In this document: positions 1 to 64,000 of the stretch, piece after piece
How positions within the stretch are numbered: the stretch's first letter is position 1
Layout of the letters: each line of letters opens with the position of its first letter
NCBI GenBank assembly: GCA_040081265.1
Contig: JBEBGV010000001.1
Span: 28,279-92,278, forward strand
Length of the DNA stretch: 64,000 bases
Source of the DNA: Vicinamibacterales bacterium
GTDB lineage: Bacteria > Acidobacteriota > Vicinamibacteria > Vicinamibacterales > UBA2999
Direction of reading: 5' to 3'
Notes under the pieces: model-generated
The model's input: the letters and a program-made list of their open reading frames with translations, nothing else
What the model was told of the DNA's origin: nothing
Database searches by the model: none
Program-made: the position numbers and the translations under genes

Positions 1-140
1 GAGAATATTTCACGCTCGCGAGGTTGAATGAGCCGTCTATATCTTGCCAATATGGCAACCTGCGTTTCGGACGGCAACCAACCTCCACCGCTCCCGAGTT
101 GTTCAAACGAAACTGTTGAAGCCGCCGTGCCACTGATCAT

Positions 141-944
141 TCACTTCTCCATTAACTCTTGGACCGTGTTCGGCTTCAGGAGCCGGAAGAACTGCTCCTT
201 CTCACGTGTATGGGCAACTTCCAGCCATGCCTTGGCATCCTCTGCGCTCTTGATTCTGGCTGATGGTTTCGTGAATACGTCGACGTCAATCACAACAGCA
301 GTACCCTCGGGAAGACTCCCGGTTACGAAGTCGGCGGCAGCTATTCGAACCGTACAGTCGGTATCGTCATGAACGTTGGTAGTGAAGTTCACATTGCTGC
401 TTTCAGGAATGCTCTGCCCGGCAACCGAAACCGTCATGTTCAGGTCCAAGATTCCGTCGACTCGATGGACTGCGGGCTTTAGGCCGTTGATGTACCGCAA
501 TCCGAGTCGTCGGATGTTCGCTTTCCCGGCTTTGCTAAATAGCCCATCGATTGTTTCGAAAAGCTGGCCTCGAAATACCTGCCACCCAGGGTAGGGAGCT
601 AACTGGTGATACGAGAGAACGTGTTCACCGATTCTTACCTTGCGATTGCGCTCAAGGTCGGCGAGTTCGAGCCAAGGGCTGTATCTAAGGTTGCGATCCG
701 ACTGTCTGACTACTGCTGGTATTTCAGAGATCGGCAGGCGGCGTTGATGGAAGTTATTCCAAGCAGAATGGTCCGCTAGTCGACCGAGAAGAATCTCGGG
801 GATGGTCTGTGAATCGAAGCGAATTTCGAGCAGGGCCTCGACGATCGCGTCTTGCTTTAACTTCTCGGGCACGGTCTTAATGCCGCTCGCGTGTATCACG
901 CCATCGCTCTCCAACTCAGTCACAGAAACCCATCGAACAGACAA
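141..944 (-). CDS. Conserved hypothetical protein, TIGR04255-like
   Basis: 267-aa ORF with coding-like composition. The motif RRLGLRYING and the overall layout match my memory of the TIGR04255 family. Function unknown. Confidence 0.55.
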   Translation of the reverse strand: MSVRWVSVTELESDGVIHASGIKTVPEKLKQDAIVEALLEIRFDSQTIPEILLGRLADHSAWNNFHQRRLPISEIPAVVRQSDRNLRYSPWLELADLERNRKVRIGEHVLSYHQLAPYPGWQVFRGQLFETIDGLFSKAGKANIRRLGLRYINGLKPAVHRVDGILDLNMTVSVAGQSIPESSNVNFTTNVHDDTDCTVRIAAADFVTGSLPEGTAVVIDVDVFTKPSARIKSAEDAKAWLEVAHTREKEQFFRLLKPNTVQELMEK

Positions 945-1064
945 ACGGTGCCGTGCAGCATTCTGATGTTCTGTCAGAGTTTAGGACGTTGGATCGATCG
1001 TGTCGATCCCCCCTGCCCGGGGATGCCGAGAAGAACGCGAAGCTTCACAACCTCCTTTGGACGC

Positions 1065-1440
1065 TCAGGGTCGCCGAGAAGATCGTTTGGGAAGCAGAAG
1101 AGGCCAGTCCTGGCCATCGAAGGTCGATCGGGAAGAATCCGACATGTTACTGGCGTCCTGTCTGTGCTTCCCCGACTTCTGCCCTTCCCTGATCAGACCT
1201 ACCAATCTGATGTTGATGAACCCCGGACCGGGAGGCCAGAACGACCGCCGATCCAGGGCGAAAGTAGCTGTTAGGCCGGTGGGGATTGTTGGACCTGTCG
1301 CCGCCAACGCTTCACGGTCGATCGAGATACACCCAGCCTGATTGCGGCGATCTCGCGCGTGAGCCCCTCGACGGCTCTGAGGCGTTCAACCGGTACCCGC
1401 ACCCGAGGAAGACCGCGGGTCACCGTCCCGAATTGAACTG
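1065..1440 (-). pseudogene. Degenerate HTH fragment resembling the N-terminus of an IS630/Tc1-type transposase
   Basis: My reverse-strand translation of about 1290-1435 gives ...PVERLRAVEGLTREIAAIRLGVSRSTVKRWRRQVQQSPPA-stop. Protein-like sequence continues in another frame (track ORF 1065..1307: ATGPTIPTGL...). There is no start codon and no catalytic domain. Confidence 0.35.
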
Positions 1441-1681
1441 ATTTGGGGACAGAGACTGTCTAGAGCGAAAGGTATGTCCGGCGAAGACTTCAGCCCTGGG
1501 CGAAACAGGGAGGATTTTGGAACAGCGGCTCGCTCCCGCGCATCCGCCCCCGATCCGAATTGATCGCCAGAAGTTGGCTCACATAGTCCTCGACCGTCAA
1601 GTTAGACAGCACGGCGCCTCAACGCGGCGCGTCGACGAACTGCTGAACGACGGCTGCAAGTCGTTCGACAGCATCACGCGG

Positions 1682-2578
1682 TCAGCTCGCACCTGCCTGA
1701 TCGAGCGACGCCGCGGAGATGATTGCGGTGAACTCGGTCAGAATCTCTGGATGCTGTTGCGTGAGATAGCGTTTGATGTTTCGGTTGGCGAGGAGTTTCG
1801 CAAGGTAGGCAGCCGCGATCACCAACTGGAGCACGTCCTCACCGTACTGGGCCTCTACGAGCTTTAGGTCTCGTTCGACCGTTTCCATCTCGCGTTCCAT
1901 CCGAGCCATCTGCTCCGACGTGAGGCCGGCGACACGCTTTGGCTGGTCCGATTTCACTAGGTCGATCTGTTTGGTGCCGGCCAAGAGGGCCTTGGCATAG
2001 CTCGTCGTGTAGTTCCCAACGCTGCCCATGAGTTCGGCCACCTCGACTTGACGCATCGGCTTCATCTTTCGAAGCACGTCAAATGTTGTGGGATTAACCG
2101 ATTTGTCTTTAAGGATCTCGACCACCTCCGGACAGATGCTCGTCAGCATCAATCGCCGCCGCTTGATGGCCTTTACATCGAGATTCAGCGCTCGCCCGAG
2201 CTTCTCTTCCGAGACGCCGCGCTTGATAGCGCGAACAATCATGTAGTGCTCTTGTATCGTGGCCAGGCGGCTAATACGTTTGTTATAGGTGAACGCCTCA
2301 TCGTCGGTCGCGATGAGGCAACGAACATCGCTCGCTCCAGCATCAACGAGAATCGTGTAACGCAGATGGCCATCCAGGAGAACATATCGATCCCGGCGTT
2401 CACGCGAACGCGTCACGATGAGCGGTTCAATTACACCCACCTCGGCGATCGAGTGCGCGATCACTTTGTACTTGCTGGAGTGCTTCAGTGTGTCGGGGAC
2501 CACGTGGACAGGCAATAGCGCACCGAGTGGAATGGCGACAGCTTCCCGGTCGAACGCGAGCGTGACCTCCCGCTTCAC
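1682..2578 (-). CDS. ParB N-terminal domain / RepB C-terminal-domain-like protein (second of pair)
   Basis: Track ORF 1682..2692. I place the start at GTG 2578, one nt after the upstream stop (TGAgGTG). Motifs: VIEPLIV, LLDGHLRYT (ParB-type DGxxR), HYMIVRAIKRG. Confidence 0.7.
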   Translation of the reverse strand: MKREVTLAFDREAVAIPLGALLPVHVVPDTLKHSSKYKVIAHSIAEVGVIEPLIVTRSRERRDRYVLLDGHLRYTILVDAGASDVRCLIATDDEAFTYNKRISRLATIQEHYMIVRAIKRGVSEEKLGRALNLDVKAIKRRRLMLTSICPEVVEILKDKSVNPTTFDVLRKMKPMRQVEVAELMGSVGNYTTSYAKALLAGTKQIDLVKSDQPKRVAGLTSEQMARMEREMETVERDLKLVEAQYGEDVLQLVIAAAYLAKLLANRNIKRYLTQQHPEILTEFTAIISAASLDQAGAS

Positions 2579-2579
2579 C

Positions 2580-3461
2580 TCAGGCACGTCCGGTGCCCAG
2601 CCGTTCAGCGAGCGGACGCGGCATGCTGACGATCCCCTCCGCTCGAAGCAAGGTGGTGAAGTGCTCGTCAGCCAGGAGCCGGCGTAAACCATTCACCAGA
2701 AACAGTAGCCGGCGTTGGCTCACGGCTGCCTTTCTTACCAGCAACTTCTGGCGCTCTGTCTCCTTCCGGTACGCGCGAACTAGCGCGTCCGCACTGACCG
2801 GCCTCTTGAGGTTACGGCCAGACACACCCCGTTGCCGAGTCGTCTTACCGGTCAAATTGCGCTGTTCAATGATTCGGCGAATTGCGAGCACCTGATTACC
2901 AGGGAGCGTGCGCTTCTCGTAGGCTTCTGCGAGTGCCTGTTGCACGTCTTCGTCCTTCGCTCGCGCGATTTCCATGGCGATGCTCGGCGGAATGACACCG
3001 CGATCGACGCCGGCAAGGAGTCGTTCCTCCCCGTGATCCAGCAGATAACTGATGGCGGAGACATATTCATCGCTGACCCCGATCTTGCCGGCGATGACGG
3101 TGGTCGAATAGCCACGGTCCCGCAGTTCTCCGATGTTTCTCATCAGCTCGGTGGGTGTGTGGTGCCTGCGCGCCAGATTTTCCACCAGGCTCATGATGAA
3201 ACAGTCTTCGGGAGTCGCCGTGATCACGAGCGCCGGAATGTGCGTCTGCTGGAGGGCCATGAACGCTTCAAGCCGACCCTGTCCGCACACGAGGTCAAAG
3301 CCGGACCCGTCTGCACGCGCGGCCACCGTAATCGGTTTCTTGAGGCCAAGCCGTTCGACACTCTCGACGAGCTCGTTCAAGCTCTTCCTATTTCGTACGC
3401 GTGGATTTAGCACAGAAATAGCATCCACTGCGATCATTTGGACGGCGGTTGGTGCGGTCAT
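2580..3461 (-). CDS. ParB N-terminal domain / RepB C-terminal-domain-like protein (first of pair)
   Basis: 293-aa ORF with LGLKKPITV, VCGQGRLEA and SLVENLARRHHTP (ParB-like boxes). Its ATG overlaps the recombinase stop (ATGA at 3458-3461). Confidence 0.75.
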   Translation of the reverse strand: MTAPTAVQMIAVDAISVLNPRVRNRKSLNELVESVERLGLKKPITVAARADGSGFDLVCGQGRLEAFMALQQTHIPALVITATPEDCFIMSLVENLARRHHTPTELMRNIGELRDRGYSTTVIAGKIGVSDEYVSAISYLLDHGEERLLAGVDRGVIPPSIAMEIARAKDEDVQQALAEAYEKRTLPGNQVLAIRRIIEQRNLTGKTTRQRGVSGRNLKRPVSADALVRAYRKETERQKLLVRKAAVSQRRLLFLVNGLRRLLADEHFTTLLRAEGIVSMPRPLAERLGTGRA

Positions 3462-5026
3462 GCCGCCCCGCGGACTGGCGAACGGGCCGCCAAATGAAAC
3501 AGATAGTCGAGGGATTCGAAGCGGTACGAGTCAAGACTGACGCCGTTATCCTCTCCGACCCGAAGACATGGGGTGTGGGTATCGAGACGTGGCAATAGGT
3601 AGTAGTCCAGGGCGTCCCGATTCGCAGGGTCCATCCGCACAACGACGGTCACGTCGGGTTGTAGGCCAGCATCCAGTCGAATCTTCCACCGCAGCGCACC
3701 AGTCGCCGTTTGCATCGATCTACTCAGCACGATGGAGATCGTGAATTCGTCGTTCACATGCACGAGGTCAGTCTCTGGATCCACGTGTACGGTGCCACCG
3801 AGCGTCCGGATCTCGGCTAGGGTCGCCTGAACCAGCTCGGGGTGAAGCGCACGCAACCGACGGTTGATGTCGATGTAGTGATAATCGCGACGTGGCGTGT
3901 AGCCGATGAGTCGATACGCCTCCAACAGGCTCCCAAACCGCGACCGATAGGCAGAGGTCGAAGGCATGTCGTCGCGCTCGTCGATGACGAGACCGGAGAG
4001 CCAGCCGCGCTCGGAGAGGAGTGTCTTGAGACCTGCCAGCATCTCTGGATCGCTCCATCGACGATGACGCTCCTCGACAATCCGCCGCACTGCCAAGAAC
4101 AGAGTCATATCGACGACAGGCGCGAAGGCCCCTTCGGCGCGAACCCACATCTCGGGAGGGTTAATGACCCGCTTCTGCTTGAGTTTGAAGGACACATGGT
4201 TATAGACGTTGTTGCCGGCATACTTCTCGTTGGTGAGCACTTGGTGCACGGTTCCACGCGTCCAGGGGCGGCCCAGGTCGGTATGAACCCCCTCCGAATT
4301 AAGAGCGTCGGCGATTTGCCGTTCCGTCATACCGTCTGTCAGAAACATGCGATACATGCGACGGACAAGAGCGACTTCTTCGGGCGGGCCTGGAACCAAG
4401 ACCACGCGGTCGGTTTGCAGGCTCTTATGCATCCCGCGCGCGAGTTCGGCCTTTGGTGCCCGATGCTCATCGAGGAGCTGACGGCGTAAACCAAAGCCAG
4501 CAATGCCGCCCTGCCGGAACCCCAGGCTAATCAGACGGCATTGGCCGGCGAAGACCTTAGCCGAGAGCTCGCGGCTGTACTCGCCAGCCATAGCCCGCTT
4601 CATGCCCTTGATGATGGTGGCGCTCAGGCTCCCATCGTTCTCGAACTGTTCAGCGCAATAGTGGACATTGATTCCAGCGCCTTTGCAGATGTACTCGTAG
4701 TACGCACTCTCATCAGCATCCTGAAAGCGACCCCATCTGCTGACGTCATAGACGAGTACGGCGTTGAAGTCAGTTGCTCCGCTCCGCACATCATCGATGA
4801 GCCGTTTGAGCGCGTCTCGGCCGTCTAGCCGCAATCCGCTCTTGCCGTGATCGGCATAGGTTCGCACGATGGCGAACCCACGCTGCGCGGCATAGCGGGC
4901 GATGGCATCGGCCTGGTTCTCGGTCGAGTATCGCTGGTGCTCCGTGGACATTCGGACATACTGGGCGGCTCGGATACGTGTACCCGGCGACAGTTCATTC
5001 CCCGACTCTCGTTGTTCTATGGTCAC
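3458..5026 (-). CDS. Large serine recombinase (resolvase/invertase N-domain + recombinase domain)
   Basis: 522 aa. The N-terminus AAQYVRMSTEHQRYSTENQ is the typical serine-recombinase catalytic-Ser context. DVSRWGR, a recombinase-domain-like middle and a long C-terminal extension follow. Confidence 0.9.
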   Translation of the reverse strand: MTIEQRESGNELSPGTRIRAAQYVRMSTEHQRYSTENQADAIARYAAQRGFAIVRTYADHGKSGLRLDGRDALKRLIDDVRSGATDFNAVLVYDVSRWGRFQDADESAYYEYICKGAGINVHYCAEQFENDGSLSATIIKGMKRAMAGEYSRELSAKVFAGQCRLISLGFRQGGIAGFGLRRQLLDEHRAPKAELARGMHKSLQTDRVVLVPGPPEEVALVRRMYRMFLTDGMTERQIADALNSEGVHTDLGRPWTRGTVHQVLTNEKYAGNNVYNHVSFKLKQKRVINPPEMWVRAEGAFAPVVDMTLFLAVRRIVEERHRRWSDPEMLAGLKTLLSERGWLSGLVIDERDDMPSTSAYRSRFGSLLEAYRLIGYTPRRDYHYIDINRRLRALHPELVQATLAEIRTLGGTVHVDPETDLVHVNDEFTISIVLSRSMQTATGALRWKIRLDAGLQPDVTVVVRMDPANRDALDYYLLPRLDTHTPCLRVGEDNGVSLDSYRFESLDYLFHLAARSPVRGAA

Positions 5027-5104
5027 GGCTACGCCTACTGGAAGCAGGGCTCACGACCCATTCAGTGAGCCTCAGAAGCGTCAGGCTATGCGACGGAGGC
5101 GCAG

Positions 5105-5461
5105 ATGTCGTTGACAAAAGTAGACCGAAAAGATCAGTCCGGAAATGGAACAAACATTCCGGTGCGTTTCGCGGCGGAAGTGGCGTCTGCGCTGCGTCGC
5201 GAGTACGGTGACTCGCGAGCGGCCCTGAAGACGATCGTGGCCCTGACCGGTACCAACGAGCGCGCCGTGAAGAATTGGTTCAACGCCAAGAACGGTCCGA
5301 GTGGCACGTCGCTCATCGTGCTCTGTCGTCAGTCTGACGAGGTCTTCGAGACGATACTGCGCCTGGCTGGTCGGAGTGCACACCTAAAGATGAAGAAACT
5401 GGTAGCAGCCAAGGAAGTGCTGGTGAAGATGCTCGTACTCCTCAGCGAGCTGGAGGATTGA
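5105..5461 (+). CDS. Small hypothetical protein, possible HTH regulator or recombination directionality factor
   Basis: 118-aa ORF divergent from the recombinase. The segment TIVALTGTNERAVKNWFNAKNGPS looks like a helix-turn-helix. Confidence 0.5.
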   Translation: MSLTKVDRKDQSGNGTNIPVRFAAEVASALRREYGDSRAALKTIVALTGTNERAVKNWFNAKNGPSGTSLIVLCRQSDEVFETILRLAGRSAHLKMKKLVAAKEVLVKMLVLLSELED

Positions 5462-5552
5462 GAGTCCCGAATGGAGCCGGCCCAAGCACGGAGGTTGCCT
5501 AGGCCGGAGGTGTGGCAGCGACGGTCTTCAGTTTGAGAGCAGGAGCAGTAGG

Positions 5553-5870
5553 TCAAGGCGAACAAGTTCGCGACAGGTACTCGACCACAATTCGCAGGTG
5601 GCCATCTCGGATTGGCTTCCTTCCGCGATCGTTCAGATGACAACTGAGAATCTGCGACGCTGCAAGATTCTCGAAGCGAACAACGAGCGCCCTTAACACT
5701 TCCTTCGCCGCGTCGAAGCTGATTCGGTGTGCGGGCACGTGTTCATGAAACAGCGGCTCGAAGACACCTTGATTGTATCGACGCAGCTTGAAGCACTTCT
5801 GCTTCGGCACGAGGTCTTCGCACAACTGGAAACCGGAAGACAGTGGTTTGTGGGGTTCAGCCGAAGTCAC
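5553..5870 (-). CDS. Hypothetical protein
   Basis: 105-aa ORF starting 1 nt after the stop of the upstream gene (5872), so co-transcription is likely. No recognisable motif. Confidence 0.45.
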   Translation of the reverse strand: MTSAEPHKPLSSGFQLCEDLVPKQKCFKLRRYNQGVFEPLFHEHVPAHRISFDAAKEVLRALVVRFENLAASQILSCHLNDRGRKPIRDGHLRIVVEYLSRTCSP

Positions 5871-5871
5871 C

Positions 5872-6564
5872 TTACGCCTCGACAGTGATCTTGATGCTCG
5901 ACGGATCGACGCCGAGATGAAGGGCTAATCGTCGCTTCGCCTCGGGAATCGTTATGCCTTCGTTGTCGGCCGCGCTTGGTGTTCTCGTTGATGGCGGTGT
6001 GTTATCGCGCCCATCGCCACTCGCCACATATGGCTCCAGTTCGACCTCGGGTTGAAGACCGGCCGTGTCGATCTCCAATGGAACGCGGACAAGCGGACGA
6101 CGGCCACGGGCGATACCCGCACCAACATGGGTCACTGGATCGGTAGACTCCTCCCGAAACAGCGAGACCCATACGCCTCGACCCACCGGGATCGAATAGC
6201 CCGCGTCAATCCGAGCCTTATATGCCCGGTCGAATCGACGCCGAACGTCGTCGCCATCCAGACGGAAAACGGTGGCAAATGCATGGTCGTCTGGATCCAG
6301 AGAAGCCGCTACCACCTCGTCCACTTCCGACAACGTCACCCAATCGGTGTCTTCCTGGTTTCGAGGAAAGGCAATCCAAGCGTCCTGAGACGTTCGGATT
6401 GAGACTGTCTTGCTCTCTTTATTCTTCGTGATTCGACGAACGCTGGAACTTCCTCCGGGAACGCGGCCCACCGTCCAGCCTTCATCCTGCAGAGCCTTAA
6501 TAGCGATGTCACGAAGCCACCGCCGCAACCGCGTCTTCTTCACTGTTTTAGATACATTAGTCAT
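5872..6564 (-). CDS. Hypothetical protein
   Basis: 230-aa ORF with good coding character and an AT-rich promoter/operator region immediately upstream. I recognise no family. Confidence 0.6.
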   Translation of the reverse strand: MTNVSKTVKKTRLRRWLRDIAIKALQDEGWTVGRVPGGSSSVRRITKNKESKTVSIRTSQDAWIAFPRNQEDTDWVTLSEVDEVVAASLDPDDHAFATVFRLDGDDVRRRFDRAYKARIDAGYSIPVGRGVWVSLFREESTDPVTHVGAGIARGRRPLVRVPLEIDTAGLQPEVELEPYVASGDGRDNTPPSTRTPSAADNEGITIPEAKRRLALHLGVDPSSIKITVEA

Positions 6565-6638
6565 TTGTCACGCTCCCTTGCACGTATACTGAGACACTTG
6601 GATTCATTTGTCAAGAATAACAAACATAACAAATGAAT
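6561..6638. promoter_or_regulatory. Putative operator/promoter of the 5872..6564 operon
   Basis: TCATTTGTCA occurs twice as a direct repeat (6561-6570, overlapping the start codon, and 6604-6613). A perfect 10-bp inverted partner ACAAATGAAT lies at 6629-6638, so the arms ATTCATTTGT/ACAAATGAAT are separated by 17 nt. On the coding (minus) strand a perfect TTGACA lies at 6609-6614, with a weak -10 (CAGTAT/AGTATA) about 17-18 nt downstream. Confidence 0.45.
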
Positions 6639-6729
6639 GGAAGCCATGTATTTGGTGAAACGGCTGGGAGTTATGGGCAGCAAGAGCGAGAGACTCAACC
6701 TCCCGTCATCTTTTAAGGCTCTGAAGGAG

Positions 6730-7086
6730 CTAATTGCCCGTGTAGCTGGCGCTCCTGTTGGGCTTGGAGGGTGTTGGCGGACGACGGCGCGAGGATCGCT
6801 TGGCCTTCTTTTCGGCCAGCTTCCGGAGCCGTTCCTGTTCGGCCTGATGTAGTTCGTCGCGGTCCGCTGCCTGCATCAAGCTCACGCTCTTGATGGCGCG
6901 ACGAACCACGCTCAGCGAGAGGTCGAGATAGGCGACCGCATCGAGGGCATCACCCCATCCGCCCTCTTTGAATACCTGCGTTGGGCGAGTGATTGCTGGC
7001 GAGGTCGTCGTGGCTGGTTGGATCGTTGCGATAGCCGGTGATGGCCTACGCATGACGACGGCCACGGACATTGAAGTGACTGGCAT
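6730..7086 (-). CDS. Hypothetical protein (weak call)
   Basis: Internal Met of track ORF 6730..7251. The C-terminal half (GGWGDALDAVAYLDLSLSVVRRAIKSV...ELHQAEQERLRKLAEKKAK) looks protein-like. The start is uncertain. Confidence 0.3.
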   Translation of the reverse strand: MPVTSMSVAVVMRRPSPAIATIQPATTTSPAITRPTQVFKEGGWGDALDAVAYLDLSLSVVRRAIKSVSLMQAADRDELHQAEQERLRKLAEKKAKRSSRRRPPTPSKPNRSASYTGN

Positions 7087-7171
7087 GACGCCACGAGGTC
7101 GTGAGTCGGATGCCCAAGGGGACCGCCAGCGCTCGCGCTTCCCTTGACGCAGGAGGTATCTTGGTGCCACC

Positions 7172-7570
7172 GTGCCGCTCCCACCGCGCCAGCAGGCTCC
7201 TTCAACGCCCTTCGAGGCCAGTCGCAAGCCGTTTGTTGTCGCAGCTGCCATGATGTTCTTGGCTGCCCTGGCAGACGCTCAGACGTTTCCCTACGTTTAC
7301 TATCAAGTCCTTCGTGTGGTCGTTTGCGGTACGGCAATCTACGGTGCAATGAAGTATTACGTGCTCGCAAGACACGGCGGTTCCGTGATGATGATCTTGC
7401 TTGCATTGCTCTTCAACCCGGTAGCGCCGGTAACACTCCCGAGAAATCTCTGGCGGTTGCTGGATTTCTGGTTGGGTATCTTCCTTCTAGTTGCAGGTAA
7501 CTATCTTGTGACGGACAGCGAGGCCCATGCGTTCAGGGAGGAGCAACGTCGTCGCAACCCTGACTACTGA
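7172..7570 (+). CDS. Small membrane protein, DUF6804-like
   Basis: Three or four hydrophobic helices and the motif LALLFNPVAPVTLPRNLWRLLD. The true start may be the MM at 7250. Confidence 0.55.
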   Translation: MPLPPRQQAPSTPFEASRKPFVVAAAMMFLAALADAQTFPYVYYQVLRVVVCGTAIYGAMKYYVLARHGGSVMMILLALLFNPVAPVTLPRNLWRLLDFWLGIFLLVAGNYLVTDSEAHAFREEQRRRNPDY

Positions 7571-7849
7571 GTCTGTCGTCGTGCAAGGCGTCACTCCACC
7601 CTACCCCTCTTGCACCCGGTGGGGGTGGGTGCCCCCCAAGAGAAAGGCCGCCTAATTTTCGCCGCCGAAGAAAACAGACTCATGAAACTTCAGAGCCCCT
7701 CCCACTGCGTGTTGTTAGTTTGCTCCAGCAGTGGACGACCCAGGCCAGGCAGCTGAAGCGGCTATCCAGATCAAGCGCAATCTGCTTAGAAACGGCACTC
7801 GCAGCTTAGCTCCACCTTGCCGCCCAGCTATTCACAGGCGAGCACCTCT

Positions 7850-9640
7850 TCAAGGCGCCGTGGCTGGGCTCTGCCGCTTCATCCACCCCTTGCGGTCGCC
7901 GCCGGTGGGACTTCGAATGATGACCTCGACGTAGTTAGTTCCGCCGATTGTGCTGCTGCCGCCTGTGTAGACGACTTGTAGCCCCCCCTGCAGCGCCCGC
8001 CCGACGACGACGATTTCGTAGGTGTCGCCTGGACTTCGATAGAGCTCTATGGCTCTGGTGGCTGAAGCAGGTTCGAGAGGACTGTCGGCAGGAATCCAAC
8101 CAGTGCGCTCTGTCCCTATTGATGTCCGCAGCAGTGCCGCCACGTACTCTTTGCCCCCGGTACGCTGACGTCGATTTGTGAAGAACACCAGCACTCCTTG
8201 CTGCGAGAACTCTTCACGGGTAATGAACTGGTAGGAACTTTCGTCTGGACTCCGATAGAACTCAAGACCACTAGCGGACAATCGCAGTGTGAAAGCAGCT
8301 CTCGTGTCACTGCTAGTGAAGGTTGACGATGACGGCGTGATCGAATCAGGCGTCCGCACGCCTGCATCACTGCTAGCGGGAAAATCGCTCACATTCGAAG
8401 CGCTTCCCGGTGTTGCGTCTGGCTCGCTTACGCTACGCTCGGCCGCCTGAGTAGCTTGCTGGGCCCGTTGTACCGTTGGGATGTCTGCTAGAAGCTCGCC
8501 TGAATAAGACTTAGAAAACGGTGGTGTGAAACTTGGTGGACTCTGAGAGACCGAACCCGGCACGATCTCCGTCGATGAGGCAGGCACGATGATACGTGAC
8601 TGTCGTTCTTGAAACATGACAACCAGAGCGACGACAACAACAACACCCGCCAGAGCCCCAAAGACTGGGCCCGGCAGCATTATCGAAGGCCGCGGCTTTG
8701 ATGTTCTCGGCGGCTCCGCGTCTGGTTCGATGGGCTTCTTGGGGCTGACGCGATGGGGAGGCGGAGTCTGAGGCGGAGTTGGCACCGCCTCCCCCGTGGG
8801 GGTCGCAGGTGAAGGTGCGGTGGCTTCTTTTTCTTGCCCCCGACGTGCGTCATAGGCTGAGCGCTCGCTCGCGCCACCGAGAACGCTGTATGCAACATTG
8901 ACTTGCTTGGTTCTCTCCTCCGCGAACCTTCTGTCATCTCCCTTCCACTTGTCCGGGTGGAACAGCAGTAGCAGGCGCTTTCGTGCGTCCTTGATTTCCT
9001 CAACCGATGCGAACGGCGCAACGTCTAGCACCGCGTAATGATCTTGCTCGGCCGGGGTGATTGTCGCTTCTGCGAGGAGTTGAAGCATCAACCGCCACCC
9101 GTACTGGGGTGCAGCATTCATGCTATCAAGTGACTGATATGTACCTTCCTCTCGGTAGAACCTATTCATGCTGCCGAGATATAGACCAAGCTTCTGCACG
9201 TCGCCGTCGCTCAGCGTACCCAGCAACTCCTGCAATAGGACCAGCATCGACATGGACACGAAGTAGACGCTGCTGTTTCCATCGTAGTAGGTCAGGATGA
9301 CTCGCCCACCTCCGCGCTCAATGACGTCTCCACGGCATGTCGCCGTCACTGCGTTGAAAGACCCTTTGCTGAGCACGACACGCCCACCGAGGACATCCGG
9401 ACGACGCTGGGGTTCTGAGACGCAAATCATCACTGCATCTTGCACTGTCGCTATTAGTGCCTCTGTGCGGGCTGAGTCCTTGTGGATGGAATGAAGTGTT
9501 TTTGCGTAGTAGAGTCCCACGTCGAACAGGAGGTTGTTGGAAACCGTCTCAAGGTCGGAGGCGGGCGAACGGTATTCAGCGAACGCCTGCATGGGGCCCC
9601 AGAATCGGATCGTGATTACCCCTACCGTCGGTCTGCTCAT
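7850..9640 (-). CDS. J-domain (DnaJ-like) membrane protein with an unknown N-domain and two C-terminal SH3-like repeats
   Basis: 596 aa. The J-domain reads HYAVLDV...LLLFHPDKWKG...AYSVL...AYD (HPD motif). It is followed by a Pro-rich linker, one TM helix (VFGALAGVVVVVALVVMF) and an S/T/P-rich region. Two related modules of about 60 aa then follow (EFYRSPDESSYQF...TGWIPADS and ELYRSPGDTYEIV...KGWMKRQS). Confidence 0.8.
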   Translation of the reverse strand: MSRPTVGVITIRFWGPMQAFAEYRSPASDLETVSNNLLFDVGLYYAKTLHSIHKDSARTEALIATVQDAVMICVSEPQRRPDVLGGRVVLSKGSFNAVTATCRGDVIERGGGRVILTYYDGNSSVYFVSMSMLVLLQELLGTLSDGDVQKLGLYLGSMNRFYREEGTYQSLDSMNAAPQYGWRLMLQLLAEATITPAEQDHYAVLDVAPFASVEEIKDARKRLLLLFHPDKWKGDDRRFAEERTKQVNVAYSVLGGASERSAYDARRGQEKEATAPSPATPTGEAVPTPPQTPPPHRVSPKKPIEPDAEPPRTSKPRPSIMLPGPVFGALAGVVVVVALVVMFQERQSRIIVPASSTEIVPGSVSQSPPSFTPPFSKSYSGELLADIPTVQRAQQATQAAERSVSEPDATPGSASNVSDFPASSDAGVRTPDSITPSSSTFTSSDTRAAFTLRLSASGLEFYRSPDESSYQFITREEFSQQGVLVFFTNRRQRTGGKEYVAALLRTSIGTERTGWIPADSPLEPASATRAIELYRSPGDTYEIVVVGRALQGGLQVVYTGGSSTIGGTNYVEVIIRSPTGGDRKGWMKRQSPATAP

Positions 9641-9702
9641 TTGGGCCTCAGTGCTCGGGTTTCGCCTGTGGTTTCACGCGACGGGACGCTGCCAACGAAC
9701 TA

Positions 9703-10119
9703 TCAGGTGTTACGCTTCGCAATGTAGACAATGGTGTACAGAACTGAGAGTCCCAATCCCCACGCGGCCTTTGTACGTCCCGCCCCGCCCAAAGACGCTG
9801 CCTTGGATAAGCCCAACGCACTGACAATGACGCCGGCGATCGGCAGCCCCCCGAACTCGTACAGGAAGATCGAAGCGATTCCGAGCCACATACCTGCCGC
9901 TGCCAACGTGTTCTTACGGGGCGGCATGGCGTCGCCGCCGACGATGATATCCACTCTCCCGTTCCTTCTCAGAACCGTGTGTCCGTCCGACGTCCCAGTC
10001 TTGAGTAGAGGCTGGTTATGATCCCGCGGGGCAAAATATACTCGCTTTCGGTCGCTTCGACCTCCAGTCCACCCAGCGGAAGGGTGAAGGGAAGAGCGCA
10101 AGAACCAGCGGAGCCTCAT
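9703..10119 (-). CDS. Small membrane protein, DUF4190-like C-terminus
   Basis: The C-terminal 74 aa (MPPRKNTLAAAGMWLGIASIFLYEFGGLPIAGVIVSALGL...) form two TM helices. The start is ambiguous (10119 or 9927). The upstream part of the track ORF runs through the att-like repeat and is unlikely to be coding. Confidence 0.5.
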   Translation of the reverse strand: MRLRWFLRSSLHPSAGWTGGRSDRKRVYFAPRDHNQPLLKTGTSDGHTVLRRNGRVDIIVGGDAMPPRKNTLAAAGMWLGIASIFLYEFGGLPIAGVIVSALGLSKAASLGGAGRTKAAWGLGLSVLYTIVYIAKRNT

Positions 10120-10308
10120 CGATCCTGTGGACGCGTAACTACGCTGCTTGAGTCGGTCCGCCTGCACCTGTTTTAGGAGGTAAATAATGGGTGTGGGCGC
10201 TGTGGAAATCGCTGCGCGATTCCCAAGGACTTGTGGGCGCGTCCTTGCGTCCATGGGTCCGGCAGGGTCCCCACCATTTTCCCCTCCGGTCTTGGACTCC
10301 CTGCCGCC

Positions 10309-10328
10309 GAATCCTTTCTTCCGCACCA
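10309..10328 (+). repeat. tRNA 3'-end fragment (att-like), copy 1
   Basis: GAATCCTTTCTTCCGCACCA reads as the end of a T-loop, the T-stem 3' arm, the acceptor 3' arm, discriminator A and CCA. No matching 5' half lies upstream. It is identical to 12129-12148. Confidence 0.7.
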
Positions 10329-10407
10329 TCACCACGAATGGCCAGCAAATGCTGGCCGTTTTTGTTTGGTAGCTAACGGATAGCTAACGGCGGCACGCGG
10401 CAGCAGA

Positions 10408-11121
10408 TCAGATGAGTCCGTTGGCCTTCGTTTGGTTGCAGCGACGGCATAGCAGCTGGATGTTTGCTTCCGTCGCGCTGCCTCCGCGTGAGTGTGGAAT
10501 GACGTGATCAAATTGCAATTCGTCGGTCGAGCTGCACTTGATGCACGCACCACCATCACGTGACCAAACGAGAAGTTTTACGTCGTCGGGAATTGCCGTT
10601 CGAATTCGCCCGCCGGTTCGCATCGTTTCGATGGCCTCGAAATTTGCGACTTGTTCCCTCAAGCGTTGAAACTCGCCGTCTACCTTGAACTGAGCGGCCT
10701 TTATTCGCAAGATTACTTCTGCGATTTCGGCGTTGCGTGGCTGACGTGACGTGAGCCAGATTGCACTTCGGTACAGCCAAAGCCAACGGCGGAGAAGACC
10801 ATCCTGCCATTCAAACTGCTCAAGGAGCGAGACTGGGGTCAGCGCCGACTCGTTGTGTGCTTCGAGTCCGATGAACGGCTGCAGCGGCACCGTCACTTCT
10901 CGGGCCGTTCCTCCTTCCCCGACAATGATCTCAACTCGGAAGCCCGGATGCGGCGCGTCTGGACAAGCCGGCAAGTTAAGCAAACAACTGACGACACTTC
11001 CCAAACTGAAGGTGTGGCCTGGTGGCGGTGTGAACTCCGTCACTAGTTCGTCGCCGTCAATGGCGAATATCTTGTCGACCGAAATAGCCATCCGATATCC
11101 GTTCGCTACCGGATTATGCAA
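10408..11121 (-). CDS. HNH endonuclease domain protein with an unknown N-terminal domain
   Basis: The C-terminus reads VWSRDGGACIKCSSTDELQFDHVIPHSRGGSATEANIQLLCRRCNQTK (HNH/ββα-Me motif). An alternative start is Met at 11091. Confidence 0.8.
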   Translation of the reverse strand: MHNPVANGYRMAISVDKIFAIDGDELVTEFTPPPGHTFSLGSVVSCLLNLPACPDAPHPGFRVEIIVGEGGTAREVTVPLQPFIGLEAHNESALTPVSLLEQFEWQDGLLRRWLWLYRSAIWLTSRQPRNAEIAEVILRIKAAQFKVDGEFQRLREQVANFEAIETMRTGGRIRTAIPDDVKLLVWSRDGGACIKCSSTDELQFDHVIPHSRGGSATEANIQLLCRRCNQTKANGLI

Positions 11122-11256
11122 ACCTCGGCATTTGATCGCAAGGGCTTGGCGGAAGTTCCCATCCGTACCGGTTTTGTTATCCCGCTCGTTGCCTCACTGC
11201 CCCGCCAGGCGGCTCATGATCGCGCCTGCCGTCAGCTGCAAGCCATGTTGGGCCGC

Positions 11257-11835
11257 TCACGGCTGTTCCATGTGCGACTTGATGAACTTTTTGTACGCCG
11301 CAACATTCGCCAACCGCAATCTGAAGCTTGCATGCAATGCGGTGGCGTTCGATGCCTTGCGAAAAGAATTTCGTCCGCAGCCGTCGAAGCCAACCTCGGA
11401 CATGGCCCCAGCACCGAGAGCCTCGCACCACGCTCGAATGTCGGCAACAAATCCGACGAGGTCCTTCCTGCTAAGGCCCTGCGCGGTAAGCTGCCCATGA
11501 AAGATCTTGTTCCGGTGCATCGTCGCAGCCGAAAGCCGGGCACGCAAGTGCGCGTATTTGGGTCCGACGAGTTGACTCACCGGAAGCGGGTACAGCGCAT
11601 CCCACCCCTTCAACAAGCCGTCGAAGTACACCTTCCTACTACTTTCGAGTTCGGCCCTCAGCGTCGGGACGGTCGCCTGGCTGCACCACGAATGCTGATA
11701 GACAAGAAATGTTACGAGCTTCCGGGCCTGCTTCTCGGCCTTGATTAGTGACAGCGCAAAGGCATCGACACCAAGAGTCTCTGCGCCTGAAGCTAGGACC
11801 ACATCGATAGTCTTGAACTCGTCCGCGATATTCAT
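11257..11835 (-). CDS. Hypothetical protein with a HEPN-type Rx4H motif (putative RNase)
   Basis: Start taken at MNIADEF (11835) within track ORF 11257..11913. The motif SAATMHRNKIFHGQL gives R-N-K-I-F-H, the Rx4-6H signature of HEPN domains, in an alpha-helical context. Confidence 0.55.
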   Translation of the reverse strand: MNIADEFKTIDVVLASGAETLGVDAFALSLIKAEKQARKLVTFLVYQHSWCSQATVPTLRAELESSRKVYFDGLLKGWDALYPLPVSQLVGPKYAHLRARLSAATMHRNKIFHGQLTAQGLSRKDLVGFVADIRAWCEALGAGAMSEVGFDGCGRNSFRKASNATALHASFRLRLANVAAYKKFIKSHMEQP

Positions 11836-12128
11836 GCGTTCTTGTCGGCCAACTAGTATTACGCCGACCGACCTATGTCGGCCGACCCTGCGAGGCTCGC
11901 AGGATAACGCCAAACCGGCCTCACCGGAACACGTCCGTAGCCGACGCCGTTTACGCGGTTACGCATCGCCGGAGCGTCAGTCTGGCACTGTCGGCTCCAG
12001 CGTTAGGTTAACGAACACGGCGATACGGCGCGATACGAGGCGGCACAATGGGCGCCAAAGACGCTAAATTCTCGGAATGAAATCACACGAAGTGGTAGAG
12101 ACGGATACCAGACGGTATCAACTCGGCG

Positions 12129-12148
12129 GAATCCTTTCTTCCGCACCA
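12129..12148 (+). repeat. tRNA 3'-end fragment (att-like), copy 2
   Basis: A perfect 20-nt copy of 10309-10328; the flanks diverge on both sides. Confidence 0.7.
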
Positions 12149-12238
12149 ACCCTCAAAACACCTAGCATTCGCTGGGTGTTCTGATCAGGATGCTCCCGGA
12201 TCGCTCCCGAACAGGTCGGCACGCAATACACTGGCGCG

Positions 12239-12967
12239 GTGGCGCTGTCGTCTAAGACTCTGTCCCGGCTCGCAGGCGTTCTGGAACGCACCTTCACTCA
12301 CGCGCAGCTCGATACTCTCTTTCTCGAATACGGCGTTCGACAGCGGGATCCGACCGAAGCCAACGCGAATAAACTCCGGCGCAGCGTCATTCTTGTCGAC
12401 GCTGTTCGAGCTACTCGTGAAGAGAAGAAAGCGACTCAGGATCTCTTGGAGTTGGCTGGCAGAACCTTGTTTACCAGCACTCCCGGACAAGAAGTAGATC
12501 TTCTCAGGGCAGCGCTCCGAGTCGATGGATTTGAATGGACTGGAGAAGAACTCGTCCCAAGCGAACCCGGACAAACGCCACTAGCTCCCGAACTGACCGC
12601 GTTGGAGCGACGACTCCAACAAATGGGCTTCAATGTCGCAGCGACGCACTACCGACAGGCGGTAGATAACTTCACGGATGGCAACTTTGAAGCTTGCAAT
12701 GGGCAGTTGCGGTCCTTTCAAGAAGACCTAGTTCGGGAGGCAGCACGACGACACGGTCAGCAACAGACAGCAGGCGTGGATGTCTGTCTTCAGCACCTTC
12801 GAAACAGCGGTCGGCTGGATGCGGAGGAATGGAACATTTTTCGATCGTTGTGGAATGGCATTCAGAACAACGGTCCGCACGCGGGACTGACTACAGAGGA
12901 GGAAGCTCGCTTTCGCCTTCACATGCTGACGGCCGCCGGTCGCTATCTATTGATCAAGATCGCTTAG
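12239..12967 (+). CDS. Hypothetical protein, possibly Abi-like (Abi_C/HEPN-like C-terminus, tentative)
   Basis: 242-aa ORF. The C-terminal LWNGIQNNGPHAGLTTEEEARFRLHMLTAAGRYLL resembles the xN..G.HG helix of abortive-infection C-terminal domains, but Q replaces the usual R. Confidence 0.4.
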   Translation: MALSSKTLSRLAGVLERTFTHAQLDTLFLEYGVRQRDPTEANANKLRRSVILVDAVRATREEKKATQDLLELAGRTLFTSTPGQEVDLLRAALRVDGFEWTGEELVPSEPGQTPLAPELTALERRLQQMGFNVAATHYRQAVDNFTDGNFEACNGQLRSFQEDLVREAARRHGQQQTAGVDVCLQHLRNSGRLDAEEWNIFRSLWNGIQNNGPHAGLTTEEEARFRLHMLTAAGRYLLIKIA

Positions 12968-13217
12968 CCACAGCGACATTTACTTTCGTCTCTTCTGGGC
13001 CATCGAGATTCTTCTCGCAAGAGTTTACTCCTGCGCGCGTCGGCCAGCGGCTCGGCCCGTTGACCTGTCCGGCGTAGTACACACCGTCGCGACAGGTGTA
13101 GAACATCATCGCGCGGGCGTACTCGGTGCCCTCGGGATACTTCAGGGTGACGCGGTGCCAGCCGCGACAGTGCGGACAGTGGATCTCGTCGTGCTCGTGC
13201 AGTCGCGGTCCGTGCAT
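12954..13217 (-). CDS. Small Cys/His-rich hypothetical protein (zinc-ribbon-like)
   Basis: 87 aa with HCPHCRGWH...YTCRDG. It is convergent with, and overlaps by 14 nt, the previous gene, and is divergent from the DUF4268 gene. Confidence 0.45.
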   Translation of the reverse strand: MHGPRLHEHDEIHCPHCRGWHRVTLKYPEGTEYARAMMFYTCRDGVYYAGQVNGPSRWPTRAGVNSCEKNLDGPEETKVNVAVAKRS

Positions 13218-13360
13218 GACGCATCAGACCGCGTGAGCGTGACAGGCGAGGTCATTCGGTGAAAGAGCGCGCACCGCATACAATCACCATCACCTTTTTG
13301 ACATTGCCGATCTCGACTCTTCTGGTTCGATCTCCCTTTGGACGACACGAGGGTTACTAG

Positions 13361-14347
13361 ATGGCACAGCAGATGTTAGGGCGTCTTGAACGAGTGGAAC
13401 TCCGAGACATCTGGATATCCGAAGCGTCAGACTTCACTCCATGGCTGGCACGACCGGAAAACCTTGCAGTCCTCGCCGAGACGCTCGCCATGGACTTGGA
13501 GCTGGAGGCTCAGGAGCGCGCCGTCGGTCCGTTTCGCGCCGATATTCTCTGCAAGGAAATCGGAACCGACAGATGGGTACTGATCGAAAATCAACTGGAA
13601 CGGACCGATCACAGTCATCTCGGCCAGCTTCTTACTTACGCGTCCGGGCTGGAGGCCGTCACCATTGTCTGGATCGCCGCCAAGTTCACTGAAGAACATC
13701 GGTCTACCCTGGACTGGCTGAATCGGATCACCGACAAAAGCTTCCGCTTCTTTGGCCTTGAAGTGGAGTTGTGGCGGATTGGCCAATCTCCCGCCGCACC
13801 GAAGTTCAACATCGTGTCGAAGCCGAATGACTGGTCCACGTCCGTCGCGAGCGCCGCCCGTGCGATTGATGATGCCGAGTTGTCGGAGACGCGCGTGATC
13901 CAGAAGGCGTATTGGGCCGCCCTCAATCCGGTACTGACTGCGGCCAAGGGACCGGTATCGGGCAACAGGAAGCCGCAGCCGGCATCCTGGATGAACTTTC
14001 CGATCGGGCGAATGGAGTTCCGGTTGAGTGCGAGTATGATTCGCTCGAAACGGCAAATTCGCGCCGAGCTCTACATCGCCGGCGATGACGCGAAGGCATT
14101 GTTTGCTTCCCTGAAACAGCAGAAAGACGCGATCGAAAGAGATCTGAGCTATCCGCTCGAATGGGAAGAATTGCCATCGAAGCGGGATTGCCGCGTGGCG
14201 TCATACCTTCAGGATGTGGATCCGGAGGACGAGACGGACTGGACACGTCAGCACGACTGGCTAACCCGACGCTTGAATGACTTTCATCGAGTATTCTCGC
14301 AGCGGGTCAGGACGCTGGATGTTGCTCAATTGCCCGAGGGCGACTAG
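13361..14347 (+). CDS. DUF4268 domain protein with an N-terminal PD-(D/E)xK-like nuclease fold
   Basis: 328 aa. The N-terminus FRADILCKEIGTDRWVLIENQLERTDHSHLGQLLTYASG is the characteristic D...E-x-Q/K nuclease-like core of this family. The C-terminal half is DUF4268-like (AYWAAL...NFPIGR...). Confidence 0.75.
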   Translation: MAQQMLGRLERVELRDIWISEASDFTPWLARPENLAVLAETLAMDLELEAQERAVGPFRADILCKEIGTDRWVLIENQLERTDHSHLGQLLTYASGLEAVTIVWIAAKFTEEHRSTLDWLNRITDKSFRFFGLEVELWRIGQSPAAPKFNIVSKPNDWSTSVASAARAIDDAELSETRVIQKAYWAALNPVLTAAKGPVSGNRKPQPASWMNFPIGRMEFRLSASMIRSKRQIRAELYIAGDDAKALFASLKQQKDAIERDLSYPLEWEELPSKRDCRVASYLQDVDPEDETDWTRQHDWLTRRLNDFHRVFSQRVRTLDVAQLPEGD

Positions 14348-14386
14348 CCGCTCGTCGCTCAAGCAGACTTCAGAGGCTTAATCATT

Positions 14387-14644
14387 TTGGATTTCTGGCA
14401 GGTCCATGGGTGGTTGTTTCTCTTAGCCGCGGCAGTGTTCCCACGGCTCGCGATGTTGTTCGCCGTAGCTGTGCCCTTCGGCTGGCTCGCATGGCTCGGC
14501 TGGGCTTTCGTGCCGCACTTTACCGTAGCGATTCTCGCGACCAGGTACTACTGGGACACCAATCCGATCCTGTGCGTTATTGCTTGGCTCTGCGCGTTCG
14601 GCGGGACGGCGGGAGAGGGCAAGATCGTCACTCACAAGCGCTGA
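14387..14644 (+). CDS. Small membrane protein
   Basis: 85-aa ORF (TTG start) with three hydrophobic helices, 39 nt downstream of the DUF4268 gene. Confidence 0.45.
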   Translation: MDFWQVHGWLFLLAAAVFPRLAMLFAVAVPFGWLAWLGWAFVPHFTVAILATRYYWDTNPILCVIAWLCAFGGTAGEGKIVTHKR

Positions 14645-15371
14645 GATCGGCGCACTACCGCATCGCTCGCGCCTTCCGCAGCCACATATCCCCATCCAGC
14701 ACGTCGGCGTAGAGACACCGTCGCGGGCTGCGGTCGAAATGCCACAACAGCAGGAGATGCGCGCTTAACCACGCCCGCCACGCGACGCGGTCCCCCATGC
14801 GCCGCGCGTAGAGCACCGCCGCGCACGCGGGCAGCAGATCGTCCGTGGTGCCATCCGGCGATAGCACCCCCGCTGCGCCGAACCGTGCCTCGTACGAATA
14901 CCGACTGCTCCTGATGTCGTTGCACGACGCAACCCTACGACATCCGGAACGGTGGTGCGGCCGAACCCGCCCATCCCCCGTCTCCAAAATGTCTCCACGA
15001 CCGAGGAGGATTCACGAGGACTCGAGCGGACGTGCGAAGACGAACCGAGCTGCATGTCGCCCGGCGCATCGCCGACGATACTCCTGCCTTGTTCGGAACT
15101 GTCCCCACGATTGTCCCTGAGACGCGCCAAACCAGCGCCGCCAGAGCCAACGCCAGCCAACTCGCTCGATCGGGGAAGTACAAAACAGTGAAGGATTTGC
15201 GAGGAAAATCGAAGATGTCCGAGAGGCGGATTTCCGTTTAGCAAACCGCCGCTTTCGGCCACTCAGCCACCTCACCGCGGGAGTCTCAGTATACGACAGG
15301 CGTCAGCTTCGCTGAGGAACACGAGGGCGTAGAATTGTGGTGGCGGGCGACGGCTCCGCAGCGGTCGCCTT

Positions 15372-16892
15372 ATGCCACACCCATCCCACTCCCCCGGACA
15401 CCATCGCGCCATTCTCGCCGGGATCGCCAGTCGCGCGATGGTCGAGCGCGGCCTTTTGCCCGCCTTCTCGGACGCTGCACTCGCCGAAGTCGCACGCCTG
15501 CAGACAGCAGCCCCATCGCGGCTGGCGGCCGGCTCCGGTGATTCTTCAATTCGGGATCTGACCGCGCTGCCCTGGGCCTCGATCGATAACGATGACTCCC
15601 GGGACCTCGACCAGCTGACGGTCGCCGAGATTCTTGCGACAGATGAGGTCGCCATCAAGGTCGCGATCGCCGACGTCGACACCCTCGTACCGGACGGCTC
15701 GGCCATCGACGCACATGCGCGACAGAACACCACCTCGGTCTATACGGCAGGCGGCATTTTCCCGATGCTGCCCGAAACGCTCTCGACCGACCTGACCTCG
15801 CTCAATCCCGGCGTTGAGCGTCTGGCTGTCGTGGTGGAATTCGTCGTGGCAGCCGACGGCTCGATTCCGCGCTCGGACATCTATCGGGCCCGGGTCCGCA
15901 ATCAGGCCAAGCTTGCCTACAACGGGGTGGCCGCGTGGCTCGACGGGACATCACCGGCGCCGGCTGCCGTGGCCACCGTTGACTCTCTATCCGAGAATCT
16001 GCAGGCCCAGGAGCGCGTCGCCAAGGCCCTCAGGAATCGACGTCACGTACAGGGAGCGCTGAGCCTGGACAGCCTGAGGGCTCGACCGGTCTTCGAGGGC
16101 GACCTCATCAGCCGGCTTGATATTGATCGAAAGAACCGCGCGACCGAGATCATCGAAGACTTCATGATTGCCGCCAACGGCGTCACGGCTCGATACCTCG
16201 CAGCACAACGCTTTCCGTCAATCCGGCGGGTCGTCCGCACGCCGAAGCGCTGGGATCGCATCGTGACGCTGGCGTTGACGCACGGCACGAGACTGCCGGC
16301 GCAACCCGACTCTGTTGCCCTCGACGCGTTTCTGGTGGCCTCACGCGCGACGGACCCGGAGCGGTTTCCCGACCTGTCCCTGTCCATCATCAAACTACTC
16401 GGGTCGGGCGAGTACGTTGCCGAACAGCCCGGCGTGACGCCGCCCGGGCACTTCGGTCTCGCCGTCAGAGATTACACACACTCGACCGCACCGAATCGGC
16501 GCTATCCAGACCTGGTGACGCAGCGTCTCCTGAAGGCCGCGATGGCGAGCCGCGCCGCGCCGTACGACTTTGAACAGCTCGACGTGCTGGCCCGGCACTT
16601 TACCGCGGCGGAAGATGCCGCCAGCAAGGTGGAACGTCAGGTGAGCAAGTCGGCGGCAGCCTTGCTGCTCGAATCACGAATCGGTGAGCGCTTTGACGCA
16701 CTCGTGACTGGTGCATCTGAAAAGGGCACGTGGGCGAGATTGCTGACCATCCCGGTCGAAGGACGACTGGTCCGTGGAAACGGTGCCGATGTCGGCGACC
16801 AGATTCGCGTCGAACTGGTCTCGGTCAACGTCGAACGAGGGTTTATCGATTTCGCATCGGTCACGACCGGTGCCCGATCCCGGCGCCCGTGA
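15372..16892 (+). CDS. RNB-domain 3'-5' exoribonuclease (RNase II/R family) with a C-terminal S1-like domain
   Basis: 506 aa. Contains SIDNDDSRDLDQ (RNB acidic motif) and TAPNRRYPDL (conserved RNB RRY motif). The C-terminal FDALVTGASEKGTWARL is S1-like. Confidence 0.85.
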   Translation: MPHPSHSPGHHRAILAGIASRAMVERGLLPAFSDAALAEVARLQTAAPSRLAAGSGDSSIRDLTALPWASIDNDDSRDLDQLTVAEILATDEVAIKVAIADVDTLVPDGSAIDAHARQNTTSVYTAGGIFPMLPETLSTDLTSLNPGVERLAVVVEFVVAADGSIPRSDIYRARVRNQAKLAYNGVAAWLDGTSPAPAAVATVDSLSENLQAQERVAKALRNRRHVQGALSLDSLRARPVFEGDLISRLDIDRKNRATEIIEDFMIAANGVTARYLAAQRFPSIRRVVRTPKRWDRIVTLALTHGTRLPAQPDSVALDAFLVASRATDPERFPDLSLSIIKLLGSGEYVAEQPGVTPPGHFGLAVRDYTHSTAPNRRYPDLVTQRLLKAAMASRAAPYDFEQLDVLARHFTAAEDAASKVERQVSKSAAALLLESRIGERFDALVTGASEKGTWARLLTIPVEGRLVRGNGADVGDQIRVELVSVNVERGFIDFASVTTGARSRRP

Positions 16893-18122
16893 TCAGCTGG
16901 CGCTGAGCAGAGAGCTCCGCGCCACGTCGGCCAGCCGTGGCAGCGCCTGCACCGGCAGACGCACCGTGAAACGGCTGCCCCGCCTGAGCCCGTCACTGGC
17001 CACGTCGACTCTCCCGCCGTGGAGCTCCGCCAGCCGCCGAACCAGGGTCAATCCCAGCCCCAGTCCACCGCGTGTCTTGTCGCGGGATTCCGACAACTGA
17101 ACCAGCGGTTCGAAAATACTCTGCAACCGCTCCGCCGGGATGCCGGCGCCATCGTCCTGAACGGTCACGATGGCATCGCTGCCTTCCGATGACACGGCGA
17201 TGTCGATGTGCCCCCTGTCGGGCGTGTACTTGGTGGCGTTGTCCACCAGGTTCGACACAATCTGCGCCAGTCGGACGGGATCCGCGTGAACGAAGATGGG
17301 GTCGTGGGTCAACCGCACGGTCATCACCTGCTGATGGCGCTCAACCTCGTCACGACGACCCTCGAGTGCGTCCTTCACGAACACACCCAGATCGAGCGAC
17401 TGCACTTTCAGTTCGAGCTTGCCACTCTGAATCCGTGCGACATCCAGCAGGTCGTCAACGAGACGATTCACGTGGAGACTCTGGCGACCGATCATCTCCA
17501 CGCTCTGCTGGATGGCGCGATCCTGACCAGCGCACGCCTTGAGAACCGCCGCCGCGGTGGTGAGCACTGACAGGGGATTGCGAAGTTCATGGCCCAGCGT
17601 TGCAATGAACTGGTCCTTCCGAGCCTCGCTGCGCGCCGCGACATCGCCGGCTCGCCAGACCTGCCAGGCAGACGACGCTAACAGCGTCAACACACCGAGG
17701 ACACGGACATCCTCACCGTCGAACCGGCGTGCGGGATCGTGACTGACAACCCAGAGAGTGCCCGCCAGCTTCCCGTGGTCGTGGATTGGCAGCACGAGTG
17801 TCTCCTCGATCAGCGAGGTATTCATTCGGGTGGGCGTCAACACGCCTGATCCCGCCGCCCACTCGAAACCGTCGGCAACGAGCAGGCTCACACCCGCACC
17901 ATCGGCGCGACAGAGGTCCACGACGACGTCTGTCAGCACCTGCAGGAGGGTCCCGGGACAGTCGGCAAGCGCAGCAACCAGCGTCTCAACCGCACGATGC
18001 TCCGCGGCAAAGTCGGGCGCACGATAGGCGCGCTGCCCGAGTCGGAGAGTCATGTCCACGTCGGCGAGGTTGAGCGCAAGCGGATTCGGGGGAATTGCGG
18101 TGGGATGATCAAGGCACTGCAT
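16893..18122 (-). CDS. GAF-domain sensor histidine kinase
   Basis: Contains the H-box FIATLGHELRNPL and an HATPase region (NLVDNATKYTP, DDGAGIP, GGLGLGLTLV). The start is set at MQCLDHP; the longer track ORF starts at 18248. Confidence 0.85.
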   Translation of the reverse strand: MQCLDHPTAIPPNPLALNLADVDMTLRLGQRAYRAPDFAAEHRAVETLVAALADCPGTLLQVLTDVVVDLCRADGAGVSLLVADGFEWAAGSGVLTPTRMNTSLIEETLVLPIHDHGKLAGTLWVVSHDPARRFDGEDVRVLGVLTLLASSAWQVWRAGDVAARSEARKDQFIATLGHELRNPLSVLTTAAAVLKACAGQDRAIQQSVEMIGRQSLHVNRLVDDLLDVARIQSGKLELKVQSLDLGVFVKDALEGRRDEVERHQQVMTVRLTHDPIFVHADPVRLAQIVSNLVDNATKYTPDRGHIDIAVSSEGSDAIVTVQDDGAGIPAERLQSIFEPLVQLSESRDKTRGGLGLGLTLVRRLAELHGGRVDVASDGLRRGSRFTVRLPVQALPRLADVARSSLLSAS

Positions 18123-18277
18123 GGTCTTCGTCCTGAGCGAGCATAGAACCTCTGCAGCACCGGCGATGTACCGTTTCGCACAAGGCACAGTCGTCTCGTC
18201 TGCCGGAACGGGGTGTTTCTGCCAGTGCGAGATTTTTCTGGCTGGCACAGCGACCCTTTGTGGGATAGAGCTGTTCC

Positions 18278-18967
18278 ATGCGTCATCGCGAAGGACACAG
18301 AACCGCCCGGATCGGCTGGTTGCGTGCGGCAGTACTCGGCGCCAACGACGGCATCGTCTCGACGGCCAGCCTGGTCGTCGGCGTCGCAGCGTCTGACGCC
18401 AGTCGGGCGCAGGTGCTGGTGGCCGGCATGGCCGGTCTCGTGGCCGGCGCCCTCTCGATGGCAGCGGGCGAGTACGTCTCGGTCAGCTCACAAGCCGACA
18501 CCGAAAACGCCGACCTCACGCGGGAGCGGACGGAGCTGGCCAGTTCGCCGCAAGCTGAGGAAGACGAACTGACCGGCATCTACGTGCGTCGCGGTCTCGA
18601 TCACGCGCTGGCGCGAACGGTCGCGCAGCAACTGACGGCAAAGGACGCGCTCAAGGCGCATGCCCGCGACGAGCTCGGCCTGTCCGACGAGCTGTCTGCG
18701 CGCCCGCTGCAGGCAGCGCTGGCGTCTGCGGGGACCTTTGCCGTCGGCGCGGCGCTGCCGATGCTGACGGTTCTTCTTGCCCCGACCGCGATGATGTCGC
18801 CGGTGGTGGCAGGCGTTTCGCTCGTGTGCCTCGCCGGTCTGGGTGCGCTGGCCGCTGGTGCCGGCGGCGCACCGCCGACCACGGGGGCCGTGCGCGTGGC
18901 GTTCTGGGGCGCACTGGCGATGGGACTCACTGCTGCCGTCGGGGCGTTGTTCGGCGCGACACCCTGA
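18278..18967 (+). CDS. VIT1/CCC1 family iron/manganese transporter
   Basis: Contains LRAAVLGANDGIVSTASLVVGVAAS and SMAAGEYVSVSSQ, with the typical VIT family layout. Confidence 0.85.
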   Translation: MRHREGHRTARIGWLRAAVLGANDGIVSTASLVVGVAASDASRAQVLVAGMAGLVAGALSMAAGEYVSVSSQADTENADLTRERTELASSPQAEEDELTGIYVRRGLDHALARTVAQQLTAKDALKAHARDELGLSDELSARPLQAALASAGTFAVGAALPMLTVLLAPTAMMSPVVAGVSLVCLAGLGALAAGAGGAPPTTGAVRVAFWGALAMGLTAAVGALFGATP

Positions 18968-18980
18968 TGCGCGCGCTGGT

Positions 18981-19505
18981 CTAGCGGGGCGTTCGAGAGA
19001 GGTTCGTCTGGCCAAACGGCCGATACTGACCGTCAGGCAAGCGCACCAGGTCTGTAACCTCCAACCTGTCCGGGCCCAGCAGCACGTAGGTCGTGCGGCC
19101 GCGTTCGGTCGACTCACTCCCCCAGTCGCTCGTCAGAGTGTTTCCCGACAACGTCAGGCTGAGCGGAAGAATCACGCCGCGGGAGTCGATCCAGGTGCCG
19201 ACGCCTCCGGTCGCGTCCGGCGATGCCGCACGGTAGTAGCCGTGGCTCTCGAGCACCTCGATTGGACGAGTCGCAGTCGGAGCCATCTCGTTGCGGAATC
19301 GCAAGTGCACGAACCGGCCCGCAAGTTCGAGCGACCACGTCATCGCGACGGTCGCCGGACGACCGCTGACAGTCCCGCGGCCGTTCCAGTCGCCGAGCAG
19401 CGCGGACAGCACCGGCGGCAGCCTGGCGGACCCGGCCTGTGCCGCCGGAAACGCTCCGGCCCACACGGTGACGATCGCCGCAAGCACCCAGATGGGTGTT
19501 CTCAT
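18981..19505 (-). CDS. Secreted hypothetical protein (DUF1579/lipocalin-like, tentative)
   Basis: Start at MRTPIWVLAAIVTVWAGAFPAAQA (signal peptide). The ATG overlaps the sigma-factor stop (ATGA at 19502-19505). Confidence 0.6.
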   Translation of the reverse strand: MRTPIWVLAAIVTVWAGAFPAAQAGSARLPPVLSALLGDWNGRGTVSGRPATVAMTWSLELAGRFVHLRFRNEMAPTATRPIEVLESHGYYRAASPDATGGVGTWIDSRGVILPLSLTLSGNTLTSDWGSESTERGRTTYVLLGPDRLEVTDLVRLPDGQYRPFGQTNLSRTPR

Positions 19506-20797
19506 GCTGACCTCCGCGCCAGTGCGTCGAGTCGTGACTGAAGGAACCGGCGTTCGGGCTCCGAACACTGGCGTTTGAGGGCTTCGCGGTAGGCGCGCGC
19601 CGCCTCTTTCGCTTGTCCTGCCTCAGCGAGCAGCTCGGCGCGGACGGCCGGGAGCAGGTAGTACCGCGCAAGCGACCCGGCGCGATCGACCGCCGCCAGC
19701 GCAGCCAGCCCCTCAGCAGGGCCGGCGACACGAGCCAGCGCCACGGCGCGATTCAGTCGCACGACCGGCGTCGGTGTGAGCAGCACCAGGCGGTCGTACA
19801 GCGCCAGGATCGTCGTCCAGTCGGTCGCGGTCCCGTCAGGCGCCGCAGCATGCGTGGCGGCAATAGCAGCCTGCAGGTGGAAGGCGCTTTCACACGACGC
19901 CTGCATCGACTGCTCGAGATGCTGGAAGCCCAGCGAGTTCAAGGACATGTCCCACGTTCGGCGGTCCTGGTCTTCGAGGCGCACAAGCTCTCCTGCCGCG
20001 TTCAGACGAGCCGGAATTCGTGCGGCATGCAGCGCCATCAGTGCCACCAGCGCATGTGAGCGCGGCGTTGCCACCTCACGCGTCCCGGCGATCAGTCGGC
20101 CAAGCCGCAGTGCCTCGCGGCAGAGGTCAGCCCGAACCAGGTTGTCGCCGGCGTGAGCGGTGTATCCCTCGTTGAAGAGCAGGTAGATCACATCGAGCGC
20201 TGAATCTACGCGGGGCACGAGGGCCCGCCCGGCGGGCAAGACAAAGCGGATCCTGTGCGCACGAATCAGTCGCTTGGCTCGCACCAGACGTTGCGCGATG
20301 GCTCGCTCGTCTGCCAGGAGGGCACGGGCAATCTCGGCCACGCTGAAACCGCTCACTGCTTTCAGGCTCAGTGCCACCCGCGCGCCGCGCGGCAGCGCGG
20401 GGTGACAACACATCATCACCATCCGCAGCTCGTCGTCGGCCCAGTCCGGCTGACGTGTTGTTGAGTCAACGACGGCGGCGCGGCGGTCTTCCTCGATCGC
20501 GCGCGCCAGCCGGGCGGCTCGAGCATCGAACCGGACCTGCCGTCGCAGCAGATCGATCGCGCGATTGGTCGCCACCCTTCTGAGCCACGCTCCAGGCTGA
20601 TCCGGGACTCCGCTGAACGGCCACTGTTGAAGCGCAACGATCAAGGCGTCCTGGACAATGTCTTCGGCGAGCGCGAGCCGGCCAGGGCCAAGTCGCCTCG
20701 TGAAGTAGGCAACAAGATGTCCGGCTTCGGCGCGGAAGAGCCGCTCAACCAGCGGAGACGTCACCGCGGACGTCGCGGGCACTCTGTCACCTGCCAT
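19502..20797 (-). CDS. ECF sigma factor with a long C-terminal extension (ECF42-like)
   Basis: Sigma-70 region 2 (DIVQDALIVALQQW...AWLRRVATNRAIDLLRR) and region 4 (FSVAEIARALLADERAIAQRLVRAKRLI), plus about 200 aa of helical/TPR-like extension. It lies directly downstream of a YCII/DGPF gene. Confidence 0.8.
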   Translation of the reverse strand: MAGDRVPATSAVTSPLVERLFRAEAGHLVAYFTRRLGPGRLALAEDIVQDALIVALQQWPFSGVPDQPGAWLRRVATNRAIDLLRRQVRFDARAARLARAIEEDRRAAVVDSTTRQPDWADDELRMVMMCCHPALPRGARVALSLKAVSGFSVAEIARALLADERAIAQRLVRAKRLIRAHRIRFVLPAGRALVPRVDSALDVIYLLFNEGYTAHAGDNLVRADLCREALRLGRLIAGTREVATPRSHALVALMALHAARIPARLNAAGELVRLEDQDRRTWDMSLNSLGFQHLEQSMQASCESAFHLQAAIAATHAAAPDGTATDWTTILALYDRLVLLTPTPVVRLNRAVALARVAGPAEGLAALAAVDRAGSLARYYLLPAVRAELLAEAGQAKEAARAYREALKRQCSEPERRFLQSRLDALARRSA

Positions 20798-21137
20798 CAA
20801 CCTGACGAACCTCGATCGCACCGGAATAGTCCAGGTGTGGACAGTCGTGGGCTAGGCGGACGGCCTCGTCGTAGTCGGCGGCCTTGATGACGAACAGGCC
20901 GCCCATGACTTCCTTGCTCTCGAGATAGGGACCGTCACTGACGAGCACTTCCCCCTTCGTCCGGCGCATGACCCGGCCAGGGTCCGAGGTCAACTTGGTT
21001 CCCTCCACCAGGAGGTCTCGGTCCCGGAGGGACTGTCCCCACGCCATGTAGCGCTGAACGACGGCCTGCATCTCCGCCGGGCTCATGGTTGCAAACGACT
21101 TGGGCTGGTCGTGCAGCAGCAGCACAAACTTGGGCAT
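20787..21137 (-). CDS. YCII-related (DGPF) domain protein
   Basis: 116 aa with MPKFVLLLH...SDGPYLESKEVMGGLFVIKAADYDEAV. Confidence 0.8.
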   Translation of the reverse strand: MPKFVLLLHDQPKSFATMSPAEMQAVVQRYMAWGQSLRDRDLLVEGTKLTSDPGRVMRRTKGEVLVSDGPYLESKEVMGGLFVIKAADYDEAVRLAHDCPHLDYSGAIEVRQVDGR

Positions 21138-21281
21138 ACGGACTGTCCTTTCGTGTTTCTTACGATGCCGACCGACGTGACTGGTTCAGAGACGAACGGG
21201 CGCGCCCGGTATCGACATTGCGGGGGGCGCTGGCGAAGGTTACGCTGTCCCGTGAAGAACCTCACCAACCGCTTTCGCGTG

Positions 21282-22178
21282 ATGCCGCGCTCCCGCACGT
21301 CGCTGGCTGCGCTCGATCCCTGTGACACCGACGGTATCAGCAAGGCGACGGCAGGCGACCGCCTCGAGAAGGGCATCGCCCGGCTCTCCGACGCGCAGGA
21401 GCGTCTCTATGCGCTCAACACCTGGTCGGTGCTCATCATCTTCCAGGCTCCTGACGCCGCCGGGAAGGACAGCACGATCAAGCACGTGATGTCCGGCGTG
21501 AATCCCCAGGGATGTCAGGTGTTCAGCTTCAAGGCGCCGTCGGCCGAAGAACTTGACCACGACTTCCTCTGGCGGTCTGCCAAGGCGCTCCCGGAGCGCG
21601 GACGCATCGGCATCCACAACCGTTCGTACTACGAGGAAGTCATCGTCACCCGCGTCCACCCTGGGATTCTCGAGCGACAGCAGCTCCCGGGGAAGGCCGG
21701 CGACGGATCGTTCTGGCAGCGGCGGTTTGACTCGATCAACAACTTCGAACAGCACCTCGTGCTGAACGGAACGCTGGTCCTGAAGTTCTTCCTGCACATT
21801 TCGAGAGACGAGCAGCGCAAGCGCTTCATCGAACGCTTGAGTGAACCGGAAAAGTACTGGAAGTTCTCGCCTGGAGACCTCGTCGAGCGTCAGCACTGGG
21901 ACGACTACGCCGCAGCATACGAATCGGTGTTCAGGGAAACAAGTACTGCGCACGCCCCGTGGTTCATCGTACCTGCCGACCACAAGTGGTTCACACGAAT
22001 GGCGGTGGCCGAGATTATCTGTGACGCCCTCGAGCACCTCGAGCTGTCGTTCCCGACGGTGTCGAAAAGTCAGAGGGAAGAGTGGGCTACATCGCGTGCG
22101 GCCCTCGAAGCGGAAGACGTCAGTTCGCGGGCGCCGCGCCCTCGCAGGCCAGGCCGTCCGCGCCGAGGTCGGCCGTGA
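21282..22178 (+). CDS. ppk2: Polyphosphate kinase 2 family protein
   Basis: Contains LIIFQAPDAAGKDSTIKHV (P-loop-like), FSFKAPSAEELDHDFLWR and WFIVPADHKW. The start is set at ATG 21282; the track ORF extends upstream. Confidence 0.85.
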   Translation: MPRSRTSLAALDPCDTDGISKATAGDRLEKGIARLSDAQERLYALNTWSVLIIFQAPDAAGKDSTIKHVMSGVNPQGCQVFSFKAPSAEELDHDFLWRSAKALPERGRIGIHNRSYYEEVIVTRVHPGILERQQLPGKAGDGSFWQRRFDSINNFEQHLVLNGTLVLKFFLHISRDEQRKRFIERLSEPEKYWKFSPGDLVERQHWDDYAAAYESVFRETSTAHAPWFIVPADHKWFTRMAVAEIICDALEHLELSFPTVSKSQREEWATSRAALEAEDVSSRAPRPRRPGRPRRGRP

Positions 22179-22893
22179 AAGCGATGCCCTCGATTGGCAC
22201 ATAGATCGAGGTGAACTCGGGGTGTGCCGTGTCGCACACGGTGGTCACGTTCACTCCACGTTGGGCGCTGCCGCGCTCGGGCAGCGTCCAGCGAACCTCC
22301 ATCAACACATCCCCCGAAGTCGCGCATAGCCCGGGCTGGCCGGCGATCAGGTCGTCAACCCGGCGCAGTGCTTCGAGCAACTGTCGGTGGTGGTCGACCC
22401 CAATGCGACCACGGCACACCGGGTACCCCACTTTACGGCGATCGGTCATCACGAACGTGTCGCTGACACCGTCGAGATCAATGCGCAGAAAGGTCGCGCC
22501 GTCGCCAGGCAGTGGCCTGACAACCGATGCGGTGAACGGCGCGCGTTGCCTCGCCAGTTCCTGTGCACGAGCCTCGGCACGGGCGCGACGGTCGGTCACG
22601 AAAAGCGCCGCGAGGACGAGGCACGACAGCCCGGCAACGGTCACCGCGGCGTTCGAGACCGGCTTGACCTTCCTCGGTGACACCTTCCATGCGGCAAGCC
22701 CGCCGGCGACCACACCGGACACAAAGCCAATGACGCCCCACCAGAAGACGATGGCCGGCCCGGCCAGCCCGCTGCCCTCGGGCGTCAGCCAGGCCCCGGT
22801 CCACAGTCCGGCGACGCCTCCAGACCAGGCGAGGCTCATGGCGATCAGCACGCGGCGGGTCATCATCGCAAGTAATAATCGTGAGCCTAACAT
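22120..22893 (-). CDS. Hypothetical membrane protein
   Basis: 257-aa ORF with 3-4 N-terminal TM helices followed by a soluble domain. The real start is probably an internal Met (MMTRRV). Confidence 0.5.
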   Translation of the reverse strand: MLGSRLLLAMMTRRVLIAMSLAWSGGVAGLWTGAWLTPEGSGLAGPAIVFWWGVIGFVSGVVAGGLAAWKVSPRKVKPVSNAAVTVAGLSCLVLAALFVTDRRARAEARAQELARQRAPFTASVVRPLPGDGATFLRIDLDGVSDTFVMTDRRKVGYPVCRGRIGVDHHRQLLEALRRVDDLIAGQPGLCATSGDVLMEVRWTLPERGSAQRGVNVTTVCDTAHPEFTSIYVPIEGIAFTADLGADGLACEGAAPAN

Positions 22894-23415
22894 GGCTGAA
22901 TCATCCTGGCCCGCGCTTCCCTACGCACAGTGGAAAGACACCTGCGAAACCCTCCATATGTGGATGCAGGTGATCGGAAAGGTGGCCGTCGCCGCTTCGC
23001 CGCCGCTCAATCACTGCTGGGGGGCAAGACCAGTCCAGCGAATTTCTACTGGGGGAGCTGCGACCTGGCGTTGACACGCTTCTCGGGTCGGCTGGCACCA
23101 CCGCGGGAAGGCCCGGCCTTCATGCGGGACGCCTACTCACACGAGGTGATCAGCCACGGCTTCTGGCCGGGGAACGCTGCGGTGCCCGAAGCAGTGTTCT
23201 ACGCCTATGCGGTTCCCGAGCCCGCAGGGTTGAAAGACTTTCGTGCGCTGCCGCCTGCTGCCTACTACCTGGGCGAGATGGGTGAGTTCATCCTGCCCTA
23301 CGAGGCGGTGAGAACCTCTGCTTCGCCAGCAGACACGCTGGCCTCGTTCATTGAGAGTACGTATGCGCAGGCGGCGACACTCGGCGGCTGGGATCGCGCG
23401 GCTCTCGAACGCTGA
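22892..23415 (+). pseudogene. DUF5996-family gene with an internal deletion and frameshift
   Basis: The N-terminal piece is MAESSWPALPYAQWKDTCETLHMWMQVIGKVAVAASPPLNHCW in one frame. The C-terminal piece is FYWGSCDLALTRFSGRLAPP...to the stop in another frame. The total is 524 nt, which is not a multiple of 3, and the middle of the family (roughly 130 aa from memory) is absent. Confidence 0.6.
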
Positions 23416-23416
23416 C

Positions 23417-23488
23417 GGCGGGTCCTGCGGGACCCGCCCTACGTACTGTTTGTTTGGAGGTACGTAGGCCGGGTCCGCAGGACCCGGC
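23417..23488. repeat. REP-like palindromic elements, inverted pair (BIME-like)
   Basis: GGCGGGTCCtgcgGGACCCGCCCTACGTAC (23417-23446) and GTACGTAGGCCGGGTCCgcaGGACCCGGC (23460-23488) lie between two convergent gene ends. Confidence 0.85.
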
Positions 23489-23502
23489 GCACGGCGTCGC
23501 CG

Positions 23503-24705
23503 CTAAGCGCCAACCGTCGCGCGGAATAGCGTTCCCTTGCCACTCAGATCGTACGACTGGCTGCTGCCAGGAATGAAGGCCGCGACACCGCTGGCGAGCA
23601 CCGCCGACGACGAACCGCTGCTGCTGACGGTCACCGCACCGTCCACGCACAGCAGGATCTCCGGACCTGATACCGGACGGGTGACCACACCCCCGCCCAG
23701 GTGAATGCGGGACAGCCGGAACTCGGGAGCTGGCGTATCCCAGACCTCTTCATCCCGATCAATGCTTCGCGCCCGCAGTGGCTCAATGGGACCGTCGCTG
23801 AACTCGAGCACCTTCAGCAGTTCGTCGAGGTCAACGTGTTTGGGCGTGAGTCCACCCCGAAGCACGTTGTCCGAGCTCGCCATGATCTCCACGCCCACCC
23901 CGTCAAGGTATGCGTGCAGGTTACCCGCACCAAGGTAGATGGCCTCTCCGGGCTCGAGGTGTACCAGATTGAGGAGAAGAGCCGTCACGATACCGGGGTC
24001 GCCGGGATAGAGTCGCGCGAGGCGCATCGCCCACTCACACTCGGCGCGGAATGGTCCGTCGTACTCGGAGCACGCTGCAACCACTGCCGCCACCATCTCG
24101 CTGCGGGCCGGTTCTGGCTTGGTCATGATCGCGTGCAGGGTCGCTGAGAGGCCGGCCGACAGATCCGACCATCGCAGCGGCGCGAGCGTCGCATCAACTT
24201 CAGTGACTCCGAGCTCGTCGAAAAGCGCCAGCGTCTCGGACACACGACGGAACCCGCACAGCGCGTCGAAGGGCGTCAGCGCGCAGATGAGTTCGGGCTT
24301 GTGACTGCGGTCCTTGTAGTTGCGATGCGGCGCGTCGATGGGTATGCCGAGACGCTCCTCCAGCTCGAATCCTTCCCGAGCCTGTTCCGCACTGGGATGG
24401 GCCTGCAACGACAACGGCTCACTCGCGGCCAGCACCTTCAGTAAGAACGGCAGCCGCGAATCGAAGGCCGACGCGACAGCGGCGCCAAGCTCTCGCACGG
24501 GCTCTCGAGCGATCTGATCAACGAGAAGCACCGGTGCGCCGCCTCGGATGATGCGCGACGACCCTCGCGGATGGGCACCCATCCACAACTCCGCCTCGGG
24601 GCCAGGCGCAGGCGAGCGACGACGCTGCAGCTCCGCAATCGCGGTGCGCGAGCCCCACGCGTAGGGCATCACGACGCATTCCAGCAGATCAGCCATGACG
24701 TTCAC
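23503..24705 (-). CDS. manA: Mannose-6-phosphate isomerase, class I
   Basis: 400 aa with PYAWGS, ELWMGAHP, LSLQAHP and the YKDRSHKPE-type motifs of type I PMI. Confidence 0.85.
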   Translation of the reverse strand: MNVMADLLECVVMPYAWGSRTAIAELQRRRSPAPGPEAELWMGAHPRGSSRIIRGGAPVLLVDQIAREPVRELGAAVASAFDSRLPFLLKVLAASEPLSLQAHPSAEQAREGFELEERLGIPIDAPHRNYKDRSHKPELICALTPFDALCGFRRVSETLALFDELGVTEVDATLAPLRWSDLSAGLSATLHAIMTKPEPARSEMVAAVVAACSEYDGPFRAECEWAMRLARLYPGDPGIVTALLLNLVHLEPGEAIYLGAGNLHAYLDGVGVEIMASSDNVLRGGLTPKHVDLDELLKVLEFSDGPIEPLRARSIDRDEEVWDTPAPEFRLSRIHLGGGVVTRPVSGPEILLCVDGAVTVSSSGSSSAVLASGVAAFIPGSSQSYDLSGKGTLFRATVGA

Positions 24706-26333
24706 CGCACTCCGACAATGGTGCCATCGGGCAGCAGGTCGATTGCCATCGACTGTGGCTTTCGTGGAAGCCCGGGCATGGTCGTGATGTCACCGGTCAG
24801 TGGAACGAGGTAGCCGGCACCGGCCGCGATTCTGACTTCCCGGACGGTCATCTCGAATCCTGTTGGGCGACCGACGAGCTTCTCGTTGTCGGACAATGAC
24901 AAGTGGGTCTTCGCAATACACACGGGCAGCTCACCGAACCCAAGGGCGACCGCCTGGTCCATCTGCTTGCTCGCTGGCGCGGCCACGTGTACGTCGCTGG
25001 CGCCATAGATTGTGCGCGCCACCTTCCGGATCTTGTCCACGGGCGAATCGGTCAGTTCATAGGCGTAGCGGGGCTGCACTGTTGTTGTTCGCGCGCGCTC
25101 CACGATCAACCCAGCCGCCTCGGTGGCGCCTTCCCCGCCGCGACCGAACACGTCGGCAGCGGCAGCGGCCACCCCCATCTCCTTCAGGCGGTCGATGACA
25201 CACGACACCTCGTCCCGCAGATCCTCCGCGCGAAGATTGAGGACAACCACCGGTTCGAACCCGAAGAATCGGGCACTCTCGATGTGCCTGAACAGGTTGT
25301 CCATGCCCCGCAACAGGGCGTCGGCGTTCGGGCGCGCTGTGTCTTCCGCCTTCACACCGCCGTGAAACTTGAGGGCCCGCACCGTCGCCACCAGCACCAC
25401 CGCGTGCGGCCAGATACCCGCTGCCCGACACTTGATATCGAGAAACTTCTCGGCACCGAGGTCGAAGCCGAAACCCGCCTCGGTGAAGACCACCTCGGCG
25501 CGGCGCAGTAGAAACCGCGTCGCGATGATGCTGTTGCAGCCGTGGGCGATGTTCCCGAACGGGCCGCCATGGACCAGCGCGGGGGCCCCTTCGGTGGTCT
25601 GAGCGAGGTTCGGCAGCATCGCGTCGCGGAGCAGCGCCGACATGGCACCCTCAGCGTGCAGGTCGCTCGCGCGTACGGGCTCTCCGCTGTGAGTGAAACC
25701 CGCGAGCATGCGCCCGAGGCGCACTTTCAGGTCCGCGTAGTCACGCGAAAGACAGAGGATGGCCATCACTTCACTGGCCGCGGTGATGTCGAATGCACCT
25801 TCGCGCGGGACGCCCATCGCGCGCCCTCCGAGTCCGGTGATGACCCGCCGAAGCGAACGGTCGTTCAAGTCGAGCACGCGCCGAAACGTGACCGCGCGCG
25901 AGTCGATTCGCGTGGGACCGTCAAAGTGCAGCTCGTTGTCGATCAGGGCGGCGAGGAGATTGTGAGCGCTCGTCACGGCGTGTATGTCGCCGGTGAAGTG
26001 CAGGTTCACTCGCTCCGTGGGAATGACGGCCGACTGACCGCCGCCGGCACCGCCACCCTTGGCGCCAAAGACCGGTCCCAGTGAGGGCTCGCGCAGGGCG
26101 CACGCCGCCCGCACACCCAGACGCCGGGCCGCCTGCGTCAGCCCGATCGCGCAGGTGGTCTTCCCTTCTCCGGCCGGCGTCGGACTAATGGCCGAGACCA
26201 GCACCAGCCGTCCAGTCGGCGGGTCATCTCGGAACGTGGCTTCAGGCGTGATCTTGGCGACACCCGGTCCCCACGGTAGAAGATCTCCCGCAGCAACACC
26301 GATGTCGGCCGCTACCTGTTCAAGTGGACGCAT
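24702..26333 (-). CDS. fhs: Formate--tetrahydrofolate ligase
   Basis: Contains SPTPAGEGKTT and PALVHGGPFGNIAHGCNS. The start is set at MRPLEQVAADIG (26333), which avoids overlap with the upstream gene. Confidence 0.9.
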   Translation of the reverse strand: MRPLEQVAADIGVAAGDLLPWGPGVAKITPEATFRDDPPTGRLVLVSAISPTPAGEGKTTCAIGLTQAARRLGVRAACALREPSLGPVFGAKGGGAGGGQSAVIPTERVNLHFTGDIHAVTSAHNLLAALIDNELHFDGPTRIDSRAVTFRRVLDLNDRSLRRVITGLGGRAMGVPREGAFDITAASEVMAILCLSRDYADLKVRLGRMLAGFTHSGEPVRASDLHAEGAMSALLRDAMLPNLAQTTEGAPALVHGGPFGNIAHGCNSIIATRFLLRRAEVVFTEAGFGFDLGAEKFLDIKCRAAGIWPHAVVLVATVRALKFHGGVKAEDTARPNADALLRGMDNLFRHIESARFFGFEPVVVLNLRAEDLRDEVSCVIDRLKEMGVAAAAADVFGRGGEGATEAAGLIVERARTTTVQPRYAYELTDSPVDKIRKVARTIYGASDVHVAAPASKQMDQAVALGFGELPVCIAKTHLSLSDNEKLVGRPTGFEMTVREVRIAAGAGYLVPLTGDITTMPGLPRKPQSMAIDLLPDGTIVGVR

Positions 26334-26340
26334 TCCTGGT

Positions 26341-27285
26341 TCATTGTGTCGGCAGCGCAACGTGAACGGGATAGGCACGTTCGCCCGCAAGAATCTTGAC
26401 CTTCAGTCGGTTCTCGGGCACCGGGATCGGGCACGTCGTGTACGGATTGAAAGCGCACGGCGGGTTGTACGCCTGATTGAAGTCCAGCACCGTCGTTCCA
26501 TCCTCGCGCAGGTCGGAATAGAGGAAGCGCGCCGCTTCATATGTCTCGCTGCCGCTCGAGGCGTCCTTGAATACGAAGTAGAAACGGTTCGGGCGGGTGG
26601 TGAATGGACGGAGCCGCAACGTCTCACCGTTGAGCGTGAACTCGACGACACCCTCGGTCTTGTACTCGTCGAGGTCGCCAAAGGTATTGACCACCTGAAC
26701 ATTGCGCGGACGGCCATCGGGAATGAATCGCGCGACAACGCGGTACGCCGGCTGGATGTCGAACCAACGGAACCCCTGGAACTCTCTGGCCAGGGGACCA
26801 TTCGGGTCCCAGACGCGGAGGGTCTTCCGAGGTCCGCTGCGATGAATCACCATCCGCACATCGCCAACCGAGAGTTCGTCAGCGTCGGGCGTCCCGTCGT
26901 CGTTCAAAACGACGGCGGCCTCGACCGCGTTTCCGTCGAGCTGCACACCAGCCCCGGGCTCGGGCTCGAACGTCACCGCTTCTTCCGCGAGCACGAACCT
27001 GCCGATTGTGGCGGGAACCGAATCGGGTAATCGAAGCCGATTGCCAGGCGCGGAGCCGGCAGCCTGCGAGCCTTGTTCAAGGAAGTGCAGGCCCGCGATC
27101 GTCGACCAGTCGCGGCGATAGTCGGCTTCGTGCTTGGCACGCCACGCTTCGGTCTCCCGCTGCGCCTCAGCAACGGAGGCGCTGTCGCCGCACGCCGCGG
27201 CGAGGACGCACAGCAGGGCGGCGCCGCCGCCAAGCAGGAGCCGTAGCGGCCACTCGACCCCTGGGGAGATCAACGCGCTGCGCAT
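26341..27285 (-). CDS. DUF1684 domain protein (secreted)
   Basis: Contains DFNQAYNPPCAFNPYTTCPIPVPENRLKVKILAGE, the signature C-terminal motif of DUF1684. The N-terminus has a signal/lipoprotein-like sequence (AAACG). Confidence 0.8.
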   Translation of the reverse strand: MRSALISPGVEWPLRLLLGGGAALLCVLAAACGDSASVAEAQRETEAWRAKHEADYRRDWSTIAGLHFLEQGSQAAGSAPGNRLRLPDSVPATIGRFVLAEEAVTFEPEPGAGVQLDGNAVEAAVVLNDDGTPDADELSVGDVRMVIHRSGPRKTLRVWDPNGPLAREFQGFRWFDIQPAYRVVARFIPDGRPRNVQVVNTFGDLDEYKTEGVVEFTLNGETLRLRPFTTRPNRFYFVFKDASSGSETYEAARFLYSDLREDGTTVLDFNQAYNPPCAFNPYTTCPIPVPENRLKVKILAGERAYPVHVALPTQ

Positions 27286-27299
27286 GTGAAGGTTCCTCG

Positions 27300-28784
27300 A
27301 TGGAAGTGTATGCTCAGTCCGTGGCTCCCCGGGTCAGATTTGCGCCTTCACCAACGGGATATCTGCACGTCGGTGGGGCTCGCACGGCTCTGTTCAACTG
27401 GCTCTACGCCAGAAGCCTTGGTGGCACCTTTATCCTTCGCATCGAAGATACCGACACCGAGCGCTCGTCCGATGACATGGTCACCGGCATCCTCGAAGGC
27501 CTCAGGTGGCTGGGCCTGACCTGGGACGAAGGGCCAGAAATCGGCGGGGCCTACGGTCCCTATTTCCAATCGCAGCGGTTCGACCGTCACCGCGACGCCG
27601 CAGCAGCATTACTGGCACGGGGGCAGGCCTACCGATGCTACTGCTCGACCGAACGACTTCAAGAGGAACGCCAGAAGGCGGAGTCACGCGGCGAGTCCTG
27701 GAAGTACGACCGAGCCTGTCTGCAGCTCTCCGCAGATCGTCTGGCTGAGCTCGAGCGCGAGGGGGTGCGTCCCGCTCTCCGCTTCAAAGTCCCTCAAGGC
27801 ATCACGGCATTCGACGATGCCGTCCATGGGCGGATCGAGTTCGACTCGGCGAACATCGAGGACTTCGTCATCGTGCGATCCGATGGTCACCCGATCTATC
27901 ACTTGTCGGTCGTCGTCGACGATGTGGACATGCAGGTGACCGACGTCATCCGCGGAGACGATCACATCTCGAACACGCCGAAGCACGTCCTGCTCTTCAC
28001 AGCGCTGGGTGCGCCCGTGCCCCGATTTGCCCACGTGCCGCTGATCCTCGGCGCCGACAAGAAGCGGCTGAGCAAGCGCCATGGCGCCACGTCGGTGCTG
28101 GAGTATCGATCTGCCGGCTACCTGCCCGATGCCCTCCGTAACTTCCTTGCGCTGCTCGGCTGGTCGCCGGGAGAAGACCGCGAACTAATGACGGTGAACG
28201 AACTGACGTCGCTGTTCTCGCTCGAAGGTATCAGCGGTGGAAACGCGGTGTTCGATACTGCAAAGCTCGAGTGGATGAACGGTCAGTACATCGTGGCGAT
28301 GCCGGACGACACGCTGGTCGAGGCCGTGATCCCGCTTCTGCGCGAGGCGTCGCTGTGGCCGCCAGCGGACGAGCGCGCTGACGTGTCGTGGCTGGTGCGC
28401 CTGCTGGCGCTGCTGCGCCCGCGTGCCAGGCGTCTGACTGACTTCGTTGAACAAGGTCGACCGTTCCTGGTCGATGACGTGGAGTTCGAAGCCGAGGCCG
28501 CCGGGAAGCACCTCGCCGGCGAGGCGGGCCGTCATCTGCTGGCGCTGGTCGACGCGCTCGAAGTTACCGCCCCGTTTGATGAGGCCGGAGCCGAACGCAC
28601 GGTGCGTGACACCGCCGAAGGGATGGGGGTGAAGGCGGGGGTGCTGATTCACCCGACGCGCGTGGCACTGGTTGGTCGCACCACCAGCCCCGGACTCTTC
28701 GAGACCATTGTCCTGCTGGGTAAGCCGCGGACGCTGCGGCGGCTGCGGCGAGCCGCGGCAATGGCGGGGGCGCCGGTCAGCTAG
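27300..28784 (+). CDS. gltX: Glutamate--tRNA ligase
   Basis: Contains RVRFAPSPTGYLHVGGARTALFNW (HIGH-type) and KLSKRHG (KMSKS-type). The track ORF's N-terminal extension from 27006 is rejected. Confidence 0.9.
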   Translation: MEVYAQSVAPRVRFAPSPTGYLHVGGARTALFNWLYARSLGGTFILRIEDTDTERSSDDMVTGILEGLRWLGLTWDEGPEIGGAYGPYFQSQRFDRHRDAAAALLARGQAYRCYCSTERLQEERQKAESRGESWKYDRACLQLSADRLAELEREGVRPALRFKVPQGITAFDDAVHGRIEFDSANIEDFVIVRSDGHPIYHLSVVVDDVDMQVTDVIRGDDHISNTPKHVLLFTALGAPVPRFAHVPLILGADKKRLSKRHGATSVLEYRSAGYLPDALRNFLALLGWSPGEDRELMTVNELTSLFSLEGISGGNAVFDTAKLEWMNGQYIVAMPDDTLVEAVIPLLREASLWPPADERADVSWLVRLLALLRPRARRLTDFVEQGRPFLVDDVEFEAEAAGKHLAGEAGRHLLALVDALEVTAPFDEAGAERTVRDTAEGMGVKAGVLIHPTRVALVGRTTSPGLFETIVLLGKPRTLRRLRRAAAMAGAPVS

Positions 28785-29127
28785 GCGCGACGCCGAAGCT
28801 TTCGAGCGCGTGCGCCTCTGACTCGCAGATATCGACGACCTTGAGGAGTCGAGCCATCGACAACAGGTCGTGCAGGCGTTTTGACGGATTCAGCAGCTTG
28901 ACGCCACCGCCCTGATTTTTTGCAGCCAGGAACGTTCCCACGAGCACGCCCAGGCCGGCGCTGTCGACGTACGACACCTCGGCCATGTTCAGGACGACCC
29001 GCTGACCCTTCAGCAGACGGCTGCTGACCGCCTCCTTGAGGGCGGTGTCGCCGTCACCGAGAACCAGCCTGCCGCTGATGTCCAGCACCACCACTGCTGG
29101 GCCTACCGCCCTCTCCGCAATCGTCAT
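28777..29127 (-). CDS. STAS-domain anti-sigma-factor antagonist
   Basis: Contains VVVLDISGRL, MAEVSYVDSAGLGVLV and GGGVKLLNPSKRLHDLL. The start is at MTIAER. Confidence 0.8.
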   Translation of the reverse strand: MTIAERAVGPAVVVLDISGRLVLGDGDTALKEAVSSRLLKGQRVVLNMAEVSYVDSAGLGVLVGTFLAAKNQGGGVKLLNPSKRLHDLLSMARLLKVVDICESEAHALESFGVAPS

Positions 29128-29416
29128 CGCATCCTCACCTGATGTACCGCGAGCGGAGGGTATCAAGTCCTGTGCCCGGTTCGCGCACGGGGAAACGCCG
29201 ACTTTTCCGGTGCCAGATCTTACAAATCGAACAATTTTGGAAACGTTTTAGACGAATAAGCCATTGTTGTAGATAGACCGTATCGGCGGCGAGTCAGGCG
29301 GGGCAAAACGCGGCCAATTCCGCGAGGTGCGGCGCAGCGCCGCCCCGAACAATCGGGAACAGGCCTTGCTATTCGAGTTCTTTCGCCCCGACGAGGAGAC
29401 CGGCGACAGGAGGAAC

Positions 29417-30394
29417 ATGGCGGAAGCCCCCACAGAACAGCATGAAATGCAGGCGGTCGTGGACGCGGTCTACGAAAAGTACCGACCGCTCTCGGACGGC
29501 GAAGTTGCAACCTACATTCCTGAACTGAGCAAGGCAAATCCAGACGATTTTGGCGTAAGCCTCGTGACTGCTGATGGACGGCTGTTCGAATCGGGCGACT
29601 GCGACCGGGCGTTCACCATCCAGTCGATCTCCAAGCCGTTCACCTTCGGCATGGCGATCGATGCACTGGGACACGACAAAGTGCTGCAGCACGTGGGCGT
29701 CGAACCGAGCGGTGACGCGTTCAATTCCATCGAACTGCAGAACGGGAGCAACCGGCCATTCAACCCGATGGTGAACGCCGGCGCCATCACCGTGACGGCG
29801 CTCCTGCACGCCAAGTACGGCGACCAGACGCTCGACATGCTGATTGACCGGTTCAGCGCCTTTGCCGGCCGCCCGCTGGCCATCGACCGTGACGTTTATG
29901 AGTCGGAGCGGCGCACGGGCCATCGGAACCGGGCGATCGCGCACCTGCTGCTCAACTTCGGCATCGTGCACGAGCAGGCGGAAGCCGCACTGGACCTCTA
30001 CTTCAAGCAGTGCTCGATCCTGGTCACCTGCCGGGACCTGGCGATGATGGCGGCGACCCTCTCGAACATGGGCTGCAACCCGATCACCGGCACCTCGACG
30101 CTGAGCGTGGCCTGCGTGAAGGACGTACTGTCGGTGATGTTCACCTGCGGCATGTACGACTATTCGGGGCAATGGGCCTACCGGGTCGGGGTACCCGCCA
30201 AGAGCGGTGTCGGCGGGGGGGTCGTTGCGGTGGTCAACCGGCAACTCGGGATCGGCACCTACTCACCCCGGCTGGACCGGTATGGCAACAGCGCCCGCGG
30301 CGTCGAAGTGTGCGCCGAGCTGGCGTCGCGCCTGGGTCTGCACGTCTTTGACTGCCTGAACGTCGGGTCAGGCTACCTCGACACCATCCTGTGA
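29417..30394 (+). CDS. glsA: Glutaminase A
   Basis: Contains VATYIPELSKANPD, FTIQSISKPFTF and NPMVNAGAI. ATG 29417 is preceded by AGGAGGA. Confidence 0.9.
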   Translation: MAEAPTEQHEMQAVVDAVYEKYRPLSDGEVATYIPELSKANPDDFGVSLVTADGRLFESGDCDRAFTIQSISKPFTFGMAIDALGHDKVLQHVGVEPSGDAFNSIELQNGSNRPFNPMVNAGAITVTALLHAKYGDQTLDMLIDRFSAFAGRPLAIDRDVYESERRTGHRNRAIAHLLLNFGIVHEQAEAALDLYFKQCSILVTCRDLAMMAATLSNMGCNPITGTSTLSVACVKDVLSVMFTCGMYDYSGQWAYRVGVPAKSGVGGGVVAVVNRQLGIGTYSPRLDRYGNSARGVEVCAELASRLGLHVFDCLNVGSGYLDTIL

Positions 30395-30418
30395 GACGGC
30401 GCCCCGCGAGGGGCCCAC

Positions 30419-30448
30419 TTGCGGGCGCGTCGAAGATCCTTCTAGAAT
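30419..30448 (+). promoter_or_regulatory. Candidate sigma70-type promoter for tRNA-Gln
   Basis: TTGCGG (30419-30424), an 18-nt spacer, then TAGAAT (30443-30448), 39 nt upstream of the tRNA 5' end. Confidence 0.35.
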
Positions 30449-30486
30449 TAGAGGTTCCCTCGAGTACGACACGAGCGGCACACTAC

Positions 30487-30560
30487 TGGGACGTCGTTCA
30501 ACGGTAGGACACCTGCCTCTGGAGCAGGTTATTGGGGTTCGAATCCCTGCGTCCCAGCCA
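30487..30560 (+). tRNA. tRNA-Gln (anticodon CUG), CCA encoded
   Basis: Hand-folded cloverleaf. Acceptor TGGGACG/CGTCCCA, D-arm GTTC/GGAC, anticodon stem CCTGC/GCAGG with loop CTCTGGA, T-arm TGGGG-TTCGAAT-CCCTG (two G-T wobbles), discriminator G, CCA. Confidence 0.85.
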
Positions 30561-30575
30561 TTTCCACGCGAGCGC

Positions 30576-31925
30576 TCAGCCCACCTCACGGGGCAGAGCA
30601 ATCGTCACCTGTAGTCCAGTGTTGGTCGGCGGCGCGTCGAGCAGCATCGTGCCCCGATGCAGGTCGAGGATGCGCTGCACGATCGACAACCCTAGCCCGC
30701 TCCCAGGCGCCCGCGTTCCCGGCGCCCGGTAGAACCGACGACCGACGTTCGCACGCTGTTCGGCTGGAATGCCGGGACCCGTGTCCCGGACCGTCACGCG
30801 CACCTCGGAGGCGTTCACCTCCATGTCCACGTCGACCTTCGTGCCCGGTGCGCTGTACCGGATCGCGTTATCGATCAGGTTCCTGAAGAGAATCGCGAGG
30901 AGCCCGCCATCGCCGGACACGACCGCGCCACCGTCATCGTTGAGTGCGATGTCCATGTCCTTGGCGATGGCCAGGGGTGCGAGCTCGCCGATGGTCGCCT
31001 TGAGCACATCTCCGAGCTCGACCGATGTCGGCTGAAAGGACACGGCGTCCGGGGCCAGTCGTGCCAGCGTCAACATCTGCTCGACGGCGTGGGTCGCGCG
31101 ATCGCAACCGGCCATCACGCCGTCGAGCGCCCGGGCGCGCTCGCCGTCATCGGCCGCTCCCCGCGCGACCTGCGCCTGCGCCCGAATGCCAGCCAGCGGC
31201 GTCCGGAGCTCGTGTGCCGCATCAGCCGTGAAGTTGCGCTCCTGTTCGATCAATCCCTGGACGCGCTGGAACAGTTGATTGATGTTGGTCACGAGCCCGC
31301 CAATTTCTGCGGGTGCGTCGGCGACGTCAATCGATGTCAGGCTGTCGGCAGCCCTCGACGCGACCTGCTGGTTGACGTGCGTGAGCGACCGCATCGCCCG
31401 GCCCACGGAGACCCAGATGAGGACGCCCAGAACAGGCACCGTCACCGCCAGTGGCACCACGAAGTTGCGCGCGACCGCTGTGGCCAGTTCATCGCGCTCG
31501 TCGAACTGCTCGGCCACCTGGACCAGCACGCGGCTCCGTGGATCCCAGGCGCTGAAGACGCGCCAGCGCGATCCGGCGACGGTCGTATCGCTGAATCCGT
31601 CCCGCTCGCCCGACAGTGGCGCGTCCGGCGCATTCTGAGAATGCAGACCAAGCACGGTCCCGCCTTCCCAGACCTGGAACATCACACGGCGGCTGTAGCG
31701 GTGCAGCAGCGGCGCGTGTTCGGTGTCGATCTCGTCATCGTCACCGCCTGATCGGACGCTGACCAGCGAGGCGGTCTGCGCGAGATGCCCGTCGAGCAAT
31801 TCAGACACTTCATGTCGCGCGTCCACGAAGCTGAGACCCGCAGCGATGATCCACGCGGCCGACACCACCGTGAGCAGCAGCACCAGGAGCTGGCGTCGGA
31901 CGGAACGTTGGCGCGTCTCAGGCAT
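30576..31925 (-). CDS. Two-component sensor histidine kinase (2 TM, HAMP, HisKA, HATPase)
   Basis: Contains the H-box FTADAAHELRTPL and the ATPase motifs NLIDNAIRYS, DTGPGIP, GSGLGLSIV. Confidence 0.9.
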   Translation of the reverse strand: MPETRQRSVRRQLLVLLLTVVSAAWIIAAGLSFVDARHEVSELLDGHLAQTASLVSVRSGGDDDEIDTEHAPLLHRYSRRVMFQVWEGGTVLGLHSQNAPDAPLSGERDGFSDTTVAGSRWRVFSAWDPRSRVLVQVAEQFDERDELATAVARNFVVPLAVTVPVLGVLIWVSVGRAMRSLTHVNQQVASRAADSLTSIDVADAPAEIGGLVTNINQLFQRVQGLIEQERNFTADAAHELRTPLAGIRAQAQVARGAADDGERARALDGVMAGCDRATHAVEQMLTLARLAPDAVSFQPTSVELGDVLKATIGELAPLAIAKDMDIALNDDGGAVVSGDGGLLAILFRNLIDNAIRYSAPGTKVDVDMEVNASEVRVTVRDTGPGIPAEQRANVGRRFYRAPGTRAPGSGLGLSIVQRILDLHRGTMLLDAPPTNTGLQVTIALPREVG

Positions 31926-32586
31926 GCTCGCCTCGCGGCATCATGTATCCCACACCGCGAATCGTCTTCACGACCTGAGCGCCCAGCTTGCGACGCAAGT
32001 GGTGCACATGTACCTCGACCGCGTTGCTCTCCACCTCATCCCCCCACCGGTACATCCGTTCCTCGAGCTGTTCGCGCGACAGCACGCGGCCGGCATTGAG
32101 CATCAACTCCTGGAGCAGGGTGAACTCTCTCGGCGACAGATCCATCGGCTGACCGTCGCGTGTCACCATCCTCCCGGCCGGATCGAGCACCAGCTGCCCG
32201 ATCTGCAGGAGAGGCGCCGGCTCGCCCTTGGACCTCCTCACGAGCGCCCGCAGCCTGGCCGCGAGCTCGTCAAGGTCCGTCGGTTTGACCACGTAGTCGT
32301 CGGCTCCGCTGTCCAGGCCGGCGATCCGGTCCTGAACGGCATCACGGGCGGTGAGGATCAGCACCGGAACCTTGCTGCCTCGAGCGCGCTCGCCTCGCAG
32401 GAGCTCGAGACCTCCGAGGCCAGGCAAGCCAAGGTCAAGGACAACCGCGGCAAACGGCTCGACGCGGATCGCGGCCTGCGCGTCTCGCCCGTCCTGTACC
32501 CAGTCCGCATCGAATCCGCGCTGCTTGAGTCCGGCGGCCAGGGCGTCACCGAGCAGAGGGTCGTCCTCGACAATGAGCACGCGCAT
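31918..32586 (-). CDS. OmpR-family response regulator
   Basis: Contains MRVLIVEDDPLLGDAL...VVLDLGLPGLGG (receiver) and a winged-helix C-terminus (LSPREFTLLQELM...VHVHHLRRKL...TIRGVGY). It overlaps the kinase start by 8 nt. Confidence 0.9.
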   Translation of the reverse strand: MRVLIVEDDPLLGDALAAGLKQRGFDADWVQDGRDAQAAIRVEPFAAVVLDLGLPGLGGLELLRGERARGSKVPVLILTARDAVQDRIAGLDSGADDYVVKPTDLDELAARLRALVRRSKGEPAPLLQIGQLVLDPAGRMVTRDGQPMDLSPREFTLLQELMLNAGRVLSREQLEERMYRWGDEVESNAVEVHVHHLRRKLGAQVVKTIRGVGYMMPRGEHA

Positions 32587-32599
32587 GGTCACCTCCTCG

Positions 32600-33007
32600 T
32601 CAGACGGCGACGCTCTCGATAACCCACGGACCGTAGGCGTTGATGAAGTGCGCGCCGTGGCTGCGGAGAATCTGCACGACCGTGTCACGCTTCCGGCGTC
32701 CGTGCGCGGCGACATCAACGACCAGGTGCCCGCGCACGAGTTCGGCCTCGTAGTGGCGGAGATGATCGCCCTCGGTCGTCAACCGTTGCAACGCACGCAA
32801 CGCATGCTTGACGCCACCACCGCAGACACCGTCGGCGTCGATCTCGCGCACGCCGTCGGTGCCCGCCAGGGCGGCGAGTTCGTGCTCCGGGACGCCTGCC
32901 CGTTCGAGCATCTCGACAGCGGCCTGCGCCTTCTCCGCATCGTCAATCACGGCCATTACCCGGTTCGTCAGGTTCCACAGGGTGTGTCCATTGGGGTTCG
33001 TGGTCAT
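32600..33007 (-). CDS. Hypothetical protein
   Basis: 135-aa ORF, 13 nt upstream of the response regulator on the same strand. No recognised family. Confidence 0.5.
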   Translation of the reverse strand: MTTNPNGHTLWNLTNRVMAVIDDAEKAQAAVEMLERAGVPEHELAALAGTDGVREIDADGVCGGGVKHALRALQRLTTEGDHLRHYEAELVRGHLVVDVAAHGRRKRDTVVQILRSHGAHFINAYGPWVIESVAV

Positions 33008-33100
33008 AAAGCCTCCTTGGGTGTCAACCTCGAATACCAGTGTAGGAGGCGGACCTTACCGGGCCCTTAAGACACCGCTGCCGGGAAGCTGCTTCGTAAT

Positions 33101-33577
33101 TTAGTCAGAGGTTCCTGCGGTGCCGGGAACGGCAGCGCCGCTGCGGATCTCGGTATGACGAATGAGTCCGCCGAGGTTCGCGGTGTAGGCCAGAGAGCCC
33201 GCCGTCACGAGCGCGAGGGCGAGACTGGCCATCATCATCGGACGTGACGGAGATGAGGCACGGCGGGCGCTCCAGAGCCCCGCGAGCGCGAGGACGCCGA
33301 GCGCCTCGCCGAGGACGAGCGAGACGAGCGCGGCTTCTTCGTGTGGCTCTACCCAGGGTTCGATGACGCCTGCCACGTCTTCGATCGCGTCCTCCGCGGG
33401 CTCACCCGACAGATAGGTCGGGATGGTCGCCAGGGCCGAGACGACGAAGACGACCAGGGCGAGCCTGGCGAGTTCAGGACGGGCTCGAAGCGTCGCCCAG
33501 GCCAGTACGGCAAGGCCGAAGGGAACGGCGAGAACAGGAACGTGGTTCAGCAGCAGATGTAGATGGGCCGGATTCAT
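33101..33577 (-). CDS. Hypothetical membrane protein
   Basis: 158 aa with four predicted TM helices (NHVPVLAVPFGLAVLAW...). Confidence 0.55.
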   Translation of the reverse strand: MNPAHLHLLLNHVPVLAVPFGLAVLAWATLRARPELARLALVVFVVSALATIPTYLSGEPAEDAIEDVAGVIEPWVEPHEEAALVSLVLGEALGVLALAGLWSARRASSPSRPMMMASLALALVTAGSLAYTANLGGLIRHTEIRSGAAVPGTAGTSD

Positions 33578-33622
33578 AGGTCAACTCCCTCGAAAAAGTG
33601 CACAGCAGGCACCACACAGTCC

Positions 33623-35896
<2,274 letters not shown>

Positions 35897-36077
35897 CTAC
35901 GTCCTGGGGCGAGCACTGAGCGTGGGGGAACGTTAACAACGAAAGATGTGACCACCATGAGAGCGGACACGCTGGAAAGGCGCGGAGTCGCTTCAACACT
36001 GTGACCGACCGGGGAACCGTCGCTGTTCGAAAGTGCACACCGTAGGGACGACTCGCACCACGTTGACACTGAAGACG

Positions 36078-36773
36078 CTAGCCCGACTGGTGCGTGGCGG
36101 CTCCGACGACCCGCCCATGCAGTCTTGGCGTGGAGAGCACCCGGTAGAGGGTGAGGAAGATTACAGAGGCCACCGTTCCCAGGTACAGGAGGCTGGCCCA
36201 CAGGGTCGCCCTCTCGCTGCCGAGCGCCAGCCCGTGAACCCACGCCAGCCAGAACGCGACGAAGCTGGCGTAGTGCAATCGCCGCCACACCTGCCCACCA
36301 AGATGACGACGGAGGTGGAAGCTGGCGATGAGCAGCACCGACAGCCAGATGGCAATCTGCCCGCAGGCCACCAGCAGCGGTTCGTAGCTGCCAGCGAACG
36401 GCACGACAATCGCCAGGAACGAAAAGCTCACGAACCGGTCGCCCATCAGCACCAGGCCGTGAAAGCTCGCGAAGCCCACGGCGGCCGCGCTGAGGAACTG
36501 GTGTGCGTCGAGCAGGAGCGGTGGCCGCATCCAGCTGCGGCCTGTACCTGTGCTGAGGAGCAGACCCCACATCACTGAGCCCCAGAGCAGCAGGTAGGCC
36601 ACGAACCCGGACGCCCGACTCAGATACCAGAACGATGTCGAGCCCTCGGTGATGCCAGTGGCACCCACACCAATGGCGAAGCCCCCCGTGGCGAGGGCGA
36701 TGCCCACGACCGTGCTCAAGAGCACGCTGCCAGGCGCCGCCTCTCCCACGTCAATTGCTATGGCCCGATGCAT
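36078..36773 (-). CDS. Ferric-reductase-like transmembrane domain protein
   Basis: Six TM helices with conserved His pairs (HQFLSAAAVGFASFHGLVLM; HLRRHLG...LHYASF). It overlaps the ApbE gene end by 23 nt. Confidence 0.7.
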   Translation of the reverse strand: MHRAIAIDVGEAAPGSVLLSTVVGIALATGGFAIGVGATGITEGSTSFWYLSRASGFVAYLLLWGSVMWGLLLSTGTGRSWMRPPLLLDAHQFLSAAAVGFASFHGLVLMGDRFVSFSFLAIVVPFAGSYEPLLVACGQIAIWLSVLLIASFHLRRHLGGQVWRRLHYASFVAFWLAWVHGLALGSERATLWASLLYLGTVASVIFLTLYRVLSTPRLHGRVVGAATHQSG

Positions 36774-37710
36774 GAGGTTCCATCTCTTCCTGTCGAAACG
36801 TGCCCACGGGTAACACGCGTCCCTGGACCGTGGTCAGCAGTCCGGAGAGGCCGCGCGCGAGCAGATAGACGGATCCGGAAACGCTTCCCAGCACCAGCAC
36901 GACCTTGGCGGCGACGTCGGCGATAGCGGCGCTCGGTGCGCGAACCGTGACGGAGTGGAGGTCGCTCTCTGCAGCCGTTCCGGTTCTCGGATCAACGACG
37001 TGGTGCAACATGCGGCCGCCCCGGCGCCACTGACGTCCACCGATACTGCTGGTCGCCAGTGCACCCTCGGCCAGGCGCACGACGGTGTGGTCGCGTTCCG
37101 GTTCGAACCCGTCCTGCACCGCAATCGGCCATGCCTCGCCATCGACCACCCCGATCACACGCAGATCGCCGCCCGCGTCCACCAGCACCGGGCCGAGTGG
37201 CGCGAGCTCGGACGCCACGTGGTCGACCGTCCACCCCTTGGCAATGCCGCCAAGGTCGAGGGCCAGATCAGTGGGCAGCGAGACCGCGTGCGCTGCGCCA
37301 TCGAGCCTCACGCGTCGCCATGAGCCGAACGCCTGTCCGCTGGCGACGCCGGCCTCCTCCACGCCGAGGCCCTGAATCGCTTCGAAGCTCCGGTCGTACC
37401 CCATCCGTTCGAGGGTGCGGAGCAGCGTGGGATCGTAGATTCCGCCGCTGTTGTCGGCCGCCCGCAGCGCTGACAGCAAGACGGTCCAGAGCAGCGGCGA
37501 CACCGCCTGAGGACCCCGACCTGCCGCCTGGTTGAGGCGACTGAGAGAGGAGGTGCTTCGGAACCGGCTGAGCTCGTCCTCGACGCGCGCGAAGGCGCCT
37601 TCAGCCCACTCGAGGGCCTGGTCGATGATCGTCGCGCGGTCGGCAGCGGTGCACCACAGCCAGACACCGACGTCGGTGTTCATCGCGCGGAAATGACGTT
37701 GGTGCAGCAT
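36751..37710 (-). CDS. apbE: FAD:protein FMN transferase (ApbE family)
   Basis: Contains FRAMNTDV, YDPT, LDLGGIAKGW and HHVVDPRTG. Confidence 0.85.
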   Translation of the reverse strand: MLHQRHFRAMNTDVGVWLWCTAADRATIIDQALEWAEGAFARVEDELSRFRSTSSLSRLNQAAGRGPQAVSPLLWTVLLSALRAADNSGGIYDPTLLRTLERMGYDRSFEAIQGLGVEEAGVASGQAFGSWRRVRLDGAAHAVSLPTDLALDLGGIAKGWTVDHVASELAPLGPVLVDAGGDLRVIGVVDGEAWPIAVQDGFEPERDHTVVRLAEGALATSSIGGRQWRRGGRMLHHVVDPRTGTAAESDLHSVTVRAPSAAIADVAAKVVLVLGSVSGSVYLLARGLSGLLTTVQGRVLPVGTFRQEEMEPHASGHSN

Positions 37711-37718
37711 TGGCTGAC

Positions 37719-37961
37719 TCAGGAGCGTCGTGTGCGTGTGATCGGGGCCTGAAACACCGGCTTGTCTGGCATTCGCGGCAATCTGCGGATGCCGGTCTCA
37801 TCGGACTGCGTCACCTGCGGCGAGATGACGACGCTGGCCGGCGTGTGCTGGTCGCGTGGAAACACCATCCAGCCGAGAACGGTGGCGCCGAACCCGGCCA
37901 GCAGCACCCACGCCTTCCACCACTGACTGGCGTCGCTTCCCGTTGATCGCTTAGTCGTCAT
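37719..37961 (-). CDS. Small membrane protein (weak call)
   Basis: Internal start MTTKR within track ORF 37719..38117. One TM helix (WWKAWVLLAGFGATVLGWMVF). It lies directly upstream of apbE. Confidence 0.35.
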   Translation of the reverse strand: MTTKRSTGSDASQWWKAWVLLAGFGATVLGWMVFPRDQHTPASVVISPQVTQSDETGIRRLPRMPDKPVFQAPITRTRRS

Positions 37962-38298
37962 CTGACTCTCGATGGCGAGAACGTCGTTCATGGCGATCCT
38001 CGTCGCCCCCAGACGCCAGCTGTGATTGCGCCGCCTGCAGCGAGCGGACCTGGGCGTAGGCGTCATCGAGTGCTCGATATGCTTCCTCGAGCTGCCCACG
38101 GTAGGCCGCGACCTCACTCTGAGTAACGTCCGCGTCGGTCGGCTGGGCGAGGGCGGTTACGACATCCGGGCGGGGTGCAGCCGAGGCGACGTGCACCCAG
38201 CCATTGCGGAATGCGACGGCCAGCGTCGCGCTGCCCAGAACAAGCAGCGTGATCAGACCGGAGATGATGACGACGGACCGATTCGAAGAACCTTGCAT
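37951..38298 (-). CDS. Membrane-anchored coiled-coil hypothetical protein
   Basis: 115 aa with an N-terminal TM helix (VVIISGLITLLVLGSATLAVAF) followed by a helical segment. Confidence 0.45.
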   Translation of the reverse strand: MQGSSNRSVVIISGLITLLVLGSATLAVAFRNGWVHVASAAPRPDVVTALAQPTDADVTQSEVAAYRGQLEEAYRALDDAYAQVRSLQAAQSQLASGGDEDRHERRSRHRESDDD

Positions 38299-38488
38299 GG
38301 CGAAGCTCCTTTTCTTGTGGAACCATCGCGCACAGTGTGGCGGCCAAACCTTATCGGCTCCTTAACGCCTTGTCGCATCCTCCTCAGGCGTGTGCGGAAA
38401 ACTCCGCGCCCACGGATTCCTCTCGCTACCGGCTGTATGTTCTGATTTGCACGGCAGGACCAATGGAGGTACGAGATCCTTCTCTTCT

Positions 38489-39535
38489 ATGAAAGCCCTC
38501 GTCTACCACGGCCCGGGCGTGCGCGCCTGGGAAGAGAAACCGCAGCCGACGATTACCACCGCGTCGGATGCCATCGTGCGCGTCACGACCTCGACTATCT
38601 GCGGCACCGACCTGCACATCCTCAAAGGCGACGTCCCTACCGTCACCGACGGGCGCATTCTCGGACACGAGGGCATCGGCATCGTCGAGAGTGTCGGAGC
38701 CGGGGTCACCAGCATTCGCACCGGCGACAAGGTCCTGATCTCCTGCGTGACCGCGTGCGGCAAGTGCGACTTCTGCAGAAGGTCGATGTACTCGCACTGC
38801 CGGCACGGTGGGTGGATCCTGGGGAACACCATCGACGGGACACAGGCCGAGTACGTGCGCATTCCACATGCCGACACCAGCCTGTACCCGATCCCCGCCG
38901 ACGCCGACGAGGAAGCGCTGGTGATGCTCAGCGACATCCTCCCGACGGGCCTTGAATGTGGGGTCCTGAACGGGCAGGTGAAGCCAGGTGACAGCGTCGC
39001 CATCATCGGCGCCGGGCCGGTCGGGCTTGCGGTACTGCTGACCGCGCAGTTCTATTCCCCGGCGACGATCATCGTCATCGATCTCGACGACAAGCGCCTC
39101 GAAGTGGCCAGGGCCTTCGGCGCAACGACCCTGATCAACAGTGCCGACGGCAAAGCCGCGGAGCGCGTAATGGCGTTGACCGACGGTGCAGGTGTCGACG
39201 TCGCTGTCGAGGCGGTTGGTGTACCGGCCACCTTCGAGATGTGCCAGGCGATCGTTGCTGCGGGTGGAAGAATCGCCAACGTCGGCGTTCATGGCAAGCC
39301 TGTCGACCTGCACCTCGAGAAGCTGTGGGATCGCAACATCACCATCACGACCCGACTGGTTGACACCGCAACCACTCCGATGCTGCTCAAGGTGGTGCAA
39401 TCGGGAAAGCTGCAGCCACAGAAGCTTGTGACCCACCGTTTCGCGCTTCAGGATGCGATGAGGGCCTACGACACCTTCGCGAATGCGGCGGTGGAAGGCG
39501 CCTTGAAAGTCATCCTGACCAATAGCATCCGATGA
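38489..39535 (+). CDS. Zinc-dependent alcohol dehydrogenase family protein
   Basis: Contains MKALVYHGPG, CGTDLHILKG, GHEGIGIVESVG, the structural-zinc CxxCxxC...C motif (CGKCDFCRRSMYSHC) and GAGPVGL. Confidence 0.9.
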   Translation: MKALVYHGPGVRAWEEKPQPTITTASDAIVRVTTSTICGTDLHILKGDVPTVTDGRILGHEGIGIVESVGAGVTSIRTGDKVLISCVTACGKCDFCRRSMYSHCRHGGWILGNTIDGTQAEYVRIPHADTSLYPIPADADEEALVMLSDILPTGLECGVLNGQVKPGDSVAIIGAGPVGLAVLLTAQFYSPATIIVIDLDDKRLEVARAFGATTLINSADGKAAERVMALTDGAGVDVAVEAVGVPATFEMCQAIVAAGGRIANVGVHGKPVDLHLEKLWDRNITITTRLVDTATTPMLLKVVQSGKLQPQKLVTHRFALQDAMRAYDTFANAAVEGALKVILTNSIR

Positions 39536-42087
39536 CCCAGCCCTCGTCGCTCCGTGGTCTCAGTGAGGCGGATGCTGAGACCCGACTGAAGGCAGACGGC
39601 TATAACGAGCTCCCGCGGGCGAACCGGCGCACCCCGTTTCGAATCGTCCTCGAGGTGGTGCGCGAACCGATGCTTGCGCTGCTCCTTGGCGGCGGCGCCA
39701 TCTACCTGGTCCTGGGCGACTTGAAGGAGGCTGTCATCCTTCTCGCCTTCGCGATGATGTCGGTCCTGATCACGGTGGTTCAGGAAGCGCGTACCGAACG
39801 GGTGCTGGAGGCGCTGCGCGACCTTACCAGTCCCCGTGCATTGGTCATTCGCGACGGGGAGCGCAAACGCATTGCCGGGCGGGACGTGGTGCGTGGCGAT
39901 CTCGTCGTCCTGGCCGAGGGGGACCGCGTGCCGGCCGATGCAGCTCTCGTCGAGAGCCACGATCTGCGCACGGACGAGTCGCTCCTGACGGGAGAGTCGA
40001 TTCCCGTGCGCAAGATCTCCAGATCAGATGGCGTGCCGACGGCAGGGCTTCGTCCTGGCGGCGACGATCTGCCCTCCGTGTTCTCAGGGTCACTGGTAGT
40101 GAGCGGGACGGGCATTGGCGAGGTGTTCGCGACTGGTGCCCTGAGCGAAATCGGGAAGATCGGCCAGTCGCTCAACGCCCTGGAGCTCGAGCCTCCGCGT
40201 CTGCAGACGCAGACCCGCCGGCTCGTGCGCGTGTTCGCCCTGGTCGGTGCCGCCGTCAGCGTTCTGGCGGTGGTGCTCTACGGCACGTTGAGAGGGGGAT
40301 GGCTCGACGCGCTGCTCGCCGGCATTGCACTCGGCATGTCGATGCTGCCCGAGGAGTTCCCGGTCGTACTGACGGTCTTCATGGCGATGGGGGCCTGGCG
40401 CATCTCACGCGCGCGAGTCCTCACCCGACGCGCCGCCGCGATTGAAACGCTCGGCTCTGCCACGGTGTTGTGCACCGACAAGACGGGGACACTCACCGAG
40501 AACCGAATGACGGTCGCCGAGCTCCGGCGCGAGGGCTCGGAAGTCTTTCGGCCTCGTGACCCCTCGACGATGCCTGAGGCGTTTCATGACCTGGTCGAAT
40601 TCGGCGTGCTCGCCAGCGCGAAAGACCCCTTCGACCCGATGGAAAAGGCGTTCCACGAACTCGGCGGCCAGGCATTGGCGGGAACCGGGCGCATGCGCGG
40701 CACCGAATGGACCATCGTCAAGGCCTACAGCCTCCAGCCCGACCTCCTCGCCATGTCGCACGTGTGGCAGGCCACCGATAGCGGTCAGGACTCCATCGTC
40801 GCGGCCAAGGGCGCCCCTGAGGCGATCGCCGATCTCTGTCATCTCGGCGCCGTTGAACGTGCCGCACTCACCCAGTCCGTGGACCAGATGGCAGCAGAGG
40901 GCCTGCGCGTGCTGGGAGTCGCCCGCGCCCGGTTCGCTGGTGATGCGTGGCCGGCCACCCAGCACGATTTCGTCTTCGAATTTCTGGGCCTGGTCGGCCT
41001 CGCCGACCCGCTGCGAGAGAGCGTCCCCGATGCCGTGAACGAATGCAGAACCGCTGGCATCAAGGTGGTGATGATCACCGGTGACTATCCAGCCACCGCT
41101 CAGGCAATCGCCCGTCAGGCAGGGCTCGACGCCGTGGACGTTCTCAATGGGCAGGACCTCGAGAAGCTGAGCGCGGAAGAACTGGCCGGCCGCGTCAGAA
41201 CCGCGACGGTGTTCGCGCGAATCATGCCCGAGCAGAAGCTGCGCATCGTCAACGCGTTCAAGGCGAACGGCGACATCGTGGCGATGACTGGCGACGGCGT
41301 CAACGACGCGCCTTCACTCAAGGCGGCGCACATCGGCATCGCCATGGGCGGGCGGGGGACCGACGTGGCCCGCGAAGCGTCATCGATCGTCCTGCTCGAC
41401 GACGACTTCGGCTCCATCGTCAAGTCGGTCCGGCTCGGCCGAAGAATCTACGACAATCTCCGTAAGGCCATGGGCTTCATCTTCGCTGTCCACGTGCCGA
41501 TCGCCGGGCTGGCGCTGTTACCGTTGCTGCTCGGCCTTCCGATCTTGTTCGGGCCGATGCACATCGCATTCCTGGAAATGGTGATCGACCCGGTGTGCTC
41601 CCTTGTCTTCGAGGCGGAAACAGAGGAAGACAACGTGATGCGCCGCCCTCCGCGGTCCCCGGATGAACCGCTCTTCTCTGGTGCGCTGATCGGCTGGAGC
41701 CTGCTTCAGGGAAGCTTCGCCTTCGTGCTCGTCGCGATCATCTTCATCGTCGCGTCCCGGCGGGGGATGCCGGAAGCCGAAGTGCGGGCGCTGACATTCT
41801 TCTCGCTGGTCCTGACGATTGTGGGCCTGATCTTCGTCAACCGCTCCTTCAGCGCGTCGCTGGTCACGGCACTCCGGCGGCCGAACCCGGCGCTGGTGTG
41901 GGTTCTGCTCGCGGTCACGACGATGCTGGGCTTGACCCTGCTCTGGCCCTTCGCGAGTGGCCTCTTCCGCTTCGGACCACTGCACGCCGACGATCTCTCA
42001 TTGACGTTCGGTGCCGGCGTTCTCGTTCTTGCTGCGCTTGAACTCTTGAAACCTCGATGGCGTGCTCGGTTGCAGTCGCAGTCGTAA
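39532..42087 (+). CDS. Cation-transporting P-type ATPase (type II, Ca/Mg-like)
   Basis: Contains TGES, CTDKTGTLTEN, MITGD and MTGDGVNDAPSLK, with 10 TM helices. Its start overlaps the ADH stop (ATGA). Confidence 0.9.
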   Translation: MTQPSSLRGLSEADAETRLKADGYNELPRANRRTPFRIVLEVVREPMLALLLGGGAIYLVLGDLKEAVILLAFAMMSVLITVVQEARTERVLEALRDLTSPRALVIRDGERKRIAGRDVVRGDLVVLAEGDRVPADAALVESHDLRTDESLLTGESIPVRKISRSDGVPTAGLRPGGDDLPSVFSGSLVVSGTGIGEVFATGALSEIGKIGQSLNALELEPPRLQTQTRRLVRVFALVGAAVSVLAVVLYGTLRGGWLDALLAGIALGMSMLPEEFPVVLTVFMAMGAWRISRARVLTRRAAAIETLGSATVLCTDKTGTLTENRMTVAELRREGSEVFRPRDPSTMPEAFHDLVEFGVLASAKDPFDPMEKAFHELGGQALAGTGRMRGTEWTIVKAYSLQPDLLAMSHVWQATDSGQDSIVAAKGAPEAIADLCHLGAVERAALTQSVDQMAAEGLRVLGVARARFAGDAWPATQHDFVFEFLGLVGLADPLRESVPDAVNECRTAGIKVVMITGDYPATAQAIARQAGLDAVDVLNGQDLEKLSAEELAGRVRTATVFARIMPEQKLRIVNAFKANGDIVAMTGDGVNDAPSLKAAHIGIAMGGRGTDVAREASSIVLLDDDFGSIVKSVRLGRRIYDNLRKAMGFIFAVHVPIAGLALLPLLLGLPILFGPMHIAFLEMVIDPVCSLVFEAETEEDNVMRRPPRSPDEPLFSGALIGWSLLQGSFAFVLVAIIFIVASRRGMPEAEVRALTFFSLVLTIVGLIFVNRSFSASLVTALRRPNPALVWVLLAVTTMLGLTLLWPFASGLFRFGPLHADDLSLTFGAGVLVLAALELLKPRWRARLQSQS

Positions 42088-42678
42088 TCGGGGCCGCACA
42101 TGCTCTCGGTGTCCCTCACTCGACTGGTTACGGGCGAGGTCACTGAGGGCCGAGAGGCTCCGCTGGAGCACGTCTCCGGTCGCACCGGCAACTCCACAGT
42201 CACCCTGCCGGATCGCCTCGAGCGAGGCGACCGCCATGTAGACGAGGTTTCGAAAGTGCACGTCGTCGTAGTCGTTGATAGCCTGCTGCCGTGCTGTGTA
42301 CTCGCTGACGGCGTCCGCAATGGCGTCGTCCAGACACTGGTTCAGCGTGCGAAACTCGTCAGCGCGGATGGCTACGCCGGTGTCCACTGCCAAATCCGTT
42401 ATGGCCTGGCACACACCGCCGTAGTCGTGGACGAGTTGGTCGACCGTGAATGCTTCGGCGAACAGGTCGCGTCCGTGCTCGGCCGCGCTCGCGCTCATGT
42501 CGCTCGCGCTCGCGGAACCGTGGCGCAGGACATCCACGAGCTGGTCCACGAACACAGGAATCCCTGCGTCGGGCCTGACCGCAGTCAGCGCACCCGCCCG
42601 CCTCGTTTTCTCCGCCCACCGATCGAGAAGCTCGGTTCGATTTTGGCTGATGAGATCGGCCAATAGCATGGTCGGCAT
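41998..42678 (-). CDS. RsbRD_N-like sensory-domain protein, possibly a truncated sensor gene
   Basis: The N-terminus LLADLISQNRTELLDRWAEKTRR... is like N-terminal domains of RsbR/histidine-kinase proteins. No HisKA/ATPase domain follows. The last roughly 30 codons overlap the ATPase 3' end and look non-native. Confidence 0.4.
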   Translation of the reverse strand: MPTMLLADLISQNRTELLDRWAEKTRRAGALTAVRPDAGIPVFVDQLVDVLRHGSASASDMSASAAEHGRDLFAEAFTVDQLVHDYGGVCQAITDLAVDTGVAIRADEFRTLNQCLDDAIADAVSEYTARQQAINDYDDVHFRNLVYMAVASLEAIRQGDCGVAGATGDVLQRSLSALSDLARNQSSEGHREHVRPRLRLRLQPSTPSRFQEFKRSKNENAGTERQ

Positions 42679-42742
42679 GCTCGCAATCGTAACGTCCAGC
42701 CAGGCGGCCGGCTGTTCCAAATGGCACATGACCTAGGCTACG

Positions 42743-43735
<993 letters not shown>

Positions 43736-43747
43736 GACTCGCGTCTG

Positions 43748-43788
43748 TTTCGTAGGGCGGTACGTAGGGCGGGTCGAAACGACCCGCC
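43748..43788. repeat. REP-like element (one full unit plus a partial duplication of the head)
   Basis: The partial TTTCGTAGGGCG is followed by GTACGTAGGGCGGGTCgaaacGACCCGCC (43760-43788). Confidence 0.8.
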
Positions 43789-43793
43789 GGCCA

Positions 43794-44003
43794 TCAACCC
43801 CGCCGTATTGCGGCTAACGCAAGTCCCAGCAGCACCACGTTCACGAGGACGCCGATCCTGGCGTCCGGCCATCCCGCCACGCTCAGCAGCAGTGACGCGG
43901 CTGCAATCGCCATGAGCTTCCACGCCCACGTCGCGCCGGTGGCGATGCCCACACCATCGATGGCAAACGTCACCGCGGCGAGAAGCCAGAGGACGCGGTG
44001 GAC
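43794..44003 (-). pseudogene. 3' fragment of a membrane-protein gene (no start codon)
   Basis: The fragment ...VLWLLAAVTFAIDGVGIATGATWAWKLMAIAAASLLLSVAGWPDARIGVLVNVVLLGLALAAIRRG-stop is hydrophobic. Upstream in-frame sequence is Arg/Pro-rich junk. The fragment ends where the opposite-strand SRPBCC fragment begins. Confidence 0.35.
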
Positions 44004-44446
44004 TCTACAGCTACGACTGGCTGGATCGACTGTTCGGGTACCTCGATGCTCCGAGCGCCGAGAAGGTCTTACCGCAGTGTCAGCACCTGGCGGTCGGCGA
44101 CGAGATTCGGATCGGATGGGGCGGAGGCTTCCCGGTGGTCGCCGTGGATCCACGGCGTGCGCTGGTATTGAGCGGACGTGCGGACGGCGTGAGCTGGGTC
44201 TGGCAGTTCGGCCTCTACCTCGTAGATGTCCGGCGCACCCGTCTCGTGTCGCGCAATCAGGTGCAAGTGCCGAGGACGGCCGGCTCGTGGCTGTTCATGC
44301 GTGCGATCGAGCCCGCCGCATTCCTGATGACGCGGCGAATGCTGCTCGGTATCAAGCGCCGCGCGGAGAGGCTGGCGGGGATCACAAGCAGCGACGATGC
44401 TATCCTGCCGCTCGGAGAGCGAAGCGATGCCGCTAGCGGTGTTTGA
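43991..44446 (+). pseudogene. 5'-truncated SRPBCC-family gene
   Basis: My in-frame translation upstream of track ORF 44135..44446 gives RGGLYSYDWLDRLFGYLDAPSAEKVLPQCQHLAVGDEIRIGWGGGFPVVAVDP..., continuing to FLMTRRMLLGIKRRAE. This matches the family pattern, but the first roughly 40-50 residues and any start codon are missing. Confidence 0.5.
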
Positions 44447-44633
44447 TGAGTGGGCGCTGACCGTCGATGCTCTGTGCCGAGCACACCTTGCATGTGGCTG
44501 GCGCGATTTGTGTGGTGACTCTGAACCCCTTCAACGCGGGTTCGAAGGGGGTGAGACTCCGATGGCCTTCGTCCGGTGGCTGACCGAGAAGTACGACCTC
44601 CAGTGGATCGACGGCGCCGGGCACTCCAACTGA
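44427..44633 (+). CDS. Small hypothetical protein
   Basis: 68 aa from MPLAVFDEW. The pattern W..vD......G....DL.gD.....fE.G.tP..fv is reminiscent of small mobilome-associated proteins. It lies 28 nt upstream of the DUF2075 gene. Confidence 0.5.
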   Translation: MPLAVFDEWALTVDALCRAHLACGWRDLCGDSEPLQRGFEGGETPMAFVRWLTEKYDLQWIDGAGHSN

Positions 44634-44661
44634 CGTTACTGGCCTGGGTTATCCTCCCTGG

Positions 44662-46647
44662 GTGGATCCCTCCCGGCCAGCGCGGGCAAGTTCAGCGAAC
44701 TACGCAGACACGGTTGAAGGCTTCCTCGCGAGTGAATCACGCCACGTGCTCGGCGAGCTCACTCACGGGCACTCCCATGAGCAGTTGGACAAATCCCAAA
44801 TCCGTGCCTGGGAGATTGAGATCGAGATTCTAAAGGAAGCGTTGCCGGGGCTAAGCGGAAGTCTCTATCTCGAATTCAGTGTCCCCCGGCTCGGTAGTCG
44901 AATCGATGCCGTTCTCGTCTCAGGCCCCGCACTCTTTCCGATCGAGTTTAAGTGTGGCGAACAAAGGTTCACCCGCGACGCCTATAACCAGGCGTGGGAC
45001 TACGCCCTCGACCTGAAGAACTTCCACCTCGGTAGCCATCAAGCGCTAATACTGCCGATGGTTGTGGCAACCGAAGCCCCGCGCGGGGATCTCGACTGGG
45101 CCCCGGCACACACCGACGGTGTCTATCCTCCGCGACGCTGTTCCCGTGCCGAACTCGGAAACGCGATTCGCAATGGTCTCTCCTCGGTCACCGGTGTTGC
45201 TCTTAATGCCGAAGCGTGGGGCCGCGCTCCTTACCAACCGACCCCCACAATCATCGAAGCGGCCCGAGCGCTCTATGCCCGCCACACGGTCGAAGCCATT
45301 ACCAGGAATGACGCAGGCGCCAAAAACCTGACGGTAACGTCCTCGGCAGTTGAGGGGATCGTCGAGCGCACCCGGGCGAACAACGAGAAGGCGATCGTGT
45401 TCCTGACCGGAGTACCCGGCGCCGGCAAAACCCTGGTGGGCCTCAACGTCGCAACCCAGCGCCGGAATTCTACTGGCGCACGCGCGGTGTTCCTTTCCGG
45501 CAATGGCCCTCTGGTCGCGGTCCTTCAGGAGGCGCTCACCAGGGACGAAATGAGACGGATCGGCAAAGGCGAGCGCAAGGGCGCAGTCAAACAGAAGGTC
45601 AAGCCCTTTATCCAGAACGTACACCACTTCCGTGATGAAGGACTCCGCACTTCGGCCGCACCATTTGATCACGTTGCCATTTTTGACGAAGCGCAGCGCG
45701 CGTGGAATCGGCGCAAGACCGCCAACTTCATGAAGCAGCGAAAGGGTCTCGACGGTTTCACGCAGTCAGAGCCTGAGTTCCTGCTCTCCTATCTCGATCG
45801 ACACGAGGATTGGGCCGTCATCCTGTGCCTGGTCGGAGGGGGCCAGGAAATCAACGACGGCGAAGCTGGGATCGCTGCGTGGTGCGAGGCCATTGAGTCG
45901 TCGTTCCCACACTGGCGGTCGTACCTGTCGCCCGAGCTGTCGGACGCAGAGTATGCAGCCGCGTCCGCCCTCAGAACTCTGTCGTCTCGCTCGCCGGTCA
46001 CAACAGACGATCGTTTACATCTGTCGACGTCCATGCGGTCGTTTCGCTCGGAGAAGGTCTCGGCGTTTGTGAAAGCAGTGCTCGACTGCGATGAAGCTGG
46101 CGCGCGTGCGGCGCTCGCTGACGTCGCGCTTCGCTATCCAATTGTCGTCACACGCGATTTGGCCAAAGCCAAGGAATGGGTAAGAAGGCAGGCGCGAGGA
46201 ACGGAACAGTTTGGTCTGGTTGCGTCTTCCCAGGCCCAACGGTTGAAACCACTTGCGGTCGACGTGCGGGTCAGCGTGGACCCCATACATTGGTTTCTCG
46301 GGGCCCCGAGCGATACCCGATCGAGCTACTACCTCGAGGACGCTGCCACCGAATTTCAGGTTCAGGGACTCGAAGTGGATTGGGCTTGCGTCGCATGGGA
46401 TGCGGACTTGCGCCTGCATGACAGCGGCTGGCGTTATCACTCGTTCCGAGGGGACTCCTGGACCAACGTTCACAATGAGGACCGACGACGATATCTCCTG
46501 AACGCCTATCGCGTTCTCTTGACCCGGGCCCGCCAGGGTATGGCGATCTTCGTTCCCACTGGTGACGCGGCCGATCCCACGCGCCGTCCGGAGTTCTACG
46601 ACGAGACATTCGAATACCTGACAGGCCTGGGCCTCAGAACTCTTTAG
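44662..46647 (+). CDS. DUF2075 domain protein (Schlafen-group-3-like ATPase/helicase with an N-terminal nuclease-like module)
   Basis: 661 aa. The N-terminal part has SRIDAVLVSGPALFPIEFK (D...E-x-K-like). A Walker A motif (LTGVPGAGKT) and DEAQRAW (Walker B) follow. The C-terminal LLNAYRVLLTRARQGMAIFVP is typical of the family. Confidence 0.85.
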   Translation: MDPSRPARASSANYADTVEGFLASESRHVLGELTHGHSHEQLDKSQIRAWEIEIEILKEALPGLSGSLYLEFSVPRLGSRIDAVLVSGPALFPIEFKCGEQRFTRDAYNQAWDYALDLKNFHLGSHQALILPMVVATEAPRGDLDWAPAHTDGVYPPRRCSRAELGNAIRNGLSSVTGVALNAEAWGRAPYQPTPTIIEAARALYARHTVEAITRNDAGAKNLTVTSSAVEGIVERTRANNEKAIVFLTGVPGAGKTLVGLNVATQRRNSTGARAVFLSGNGPLVAVLQEALTRDEMRRIGKGERKGAVKQKVKPFIQNVHHFRDEGLRTSAAPFDHVAIFDEAQRAWNRRKTANFMKQRKGLDGFTQSEPEFLLSYLDRHEDWAVILCLVGGGQEINDGEAGIAAWCEAIESSFPHWRSYLSPELSDAEYAAASALRTLSSRSPVTTDDRLHLSTSMRSFRSEKVSAFVKAVLDCDEAGARAALADVALRYPIVVTRDLAKAKEWVRRQARGTEQFGLVASSQAQRLKPLAVDVRVSVDPIHWFLGAPSDTRSSYYLEDAATEFQVQGLEVDWACVAWDADLRLHDSGWRYHSFRGDSWTNVHNEDRRRYLLNAYRVLLTRARQGMAIFVPTGDAADPTRRPEFYDETFEYLTGLGLRTL

Positions 46648-46664
46648 GCAATGAGAGGGCGCTT

Positions 46665-46694
46665 GGCGGGTCCTTCCGGACCCGCCCTACGTAC
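46665..46694. repeat. REP-like element
   Basis: GGCGGGTCCttccGGACCCGCCCTACGTAC lies between convergent gene ends (DUF2075 and GYD). Confidence 0.85.
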
Positions 46695-46707
46695 TTCGCC
46701 CTCGCAC

Positions 46708-47028
46708 CTACGATCCGGGCGGCGTGTAGCTGGTCGTCTTCCTGGCCGCCTTGTCGATATCCTCGGCGCTCAGCAGCACCCGGACGGACGCCCCGGCGGC
46801 ACCGGTCGATGACACGGCCAGCGACATCGCCGCCGCGCTCACAGCGTCCGGCAGCTCGGCGATCACGATGGCGTCAGCACTGCCGAAGGCGAAGTAGAAG
46901 ACCTCCATCTTGCCGCCCAGGCTCTTGATGGCTTTCTGCGCCGCAGCCCGTCGCTTCGTGCCGCCGTCCTTCAATACACCCTTCGCACCCTGGGCCGTGT
47001 AGGCCACTTCCAGCAGATATTTCGGCAT
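46708..47028 (-). CDS. GYD domain protein
   Basis: MPKYLLEVAYTAQGAKGVLKDGG...GGKMEVFYFAFGSADAIVIAELPD. The start is at 47028; the long upstream part of the track ORF is rejected. Confidence 0.8.
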   Translation of the reverse strand: MPKYLLEVAYTAQGAKGVLKDGGTKRRAAAQKAIKSLGGKMEVFYFAFGSADAIVIAELPDAVSAAAMSLAVSSTGAAGASVRVLLSAEDIDKAARKTTSYTPPGS

Positions 47029-47067
47029 CGCGTCTCCTTGTGAAGAGGGAATGATAGTCTTTCGCCC

Positions 47068-47511
47068 GTGACAAACACAGACAGAGACCGCGCCTGGGCG
47101 ATCTTCACCGCCCGCACGATCCTCGGCATCGTCTTCTTCATTGCCGGCGTCTACAAGGTGTTCATGTGGGGCCCGCTCGAACATGCGCGTCAGCTGTTCG
47201 TCGTGCCGTACTCGGACACGTTCCTGCCCGTGTGGGCGCTCTGGGCAACCGGCGCCGCGGTGCCTGTCATCGAGCTGATCACGGGAGCGCTGGTGCTGAT
47301 TGGCCTGTGGACACGTCCCTCGCTCTTCATTCTGGGGGGCATCCTGATCTTCGTGTCGTTCGGCCACCTGCTGGTGCAACCGTCAACGTCGATCAACCCG
47401 TATATCCTGCCGCGTTCCGCGCTGCTGCTCGTCGTGCTGCTCTTGCCAGCGGCCGCTGACCGCTTCTCGCTGGACGGTCTGCTCGCGCGCCGCGCGAAAG
47501 CGAGGGTGTGA
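47068..47511 (+). CDS. DoxX-family membrane protein
   Basis: 147 aa with four TM helices and RTILGIVFFIAGVYKV...LIGLWTRP, typical of DoxX. Confidence 0.7.
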   Translation: MTNTDRDRAWAIFTARTILGIVFFIAGVYKVFMWGPLEHARQLFVVPYSDTFLPVWALWATGAAVPVIELITGALVLIGLWTRPSLFILGGILIFVSFGHLLVQPSTSINPYILPRSALLLVVLLLPAAADRFSLDGLLARRAKARV

Positions 47512-47954
47512 TGGGCTTCGAGACGGCGTGGGCGGTGTTCGTGCCGAGAACGATCCTCGGCTTCGTCTACCTCTTCGCAGGGATCCACAAGATCGTCAAC
47601 GTCGGCCCACTTGCCTACGGGCAGGCCCTGGCCATGACCGACGGCGCACGATTCTTCCCCGCCGCACTCCTCACAGGTGTCGGCACGCTCGTACCCTTCA
47701 TGGAAATCGCTTTGGGCGTGCTGGTCCTCGTCGGACTGTGGACACGACCTGCGTTGCATGCGCTGGCGGTACTCCTCTGCCTGATCGCAGCCGGCTATGG
47801 CGTGAGCGGACTGCTGCACCCGATGGGTGCAACCGCGATGAACATCACGATCGTCAATACCTTCATCCTGCCCCGTGCCGCGCTGATCATCGTGACGCTG
47901 CTGATTCCGGCACACGCCGATGCACTCTCGGTAGACCGCCTGCTGGGACGATAG
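47508..47954 (+). CDS. DoxX-family membrane protein (paralogue)
   Basis: 148 aa with RTILGFVYLFAGIHKI...LVGLWTRP. It overlaps the previous gene by 4 nt. Confidence 0.7.
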   Translation: MMGFETAWAVFVPRTILGFVYLFAGIHKIVNVGPLAYGQALAMTDGARFFPAALLTGVGTLVPFMEIALGVLVLVGLWTRPALHALAVLLCLIAAGYGVSGLLHPMGATAMNITIVNTFILPRAALIIVTLLIPAHADALSVDRLLGR

Positions 47955-47957
47955 CGC

Positions 47958-49484
47958 TTACTCCCCGTCGAACTGGTCAGACGAGGGCAGTGGGGATTGC
48001 GGGGCTGGGTTCAGGGCGGCGTCGGCAATTCCGGCGATCAAGCCGGCAAACACCGGCCCGTGGAGTGGTGTCACGCTGTACCAATACAGCAGGCCGAGCA
48101 GACCCCGTGGCCGGAACCTGGCGGTCTGCACCAGGGTGGAGCCTGGCTTACCGTCGGCGTCCGCTGATGCTGCGATTCGGAACTCGAGCACGGCATCACC
48201 GGGGACGCGCATCTCCGCGCGCAGGGTCAGTGAGCGCGGTGGCTCAATGGCCGCCACCCGCCAGAAACCTACGGCATCGCCCCAGGCCAGCTGCGTCGGG
48301 TGGCGTCGATTGCGCTGCCACCCGGGACCACCAATCAGGCGGTCGAGAATTCCCCGGGTAATCCACAGAGGGTTGTAGCGATACCACCCTCTTCGCCCGC
48401 CGAGCGTGGCAACCGCGTCGAAGACACCCTGCGGGGACGCCGCAACAAACAGCTCTCGCCGATCCTCGAACACCTTGCCCCCGGCCCAGTCGGGATCCCC
48501 GCGCACCGGACCTGCCGCGGTCCACGTACTTTCGACGTCGGCGCGAGCCTCGGCGTTGAGTGCACGCGCAATCGCTTCTCTGACGCCAAGGAGAGGTTGC
48601 GGCATCAAACCTGCCGCTTGGGGATCGGTCACCACCACACGGTTGCGGAGGCCCTCAGCCAGCGGCTGAGCAATGGCGGCATCGACGGGCGAGATCAGAT
48701 GAATCCAGAGAGCACTCACCCGCGGGGTGAAGAGCGGCACAGGAATGATTCGCCGACGCGGGAGCCCTCGCAGCTCCGCCATCAACTGAATCAGCGTCTC
48801 GTAGGTGACGATGTCTGGCCCGCCGATTTCGAGGGTACGCCCACTGGTCTCGGGCACCTCCAGACACGTCACCAGATAGTGGAGGACATTGCGCACTGCA
48901 ATCGGCTGGCACTCGGTGCGCACCCAGAGTGGCGTGAGCATCACGGGCAACCGCTCGGTGAGGTAACGCAGGATCTCGAACGACGCCGACCCCGAGCCGA
49001 TGATCATCGCGGCCCTGAACGCGGTCAGCGGCACCGGTCCCTCGGCCAGAATACGTTCGACCTCGCGGCGAGAGGCCAGGTGCTCGCTGAGCCGATCACT
49101 GCTCTGCGACCCGAGTCCCCCGAGATAAATGATCCGCTCGACGCCCGCCGCGGCCGCCGCGCGATGGACGGTTTCAGCCAGTTCACGGTCGCGCTGAGCG
49201 TAGTCGTGACCTGCGGACATCATCGAGTGGACGAGGTAATAGAGCGCATGACACCGGTCGAGGGCAGCCTTCAGCTTCGGCTCGTCCTCGAGGTCAAGGC
49301 TCACGATTTCGACATTCGGGTGCGAACTCCACGGCCGGTCCGCGATCTTGCGGGGTGACCGGACAAGACACCGCACGCGGTAGCCCGCCTCGAGGAGCCT
49401 GGGCACCAGCCTGGTGCCGATGTAGCCTGTCGCACCCGCCACGGCAACGAGCACAGAGCCACGCACGGGAGCAGCCATCTCCAT
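47958..49484 (-). CDS. NAD(P)H-binding SDR-like protein fused to a DUF2867 domain
   Basis: The start is near MEMAAPVRGSVLVAVAGATGYIGTRLVPRLLEAGYRV (Rossmann GxxGxxG). The C-terminal half is DUF2867-like (W...FWRV...L.L.AEMR.PG.A.LEF). The upstream 89 codons of the track ORF are rejected. Confidence 0.8.
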   Translation of the reverse strand: MEMAAPVRGSVLVAVAGATGYIGTRLVPRLLEAGYRVRCLVRSPRKIADRPWSSHPNVEIVSLDLEDEPKLKAALDRCHALYYLVHSMMSAGHDYAQRDRELAETVHRAAAAAGVERIIYLGGLGSQSSDRLSEHLASRREVERILAEGPVPLTAFRAAMIIGSGSASFEILRYLTERLPVMLTPLWVRTECQPIAVRNVLHYLVTCLEVPETSGRTLEIGGPDIVTYETLIQLMAELRGLPRRRIIPVPLFTPRVSALWIHLISPVDAAIAQPLAEGLRNRVVVTDPQAAGLMPQPLLGVREAIARALNAEARADVESTWTAAGPVRGDPDWAGGKVFEDRRELFVAASPQGVFDAVATLGGRRGWYRYNPLWITRGILDRLIGGPGWQRNRRHPTQLAWGDAVGFWRVAAIEPPRSLTLRAEMRVPGDAVLEFRIAASADADGKPGSTLVQTARFRPRGLLGLLYWYSVTPLHGPVFAGLIAGIADAALNPAPQSPLPSSDQFDGE

Positions 49485-50193
49485 GAAAGGTACACCGCTC
49501 TGGGTTAGACTCGCACCCATGCACCGCAGGGCGTTCGGCCGGCTCGGCTTCTCTGTCCTCCTGCTCCTGGCTGGACGGCCCGCCAGGGCCCAGCGTGTGG
49601 CTGAGTTCGTGCCGGACGTGCTGCCGCTTCTGCCCGTCACCGACGGCGTCATGTTCCCGAACGTCTCGAACGAAATCCAGATCCTCGCGCCCGAGCACAA
49701 GCTGCTGATCGAGGACGCGGTGAAAGAAGACAGTCTGATCGGCCTGGTCACCCTGACACCCGCAGCCCCGACAGCACCGCGCGGGCGCGGTGAGATCTTC
49801 CCGATCGGCGTGGTGTGCGTGGTCGACGATGTGCAGCGGCCCGCGGATGGGCGCCTCTACATCAGGGTGCGGGCGGTCATGCGTTTCAAGGTGATCAGCG
49901 AGGACAGGACGCGGGCGTATCGGATGGGCCACCTCGAGCTCAAGCCGGAGACGCTGACTCCAGCCGACGCGATGACGCTCAGCACCCTGCGCGAGCAGAT
50001 CGACGAGCTGGTGAAGATCGTCGAGCCGATCGTCCTGCCAAGACGCGCAGACGATGACCACATCAACGAGCTGGCGTTCTACCTCGACATCGACCTGTAT
50101 GAACGCCAGTCGCTGCTGGATCAGGACGGGATCATCGCCCGCGCACGGGCGATGATCGAGTTGCTGACGATGAAGGCGGCGAATAAGCGCTAG
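49483..50193 (+). CDS. Stand-alone LON substrate-binding (Lon N-terminal) domain protein
   Basis: LPLLPVTDGVMFPNVSNEIQILAPEHKLLIEDAV...IGLVTL is typical of the Lon N-domain. A possible signal-like N-terminus is present (MHRRAFGRLGFSVLLLLAGRPARAQ). The start is uncertain (49483 or 49519). Confidence 0.7.
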   Translation: MKGTPLWVRLAPMHRRAFGRLGFSVLLLLAGRPARAQRVAEFVPDVLPLLPVTDGVMFPNVSNEIQILAPEHKLLIEDAVKEDSLIGLVTLTPAAPTAPRGRGEIFPIGVVCVVDDVQRPADGRLYIRVRAVMRFKVISEDRTRAYRMGHLELKPETLTPADAMTLSTLREQIDELVKIVEPIVLPRRADDDHINELAFYLDIDLYERQSLLDQDGIIARARAMIELLTMKAANKR

Positions 50194-51233
50194 TTCGCCG
50201 GCAGAAGACCGAGCTGGGCCGGGAAGATCATCGCATCGATGATGAACCAGTTTTCCTTCAGCTTGCCCCCCTCCCACTTCACGATCTCGATGAACGGCAC
50301 CGTGGCAGCTTTGCCAGTGGCCTTGCTGATGCCCATCGGCCGGTACGCGGCCGTGTTGGTGCCCGCGAATGTTCCCTCGGCGACTGTATAGTCGCCTGCG
50401 CCCCACACAGAAGTCAGCGTCAGCATCGCGTCGGGAAAGGCGGTAAAGAGCCCTTGGATCAGCGCGGAATTGCCCTTGCTGTCCAGGTCCTTGGGCTGCG
50501 TCTGGTCGTGGAACACCACATCGGGCGCGTTGAACGACTCGATGCCGGGGATGTCGTGCTTGTTGAACATCTCGAGCTGAGCGCGGTACGCGGCCGCGTT
50601 GGCACGCTCGGTCTCCGATCCCGTCGCCGCCACAATCACGGGCGACGCCACACCGGTCGTCGTGAGCGGGCGGCCAGGAGCCGGACTCAGCCCGAGCTGA
50701 TTCATGAACGTGCCGTTGTCCTGATAGCTGGCTTCCTTGATGGCCTTGTCACCGGCAGCGTTGCCCTGAACGATGTGCGCCATCAGATACCCGATCGGCT
50801 TGTTCGTCGCCGGCGTCTCTTTGCCGTCAGCTCCCTTGAGCGGGCCGGAGTTGGTGCCGGTCATCAGGGCAAGGCTGGCAATTGTGTCGCCGCTCGTGAG
50901 GACCAGCTGAAGCGCTCCCTTGAGGTCTGGAACCGCAGTGGCGAACTGTTGAGAGGAGGCGAGCACGGCGTCTGGGCCCTTCGCGGTCGCCATGGTCATG
51001 TCCTTCTGCACCGATTCGATCTCGTCGGCGTAGCAGCCCTTGAACGCCTCCCACGACTTGCTGTTGAACAGGCTCCAGCAGTTCTGGTACCACGCCACCC
51101 GCTCGGCCGAGGTCGCCACCTTCGGCGCAGCCGGCGCCTGCTCGGTCGTCGCCGGCTGTGATCCGCCGCAACCCGCGGCGACAACGCCCACGACAACCAC
51201 CAGTCCAAACCAACGTGAAAGCTGACGTGTCAT
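50190..51233 (-). CDS. Lipoprotein with two tandem SnoaL-like/ester-cyclase domains
   Basis: The start is at MTRQLSRWFGLVVVVGVVAAGCGG (lipobox). Two repeats follow with the FPD...GT..G...G...ATNKP/ATGK...W...D...QLGL pattern. The track ORF's upstream extension crosses a REP pair and is rejected. Confidence 0.75.
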   Translation of the reverse strand: MTRQLSRWFGLVVVVGVVAAGCGGSQPATTEQAPAAPKVATSAERVAWYQNCWSLFNSKSWEAFKGCYADEIESVQKDMTMATAKGPDAVLASSQQFATAVPDLKGALQLVLTSGDTIASLALMTGTNSGPLKGADGKETPATNKPIGYLMAHIVQGNAAGDKAIKEASYQDNGTFMNQLGLSPAPGRPLTTTGVASPVIVAATGSETERANAAAYRAQLEMFNKHDIPGIESFNAPDVVFHDQTQPKDLDSKGNSALIQGLFTAFPDAMLTLTSVWGAGDYTVAEGTFAGTNTAAYRPMGISKATGKAATVPFIEIVKWEGGKLKENWFIIDAMIFPAQLGLLPAN

Positions 51234-51268
51234 ACGCTTTGCTCCTTTGCAGTCACTTACGACCTCAC

Positions 51269-51335
51269 GCCGGGTCCTGCGGACCCGGCCTACGTACCGC
51301 CCCGACGTACGTAGGGCGGGTCCGCAGGACCCGCC
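51269..51335. repeat. REP-like elements, inverted pair (BIME-like)
   Basis: GCCGGGTCCtgcGGACCCGGCCTACGTAC (51269-51297) and GTACGTAGGGCGGGTCCgcaGGACCCGCC (51307-51335) lie immediately after the TonB-receptor stop. Confidence 0.85.
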
Positions 51336-51337
51336 GA

Positions 51338-54016
51338 TCACCGGGATTCGAAGGCGCCGAGATTGAGGTTCACCGTAAACGTCCGGCCGCGCGAAGGGGC
51401 GAACTGAAAATGCTCGCGGTAGTAGGTGTTCGCCAGGTTCTCGACTGCGAAGACGAGCCCGAGCCGATCGCGGCCGCGCGACAGGTCCACGCCCCATCCG
51501 AGCCGCTGAACGGTGAAGCCCTCGAGCGACAGCAGGTCCTGAGCAATCCGGAAGGGCGACGTGAGAAGCGTCGGCGTCACCCGCTCGACGTCGGTTTGCG
51601 TCCGCACGCCATACTCGACCCACCACCGGCCCCGCGGCTCGGTGAATCGAGCAGACGCTACCACCTTCACCGGGGTGATGTTGTCGGCGGGCGCCCCGTC
51701 GAGCGACGAACCGGTCAGCGGATCCACGCCATCGGTGATCGTTCCTCGTGTAAAGGCTCCCGACGCTGCGAGAGTCAGCACGCCCTGGCCGAGAGTGATG
51801 GGAGACGTTCCCGACAGCTCGACACCTGAGATGCGAACGTCGGCGTAGTTGGTCGCCTGTGCCAGCCCGCCCGACGGCGTCGTCGCCACGACGAGATCCT
51901 GGGCGACGAAGTCCTTGTACTGATTCACGAACCCGAACACACCGCCAGTCAGGTGGCGGAGGTTGATGGTGGCGCCAACGTCAACGTTGTTCCCGGTCTC
52001 TGGCCTGACCTTCACGTTCGGCGCGATGCTGCCTGCGGTCGCCGGGCCGGCAAAGAACATCTCCTCGAGGTTCGGGTGTCGGTAGCTGCGCCCGACGCGA
52101 ACGAAGGGGCTGATCTTCCCGCCAGCATTAGCGACCACACCGACGTCGCCGGTCAGCGCCTTGCGGGTGTAGGTGGCGCCGTTGGGGTCAGGCAGCGTCG
52201 AGGGATCAATCGCTGGACGGGCACCCGCGACGACCGCGTTGATGTCGTAGCCCGGCGTCGCCTTGCTGGTGACGTTGTAAAAGTCACCGCGGAGCCCGGC
52301 AACGAGAGACATCCGCGAGTGGAAACGCCACTCATCCTGAGCAAACACGGCGACGTCCCGCAGGCTGGCATCGGGCACACGCACGGGACGGGCGAGCGAC
52401 GCCGGCCCGAGCTGCACTGGCGACGGGAACACCACCGGCGCAGGCCCGCGAGCCCCGAGCACCACCTGACCGACCATCGACGTGGTCGTCGACGTCGTGC
52501 GCACATCACTGCTGCGATCGCGGTAGGCCGTGAGCCCGGTCGTCAACACGTGACGCGCGACTGGCGTGAACACCGCCAGCAGGTCGACGCCGGGCGTCCA
52601 GACGCGCTGTGTGGTCTGCGACAGGATGTCGAGCCTCATCACGGCGATCGGAAAAAACGCGTTCGCCGTCGGGGCTGGAAACTGGACGGGAAGCCGGTTC
52701 TGCAGCAGTCGTTCGGTGCGCTGGTAGTGCGCGGTCACCGACAGGTTCGCGAGCCACGGCGTCACGGCCTGCGCCTCGTACCGTACCGACGCGCGGTCAA
52801 GATCGCTCTGCGGCAACGAGGTCGCGTTGAAGAAGTAGGGCTGGGCAAAGTCAGGAAACCCCACGTCTTCCATCCGGCGCCGCTGGTAGCGCACGCGAAC
52901 GGTGCGCCGTTCTCCGACACGCACCAGACCTGAGGCGTTGACGAAATTGCCGCTGGCGCCTGAGCTCAACACTTCGTTGCTCGTGCGAACGTACGGGGCG
53001 TTGAAGGGGTCAGGAAAGGCACCGAAGGCAAAGCCGAAGTTGTCGTCGACGGTGTCGGCACGCCTGAGTTGTCCGGCCGTGAAGAACCGCCTGGTATCTT
53101 CGGTCGTCAGCTTCCCGGCTTTGTAGTTGTCGAAACTCTCCACGCCTGCCTGCAGGCGCACGGCGTAGCGAGGCGAGGTGAGGCCAATCGTCGCCGTGCC
53201 GCGGCGGCCCTTCTCGTTGCTGCTGAGGAAACCGTTGAAGCCGTACAGCGCCAGCGTCCGATCGGAGAAGGTCGGCTCGTTGGTGATGATGTTGATGGTG
53301 CCGGCCAGCGCGTCAGACCCGTAGAGCAAGGTGCCCGCGCCGTTGACGACTTCCACGCGACTGATCGCATCGACCGACACGAGACCGACTTCCGCCCCGG
53401 TGCGGTCCGTCGCCTGACGCGCCGTGTTGAGGCGTTCCCCGTCAACCAGGACAAGCAAGCGCGTCGAGTCGAGTCCTCGCAGACGCGGACGCACGCCAAA
53501 CGGACCGTTGCCCACCGGCGTCACGTTGGCGAGCGACGAGATGGCATCGCCGCTCGACAGCGTATTGCCCTGGGCAATCGACTCGCGCGTCAGACTTTCG
53601 ACGTGAAGCGGAATCTGTCGCGTCTCACGCTCGGCGCGCGTTGCGGTGACGCTGACCTCGGCAGTGACGCCACCGAGGTCGAGCGTCACCGGCACCTCGA
53701 GCTGCTGAGCGGCGTCGGCAACCAGCACCGTCCGCGCCGCCTCCGAGAAGCCGGCACGGGTGACGAGGACGAGGTAGGTGCCGACGGTGGGCACCTCGAC
53801 CCGGTAGCGACCCTGGCTGTCGGTTTCGACGACCACTTCCTGTCCGCTGGCCACGGCACGGAGCACGACCCGCGCACCCGCGAGAGAGGCTCCAGTCGAA
53901 TCGGTAACCTGACCACCGATCGTGGCGGCCGAGGCGGTCAGCCCGAAAGCGAGGAGAAAGATGATGGCAAAGGCGGCACGCCGAGTCGCGAACGCCGAAT
54001 GATGGGCACAAGACAT
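51338..54016 (-). CDS. TonB-dependent receptor with an N-terminal carboxypeptidase-regulatory-like domain
   Basis: 892 aa. It has a signal peptide, GGQVTDSTGASLAGARVVL (CarboxypepD_reg-like), a plug region (RVEVVNGAGTLLYGSDALAGTINIIT) and a beta-barrel that ends in an aromatic-rich C-terminus (NLNLGAFESR). Confidence 0.85.
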   Translation of the reverse strand: MSCAHHSAFATRRAAFAIIFLLAFGLTASAATIGGQVTDSTGASLAGARVVLRAVASGQEVVVETDSQGRYRVEVPTVGTYLVLVTRAGFSEAARTVLVADAAQQLEVPVTLDLGGVTAEVSVTATRAERETRQIPLHVESLTRESIAQGNTLSSGDAISSLANVTPVGNGPFGVRPRLRGLDSTRLLVLVDGERLNTARQATDRTGAEVGLVSVDAISRVEVVNGAGTLLYGSDALAGTINIITNEPTFSDRTLALYGFNGFLSSNEKGRRGTATIGLTSPRYAVRLQAGVESFDNYKAGKLTTEDTRRFFTAGQLRRADTVDDNFGFAFGAFPDPFNAPYVRTSNEVLSSGASGNFVNASGLVRVGERRTVRVRYQRRRMEDVGFPDFAQPYFFNATSLPQSDLDRASVRYEAQAVTPWLANLSVTAHYQRTERLLQNRLPVQFPAPTANAFFPIAVMRLDILSQTTQRVWTPGVDLLAVFTPVARHVLTTGLTAYRDRSSDVRTTSTTTSMVGQVVLGARGPAPVVFPSPVQLGPASLARPVRVPDASLRDVAVFAQDEWRFHSRMSLVAGLRGDFYNVTSKATPGYDINAVVAGARPAIDPSTLPDPNGATYTRKALTGDVGVVANAGGKISPFVRVGRSYRHPNLEEMFFAGPATAGSIAPNVKVRPETGNNVDVGATINLRHLTGGVFGFVNQYKDFVAQDLVVATTPSGGLAQATNYADVRISGVELSGTSPITLGQGVLTLAASGAFTRGTITDGVDPLTGSSLDGAPADNITPVKVVASARFTEPRGRWWVEYGVRTQTDVERVTPTLLTSPFRIAQDLLSLEGFTVQRLGWGVDLSRGRDRLGLVFAVENLANTYYREHFQFAPSRGRTFTVNLNLGAFESR

Positions 54017-54041
54017 CCGGTCATTGTAGCGCCCCGGGCCC

Positions 54042-55154
54042 CTATAAATAGAGGTGCAGTTGCAGGAGCACCGTGTGGATCGGGGTGCTGCCGCTCGGCT
54101 TGTCGCGATAGTAGGTGGTGTTCACGTTGACGTGGGTGCGAGGCAGAAGCGTGGCCGAGAGCGCCAGCCTGACGATCTGCGGCTGGGGCCCTGACTCGGT
54201 GCGAATCTGCGGTGACACCTTCAACCACAGGCCGCGAACGGCCTCGAAGGCGGTCTCGTTGACGAACACGAACGACGCGCCGTTGAGGTCGTCGCCGCGT
54301 ACGTCTCCTTGTGACCAGATCGTCAGCTTCGATGTGGGCGCAAACCCGAACGCGAGGCCCGCGGAACCCTCTTTCGGCGCGATGTCGGATTCAGCACGGA
54401 AGAGGCCGGAACCGACCACTGTCATCGCCGGTCCGAGATCGAGTTGCCATCGGCCTGATGCGTTGAACGATCGCGCCCGCTCATCGTCGATGATCGACTC
54501 GGCGAGCCCGGGCGACACCATGACCTGAACCAGGGAGCGGGACGTGTTGCGGCTGACCTCGAACCCGTAGACCTGGTCGTACTTGTCGAACCCGAGCCCG
54601 ACTCGGTTGTACGAGGTGTGATCGGCCAGGTGCACGCCGTAAGCAGGAAAGAATCGGCCGGCTCTGAAACCGAGGCCGCTCGTCGATTCGTAGGCCGCCC
54701 AGTGTTCGTAGGAACCGAAGGTCGGCTCGGGTTTCAACTCTCGACCGGCTTCCCCGTAGAACGTCCAGCCGTTCTTCTGAACCGCCGCAATGATGTCGGC
54801 GTTCATGAGGATGTTGCGGGAATCGGTGAAGCCGGCAAACGACGAGCGCACGCGCGATGGCCTGAGCTCGGCTCCGAGCTGCAGCGGTCCCAGCTTGTCG
54901 CCCAACGCGCCCCACAGGAACTGGGCCTCGGGCTCCGGAGCTGGATTGTCCGGGTCGACGGTTCCGCGATTGCCCGTCGTCGAGAGCTCACGGCTCGAGA
55001 GCGAACGGCCATAGGACGAGAGCAGGCCACCGCCGGCTGGAGAGATATGACACGACGTGCAGCGCGTGTACTGCTTCGACAGAAATGCCGGCTCCGCACC
55101 AGCCAACGACGCGAACAACACCAGGACCGCGGCGAAAGCGACGACACTTCTCAT
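54042..55154 (-). CDS. Secreted single-CXXCH (monohaem c-type) protein fused to a porin-sized beta-rich domain; candidate Cyc2-like cytochrome-porin
   Basis: Signal peptide MRSVVAFAAVLVLFASLAGA. The only two Cys residues lie in C32-T-S-C-H36 (nt 55047-55061). The remaining roughly 330 aa have alternating amphipathic strands and G/S/D/N turns, ending LLQLHLYL. The start overlaps the YceI stop (ATGA). Confidence 0.6.
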   Translation of the reverse strand: MRSVVAFAAVLVLFASLAGAEPAFLSKQYTRCTSCHISPAGGGLLSSYGRSLSSRELSTTGNRGTVDPDNPAPEPEAQFLWGALGDKLGPLQLGAELRPSRVRSSFAGFTDSRNILMNADIIAAVQKNGWTFYGEAGRELKPEPTFGSYEHWAAYESTSGLGFRAGRFFPAYGVHLADHTSYNRVGLGFDKYDQVYGFEVSRNTSRSLVQVMVSPGLAESIIDDERARSFNASGRWQLDLGPAMTVVGSGLFRAESDIAPKEGSAGLAFGFAPTSKLTIWSQGDVRGDDLNGASFVFVNETAFEAVRGLWLKVSPQIRTESGPQPQIVRLALSATLLPRTHVNVNTTYYRDKPSGSTPIHTVLLQLHLYL

Positions 55155-55804
55155 CGAGCATTCTCTCCAGACGAGGCTTCGAAGGTGACCTGTACGGTCA
55201 CCTGTTCTTTCACCCCGACGCCGAGATATCGGGGCTTGGCGATGCCGAACTCTTCGAGCACCACCGGAAACGACGCGCGCACGCGAATGCCTGATCCGCT
55301 GCGCCGAAGCTCCGCTTGTCCGGTCACGGCCCGTTCGGCGCCATGCAGGCGGAGCCGCGCGGTGAACGTGCCCTTGCCGACAGGTTCCGCGCCGGCGATT
55401 CCGCTGAGCCTGACGTCGGACAACACGGCGCGTGCGAAGTCGGGACCCTTGCCGACCTCGAGGTAATTGTCGCGCAGGTGCTGATTACGCAGGCTGATCC
55501 CGGTATCGAGCGCAGTGAGATCGACGATGAACTGACCGGCCCAGGGGTCGGCCGGGGTCGGGCCCGGCATGACCGAGCCACTCAGCAGTTTCGTTCTGGC
55601 CTCGAAGCTGCCGCCGATCGTCAGCGGACACTGCACGCGCACATCGCCTTCGCGGGCGACGAACGTTCCGGCGGTGCGTAGGGCGGGTCCAGTCTGTTCC
55701 GATGTACGTAGGCCGGGTCCAACCTGTCTTGATGTACGTAGGGCGGGTCCAAAGGACCCGCCGAACAGGCCCACGACTAGCGCAACCGTCCAGATCTGCG
55801 TCAT
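55151..55804 (-). CDS. YceI-family protein carrying an in-frame REP-derived 3 x 10-aa insertion after the signal-like segment
   Basis: The C-terminal roughly 170 aa are YceI-like (FIVDLTALDTGISLRNQHLRDNYLEV..., GTFTARLRLHGAERAV). The N-terminus reads MTQIWTVALVVGLFGG, then SFGPALRTSRQV/GPGLRTSEQT/GPALRTAG encoded by REP copies. Confidence 0.75.
   Translation of the reverse strand: MTQIWTVALVVGLFGGSFGPALRTSRQVGPGLRTSEQTGPALRTAGTFVAREGDVRVQCPLTIGGSFEARTKLLSGSVMPGPTPADPWAGQFIVDLTALDTGISLRNQHLRDNYLEVGKGPDFARAVLSDVRLSGIAGAEPVGKGTFTARLRLHGAERAVTGQAELRRSGSGIRVRASFPVVLEEFGIAKPRYLGVGVKEQVTVQVTFEASSGENAR
55674..55762. repeat. Three direct REP-derived units with 30-bp period inside the YceI coding sequence
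   Basis: GTGCGTAGGGCGGGTCC+13 nt; GTACGTAGGCCGGGTCC+13 nt; GTACGTAGGGCGGGTCCaaaGGACCCGCC. Only the last unit keeps the hairpin partner arm. Confidence 0.85.
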
Positions 55805-55805
55805 C

Positions 55806-56363
55806 TCACACGGTGAAGGTCAGCGTCGTCCCGCTGACCTGGGTCGGATACTGCGTCAACGCGCGGTTCGCTGGACCCGACGCGACACTGCCGCTGGTTG
55901 TGAACTGTGAGCCGTGAAAGGTGCACACATACCGACCATCCGCAAACCCTGTGACGGTGTTGGATTCGTGGGTGCAGGTTGCGTTGAGCGCCGTGTAGGT
56001 ATCTTGCCCGGTGTGTGCGACCAGGAACGCCCCGAGCGATGTTCTGACCAGCGCGGCCGATCCGACTGGGGTGAGGGCGGCGGCACCGTCCAAGGCGATC
56101 GACACCAGGCGCCCGGCAACGGTCGCGTTGACCGAGGCGAGTGGCGGGGCTGACACACTCGACGGCGAGGCAGGACCTCCGCCACAGCCGACGATGGCTC
56201 CCGCCGCAAGAAAGGACGCCGCCATGCAGGCACGGCTGCAGAATTCACGGCGGGTATGGACTTCGAACTCCGGGGATTTGTTCACGGGCGGCTCCACTGG
56301 GGCAGGCACGCGCCTGAAGTTAGCAAGAATCGGGACACACGCCCCCGCCCACGTGAACGCCAA
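55806..56363 (-). CDS. Rieske [2Fe-2S] domain protein with Tat-type signal and lipobox
   Basis: Contains CTHESNTV...CTFHGSQF (the Rieske CxH...CxxH ligands), TRREF twin-arginine followed by AAGAIVGCGG. The start codon is uncertain (no internal ATG before the signal; possibly GTG). Confidence 0.75.
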   Translation of the reverse strand: MAFTWAGACVPILANFRRVPAPVEPPVNKSPEFEVHTRREFCSRACMAASFLAAGAIVGCGGGPASPSSVSAPPLASVNATVAGRLVSIALDGAAALTPVGSAALVRTSLGAFLVAHTGQDTYTALNATCTHESNTVTGFADGRYVCTFHGSQFTTSGSVASGPANRALTQYPTQVSGTTLTFTV

Positions 56364-56435
56364 TTTCTTCCGGTTTTCTGCCTGAGGTACTGACCAGTCT
56401 GGGAAGCGCTTACGGTCACCGTCCTCGACAGGTAA

Positions 56436-56868
56436 CTACTGAACAGCCAGCAGCTCGATGTCGAAGATCAGCGTCGCATTGCCGGGGATGGGAGGGTTGC
56501 CTGCTGACCCGTATCCGAGGCTCGGCGGGATGATGAGCCGGCGCTGGCCACCCACCCGCATTCCTGGAACGCCCCGAATCCCAGCCCTGAATGACTCCTC
56601 CGGTCCCCAATGTGAAGGGGAACGGGGTTCGGCCAGGGGACAGCGACGAGTCGAATTGGGCGCCCTTGTTGCCCACGGCATTAGCGTCGTAGAGCCAGCC
56701 GGTGTAGTTCACGGTCAGGCGCCTGCCGTTGACCGCCTCCGCACCGGTGCCGACCACCAGATCGGTCTGCGAAAACGGCACGTTGGCTGACGGGGCCGTG
56801 GGAGAGGACGAGGAACCGCACGCGCTGACCGCGAAGACGGCACAGACAATCCAGTATCGAACGTTCAT
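56436..56868 (-). pseudogene. FKBP-type peptidyl-prolyl isomerase lipoprotein gene with a +1 frameshift (or a sequencing error)
   Basis: Frame A reads MNVRYWIVCAVFAVSACG...[28 protein letters not shown]. Frame B continues [44 protein letters not shown]-stop. The switch occurs at the C4/G4 run 56572-56575. Confidence 0.65.
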
Positions 56869-57031
56869 GAAAAGGCCTCTGGCCGTGCTCGACGGACCTG
56901 ATGGGGCGCTGACCTCTTCATGGTAGCTGAGGCAGGCGCTCACACGCGCATCGCGGGTTTTAGGCTAGTATTCAGCGTTCGCCCCGACGCCTCCGGCGGA
57001 AGACAGGTGGCAGAACACAAGGAGAGATCGA

Positions 57032-57589
57032 ATGCGTTTGATGACAACCACGTTCGGCGTTGTGCTGGGCCTGCTCATGGCCGCGGGCACTGCGGCCGCG
57101 CAGGCACCGGCGCCCCAGCCGATTACCAACCCCACGCCCGGCTGCACGGCGACGCCGGCGCAGATCGAGCAGGTACGCCAGGCGGGAATCGCCTTCACCC
57201 GCAGCGCCGGCGCCGAGCGCGTCGCGCTGGCTGACCCGAGCTACAAGCAGCACAATCCGGCCTTCGTCAAGGGCGCACGGGAAGCCGGGATGTCCGATTA
57301 CGACTACTTCAAGGCCCGCTTCGGTGGACCGCCCGCCGCCCGCGCAGGTGGACCTCCCCCGAACCCGAATCCTGCGCCGCCTGGGAACAACACCGAGATC
57401 GTCATGGTCGAGTGCGACCTGGTGACGGTGATCCACAAGAACAACCGCCAGGACCCGACCGCGGCGCCCGGCACGTTCTACGAGGTCTTCACCTTCGACA
57501 CCTTCCGGGTGCGCAACGGCAAGCTCATCGAGCACTGGGACGGCGCCGTGATCAACCCGCCCGCTCCGGCCGGCGGCCGCGGTAACTAG
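57032..57589 (+). CDS. Secreted NTF2/SnoaL-like family protein
   Basis: Signal peptide MRLMTTTFGVVLGLLMAAGTAAAQA, then YKQHNPAF...VFTFDTFRVRNGKLIEHWD, typical of the NTF2-like fold. Confidence 0.7.
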   Translation: MRLMTTTFGVVLGLLMAAGTAAAQAPAPQPITNPTPGCTATPAQIEQVRQAGIAFTRSAGAERVALADPSYKQHNPAFVKGAREAGMSDYDYFKARFGGPPAARAGGPPPNPNPAPPGNNTEIVMVECDLVTVIHKNNRQDPTAAPGTFYEVFTFDTFRVRNGKLIEHWDGAVINPPAPAGGRGN

Positions 57590-57605
57590 CACGATTTGGC
57601 GTATC

Positions 57606-57633
57606 GCCGGGTCCTCAGGGACCCGGCCTACGT
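57606..57633. repeat. REP-like element
   Basis: GCCGGGTCCtcagGGACCCGGCCTACGT. Confidence 0.8.
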
Positions 57634-57815
57634 TTTCGGGCTATAATCCTAGGGTCTGTGAATCGCACCTAGGATTCCCGCGGGACGTTCTCCGTTTCTC
57701 CCCAGGTTTCGCCCCTCACATTCGCGCGCCTCGTCTTGCGCGCCGTTCAATCAAAATCGTTCGCCTGCTACGCGCAATCGGGAATCGCTCCAGGCCATTT
57801 CAGGAGTAATCCCCT

Positions 57816-59108
57816 TTGCCGTTTGCAACACTCGGCCTCTCGCCGTCTCTTTGTACCCCGCTCGTTCGTCTCGGCTACACGCAGCCAACCCCGGTTCAGA
57901 CCCAGTCCATCCCGCACGTGCTCAAGGGATCGGACCTGCTCGCCCGCGCCCAGACCGGCACGGGCAAGACCGCGGCGTTCGGCCTGCCGATGATCGATAG
58001 GCTCCTCGTGCGACGTCAGAACACCGGCCGTCGTATCGCCCCGATGGGCCTCGTGCTCGTGCCCACGCGTGAACTGGCCCTCCAGGTGCACAAGTCGCTC
58101 AGCGACTACGGCGCACCGCTGAACCTGCGCGTCACACCAATCTTCGGCGGCGTCTCGATGCATGCGCAGGTCAAGGCCCTCCAGCGCGGCACCGACATCG
58201 TCGTCGCCACGCCAGGCCGGCTGCTGGACCATCTGGGACGCAAGACCGTGGACCTGTCGAAGGTCGAAATTCTCACGCTTGATGAAGCTGACCGGATGCT
58301 CGACATGGGCTTCCTGCCGCCGCTGCGCAAGGTGCTCGCGGCGCTCCCGAAGAACCGCCAGACGCTGCTCTTCTCGGCCACCTTCGCCGCAGACGTGGTG
58401 AAGCTCGCCAGCGACTTCACCAACCAGCCGGTTCGCGTTGACGTGTCCGAGGGGCAGGCTGTCGCCACCACCGTGACGCATCGCGTGCACCCGGTGGGCG
58501 AAGGCAGCAAGACCGCTCTGCTGACGCACGTGCTGATGCAGAATCCGGCCGGCCAGGCGCTGGTCTTCTGCAAGACCAAGCGAGGTTCCAATCGCGTTGG
58601 CGAGTATCTCGAACGCACCGGCGTGAATGCTGCCGTGATCCACGGCAACAAGAGCCAGAGCGCCCGCACGCGCGCGCTGACTGACTTCAAGGCTGGTCGC
58701 GTGATGGTGCTCGTGGCCACCGACATCGCGGCGCGCGGGCTCGACATCGTGCAGCTCCCGCTGGTCGTGAACTACGACATGCCGCTCGTGCCCTCGGACT
58801 ACATCCACCGGATTGGACGCACCGGACGGGCCGGCCTCGCAGGACGCGCGGTGTCGCTGGTATCGCCAGCCGATCGTCCCCTGCTCCAGGACATTCAGCG
58901 GCTGCTGCCAGACCCGATCGAACAGGTTGTGCTGGAAGGCTTCAACAAGCCAGGCGACCCAGCCAGCGCCGATCGGCCTGGTTACCGCTCGCGTCCTGGC
59001 AGCCGCCAGCGTCGCAGTGGCGGCGCCGCGCCTTCGGCCCGGCGTAGCGGCCCCGCGGGTTCAGGCGGTCGGCCGCCGGCACGCAGCGGTCGCCGTCCCT
59101 CGTTTTAG
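57816..59108 (+). CDS. rhlE: DEAD-box ATP-dependent RNA helicase (RhlE-like)
   Basis: Contains the Q-motif PTPVQ, AQTGTGKTAAF, DEADRMLDMGF, SAT, ARGLDI and HRIGRTGRAG, with a basic RG-rich tail. The TTG start is preceded by CAGGAG. Confidence 0.85.
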   Translation: MPFATLGLSPSLCTPLVRLGYTQPTPVQTQSIPHVLKGSDLLARAQTGTGKTAAFGLPMIDRLLVRRQNTGRRIAPMGLVLVPTRELALQVHKSLSDYGAPLNLRVTPIFGGVSMHAQVKALQRGTDIVVATPGRLLDHLGRKTVDLSKVEILTLDEADRMLDMGFLPPLRKVLAALPKNRQTLLFSATFAADVVKLASDFTNQPVRVDVSEGQAVATTVTHRVHPVGEGSKTALLTHVLMQNPAGQALVFCKTKRGSNRVGEYLERTGVNAAVIHGNKSQSARTRALTDFKAGRVMVLVATDIAARGLDIVQLPLVVNYDMPLVPSDYIHRIGRTGRAGLAGRAVSLVSPADRPLLQDIQRLLPDPIEQVVLEGFNKPGDPASADRPGYRSRPGSRQRRSGGAAPSARRSGPAGSGGRPPARSGRRPSF

Positions 59109-59905
59109 GCGAACGTCCACACCTGATAGCCGTCGCGGAGCTCGCGCAGAAATGTCGCGAGGATCCACGACGGCACCTTCACCGTTCCTGCTTCCCGCGC
59201 ACGTCCCACAATCGAGGCGTTAGCCACCGCACGGTAGCCCGCCGCTTCAATTGACTCCTTCGGATGCGAGCTGCCGAACTCGAACTCGGCGCCCATCTGG
59301 CTGAGTTCCCGTCGCAGCGAACGACTGAAACGTCGGCAGAACGCCTGCGTCATCACATCGCAGATGAAGGTGGCATCGGGCAGGTGCGTGCGGATGGCGC
59401 GCGCCGTCTCGGTGAGCGCCGCAGGCGTCAGGTACATGCTGACGCCCTCCATCACGACGATCGCATCATCATCTCCGGCAAACGGAGCCAACGCTGCCGC
59501 AACCTGCGCGCCACCGAGGTCCACCGGTACCCGCGTGAGCGCGTTTGGAGCGCTCGCCGCAGGCAGCTTCTGTTCCTTGAAGTCCACGACCTCCGCGCTG
59601 TCAAACTCCCACCAGCGCCCGCCGGTGAGCCGGTAGGCGCGCGTGTCGAAGCCTGCCCCCAGCAGCAATACGCGCCGCTGAGGGTTCGCCTTCAGCGCGT
59701 CGCGCAGCAGGTCGTCGATCAGTCGGTGACGTGCGACGTTGCTGGCCGACGACCCGCTCTGGCGGAGCATCGGCCGCAACTGGGCACGAATGTCATCATC
59801 GAGAAAGCGTGCGGCGAAGGTATCGCCGCACACAGGTCGCACGCGCTCCGCGTCGTCAGCGCGGAGCGCGCAGCAATAGAACGCCGTTCGGGCGACCGGC
59901 GTCAC
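59105..59905 (-). CDS. Class I SAM-dependent methyltransferase (leucine carboxyl / O-methyltransferase-like family)
   Basis: Contains VARTAFYCCALRA..., VLLLGAGFDTRAYRL and VVMEGVSMYL. Confidence 0.75.
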   Translation of the reverse strand: MTPVARTAFYCCALRADDAERVRPVCGDTFAARFLDDDIRAQLRPMLRQSGSSASNVARHRLIDDLLRDALKANPQRRVLLLGAGFDTRAYRLTGGRWWEFDSAEVVDFKEQKLPAASAPNALTRVPVDLGGAQVAAALAPFAGDDDAIVVMEGVSMYLTPAALTETARAIRTHLPDATFICDVMTQAFCRRFSRSLRRELSQMGAEFEFGSSHPKESIEAAGYRAVANASIVGRAREAGTVKVPSWILATFLRELRDGYQVWTFA

Positions 59906-61323
59906 TTCTGGCCGATGAACTTCCTGAGCTCGGCGATCGGCACTGCGCCGCGGCCGTGAATGGGCGCAATCGTCGCCACGTTCAGCTTCAGCCGTCCGAT
60001 TTCTTCGTACAGCTTGACCGCGTTGGGTGGCGGCATCGCCGGAACAGGCGCGTCCGCCGGACCAGGGCTGTAGGCGTCGGCTTCGACGAGGATGCGCGGA
60101 CCAGGCAGATAGATCAGCGTGTACTCGTTGGTGTGGGTGTCGCCGGCTGTCGCATAGATCTCGATCCTCTGCTTGCCGTCGGTCAATTCGAACTTGTCTG
60201 ACACTGGCTGGAAGAGGGGTGCCTTCTGTGCCTTCGACTGCGAGTCTGGCGCGACCGTGGCGGGCGCCACCAGAGTCTTCTCGAAGTACGGGACGTTGGA
60301 CGCGTGCGTCACGATGGTCACGCCTTCGGCTGCGTACGTTCGCAGGCCGCCCGTGTGGTCGAAATGATGGTGCGTCGTCAGCACGTAGCGAATCGGCTTG
60401 GTCGGCACCAGCTTGCGCGCTTCGGCGAGAACGGCCAGCGAACGCTCTTCAGTCTGTGGCGCCTCGATCACCGCCACGTTGTCGGCGAACTCGACGACGA
60501 GGCTGTGGTGGGAGCCGCCGGTGAGATGCCAGACGCCGGGTGCAAGCAGCGTGCTGGTGACCGTGACGGGCGGGATAGTGGCCGCAGCCACTGCCTCAGG
60601 CACGGGCAGTTCGAGCCCGGGATTTGCGGCGACCTCGGAGATGGCCAGATCCCAGGACGGAAAGCCGCCCTCTTCGATGGCAATCTTCGCCGGGAACTTG
60701 ATGCCGTTGAAGTCCTTGTAGTCGCTGTAATTGGCGATGCGGGCGGTGTCGCCCATCACCGGGTTGGCGATCGTCGTGGACACGCGAGTGACCAGATTGT
60801 CTGCGCCGATCGTGCCCTCGACCTTGTACTTCCCGAGCGCGGTAAAGGAGACGACGCTCGGTGCAGTGCCTTCGCTCGGCGCCAGCGTTGCGTTGCCTGC
60901 TGCCAGCGCGCCCTTCACGAAGCCATGCGGGGTGAGCCAGATCTGCAGCTGACGATCCTCAGCCGCCGCCAGCTGTGGCACCGGGCCATTGGCGCCGATG
61001 TTCCAGGCCTTGTCGCCCACAACCTCGGTGTTCTGCTGCTGTCCGCCGAACACCGCCTGCGCAAACGTCATCTCCTCGCGGGACGCGCGCTTGTCGTAGT
61101 CGATCGTCCGCGCGTAGGCCGTCAGATCACGACGTGGCCACGCCTCGCCTGCTGTCAGCGCCTGCCCGACGAACGTGTTCATCCCCGTGCCCGAGTACCT
61201 GATAGACGTTGGATTGCCCATCGCCTGCTGCGCATCCTGCAGCACACTCGTCGCCGTCTTCGGTTGCGAACAGGCGGCGGTGAAGATCACCACGCCGGCC
61301 GCGAGCCATCGCCACTGTCTCAT
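59902..61323 (-). CDS. MBL-fold metallo-hydrolase lipoprotein
   Basis: Contains LTTHHHFDHTGGL (HxHxDH). The start is at MRQWRWLAAGVVIFTAACSQ (lipobox). The upstream part of the track ORF is rejected. Confidence 0.8.
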   Translation of the reverse strand: MRQWRWLAAGVVIFTAACSQPKTATSVLQDAQQAMGNPTSIRYSGTGMNTFVGQALTAGEAWPRRDLTAYARTIDYDKRASREEMTFAQAVFGGQQQNTEVVGDKAWNIGANGPVPQLAAAEDRQLQIWLTPHGFVKGALAAGNATLAPSEGTAPSVVSFTALGKYKVEGTIGADNLVTRVSTTIANPVMGDTARIANYSDYKDFNGIKFPAKIAIEEGGFPSWDLAISEVAANPGLELPVPEAVAAATIPPVTVTSTLLAPGVWHLTGGSHHSLVVEFADNVAVIEAPQTEERSLAVLAEARKLVPTKPIRYVLTTHHHFDHTGGLRTYAAEGVTIVTHASNVPYFEKTLVAPATVAPDSQSKAQKAPLFQPVSDKFELTDGKQRIEIYATAGDTHTNEYTLIYLPGPRILVEADAYSPGPADAPVPAMPPPNAVKLYEEIGRLKLNVATIAPIHGRGAVPIAELRKFIGQK

Positions 61324-61365
61324 CTCGTGCCTCCGGAAAAGTTGCAAACGGTGAATCATATCTCT

Positions 61366-62256
61366 ATGCCACGACGCGCGAGCCCTCCGGCCGAGGTAGA
61401 TGTCACAGAGTCCCTGGTGCGGGCTCTTCTCGAAGAACAGCACCCTGACCTCGCGGCCCTGCCTCTCACCGCTGCAGGCGCCGGGTGGGACAACGCGCTC
61501 TTCCGGCTTGGGGATTCCTTCGCGGTGCGGCTGCCTCGCCGCGCCGTGGCCGAACCGGGTCTGCTCAACGAGCAACGATGGCTGCCACAACTCGCCCCAC
61601 GACTACCGCTTCCGGTGCCCGCGGCGGTCCGGCTCGGCGTCCCAGGTTGCGGCTACCCCTGGAGCTGGTCCGTCACACCGTGGTTTGAGGGCAGGGTCAT
61701 CGAAGGTCCCACGCTGGGGCACAAGGCCGCGACGACGCTCGGCCAGTTTCTCGCTGCGCTGCATGTGCCCGCGCCGTCCGACGCGCCGGTCAGTCCATTC
61801 CGTTCCGTGGCGCTTGCCTCACGTGATGAGCGGTTGCGCAGCAACGTTGCGGACCTCGAGGGCATCGTGGATGGCGGTCGGGTTCTGAGGTGCTGGGATG
61901 AGTGGCGACGTGCGACCCCCTGGCCGGGACCGCCCCTCTGGGTGCACGGCGACCTGCATCCGTACAACGTTCTCGTCTCTGGCGACGACTTCGCGGCCGT
62001 GATCGATTTTGGTGACGTGTGTGCGGGAGATCCCGCTGTTGATCTCGCGGCCGGGTGGATGCTGTTCGCAGCGGCGGCTCGAGCGACGTTTCGCGCCGCG
62101 TACCGTCAGGAGGCCGTAGACGACGAGCAGCTCTGGATACGGGCGCGTGGCTGGGCGCTGGTGCTCAATCTCGTCTGGCTGGTTCAAGCTGCCGATGACG
62201 AACCGACGACGCGTCAGACGCTGGCGACGATAGAAGGACTGGTGGGTGGTGACTAG
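61366..62256 (+). CDS. Aminoglycoside phosphotransferase (APH) family kinase-like protein
   Basis: Contains GWDNALFRLG, VHGDLHPYNVLV and IDFGDVCAGDPAVDLA. Only the last 296 codons of track ORF 60304..62256 are coding. Confidence 0.8.
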   Translation: MPRRASPPAEVDVTESLVRALLEEQHPDLAALPLTAAGAGWDNALFRLGDSFAVRLPRRAVAEPGLLNEQRWLPQLAPRLPLPVPAAVRLGVPGCGYPWSWSVTPWFEGRVIEGPTLGHKAATTLGQFLAALHVPAPSDAPVSPFRSVALASRDERLRSNVADLEGIVDGGRVLRCWDEWRRATPWPGPPLWVHGDLHPYNVLVSGDDFAAVIDFGDVCAGDPAVDLAAGWMLFAAAARATFRAAYRQEAVDDEQLWIRARGWALVLNLVWLVQAADDEPTTRQTLATIEGLVGGD

Positions 62257-62258
62257 TG

Positions 62259-62321
62259 AGTTCCTAGTTCCTGGTTCCTGGTTCCTAGTTCCTGGTTGCT
62301 GGTTGCTGGTTGCTGGTTGGG
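62259..62321. repeat. Heptanucleotide tandem repeat, 9 units in two blocks
   Basis: AGTTCCT AGTTCCT GGTTCCT GGTTCCT AGTTCCT GGTTGCT GGTTGCT GGTTGCT GGTTGGG. It starts 3 nt after the APH stop and abuts a REP unit. Confidence 0.9.
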
Positions 62322-62323
62322 AC

Positions 62324-62352
62324 GTACGTAGGCCGGGTCCGAAGGACCCGGC
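62324..62352. repeat. REP-like element
   Basis: GTACGTAGGCCGGGTCCgaaGGACCCGGC. Confidence 0.85.
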
Positions 62353-62366
62353 GTTCACGGGCGCCG

Positions 62367-62870
62367 CTACGATCCCGACCGCGGGGTCTTCCAGATGCCC
62401 CGACCTGAGTCGGTGGACACTGGACCGCGCGGTGCGGCAGTCCGCGGCTGCGGGCGCGACGAGGGAACGAAGTGTTCGGATGGAAATTCTTCGAGTCCGG
62501 CAACGGCGTCATCCGTTCCCGTGGCGCGCAGGGTCGAGGGTTCAGCCGGCATGTCCGGGACGAGCATGGGAAAGGCGGGCGAGGGACCGCGACGTTCCTC
62601 GACCTCGGCGACGCGACGGGCACCGGCGCTTTCGGCTTCAGAGACCATCGACGACGCGGCCGAGCGCACGCGGGCAACGGCCGTCAGAACCGTAATCAGG
62701 TTGAGTCCCGCCAGCACGACGGCCGACGCGCGGTCGTCCTGCCAGAGCATCGCCGCCAGGGTGACGATGTCAGCGAGTGCAATGACGGTAAGAAAGCCGA
62801 TCAGTCGGCGCCTGGCGCCAGAAGACACCTGCATTCTTGGTGTAATCGGCTTTTTCGCGTCGGACCACAC
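62367..62870 (-). CDS. Hypothetical membrane protein
   Basis: 167-aa ORF with two TM helices (LIGFLTVIALADIVTLAAMLW; VVLAGLNLITVLTAVA) and a disordered C-terminus. Confidence 0.45.
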   Translation of the reverse strand: MWSDAKKPITPRMQVSSGARRRLIGFLTVIALADIVTLAAMLWQDDRASAVVLAGLNLITVLTAVARVRSAASSMVSEAESAGARRVAEVEERRGPSPAFPMLVPDMPAEPSTLRATGTDDAVAGLEEFPSEHFVPSSRPQPRTAAPRGPVSTDSGRGIWKTPRSGS

Positions 62871-62885
62871 CTCTGCTTGTTCAGC

Positions 62886-63629
62886 CTATCTGTTCTCCTT
62901 GTGAGCTGACCACCGCAGGAGGCCTCGCACGATTCCATACTCTTCACGGGTGAGTCTTTCGCGCAACGATCGCTGGCGCCATGCGAGACCGTCCGCGTTC
63001 CACACACACACGTCCCGGCCTGAGATCGCTTGGATGATGTGCTCCAACGATTCGCCTCGGCCGGACCGTGAGGGATCGAGGACAAACGTCGCACGCCACC
63101 GTGTCGCGCCGACCAGGCTGCGAAGAGTCGACGTGCGGAACGGTTCGAAGCGTGGGTAAAGCAGAGACGAGAGCTCAAGGCCGAGGGTACGGCTGAGTTC
63201 AGTCAGAGTGGACTCGTCCCGGCGATGGCATAGAACCGTGACGGGATGGGCCAGCTTGCAGGCGGCGAGGCGAGCGAGCAACGCGTGAAGCACAGGCCAC
63301 GGGCCAGATCGGATGACAAGCACCGGGCCTTCCACCAAATCTACACTGACCTGCTCCTCGACCTGCGGTGCTGCCTCAAGCAACGCCGCAAAGACCCGCT
63401 GTAGCGCCACCTCGAGGGGAAGCGTCGGGTCGATCGTGCTTCTCGAGGAGCGCATGCTCGGCAGGAGCGTCCACGGAGCCGCAGCGGTCAACCGACGCCG
63501 AACCCGACGCGACGACACAGGCGTCTCGACAACACTCCGCGCCGCCAACGTGGCTGCACGCATTCGGGCGTGCAGGGCAGCCGTATCTTGTGAGTTTCTT
63601 CTTCTTACGAGTTCGTCGCACGGGCTCAT
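62886..63629 (-). CDS. Hypothetical protein
   Basis: 247-aa ORF whose ATG shares one nt with the stop of the upstream glycosyltransferase gene (TGATG). No recognised family. Confidence 0.5.
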   Translation of the reverse strand: MSPCDELVRRRNSQDTAALHARMRAATLAARSVVETPVSSRRVRRRLTAAAPWTLLPSMRSSRSTIDPTLPLEVALQRVFAALLEAAPQVEEQVSVDLVEGPVLVIRSGPWPVLHALLARLAACKLAHPVTVLCHRRDESTLTELSRTLGLELSSLLYPRFEPFRTSTLRSLVGATRWRATFVLDPSRSGRGESLEHIIQAISGRDVCVWNADGLAWRQRSLRERLTREEYGIVRGLLRWSAHKENR

Positions 63630-64000
63630 CAGACGTTCTCTCCGTCGAGGACCATGGCATAGGCATCGACCGTCACGGCCGACGCCAGCAGGCTTTCGAC
63701 ATTCATCGACGACGACGGCCGTTCCGCGCTTTCAAGGATGTCGAGGTAGCGCGGGTGGACGGCCGTCCCGGTGTCACAGGTTGTCAGCAGGTGCGCACGC
63801 AGTACGCGACCGAGCGGCGCAAGAGACGCGCGATTCGACGTACACCATCGCAGGGCTCCTGCGACGCCGTCGGCGTCCGCGCGGTCTTCCACGAAGAGCG
63901 GATACTCGGTTGGAAAGACGTCGCCCACAGCCCGACCGCGTGTGACGACTACAGGCAGCCCGGCCGCCGCTGCTTCAAGCCAGGCGTAGCCAAACGGCTC
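63629..64000 (-). CDS. Glycosyltransferase family 1, C-terminal part (5' end outside the window)
   Basis: The reading frame is open to the window edge. EPFGYAWLEAAAAGLPVVVTRGRAVGDVF is the GT-B family 1 E-x7-E-type motif region. Confidence 0.7.
   Translation of the reverse strand, partial: EPFGYAWLEAAAAGLPVVVTRGRAVGDVFPTEYPLFVEDRADADGVAGALRWCTSNRASLAPLGRVLRAHLLTTCDTGTAVHPRYLDILESAERPSSSMNVESLLASAVTVDAYAMVLDGENV

Follow-up and report, generated by a model that had tools for sequence, protein, structure and literature searches.

The window, by which is meant the whole 64,000-nt stretch of DNA that was analysed, comes from a Vicinamibacterales MAG and opens in a low-GC island. The first part of this island, representing the distal end of what is here termed segment A, occupies positions 1..10308 on the minus strand and has a GC content of 0.53-0.60, whereas the remainder of the window lies at 0.62-0.68. 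Profile matches from Pfam and NCBIfam place here a TIGR04255-family gene, two ParB/RepB-like genes, a large recombinase (3458-5026), a DnaJ-domain protein gene (7850-9640) and a small DUF4190-like gene (9703-9927). The recombinase is of the serine type, as the first-pass annotation had described it, with both Resolvase and Recombinase domains. Segment A is followed by segment B (10329-12128, 1.8 kb), which has identical 20-mers at both ends, and then by segment C, which runs from 12149 to about 14.67 kb.

Segment B carries two minus-strand genes. The first (10408..11091) encodes an HNH endonuclease of 227 aa that matches PF01844 (E 6e-13; 49.1 bits against a cut-off of 21.4) and HNH_5 (E 2.6e-11), the same region being matched also by IscB and REase_II models. 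The second (11257..11835) encodes a HEPN-like protein of 192 aa, which is identical to NCBI ABL986_00170 from a Vicinamibacterales MAG. Its motif RNKIFHG contains a conserved Rx4H arrangement, in keeping with the conserved Rx4-6H motif of HEPN domain proteins, and a set of 18 homologues (49-82% identity) shows no variation at R108, N109, K110, F112, H113 and G114. There is a weak CARF_HEPN match to this protein and none of the Pfam HEPN models gives a significant one. Profile searches of the genes of segment B revealed no recombinase, integration or transfer genes, and the earlier description of the inner segment as an HNH and a HEPN-motif gene travelling without an integrase is therefore accurate. 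The idea that the two genes form a conserved two-gene system was considered and rejected, as the HEPN-like homologues are found elsewhere either solo or with other neighbours.

In segment C the cargo consists of three plus-strand genes, namely a 242-aa ORF (12239-12967), a PDC-S11/DUF4268 candidate defence gene (13361-14347) and an 85-aa ORF (14387-14644). The match of the second of these to PDC-S11, a computational candidate system of PADLOC, is full-length (E 5.7e-126; residues 4-318 of 328) and is accompanied by a match to PF14088 (E 3e-28). The GC content remains at 0.55-0.60 until about 14.4 kb, such that the foreign low-GC region extends past the second 20-mer to about 14.5-14.6 kb and takes in another defence gene, which indicates that the array probably has at least three modules and not two. 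The claim of two successive insertions is thus supported with respect to tandem accretion at a tRNA site, whereas the number of modules that it implied is probably too low. Segment C may end in a decayed third copy of the repeat: a candidate, CTTCCGCAGCCA at 14673..14684 on the plus strand, matches the repeat's final 11 nt apart from a single inserted G. It coincides with the step in GC, and is by itself not significant (three such matches in the window versus 2.5 expected).

What, then, is the repeat? The 20-mer GAATCCTTTCTTCCGCACCA occurs exactly twice in the window, at 10309-10328 (copy 1) and 12129-12148 (copy 2), in both cases on the plus strand, in direct orientation and between genes. 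No further copy is present at up to three mismatches on either strand of the whole window, and no match arose in 100 dinucleotide-preserving shuffles, giving a chance expectation in the window of 0; the dispersed repeat that had been named as the alternative is consequently not what is found. The sequence is made up of T-loop GAAT, the 3' arm of the T-stem CCTTT, the 3' arm of the acceptor stem CTTCCGC, discriminator A and CCA, and it is identical to the last 20 nt (T-loop nt 57 to CCA, tRNA nt 57-76) of the intact tRNA-Leu(GAG) gene carried by six genomes of the Vicinamibacterales/Acidobacteriota (L001, L004, L005, L007, L008 and L009), with a seventh gene, in L003, differing by one base. The tRNA-Leu(GAG) of all six begins with GCGGAAG, the start that had been predicted from the repeat when it was first recognised as a tRNA 3' end. 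Given that the window is itself derived from a Vicinamibacterales MAG, the repeat represents a tRNA fragment from the lineage of the host. Sequence identity breaks off abruptly at either end of both copies, and the match to the tRNA extends over 21 nt in copy 1, which has one extra upstream C, and over 20 nt in copy 2; left limits that differ by only 1 nt fit a common attP core better than random truncation. Neither copy is preceded by the 5' half of a tRNA, again as first noted, since ARAGORN finds a tRNA-Gln at 30487 as the sole tRNA of the whole window and a permissive Rfam scan of 9600-15600 gives no tRNA-like match at either copy and no tRNA body upstream. The 20-mer is absent from viral contigs, and plasmid and phage collections contain nothing similar to 9928-12250.

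Within the Vicinamibacterales tRNA-Leu(GAG) is a recurrent integration site. For instance, in L003 the tRNA-Leu is followed by an integrase-less island of 6.4 kb and then by a 66-nt 3' fragment, and in L002 a 464-aa tyrosine integrase (PF00589) ends 25 nt ahead of a 57-nt tRNA fragment, with both fragment and integrase sharing a contig with the intact tRNA-Leu of L004. An insert of about 1 kb is present at the tRNA-Leu site of L001, and the sites of L005 and L008 are apparently empty. The closure of islands by 3' fragments at the same tRNA in other members of the order supports the interpretation of the window's copies as attR-type sequences. The order hence displays two crossover classes on the same tRNA-Leu(GAG), one of 20 nt in the window and one of 57-66 nt in L002 and L003. 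The window has no synteny with the tRNA-Leu loci of the other genomes and there is no empty-site comparison for its strain; no assembly variant without segment B was found, the metagenome contigs showing the integrated form only.

The sequence to the right of copy 1 also bears on its origin. A hairpin resembling an intrinsic terminator, GGCCAGC-AAAT-GCTGGCC followed by a T-run (10336..10367, plus strand, 11-pair stem), sits 8 nt past the CCA in the orientation expected of the terminator of a tRNA transcript, and an equivalent hairpin is found 3' of the intact tRNA-Leu in both L001 and L009. Alignment with these two genomes also brings out a tandem motif, TAGCTAACGGA / TAGCTAACGG followed by CGGCACGC, at 10370..10398 on the plus strand, which contains the only two occurrences of GCTAACGG in the window. 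This tandem GCTAACGGA motif is identical at 22 of 27 positions to the collinear position in L009, a score reached by none of 2000 shuffles, and the flank has an 11-mer in common with L001, where 19 of 2000 shuffles reach the score. The resemblance of this flank to the sequence 3' of an intact tRNA-Leu is a further point for the attR-type interpretation. The motif itself is a candidate for a recombination-arm motif, or for a conserved sequence downstream of tRNA-Leu. To the right of copy 2, over 12157..12224 on the plus strand, alignment with the flank of copy 1 reveals a hairpin AACACCTAGC-ATTC-GCTGGGTGTT, a tandem TGCTCCCGGA / TCGCTCCCGAA and CGGCACGC, with an arrangement and offsets that are collinear with those 3' of copy 1; taken alone, the pairwise similarity of the two right flanks is weak, its score being reached by 173 of 2000 shuffles. 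On their left sides the copies are unrelated by alignment, so that segments A and B have no recognisable common P arm. The right arm of segment B (12001..12128, plus strand) holds a cluster of short repeats, with GATAC at 12022, 12032 and 12104 on the plus strand and at 12115 on the minus strand, within GCGATACGGCGCGATACGA and GACGGATACCAGACGGTATC. No other 120-nt stretch of the window is as rich in GATAC, with four copies here against a maximum of two elsewhere, and we infer that these arm motifs could serve as protein-binding sites.

To the left of the window, segment A runs on into a BREX-like system. Metagenome contig L016, which is 100% identical to window positions 1-9917 and so belongs to the same strain, adds 9.9 kb in this direction, and contig L017/L018 of a related strain (94% identical) reaches about 19 kb beyond L016, giving a view of about 29 kb to the left of the window; both extensions contain only defence genes and an IS. 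The first-pass annotation had looked to this side for an intact tRNA and an adjacent tyrosine integrase, an expectation that was not borne out over the distance covered. An intact tRNA-Leu is present neither in the window nor in the 9.9 kb of L016 nor in the approximately 29 kb of the related strain, there are no extra copies of the 20-mer in L016 or L017/L018, and no PF00589 match to a tyrosine integrase is found, whether among the window's island genes or in the gene tables for L016-L018. A tblastn match to the L002 integrase at 51.7 kb proved to be spurious, lying opposite a TonB-dependent receptor gene.

Taken together, these observations make it likely that both 20-mers represent 3' ends of tRNA-Leu(GAG) that were displaced and left behind by site-specific integration, and that the island is a tandem accretion array at a tRNA-Leu gene. 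In such a process integration would target the Vicinamibacterales bacterium's tRNA-Leu(GAG) gene in its T-loop/acceptor part, with the incoming element supplying a new tRNA 3' end such that the gene would stay intact whilst the old 3' end would be displaced downstream. Reuse of the same site, or entry at a resident att copy, would then generate a head-to-tail array, with an order that would read tRNA-Leu (far to the left), segment A, copy 1, segment B, copy 2 and segment C. Segment A would be the large member, with a BREX-like system, the serine recombinase together with the two ParB-like genes, and the DnaJ-domain protein, and segment B is probably the middle module. We infer the intact tRNA upstream, a tyrosine integrase as the agent and the order of events. 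The large serine recombinase of segment A would be an unusual agent, as serine recombinases have no known targeting of tRNA genes (PMC4383910).

One alternative is that copy 1 is not displaced at all and is instead the stump of the tRNA-Leu gene itself, the 5' 66 nt of which were lost when a deletion occurred later or when the DNA bearing the serine recombinase and BREX genes was inserted, so that only copy 2 would be a displaced end and segment B the sole integrated island. The terminator and tandem motif 3' of copy 1, which are the same as those behind the intact tRNA-Leu of L001 and L009, count in its favour, as do the lack of any arm-like similarity between the left flanks of the two copies and the failure to find a tRNA to the left. 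The truncation of the stump would, however, have to leave 21 nt where copy 2 has 20, so that the two left limits differ by no more than 1 nt, an unlikely coincidence of about 1 in 40 unless an attP core sets both; it would entail the loss of a tRNA-Leu(GAG) gene that each of the six related genomes has kept at such a locus, and the permissive Rfam scan detects no remnant of the 5' part of the tRNA. This explanation is accordingly regarded as unlikely.

A second possibility concerns the right border of the island, where a degenerate tRNA-Ser(GCU)-like sequence is found on the minus strand at 15186..15276 (21.4 bits with the Rfam tRNA model, for which the gathering score is 29; no call by ARAGORN). 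The low-GC island or array could be anchored here, in which case the tRNA-Leu fragments would be passengers from an earlier tRNA-Leu site in another host. When aligned with a genuine tRNA-Ser(GCT) the sequence has a canonical 5' half, including a D-arm 21-mer present in genuine tRNA-Ser genes, and a decayed or chimeric, mismatched 3' half, as if the two had been joined in the anticodon loop; it also lies near the right border, just outside the island, and metagenome contigs break within it, at 15247-15265, as they do at 9908-9917. Against this, the step in GC is some 550 bp to the left with core-like DNA in between, the sequence itself being in DNA of core GC, there is no adjacent integrase, no displaced 3' fragment of tRNA-Ser exists in the window or in L016, and an array excised as a unit should re-enter a tRNA-Leu site. 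An anchor at tRNA-Ser is thus held to be quite improbable. Largely refuted, and scarcely credible, is the notion that no tRNA-directed integration was involved, the 20-mer being a repeat that is dispersed or due to chance, or else a target duplication produced by a transposon or a homing HNH cassette. Two of ten database matches (L006 and L010) do fall within long ORFs in phyla that are unrelated and are put down to chance, about one chance match being expected in 596 Gb, but the window holds just two intergenic copies in the same orientation where none are expected, and these have exactly the sequence with which tRNA-Leu(GAG) ends in the same bacterial order. In addition, copy 1 has a terminator and flank of the tRNA type, the HEPN-like gene is not regularly accompanied by the HNH gene elsewhere, and we know of no transposon that produces 20-bp duplications of this kind, which counts against such an origin.

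With displacement of tRNA-Leu ends as the preferred explanation, the locus can be compared with the islands catalogued by Islander. Islands are as a rule recognised by a tDNA, an intact tRNA or tmRNA gene, together with its displaced 3' fragment, and tandem arrays are known, amounting to 125 among 3919 islands, although a tandem array is accepted by Islander only if every member has its own integrase and fragment (PMC4383910). As in these islands, foreign low-GC DNA with defence and mobility genes (GC 0.53-0.61 versus 0.62-0.68) is closed in the window by a direct-orientation 3' fragment of a tRNA that is of the host's lineage and is used in its relatives, and more than one fragment is present in series. 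The extent of the fragment, from T-loop through CCA, fits crossover class J, which lies in the T-loop or at the T/acceptor junction (PMC4383910). The differences are that the sequence viewed includes neither an intact tRNA nor a tyrosine integrase, the latter being on board in comparator L002, that segments B and C each lack their own set of integrase plus fragment, and that the host is an uncultured acidobacterium.

Segment B can also be set beside the CIMEs. These, together with accretion, are described in passages of PMC5704250 that refer to ICESt1/ICESt3 of Streptococcus thermophilus (Pavlovic 2004 and Bellanger 2011, cited there). Like them, segment B has two att-type repeats and no integration or transfer genes, and lies in tandem with a larger element, the features by which a CIME arising from decay and accretion is defined. 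In contrast to the CIMEs of ICESt1/ICESt3, which target the 3' end of fda, the target of segment B is a tRNA gene and its cargo two nuclease-type genes. It also differs in having, over the sequence covered, no neighbouring element with an integrase of the same site specificity, the only recombinase seen in segment A being of the large serine type. Segment B may therefore be best viewed as a decayed or hitch-hiking CIME-type element, which would be mobile only when its cognate tyrosine integrase is provided in trans. A more speculative view, to which we give little credence, is that segment B is a still-mobile, integrase-less mini-island, the conserved core and repeat-rich arms of which (the tandem GCTAACGGA on one side and the GATAC cluster on the other) would be used by a tyrosine integrase encoded elsewhere for its excision and re-insertion, and that small nuclease or defence cassettes are shuttled in this way between tRNA-Leu(GAG) sites of soil Acidobacteria. 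Were this true, the array would be a modular, exchangeable 'cassette rack' and no graveyard of decayed islands.

No new mechanism is involved in any of this, for it is textbook knowledge that tRNA genes gather elements by tandem accretion and harbour remnants devoid of an integrase, as is seen here in a little-studied lineage. The significance of the locus lies in the precise module boundaries that it provides within the large defence island of a soil acidobacterium that is uncultured, in tRNA-Leu(GAG) as an integration hot spot common to the Vicinamibacterales with at least two crossover classes, and in the use to which short tRNA relics can be put in splitting such islands into units of acquisition. 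As in defence islands and hot spots more generally, the array brings together BREX-like genes in its left extension, the HNH and HEPN-like nucleases and PDC-S11. It differs from them in that matches to catalogued defence models are confined to PDC-S11 and the BREX-like genes, and in that the HEPN-like/HNH pair is no conserved two-gene system. The related strain additionally carries a reverse transcriptase, HEPN_AbiV and a Gabija-like pair.

The repeat GAATCCTTTCTTCCGCACCA is found at exactly two sites in the 64-kb window, 10309-10328 (copy 1) and 12129-12148 (copy 2), both on the + strand, and no extra copy is present within the window when up to three mismatches are allowed. When genomes representing each prokaryotic species once (596 Gb in all) were scanned for exact matches, the 20-mer turned up in ten places. 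In six of them (L001, L004, L005, L007, L008 and L009, all from Vicinamibacterales or unclassified Acidobacteriota) it forms the 3'-terminal 20 nt of a tRNA-Leu(GAG) gene called by ARAGORN, with the sequence GCGGAAGTGGCGGAACTGGCAGACGCACCAGCTTGAGGGGCTGG...GAAGGTTCGAATCCTTTCTTCCGCACCA. The first-pass annotation had parsed the 20-mer as T-loop end, T-stem 3' arm, acceptor 3' arm (CTTCCGC), discriminator A and CCA, and had predicted a tRNA gene beginning GCGGAAG; given these six genes the parse is correct, and the predicted start matches them. Two further matches lie within long ORFs, in a Pirellulaceae (L006) and a Hydrogenedentota (L010) genome, a number in keeping with chance, which should yield about one match to a 20-mer in 596 Gb.

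Neither copy is associated with a tRNA body, since the sole tRNA called by ARAGORN in the window is a tRNA-Gln at 30487 and a permissive Rfam scan of 9600-15600 gave no tRNA-like match at copy 1 or copy 2; the absence of a 5' tRNA half upstream of both, as originally described, is thereby borne out. The limits of identity are 21 nt for copy 1 and 20 nt for copy 2, and because the left ends fall within one base of each other the pair argues for a common attP core over accidental truncation. What, then, is copy 1? An 11-pair hairpin with a T-run lies 8 nt after it, oriented like a tRNA terminator, followed on the 3' side by the tandem TAGCTAACGGA/TAGCTAACGG and then CGGCACGC, and the same layout is found 3' of the intact tRNA-Leu in L009 and L001. 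This motif block, collinear with that of L009, matches it at 22 of 27 positions (a score reached by 0 of 2000 shuffles), and has an 11-mer in common with L001 (19 of 2000 shuffles). With both layout and block matching, copy 1 and its right flank are, on sequence grounds, a genuine 'downstream of tRNA-Leu' junction. A truncated tRNA stump is the less likely reading of copy 1, the near-equal limits of the two copies favouring the attP core. Copy 2 is likewise followed by a hairpin, the tandem GCTCCCGGA/GCTCCCGAA and CGGCACGC, at the same offsets, with a weak pairwise right-flank score against copy 1 (173 of 2000 shuffles). Copies 1 and 2 have unrelated left flanks. GATAC is densest in the 120 nt left of copy 2, where it occurs four times; no other such stretch in the window has more than two. 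A 61-aa ORF at 10187-10372 (+), which has a textbook Shine-Dalgarno (AGGAGG, 7 nt, ATG) and no family match, runs uninterrupted across copy 1 and the hairpin behind it. This may be a true small gene lying at the end of segment A, the DNA left of copy 1, or an ORF that arose by chance.

tRNA-Leu(GAG) is a recurrent integration site, with islands at it in other Vicinamibacterales (L003 204-6657 and L002 3982-5457). L003 has a 66-nt 3' fragment (98.5% identity) 6.4 kb downstream of its tRNA-Leu(GAG), the intervening DNA encoding a histidine kinase, a KaiC-like ATPase and two Crp-type regulators but no integrase. L002, a second locus on the contig of L004, whose tRNA is intact, has a 57-nt 3' fragment, preceded by a 464-aa tyrosine integrase (PF00589) that ends 25 nt before it. 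In L001 about 1 kb of extra DNA, with one gene, separates tRNA-Leu from the native terminator, while L005 and L008 have the look of empty sites, the native terminator lying close to tRNA-Leu. The long fragments of L003 and L002 begin in the anticodon arm and those of the window in the T-loop, so that this tRNA is used by two or more crossover classes (A and J as named in PMC4383910). The L002 fragment was miscalled as a full tRNA by ARAGORN; its acceptor stem is unpaired. Upstream of tRNA-Leu in L008, an Acidobacteriota MAG, lies a long tandem-repeat array (3540-8000; ~285-bp units, ~75-84% identity), which is probably a repetitive protein-coding gene.

The window is best read as a tandem array whose attachment site is tRNA-Leu(GAG), in the order presumed upstream tRNA, segment A, copy 1, segment B (10329-12128), copy 2 and segment C, perhaps followed by a decayed copy 3. 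Such an array would have grown through repeated integration of the tyrosine-integrase type into the T-loop/acceptor part of the tRNA. Since a resident att copy could have received a newcomer just as the tRNA could, the order of insertion is unreadable. The repeat pair is a real finding, and its initial interpretation as accretion at a tRNA att site is sound at its core, with the array larger than first described: GC is 0.53-0.61 from 1 to ~14.4 kb and 0.62-0.68 beyond, with the step at ~14.4-14.65 kb, so the foreign region reaches well past copy 2. The array helps to set module limits within an acidobacterial defence island; mechanistically it offers nothing new.

Segment B was rightly said to hold an HNH endonuclease and a HEPN-like gene with no integrase, and would represent a CIME-like remnant, comparable in this respect to the CIMEs of PMC5704250; no contig without it was seen among the metagenome contigs compared. 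The HEPN-like protein is identical to ABL986_00170 of a Vicinamibacterales MAG, encoded on a 272.5-kb contig, which places the window in that order; its motif RNKIFHG is invariant in 18 homologues. A conserved two-gene HEPN-like/HNH system was rejected, the HEPN-like homologues being solo or otherwise paired. Segment C (12149 to ~14.67 kb) contains a 242-aa ORF, a DUF4268 protein (13361-14347, +) matching the PADLOC candidate defence system PDC-S11 (E 5.7e-126) and an 85-aa ORF. At its end, where GC rises to core level, CTTCCGCAGCCA (14673-14684, +) consists of the last 11 nt of the repeat plus one inserted G; it is not significant by itself (2.5 expected) but, being well placed at the GC step, is a possible remnant of a third att copy, now decayed.

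A degenerate tRNA-Ser(GCU)-like sequence lies just beyond, at 15186-15276 (-), its Rfam score of 21.4 bits falling short of the 29-bit threshold; an island anchored on it is less likely than the tRNA-Leu array. Its 5' half (acceptor, D arm, anticodon loop TTGCTAA) is near-identical to genuine tRNA-Ser genes, and its 3' half has a mismatched anticodon-stem strand, a non-canonical T-loop (TCCTCGC), two G.U acceptor pairs and no CCA, so that it looks like an anticodon-loop-joined chimera or a decaying gene. Metagenome contig breaks fall inside it. Chance or transposon duplication is also a less likely source of the 20-mer pair, which had no occurrence in 100 shuffles.

Segment A encodes a TIGR04255 protein, two ParB/RepB-like proteins, a large serine recombinase, a DnaJ-domain protein and a small DUF4190-like protein. 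The recombinase gene and, after it, two consecutive ParB_N/RepB-domain genes form one block (1682-5026, -) midway along segment A. As serine recombinases have no known use of tDNAs (PMC4383910), this enzyme is probably unrelated to the att copies and tRNA-Leu sites. The upstream tRNA with a tyrosine integrase that had been anticipated was not seen: the window, L016 (a metagenome contig 100% identical to window 1-9917) and L017/L018 (from a 94%-identical relative, extending further left) contain no intact tRNA-Leu, no tyrosine integrase and no repeat copy beyond the two. Locus-tag numbering suggests some 20 more genes leftward on the source contig, which could be ended by an IS present there in the related strain.

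Leftward, L016 encodes ThyX, an HTH_17 protein, a BrxC/PglY-like DUF6079 protein and a PglX-type methylase, and L017/L018 an SNF2 helicase, PglZ, an IS, a reverse transcriptase, HEPN_AbiV, a ligase and a UvrD/AAA_15 pair. Within this DNA a BREX-like cluster (L016 12209-19777 plus L018) comprises HTH_17, a 167-aa protein, DUF6079, PglX, SNF2 helicase and PglZ; after it in the relative the ligase is ATP-dependent and the UvrD/AAA_15 pair Gabija-like. Together the cluster and the relative's further genes are a very large defence island. No metagenome contig spans 9908-9917: contigs from different samples either stop at 9917 (L011 and L016) or begin at 9908 (L013). This break lies ~390 bp to the left of copy 1, where the small DUF4190-like gene begins, and may reflect strain variation in segment A, not at the repeat.

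Follow-up and report, generated by a model that had tools for sequence, protein, structure and literature searches.

A YceI-family gene in an uncultured member of the Vicinamibacterales (Acidobacteriota) contains near its 5' end a tandem array of a palindromic repeat. The locus raises the question whether this array is read as part of the protein, and what it does to the gene if so. The window, i.e. the whole 64-kb stretch of DNA that was analysed, presented the gene within a cluster. The likeliest reading, and a probable one, is a selfish insertion that would be translated and tolerated, the protein perhaps still being exported. The gene and its surroundings comprised the following features:

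54042..55154, minus strand: downstream gene of 370 aa, without Pfam family, with a 4-nt overlap at the YceI stop; conserved operon partner
55151..55804, minus strand: YceI-family gene of 217 codons when read through the array (open reading frame; Pfam PF04264, residues 66-210)
55634..55636, minus strand: GTG (V57), start of the 161-aa NCBI product MEQ1756753.1 (P0001), 'MAG: Vicinamibacterales bacterium'
55757..55795, minus strand: hydrophobic signal-like segment I4-G16, IWTVALVVGLFGG, aligning with the signal-peptide h-regions of the orthologues
55802..55804, minus strand: ATG start, one base downstream of the Rieske TGA (55806-55808)
55806..56363, minus strand: upstream Rieske [2Fe-2S] gene (Pfam PF00355, E = 1.5e-9), syntenic in L005, L010, L011 and L012

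The family assignment was supported by the profile match to PF04264 (E = 1.4e-12, 48.7 bits versus a cutoff of 23.7), by 562 homologues and by the PDB relatives 2x32/2x34 (E = 3e-7). As in these polyisoprenoid-binding proteins a beta-barrel is predicted; together with the signal peptides of the orthologues this is consistent with a lipid-binding protein of the periplasm. The AlphaFold model, derived from the orthologue alignment, reached a mean pLDDT of 84.7 and placed the barrel from residue 48 onwards, with beta-strand 1 at residues 48-61; residues 1-47 had a pLDDT of 52-56 and no secondary structure. The operon order Rieske - YceI - 377-aa gene was kept among the orthologous loci, and a homologue of 377/378 aa followed YceI in every orthologous locus long enough to show that position. 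Two genes upstream, an FKBP gene was split by a 1-nt frameshift.

In the interval 55674-55762 on the plus strand, GTRCGTAGGSCGGGTCC occurred three times with copy starts spaced exactly 30 nt. The array was resolved into these parts:

55661..55673, plus strand: candidate REP-derived extension GAACGTTCCGGCG, recognized by eye, with GTTCCG in common with spacer 1; codes for T44-F48
55674..55690, plus strand: head-only REP unit 1, GTGCGTAGGGCGGGTCC; own complementary arm absent, hairpin not better than shuffles
55691..55733, plus strand: two 13-nt spacers flanking unit 2, AGTCTGTTCCGAT (55691-55703) and AACCTGTCTTGAT (55721-55733), identical at 8 of 13 positions
55704..55720, plus strand: head-only REP unit 2, GTACGTAGGCCGGGTCC; complementary arm absent, hairpin not better than shuffles
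55734..55762, plus strand: complete REP with head GTACGTAGG, stem GCGGGTCC, loop AAA and arm GGACCCGCC; 9-nt inverted repeat, 100 % complementary

Read along the plus strand the order is GTGCGTAGGGCGGGTCC, AGTCTGTTCCGAT, GTACGTAGGCCGGGTCC, AACCTGTCTTGAT, GTACGTAGGGCGGGTCC, AAA, GGACCCGCC. The third 17-nt copy, GTACGTAGGGCGGGTCC, occupies 55734-55750, and the complementary arm, present in this copy only, follows the loop at 55754-55762. The hairpin GGCGGGTCC-AAA-GGACCCGCC pairs without mismatch over 9 bp (-18.2 kcal/mol, z = -5.3, RNA fold versus shuffles); the two other 30-nt units, with -1.4 and -6.0 kcal/mol, did not exceed shuffled sequence in stability. The original prediction of three direct head copies at an exact 30-nt period, with the arm on the last copy only, was thereby reproduced: the copies are 30 nt apart and the 9-bp hairpin is single. 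Tandem Repeats Finder reported 55677-55752 with a period of 30, 2.5 copies, 84 % matches, 0 indels and a score of 110. The 30-nt units share 77 % identity over 30 nt, differing at 7 of 30 positions. The recurrence of GTCTGTTTCG ahead of the REP head at 43740-43760 suggests that the spacer is part of a larger, extended element. For GAACGTTCCGGCG the indication is weak; it is possibly REP-derived and would have swapped a conserved Trp for Phe. An origin of the head-only units as decayed full REPs was rejected, since by eye the spacers matched no more than 3-4 of the 9 positions of the expected 5' arm. Compared as hairpin-loop remnants of the kind found in L015 or L032, the spacers had no similarity to AAAGGACCCGCC of the terminal unit.

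On the coding strand, the array supplies residues 15-44 of the open reading frame, GGSFGPALRTSRQV / GPGLRTSEQT / GPALRT, the complete REP at 55734..55762 coding for G15-T24 on its opposite strand. The array translation quoted in the original prediction was identical to that of the frame 55151-55804 (minus strand). The layout of the protein is a hydrophobic M1-G16, the REP-encoded G15-T44 and the fold from about T47. The array lies wholly within the frame, with 14 codons upstream counted from the conserved ATG and 173 codons including the YceI domain downstream; in the AlphaFold model it lies outside the folded core, within the disordered residues 1-47 and before beta-strand 1. Its position between the hydrophobic N-terminus and the YceI fold, as first proposed, agrees with both the alignment and the barrel starting at residue 48. 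Two further roles were considered for the array and dropped. The 191-nt 5' region as a whole folded with z = -1.5 and contained a single REP hairpin and nothing more, so a larger regulatory RNA structure was discarded; phase variation was set aside since a 30-nt unit is unable to switch the frame. The REP hairpin is located about 40 nt downstream of the ATG, beyond the initiation footprint. An Rfam scan of the whole window at gathering thresholds gave one tRNA only and no match at the array.

The repeat is a GTAG-type REP: it is a palindrome with a GTAG head, dispersed and mainly extragenic, and it forms dimers. A search with the 17-mer motif yielded 11 matches (up to 2 mismatches) in the 64-kb window, against 0.09 expected from shuffles. 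They fall into seven REP sites. One is the YceI array, and the six others, located by motif search, are:

23430/23460, minus/plus strand: head-to-head dimer
43760, plus strand: copy preceded by GTCTGTTTCG
46678, minus strand: REP copy
51281/51307, minus/plus strand: head-to-head dimer
57619, minus strand: REP copy
62324, plus strand: REP copy, overlapped by an open reading frame that is a shadow frame, the real plus-strand gene ending at 62256

All six are outside genes, in line with the earlier statement that the element is strictly intergenic elsewhere in the window. In these copies the head GTAC-GTAG-G leads into a GC-rich stem of 9 bp (SCGGGTCC), followed by a loop of 3-4 nt and the complementary arm; GTAC-GTAG-G stands directly 5' of the stem in every copy. 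According to a GC3-based gene map they mostly lie just past the 3' ends of genes, often between convergent genes. REPs of this class, short GC-rich hairpins headed by GTAG, are mobilised by tyrosine transposases termed RAYT or TnpA-REP (PMC2817692, PMC3116915, PMC3733652), whose genes are typically flanked by REPs. The present family shares with GTAG REPs and REPINs the 9-bp stem, the 3-4-nt loop, the GTAG end, the dispersal, the head-to-head dimers, the preference for 3' ends and the tandem clusters. No RAYT gene was detected in the 64-kb window or the fetched loci: a motif regex (HUH...Y..NP), in itself a weak test, matched nothing when the window and 50 loci were translated in six frames.

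The insert proved absent from related genes. In an alignment of 32 sequences (A1), with the window sequence among its rows, 30 of 30 orthologues lacked the roughly 30 extra codons, the signal peptide directly preceding the block xW.VR.GDVRV.CPLTIGG; the comparison with orthologues proposed at the outset thus gave a uniform answer. The REP core had 0 copies in ten orthologous loci (L001-L005, L010-L014). All orthologues carry N-terminal hydrophobic signal-like leaders. Stripped of its REP-encoded residues the window protein would read approximately MTQIWTVALVVGLF..AGTFVAREGDVRV, much like P0061 and P0093 with their short signal peptides, and the array is therefore placed at the boundary of the h-region and the mature domain. 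On both sides the flanks of the array are colinear with orthologous loci. Relatives above 90 % identity were limited to the NCBI protein itself and P0121/L051. The latter, a 665-nt contig of 1.2x coverage, is about 98 % identical from codon 63 on and unrelated upstream; it is probably chimeric and uninformative on copy number.

Whether the array is translated depends on the start codon. An untranslated array, in which YceI starts at GTG V57 or V55 and the repeats form a spacer that separates it from the Rieske gene, with a role as an RNA element at most, is the alternative that survives best; we consider it unlikely. The NCBI protein MEQ1756753.1 begins at V57, a Shine-Dalgarno-like GAAGG 5 nt upstream of the V55 GTG permits internal initiation, and every other REP in the window is extragenic. 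Di Nocera et al. cautioned that N-terminal REPs are often extragenic, having been drawn into genes by miscalled starts (PMC3733652). However, V57 is located downstream of the array within the beta-strand 48-61, and the conserved block of the alignment with the 30 orthologues starts upstream of it. A start at V57 would therefore cut strand 1, which in the model loses 9 of its 14 residues, and would discard the invariant or near-invariant GDVR motif together with the export signal; the product would lack a signal peptide, unlike the orthologues with their hydrophobic signal-like leaders. The codons themselves argue for translation of this region. Among six loci G53-D-V-R-V57 differed by synonymous changes only (GGC/GGA/GGG, GAT/GAC, GTG/GTC/GTT, CGC/CGG, GTG/GTC), hence these codons are under protein-level constraint. 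The start junction is also kept upstream: L005, L010 and L011 show the same succession of Rieske stop, one base and ATG, and in L012 stop and start overlap as TGATG. An untranslated spacer offers no reason for the match in frame between the ATG and the domain (a chance of about 1 in 3), nor for 30 stop-free codons.

The ATG at 55804 is the positionally orthologous start, and V57 is taken not to be the true one on the grounds of synteny, codon pattern and the structural model. No in-frame ATG, GTG or TTG was found on reading the sequence between the array and G53, and V57 comes without any export signal, so the original claim that no downstream start would preserve one held. The GTG of the NCBI annotation does exist as a candidate downstream start, yet the synonymous-only pattern of G53-V57 and the position inside strand 48-61 speak against its use. 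The public 161-aa record almost certainly truncates the YceI protein. REPs at 5' ends can mislead gene callers on starts in either direction; start-junction synteny and synonymous-site patterns resolve such ambiguities.

If the array is translated, it may still be harmful. The n-region MTQ has no Lys or Arg ahead of the hydrophobic core IWTVALVVGLFGG, whereas R23, R26, R33 and R43 follow it, giving a net charge of +3 within the 30 residues after the core. Sec export obeys the positive-inside rule and depends on an export-initiation domain, and a charge pattern like this is unfavourable to translocation, so that the insert may impair export and be mildly deleterious. A cleavable Sec signal peptide has a positively charged n-region, an h-region of 7-15 residues and, a few residues away from it at most, a cleavage site with small or neutral residues at -3 and -1. 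By inspection, cleavage is possible at GGS|F, SFG|P is disallowed by the Pro at +1, and Arg residues stand at +6 and +9. A translated and damaging insert, with poor export or membrane tethering of the protein and relaxed selection on the gene, perhaps on the cluster, is nevertheless rather improbable. In its favour are the missing positive charge before the core and the surplus after it, the shift by about 30 residues of the LRAQG-type cleavage context of the orthologues, and the broken FKBP gene. The mature domain, however, retains every one of the 36 columns that are invariant in the 32-sequence alignment and has neither stop nor frameshift, a base-calling error in the metagenome-assembled genome could explain the FKBP frameshift, and other genes bear such arrays between essential domains.

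Support for a tolerated insertion comes by analogy from these other arrays. Public species-representative genomes and metagenome contigs were scanned for two heads 26-34 nt apart, which returned 4 and 36 loci, respectively, and 37 distinct arrays. Many loci contained arrays of head, 5' arm and partial loop with the 3' arm in the last unit only. Head-only arrays ending in a full hairpin were present in L007, L008, L015, L021, L023, L024, L026 and L027, and likewise in L030, L032, L034-L036, L039, L041 and L048. The units are 33 nt long in L032 and L035 and 29 nt in L034; 30-nt periods are included in L008 and in L036, the latter with 21- and 30-nt spacings. Most arrays are intergenic. Real genes span 7 of the 37 in frame, the window counted:

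Window: YceI gene
L039: RimO-like gene, array at about aa 131-150 between UPF0004 (2-101) and Radical_SAM (190-360); the clearest case
L009: ComEC-like gene
L032: TamB-like gene
L036/L046: gene for a TPR membrane protein
L008/L037: HisB gene, its ATG overlapping the hisC stop; no alternative start precedes the conserved RRATIDRRTTET
L024: gene for an NtrC-like regulator; no alternative start precedes RVLVVDDE

The period was divisible by 3 in 7 of 7 arrays within genes versus 12 of 30 outside (Fisher one-sided p = 0.0049; p = 0.039 for the four mid-gene cases alone), a comparison that is partly circular in that an uninterrupted spanning frame defines the in-gene class. Even so, every expansion observed in an intact gene preserves the frame, which is a simple mark of selection acting as a filter on the growth of selfish DNA. 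Five of the six frames of the REP are open, and in the orientation antisense to the YceI gene there is no stop in any frame. Four frames are used by the in-gene arrays, read as GPALRT, GTRPTY, RDPPYV and VRRAGP, hence no particular peptide appears to be selected.

The original prediction had left open whether the gene tolerated the insert or exploited it as a linker. The analogy with the other in-gene arrays sustains the former, and the latter found no support. Co-option as a functional flexible linker or tether, for instance with the barrel on an uncleaved signal anchor, is very improbable: the stretch is disordered, Gly/Pro-rich and exactly at a domain boundary, and no AxA-type cleavage site was read after the hydrophobic core, but it is absent from all orthologues in the alignment, the peptides from the four frames are unrelated, and a hydrophobic segment of about 13-15 residues is short for a stable anchor. 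An assembly artefact is scarcely credible; the source is a metagenome-assembled genome with a 1-nt frameshift in a nearby gene, and REPs can cause chimeric joins (L047 versus L039, and L051, diverge abruptly near REP sites), but the array measures just 89 nt, its units with 7 of 30 differing positions are not a collapsed or expanded perfect repeat, the flanks match orthologous loci on either side, and the architecture is common to dozens of independent assemblies.

The tolerated and translated insertion can be pictured as follows. A GTAG-type REP would have inserted into the 5' part of the YceI gene, between the hydrophobic core of the signal peptide and the mature beta-barrel. The segment of head, 5' stem arm and 13 nt would then have been reiterated in tandem to give three heads with a 30-nt period and the hairpin on the last. 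The gene would still be read from its ancestral ATG, which appears translationally coupled to the upstream Rieske gene, because the insert of about 90 nt or 30 codons is in frame and free of stops in the antisense orientation. The array would thus be translated as a Gly/Pro/Arg/Thr-rich disordered stretch, residues 15-44, ahead of beta-strand 1. Such an insert would be a selfish, near-neutral decoration that persists by keeping the frame and avoiding the fold and not as an adaptation.

Elements of this behaviour are known from Rickettsia. The YceI insert resembles the RPEs of that genus as a selfish palindrome in frame that is compatible with the host fold and absent from orthologues. RPEs are said to have been described by Ogata and co-workers in 2000 as selfish palindromes in frame in genes, compatible with the protein fold and missing in orthologues. 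They measure about 100-150 bp, usually occur singly and come from sequence families other than the present one, CGTC-type in some cases; the YceI insert, unlike them, is a 30-nt tandem head array. A literature search for RPEs in signal peptides found nothing relevant. The in-frame RPEs (Ogata et al. 2000) are cited by Di Nocera et al. (2013), who reported GTAG REPs inside genes of several species, and intragenic GTAG/CGTC REPs in frame in genes of known proteins of Opitutus terrae, Thauera and others (PMC3733652). These REPs encode 20-30 aa, clusters up to 82 aa, occur often as dimers or groups and were regarded as neutral insertions in linkers or termini; an N-terminal excess was noted with the warning that many cases are annotation errors, and REPs were seen to be reiterated in tandem together with flanking DNA (PMC3733652).

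Intragenic GTAG REP clusters are therefore already published, and the present case belongs to this known kind. With the protein-decorating REPs of Opitutus terrae and Thauera it shares the in-frame cluster and the N-terminal location. Unlike the decorated genes of Di Nocera et al., the insert falls where the signal peptide meets the mature domain in an exported-type protein, and the start was checked by synteny and synonymous sites and not taken from annotation. The YceI protein differs from its relatives in having about 30 additional residues, encoded by the REP, ahead of strand 1 and a signal-like segment without N-terminal positive charge. The arrays are mostly half units of head and 5' arm ending in one full hairpin, a detail not found in PMC3733652, and the host is an uncultured member of the Vicinamibacterales as compared with the hosts described for GTAG REPs. 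What is added here are the new host lineage, the location between signal peptide and mature domain, the checked start and the half-REP array; with intragenic REPs and RPEs known since 2000-2013 no new question is opened, and the locus shows cleanly, for a phylum that has received little study, how a REP cluster can reside within a gene.

Hairpin-stimulated slippage may have produced the head-only reiteration, or else cleavage and rejoining by RAYT. That units always start at the head and end before the 3' arm hints at a site-specific process. A more far-reaching proposal, to which we give little credence, is that in a Vicinamibacterales-like lineage the REP family systematically makes in-frame insertions. 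The half-REP reiteration, from GTACGTAGG to short of the 3' arm, would then reflect RAYT cleavage and rejoining and not random slippage; it would seed repeats of 7-11 codons in YceI, RimO, ComEC, TamB, HisB and NtrC-like genes, and the YceI N-terminus would perhaps be tethered or differently processed. In L007, an array of five 26-nt units is followed by two full REPs, and its first head provides the TAG stop of a DEAD-box helicase gene.

In-frame REP arrays lay inside genes of other loci as well as in the YceI gene:

L039 (metagenome contig Ga0137376_10168337), 1412-1461: two-head array with a period of 33, in frame in a RimO-like methylthiotransferase gene
L008 (= L037; Acidobacteria MAG MELF01000003.1), 3917-3990: two-head array with a period of 30, in frame in HisB
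L009, 3069-3170: in-frame array in a ComEC-like gene
L032, 1180-1290: in-frame array in a TamB-like gene
L036 (= L046), 1281-1390: in-frame array in a TPR membrane gene
L024, 2718-2790: in-frame array in an NtrC-like regulator gene

The clearest mid-gene array was that of L039, with the UPF0004 domain on one side and the radical-SAM domain on the other. A related contig, L047, carried the same array, and its sequence departed from L039 immediately past it, owing either to rearrangement or to chimeric joining of the assembly at the REP. In L008, the array lay downstream of an ATG that overlaps the stop codon of hisC and upstream of the conserved HisB N-terminus. This HisB has no alternative start, thus it represents a second gene 'decorated' at its N-terminus. 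The arrays of L009, L032, L036 and L024 all had periods of 21, 30 or 33 nt. At a gene end, one further array was located in the Acidobacteria MAG JACPZW010000085.1:

L007, 4400-4600, minus strand: five head-only units with a 26-nt period, followed by two full REPs

Here, a DEAD-box helicase gene takes its TAG stop codon from the first head of the array.

Two further contigs were doubtful in assembly or binning. L051 (positions 1-190; ENA contig, coverage 1.2) is a fragment from a strain of ~98% identity that spans the same YceI gene, and upstream of codon 62 it was unrelated; this low-coverage contig is probably chimeric, and it is uninformative on the YceI array. L006 (CAZGLC010000062.1) presented an acidobacterial-type REP array at ~63-70% GC in a MAG labelled Bifidobacteriaceae, an assignment which is probably a binning error.

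Observations at two other REP sites of the window were as follows:

43735-43790: REP with a partial second head (…GTCTGTTTCGTAGGGCGG-TACGTAGGGCGGGTCG…)
62260-62319: 7-nt tandem repeat GTTCCTG, 8.4 copies, 92% matches, adjoining the REP at 62324-62352

Since GTCTGTTTCG, ahead of the first of these REPs, is similar to the 13-nt spacer in the YceI array, this spacer may belong to a longer, extended element. The GTTCCTG repeat lies directly in the interval from the stop of a phosphotransferase-like gene (ending at 62256) to the neighboring REP.

The YceI gene is accompanied by two further genes of the operon region:

56416-56943, minus strand: FKBP-type lipoprotein gene two genes upstream, split over two frames
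54042-55154, minus strand: conserved downstream gene for a 370-aa partner, no Pfam family

Orthologous FKBP proteins aligned to frame -2 and then to frame -3, with the junction near 56573-56577, where one surplus base is present (GAT-T-CGGGG); either the split gene is a pseudogene or the MAG carries a base-level error here. In the 370-aa partner the N-terminus is signal-like and a CxxCH motif (CTSCH) is present, suggesting a haem-binding protein. Taken together with the Rieske gene, this putative function hints at a redox-related operon. The operon make-up differs among relatives, because the Rieske gene is missing from some orthologous loci (L001-L004 and L013-L014 versus L005 and L010-L012). 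In the loci without it, YceI follows directly after FKBP and has a longer N-terminus.
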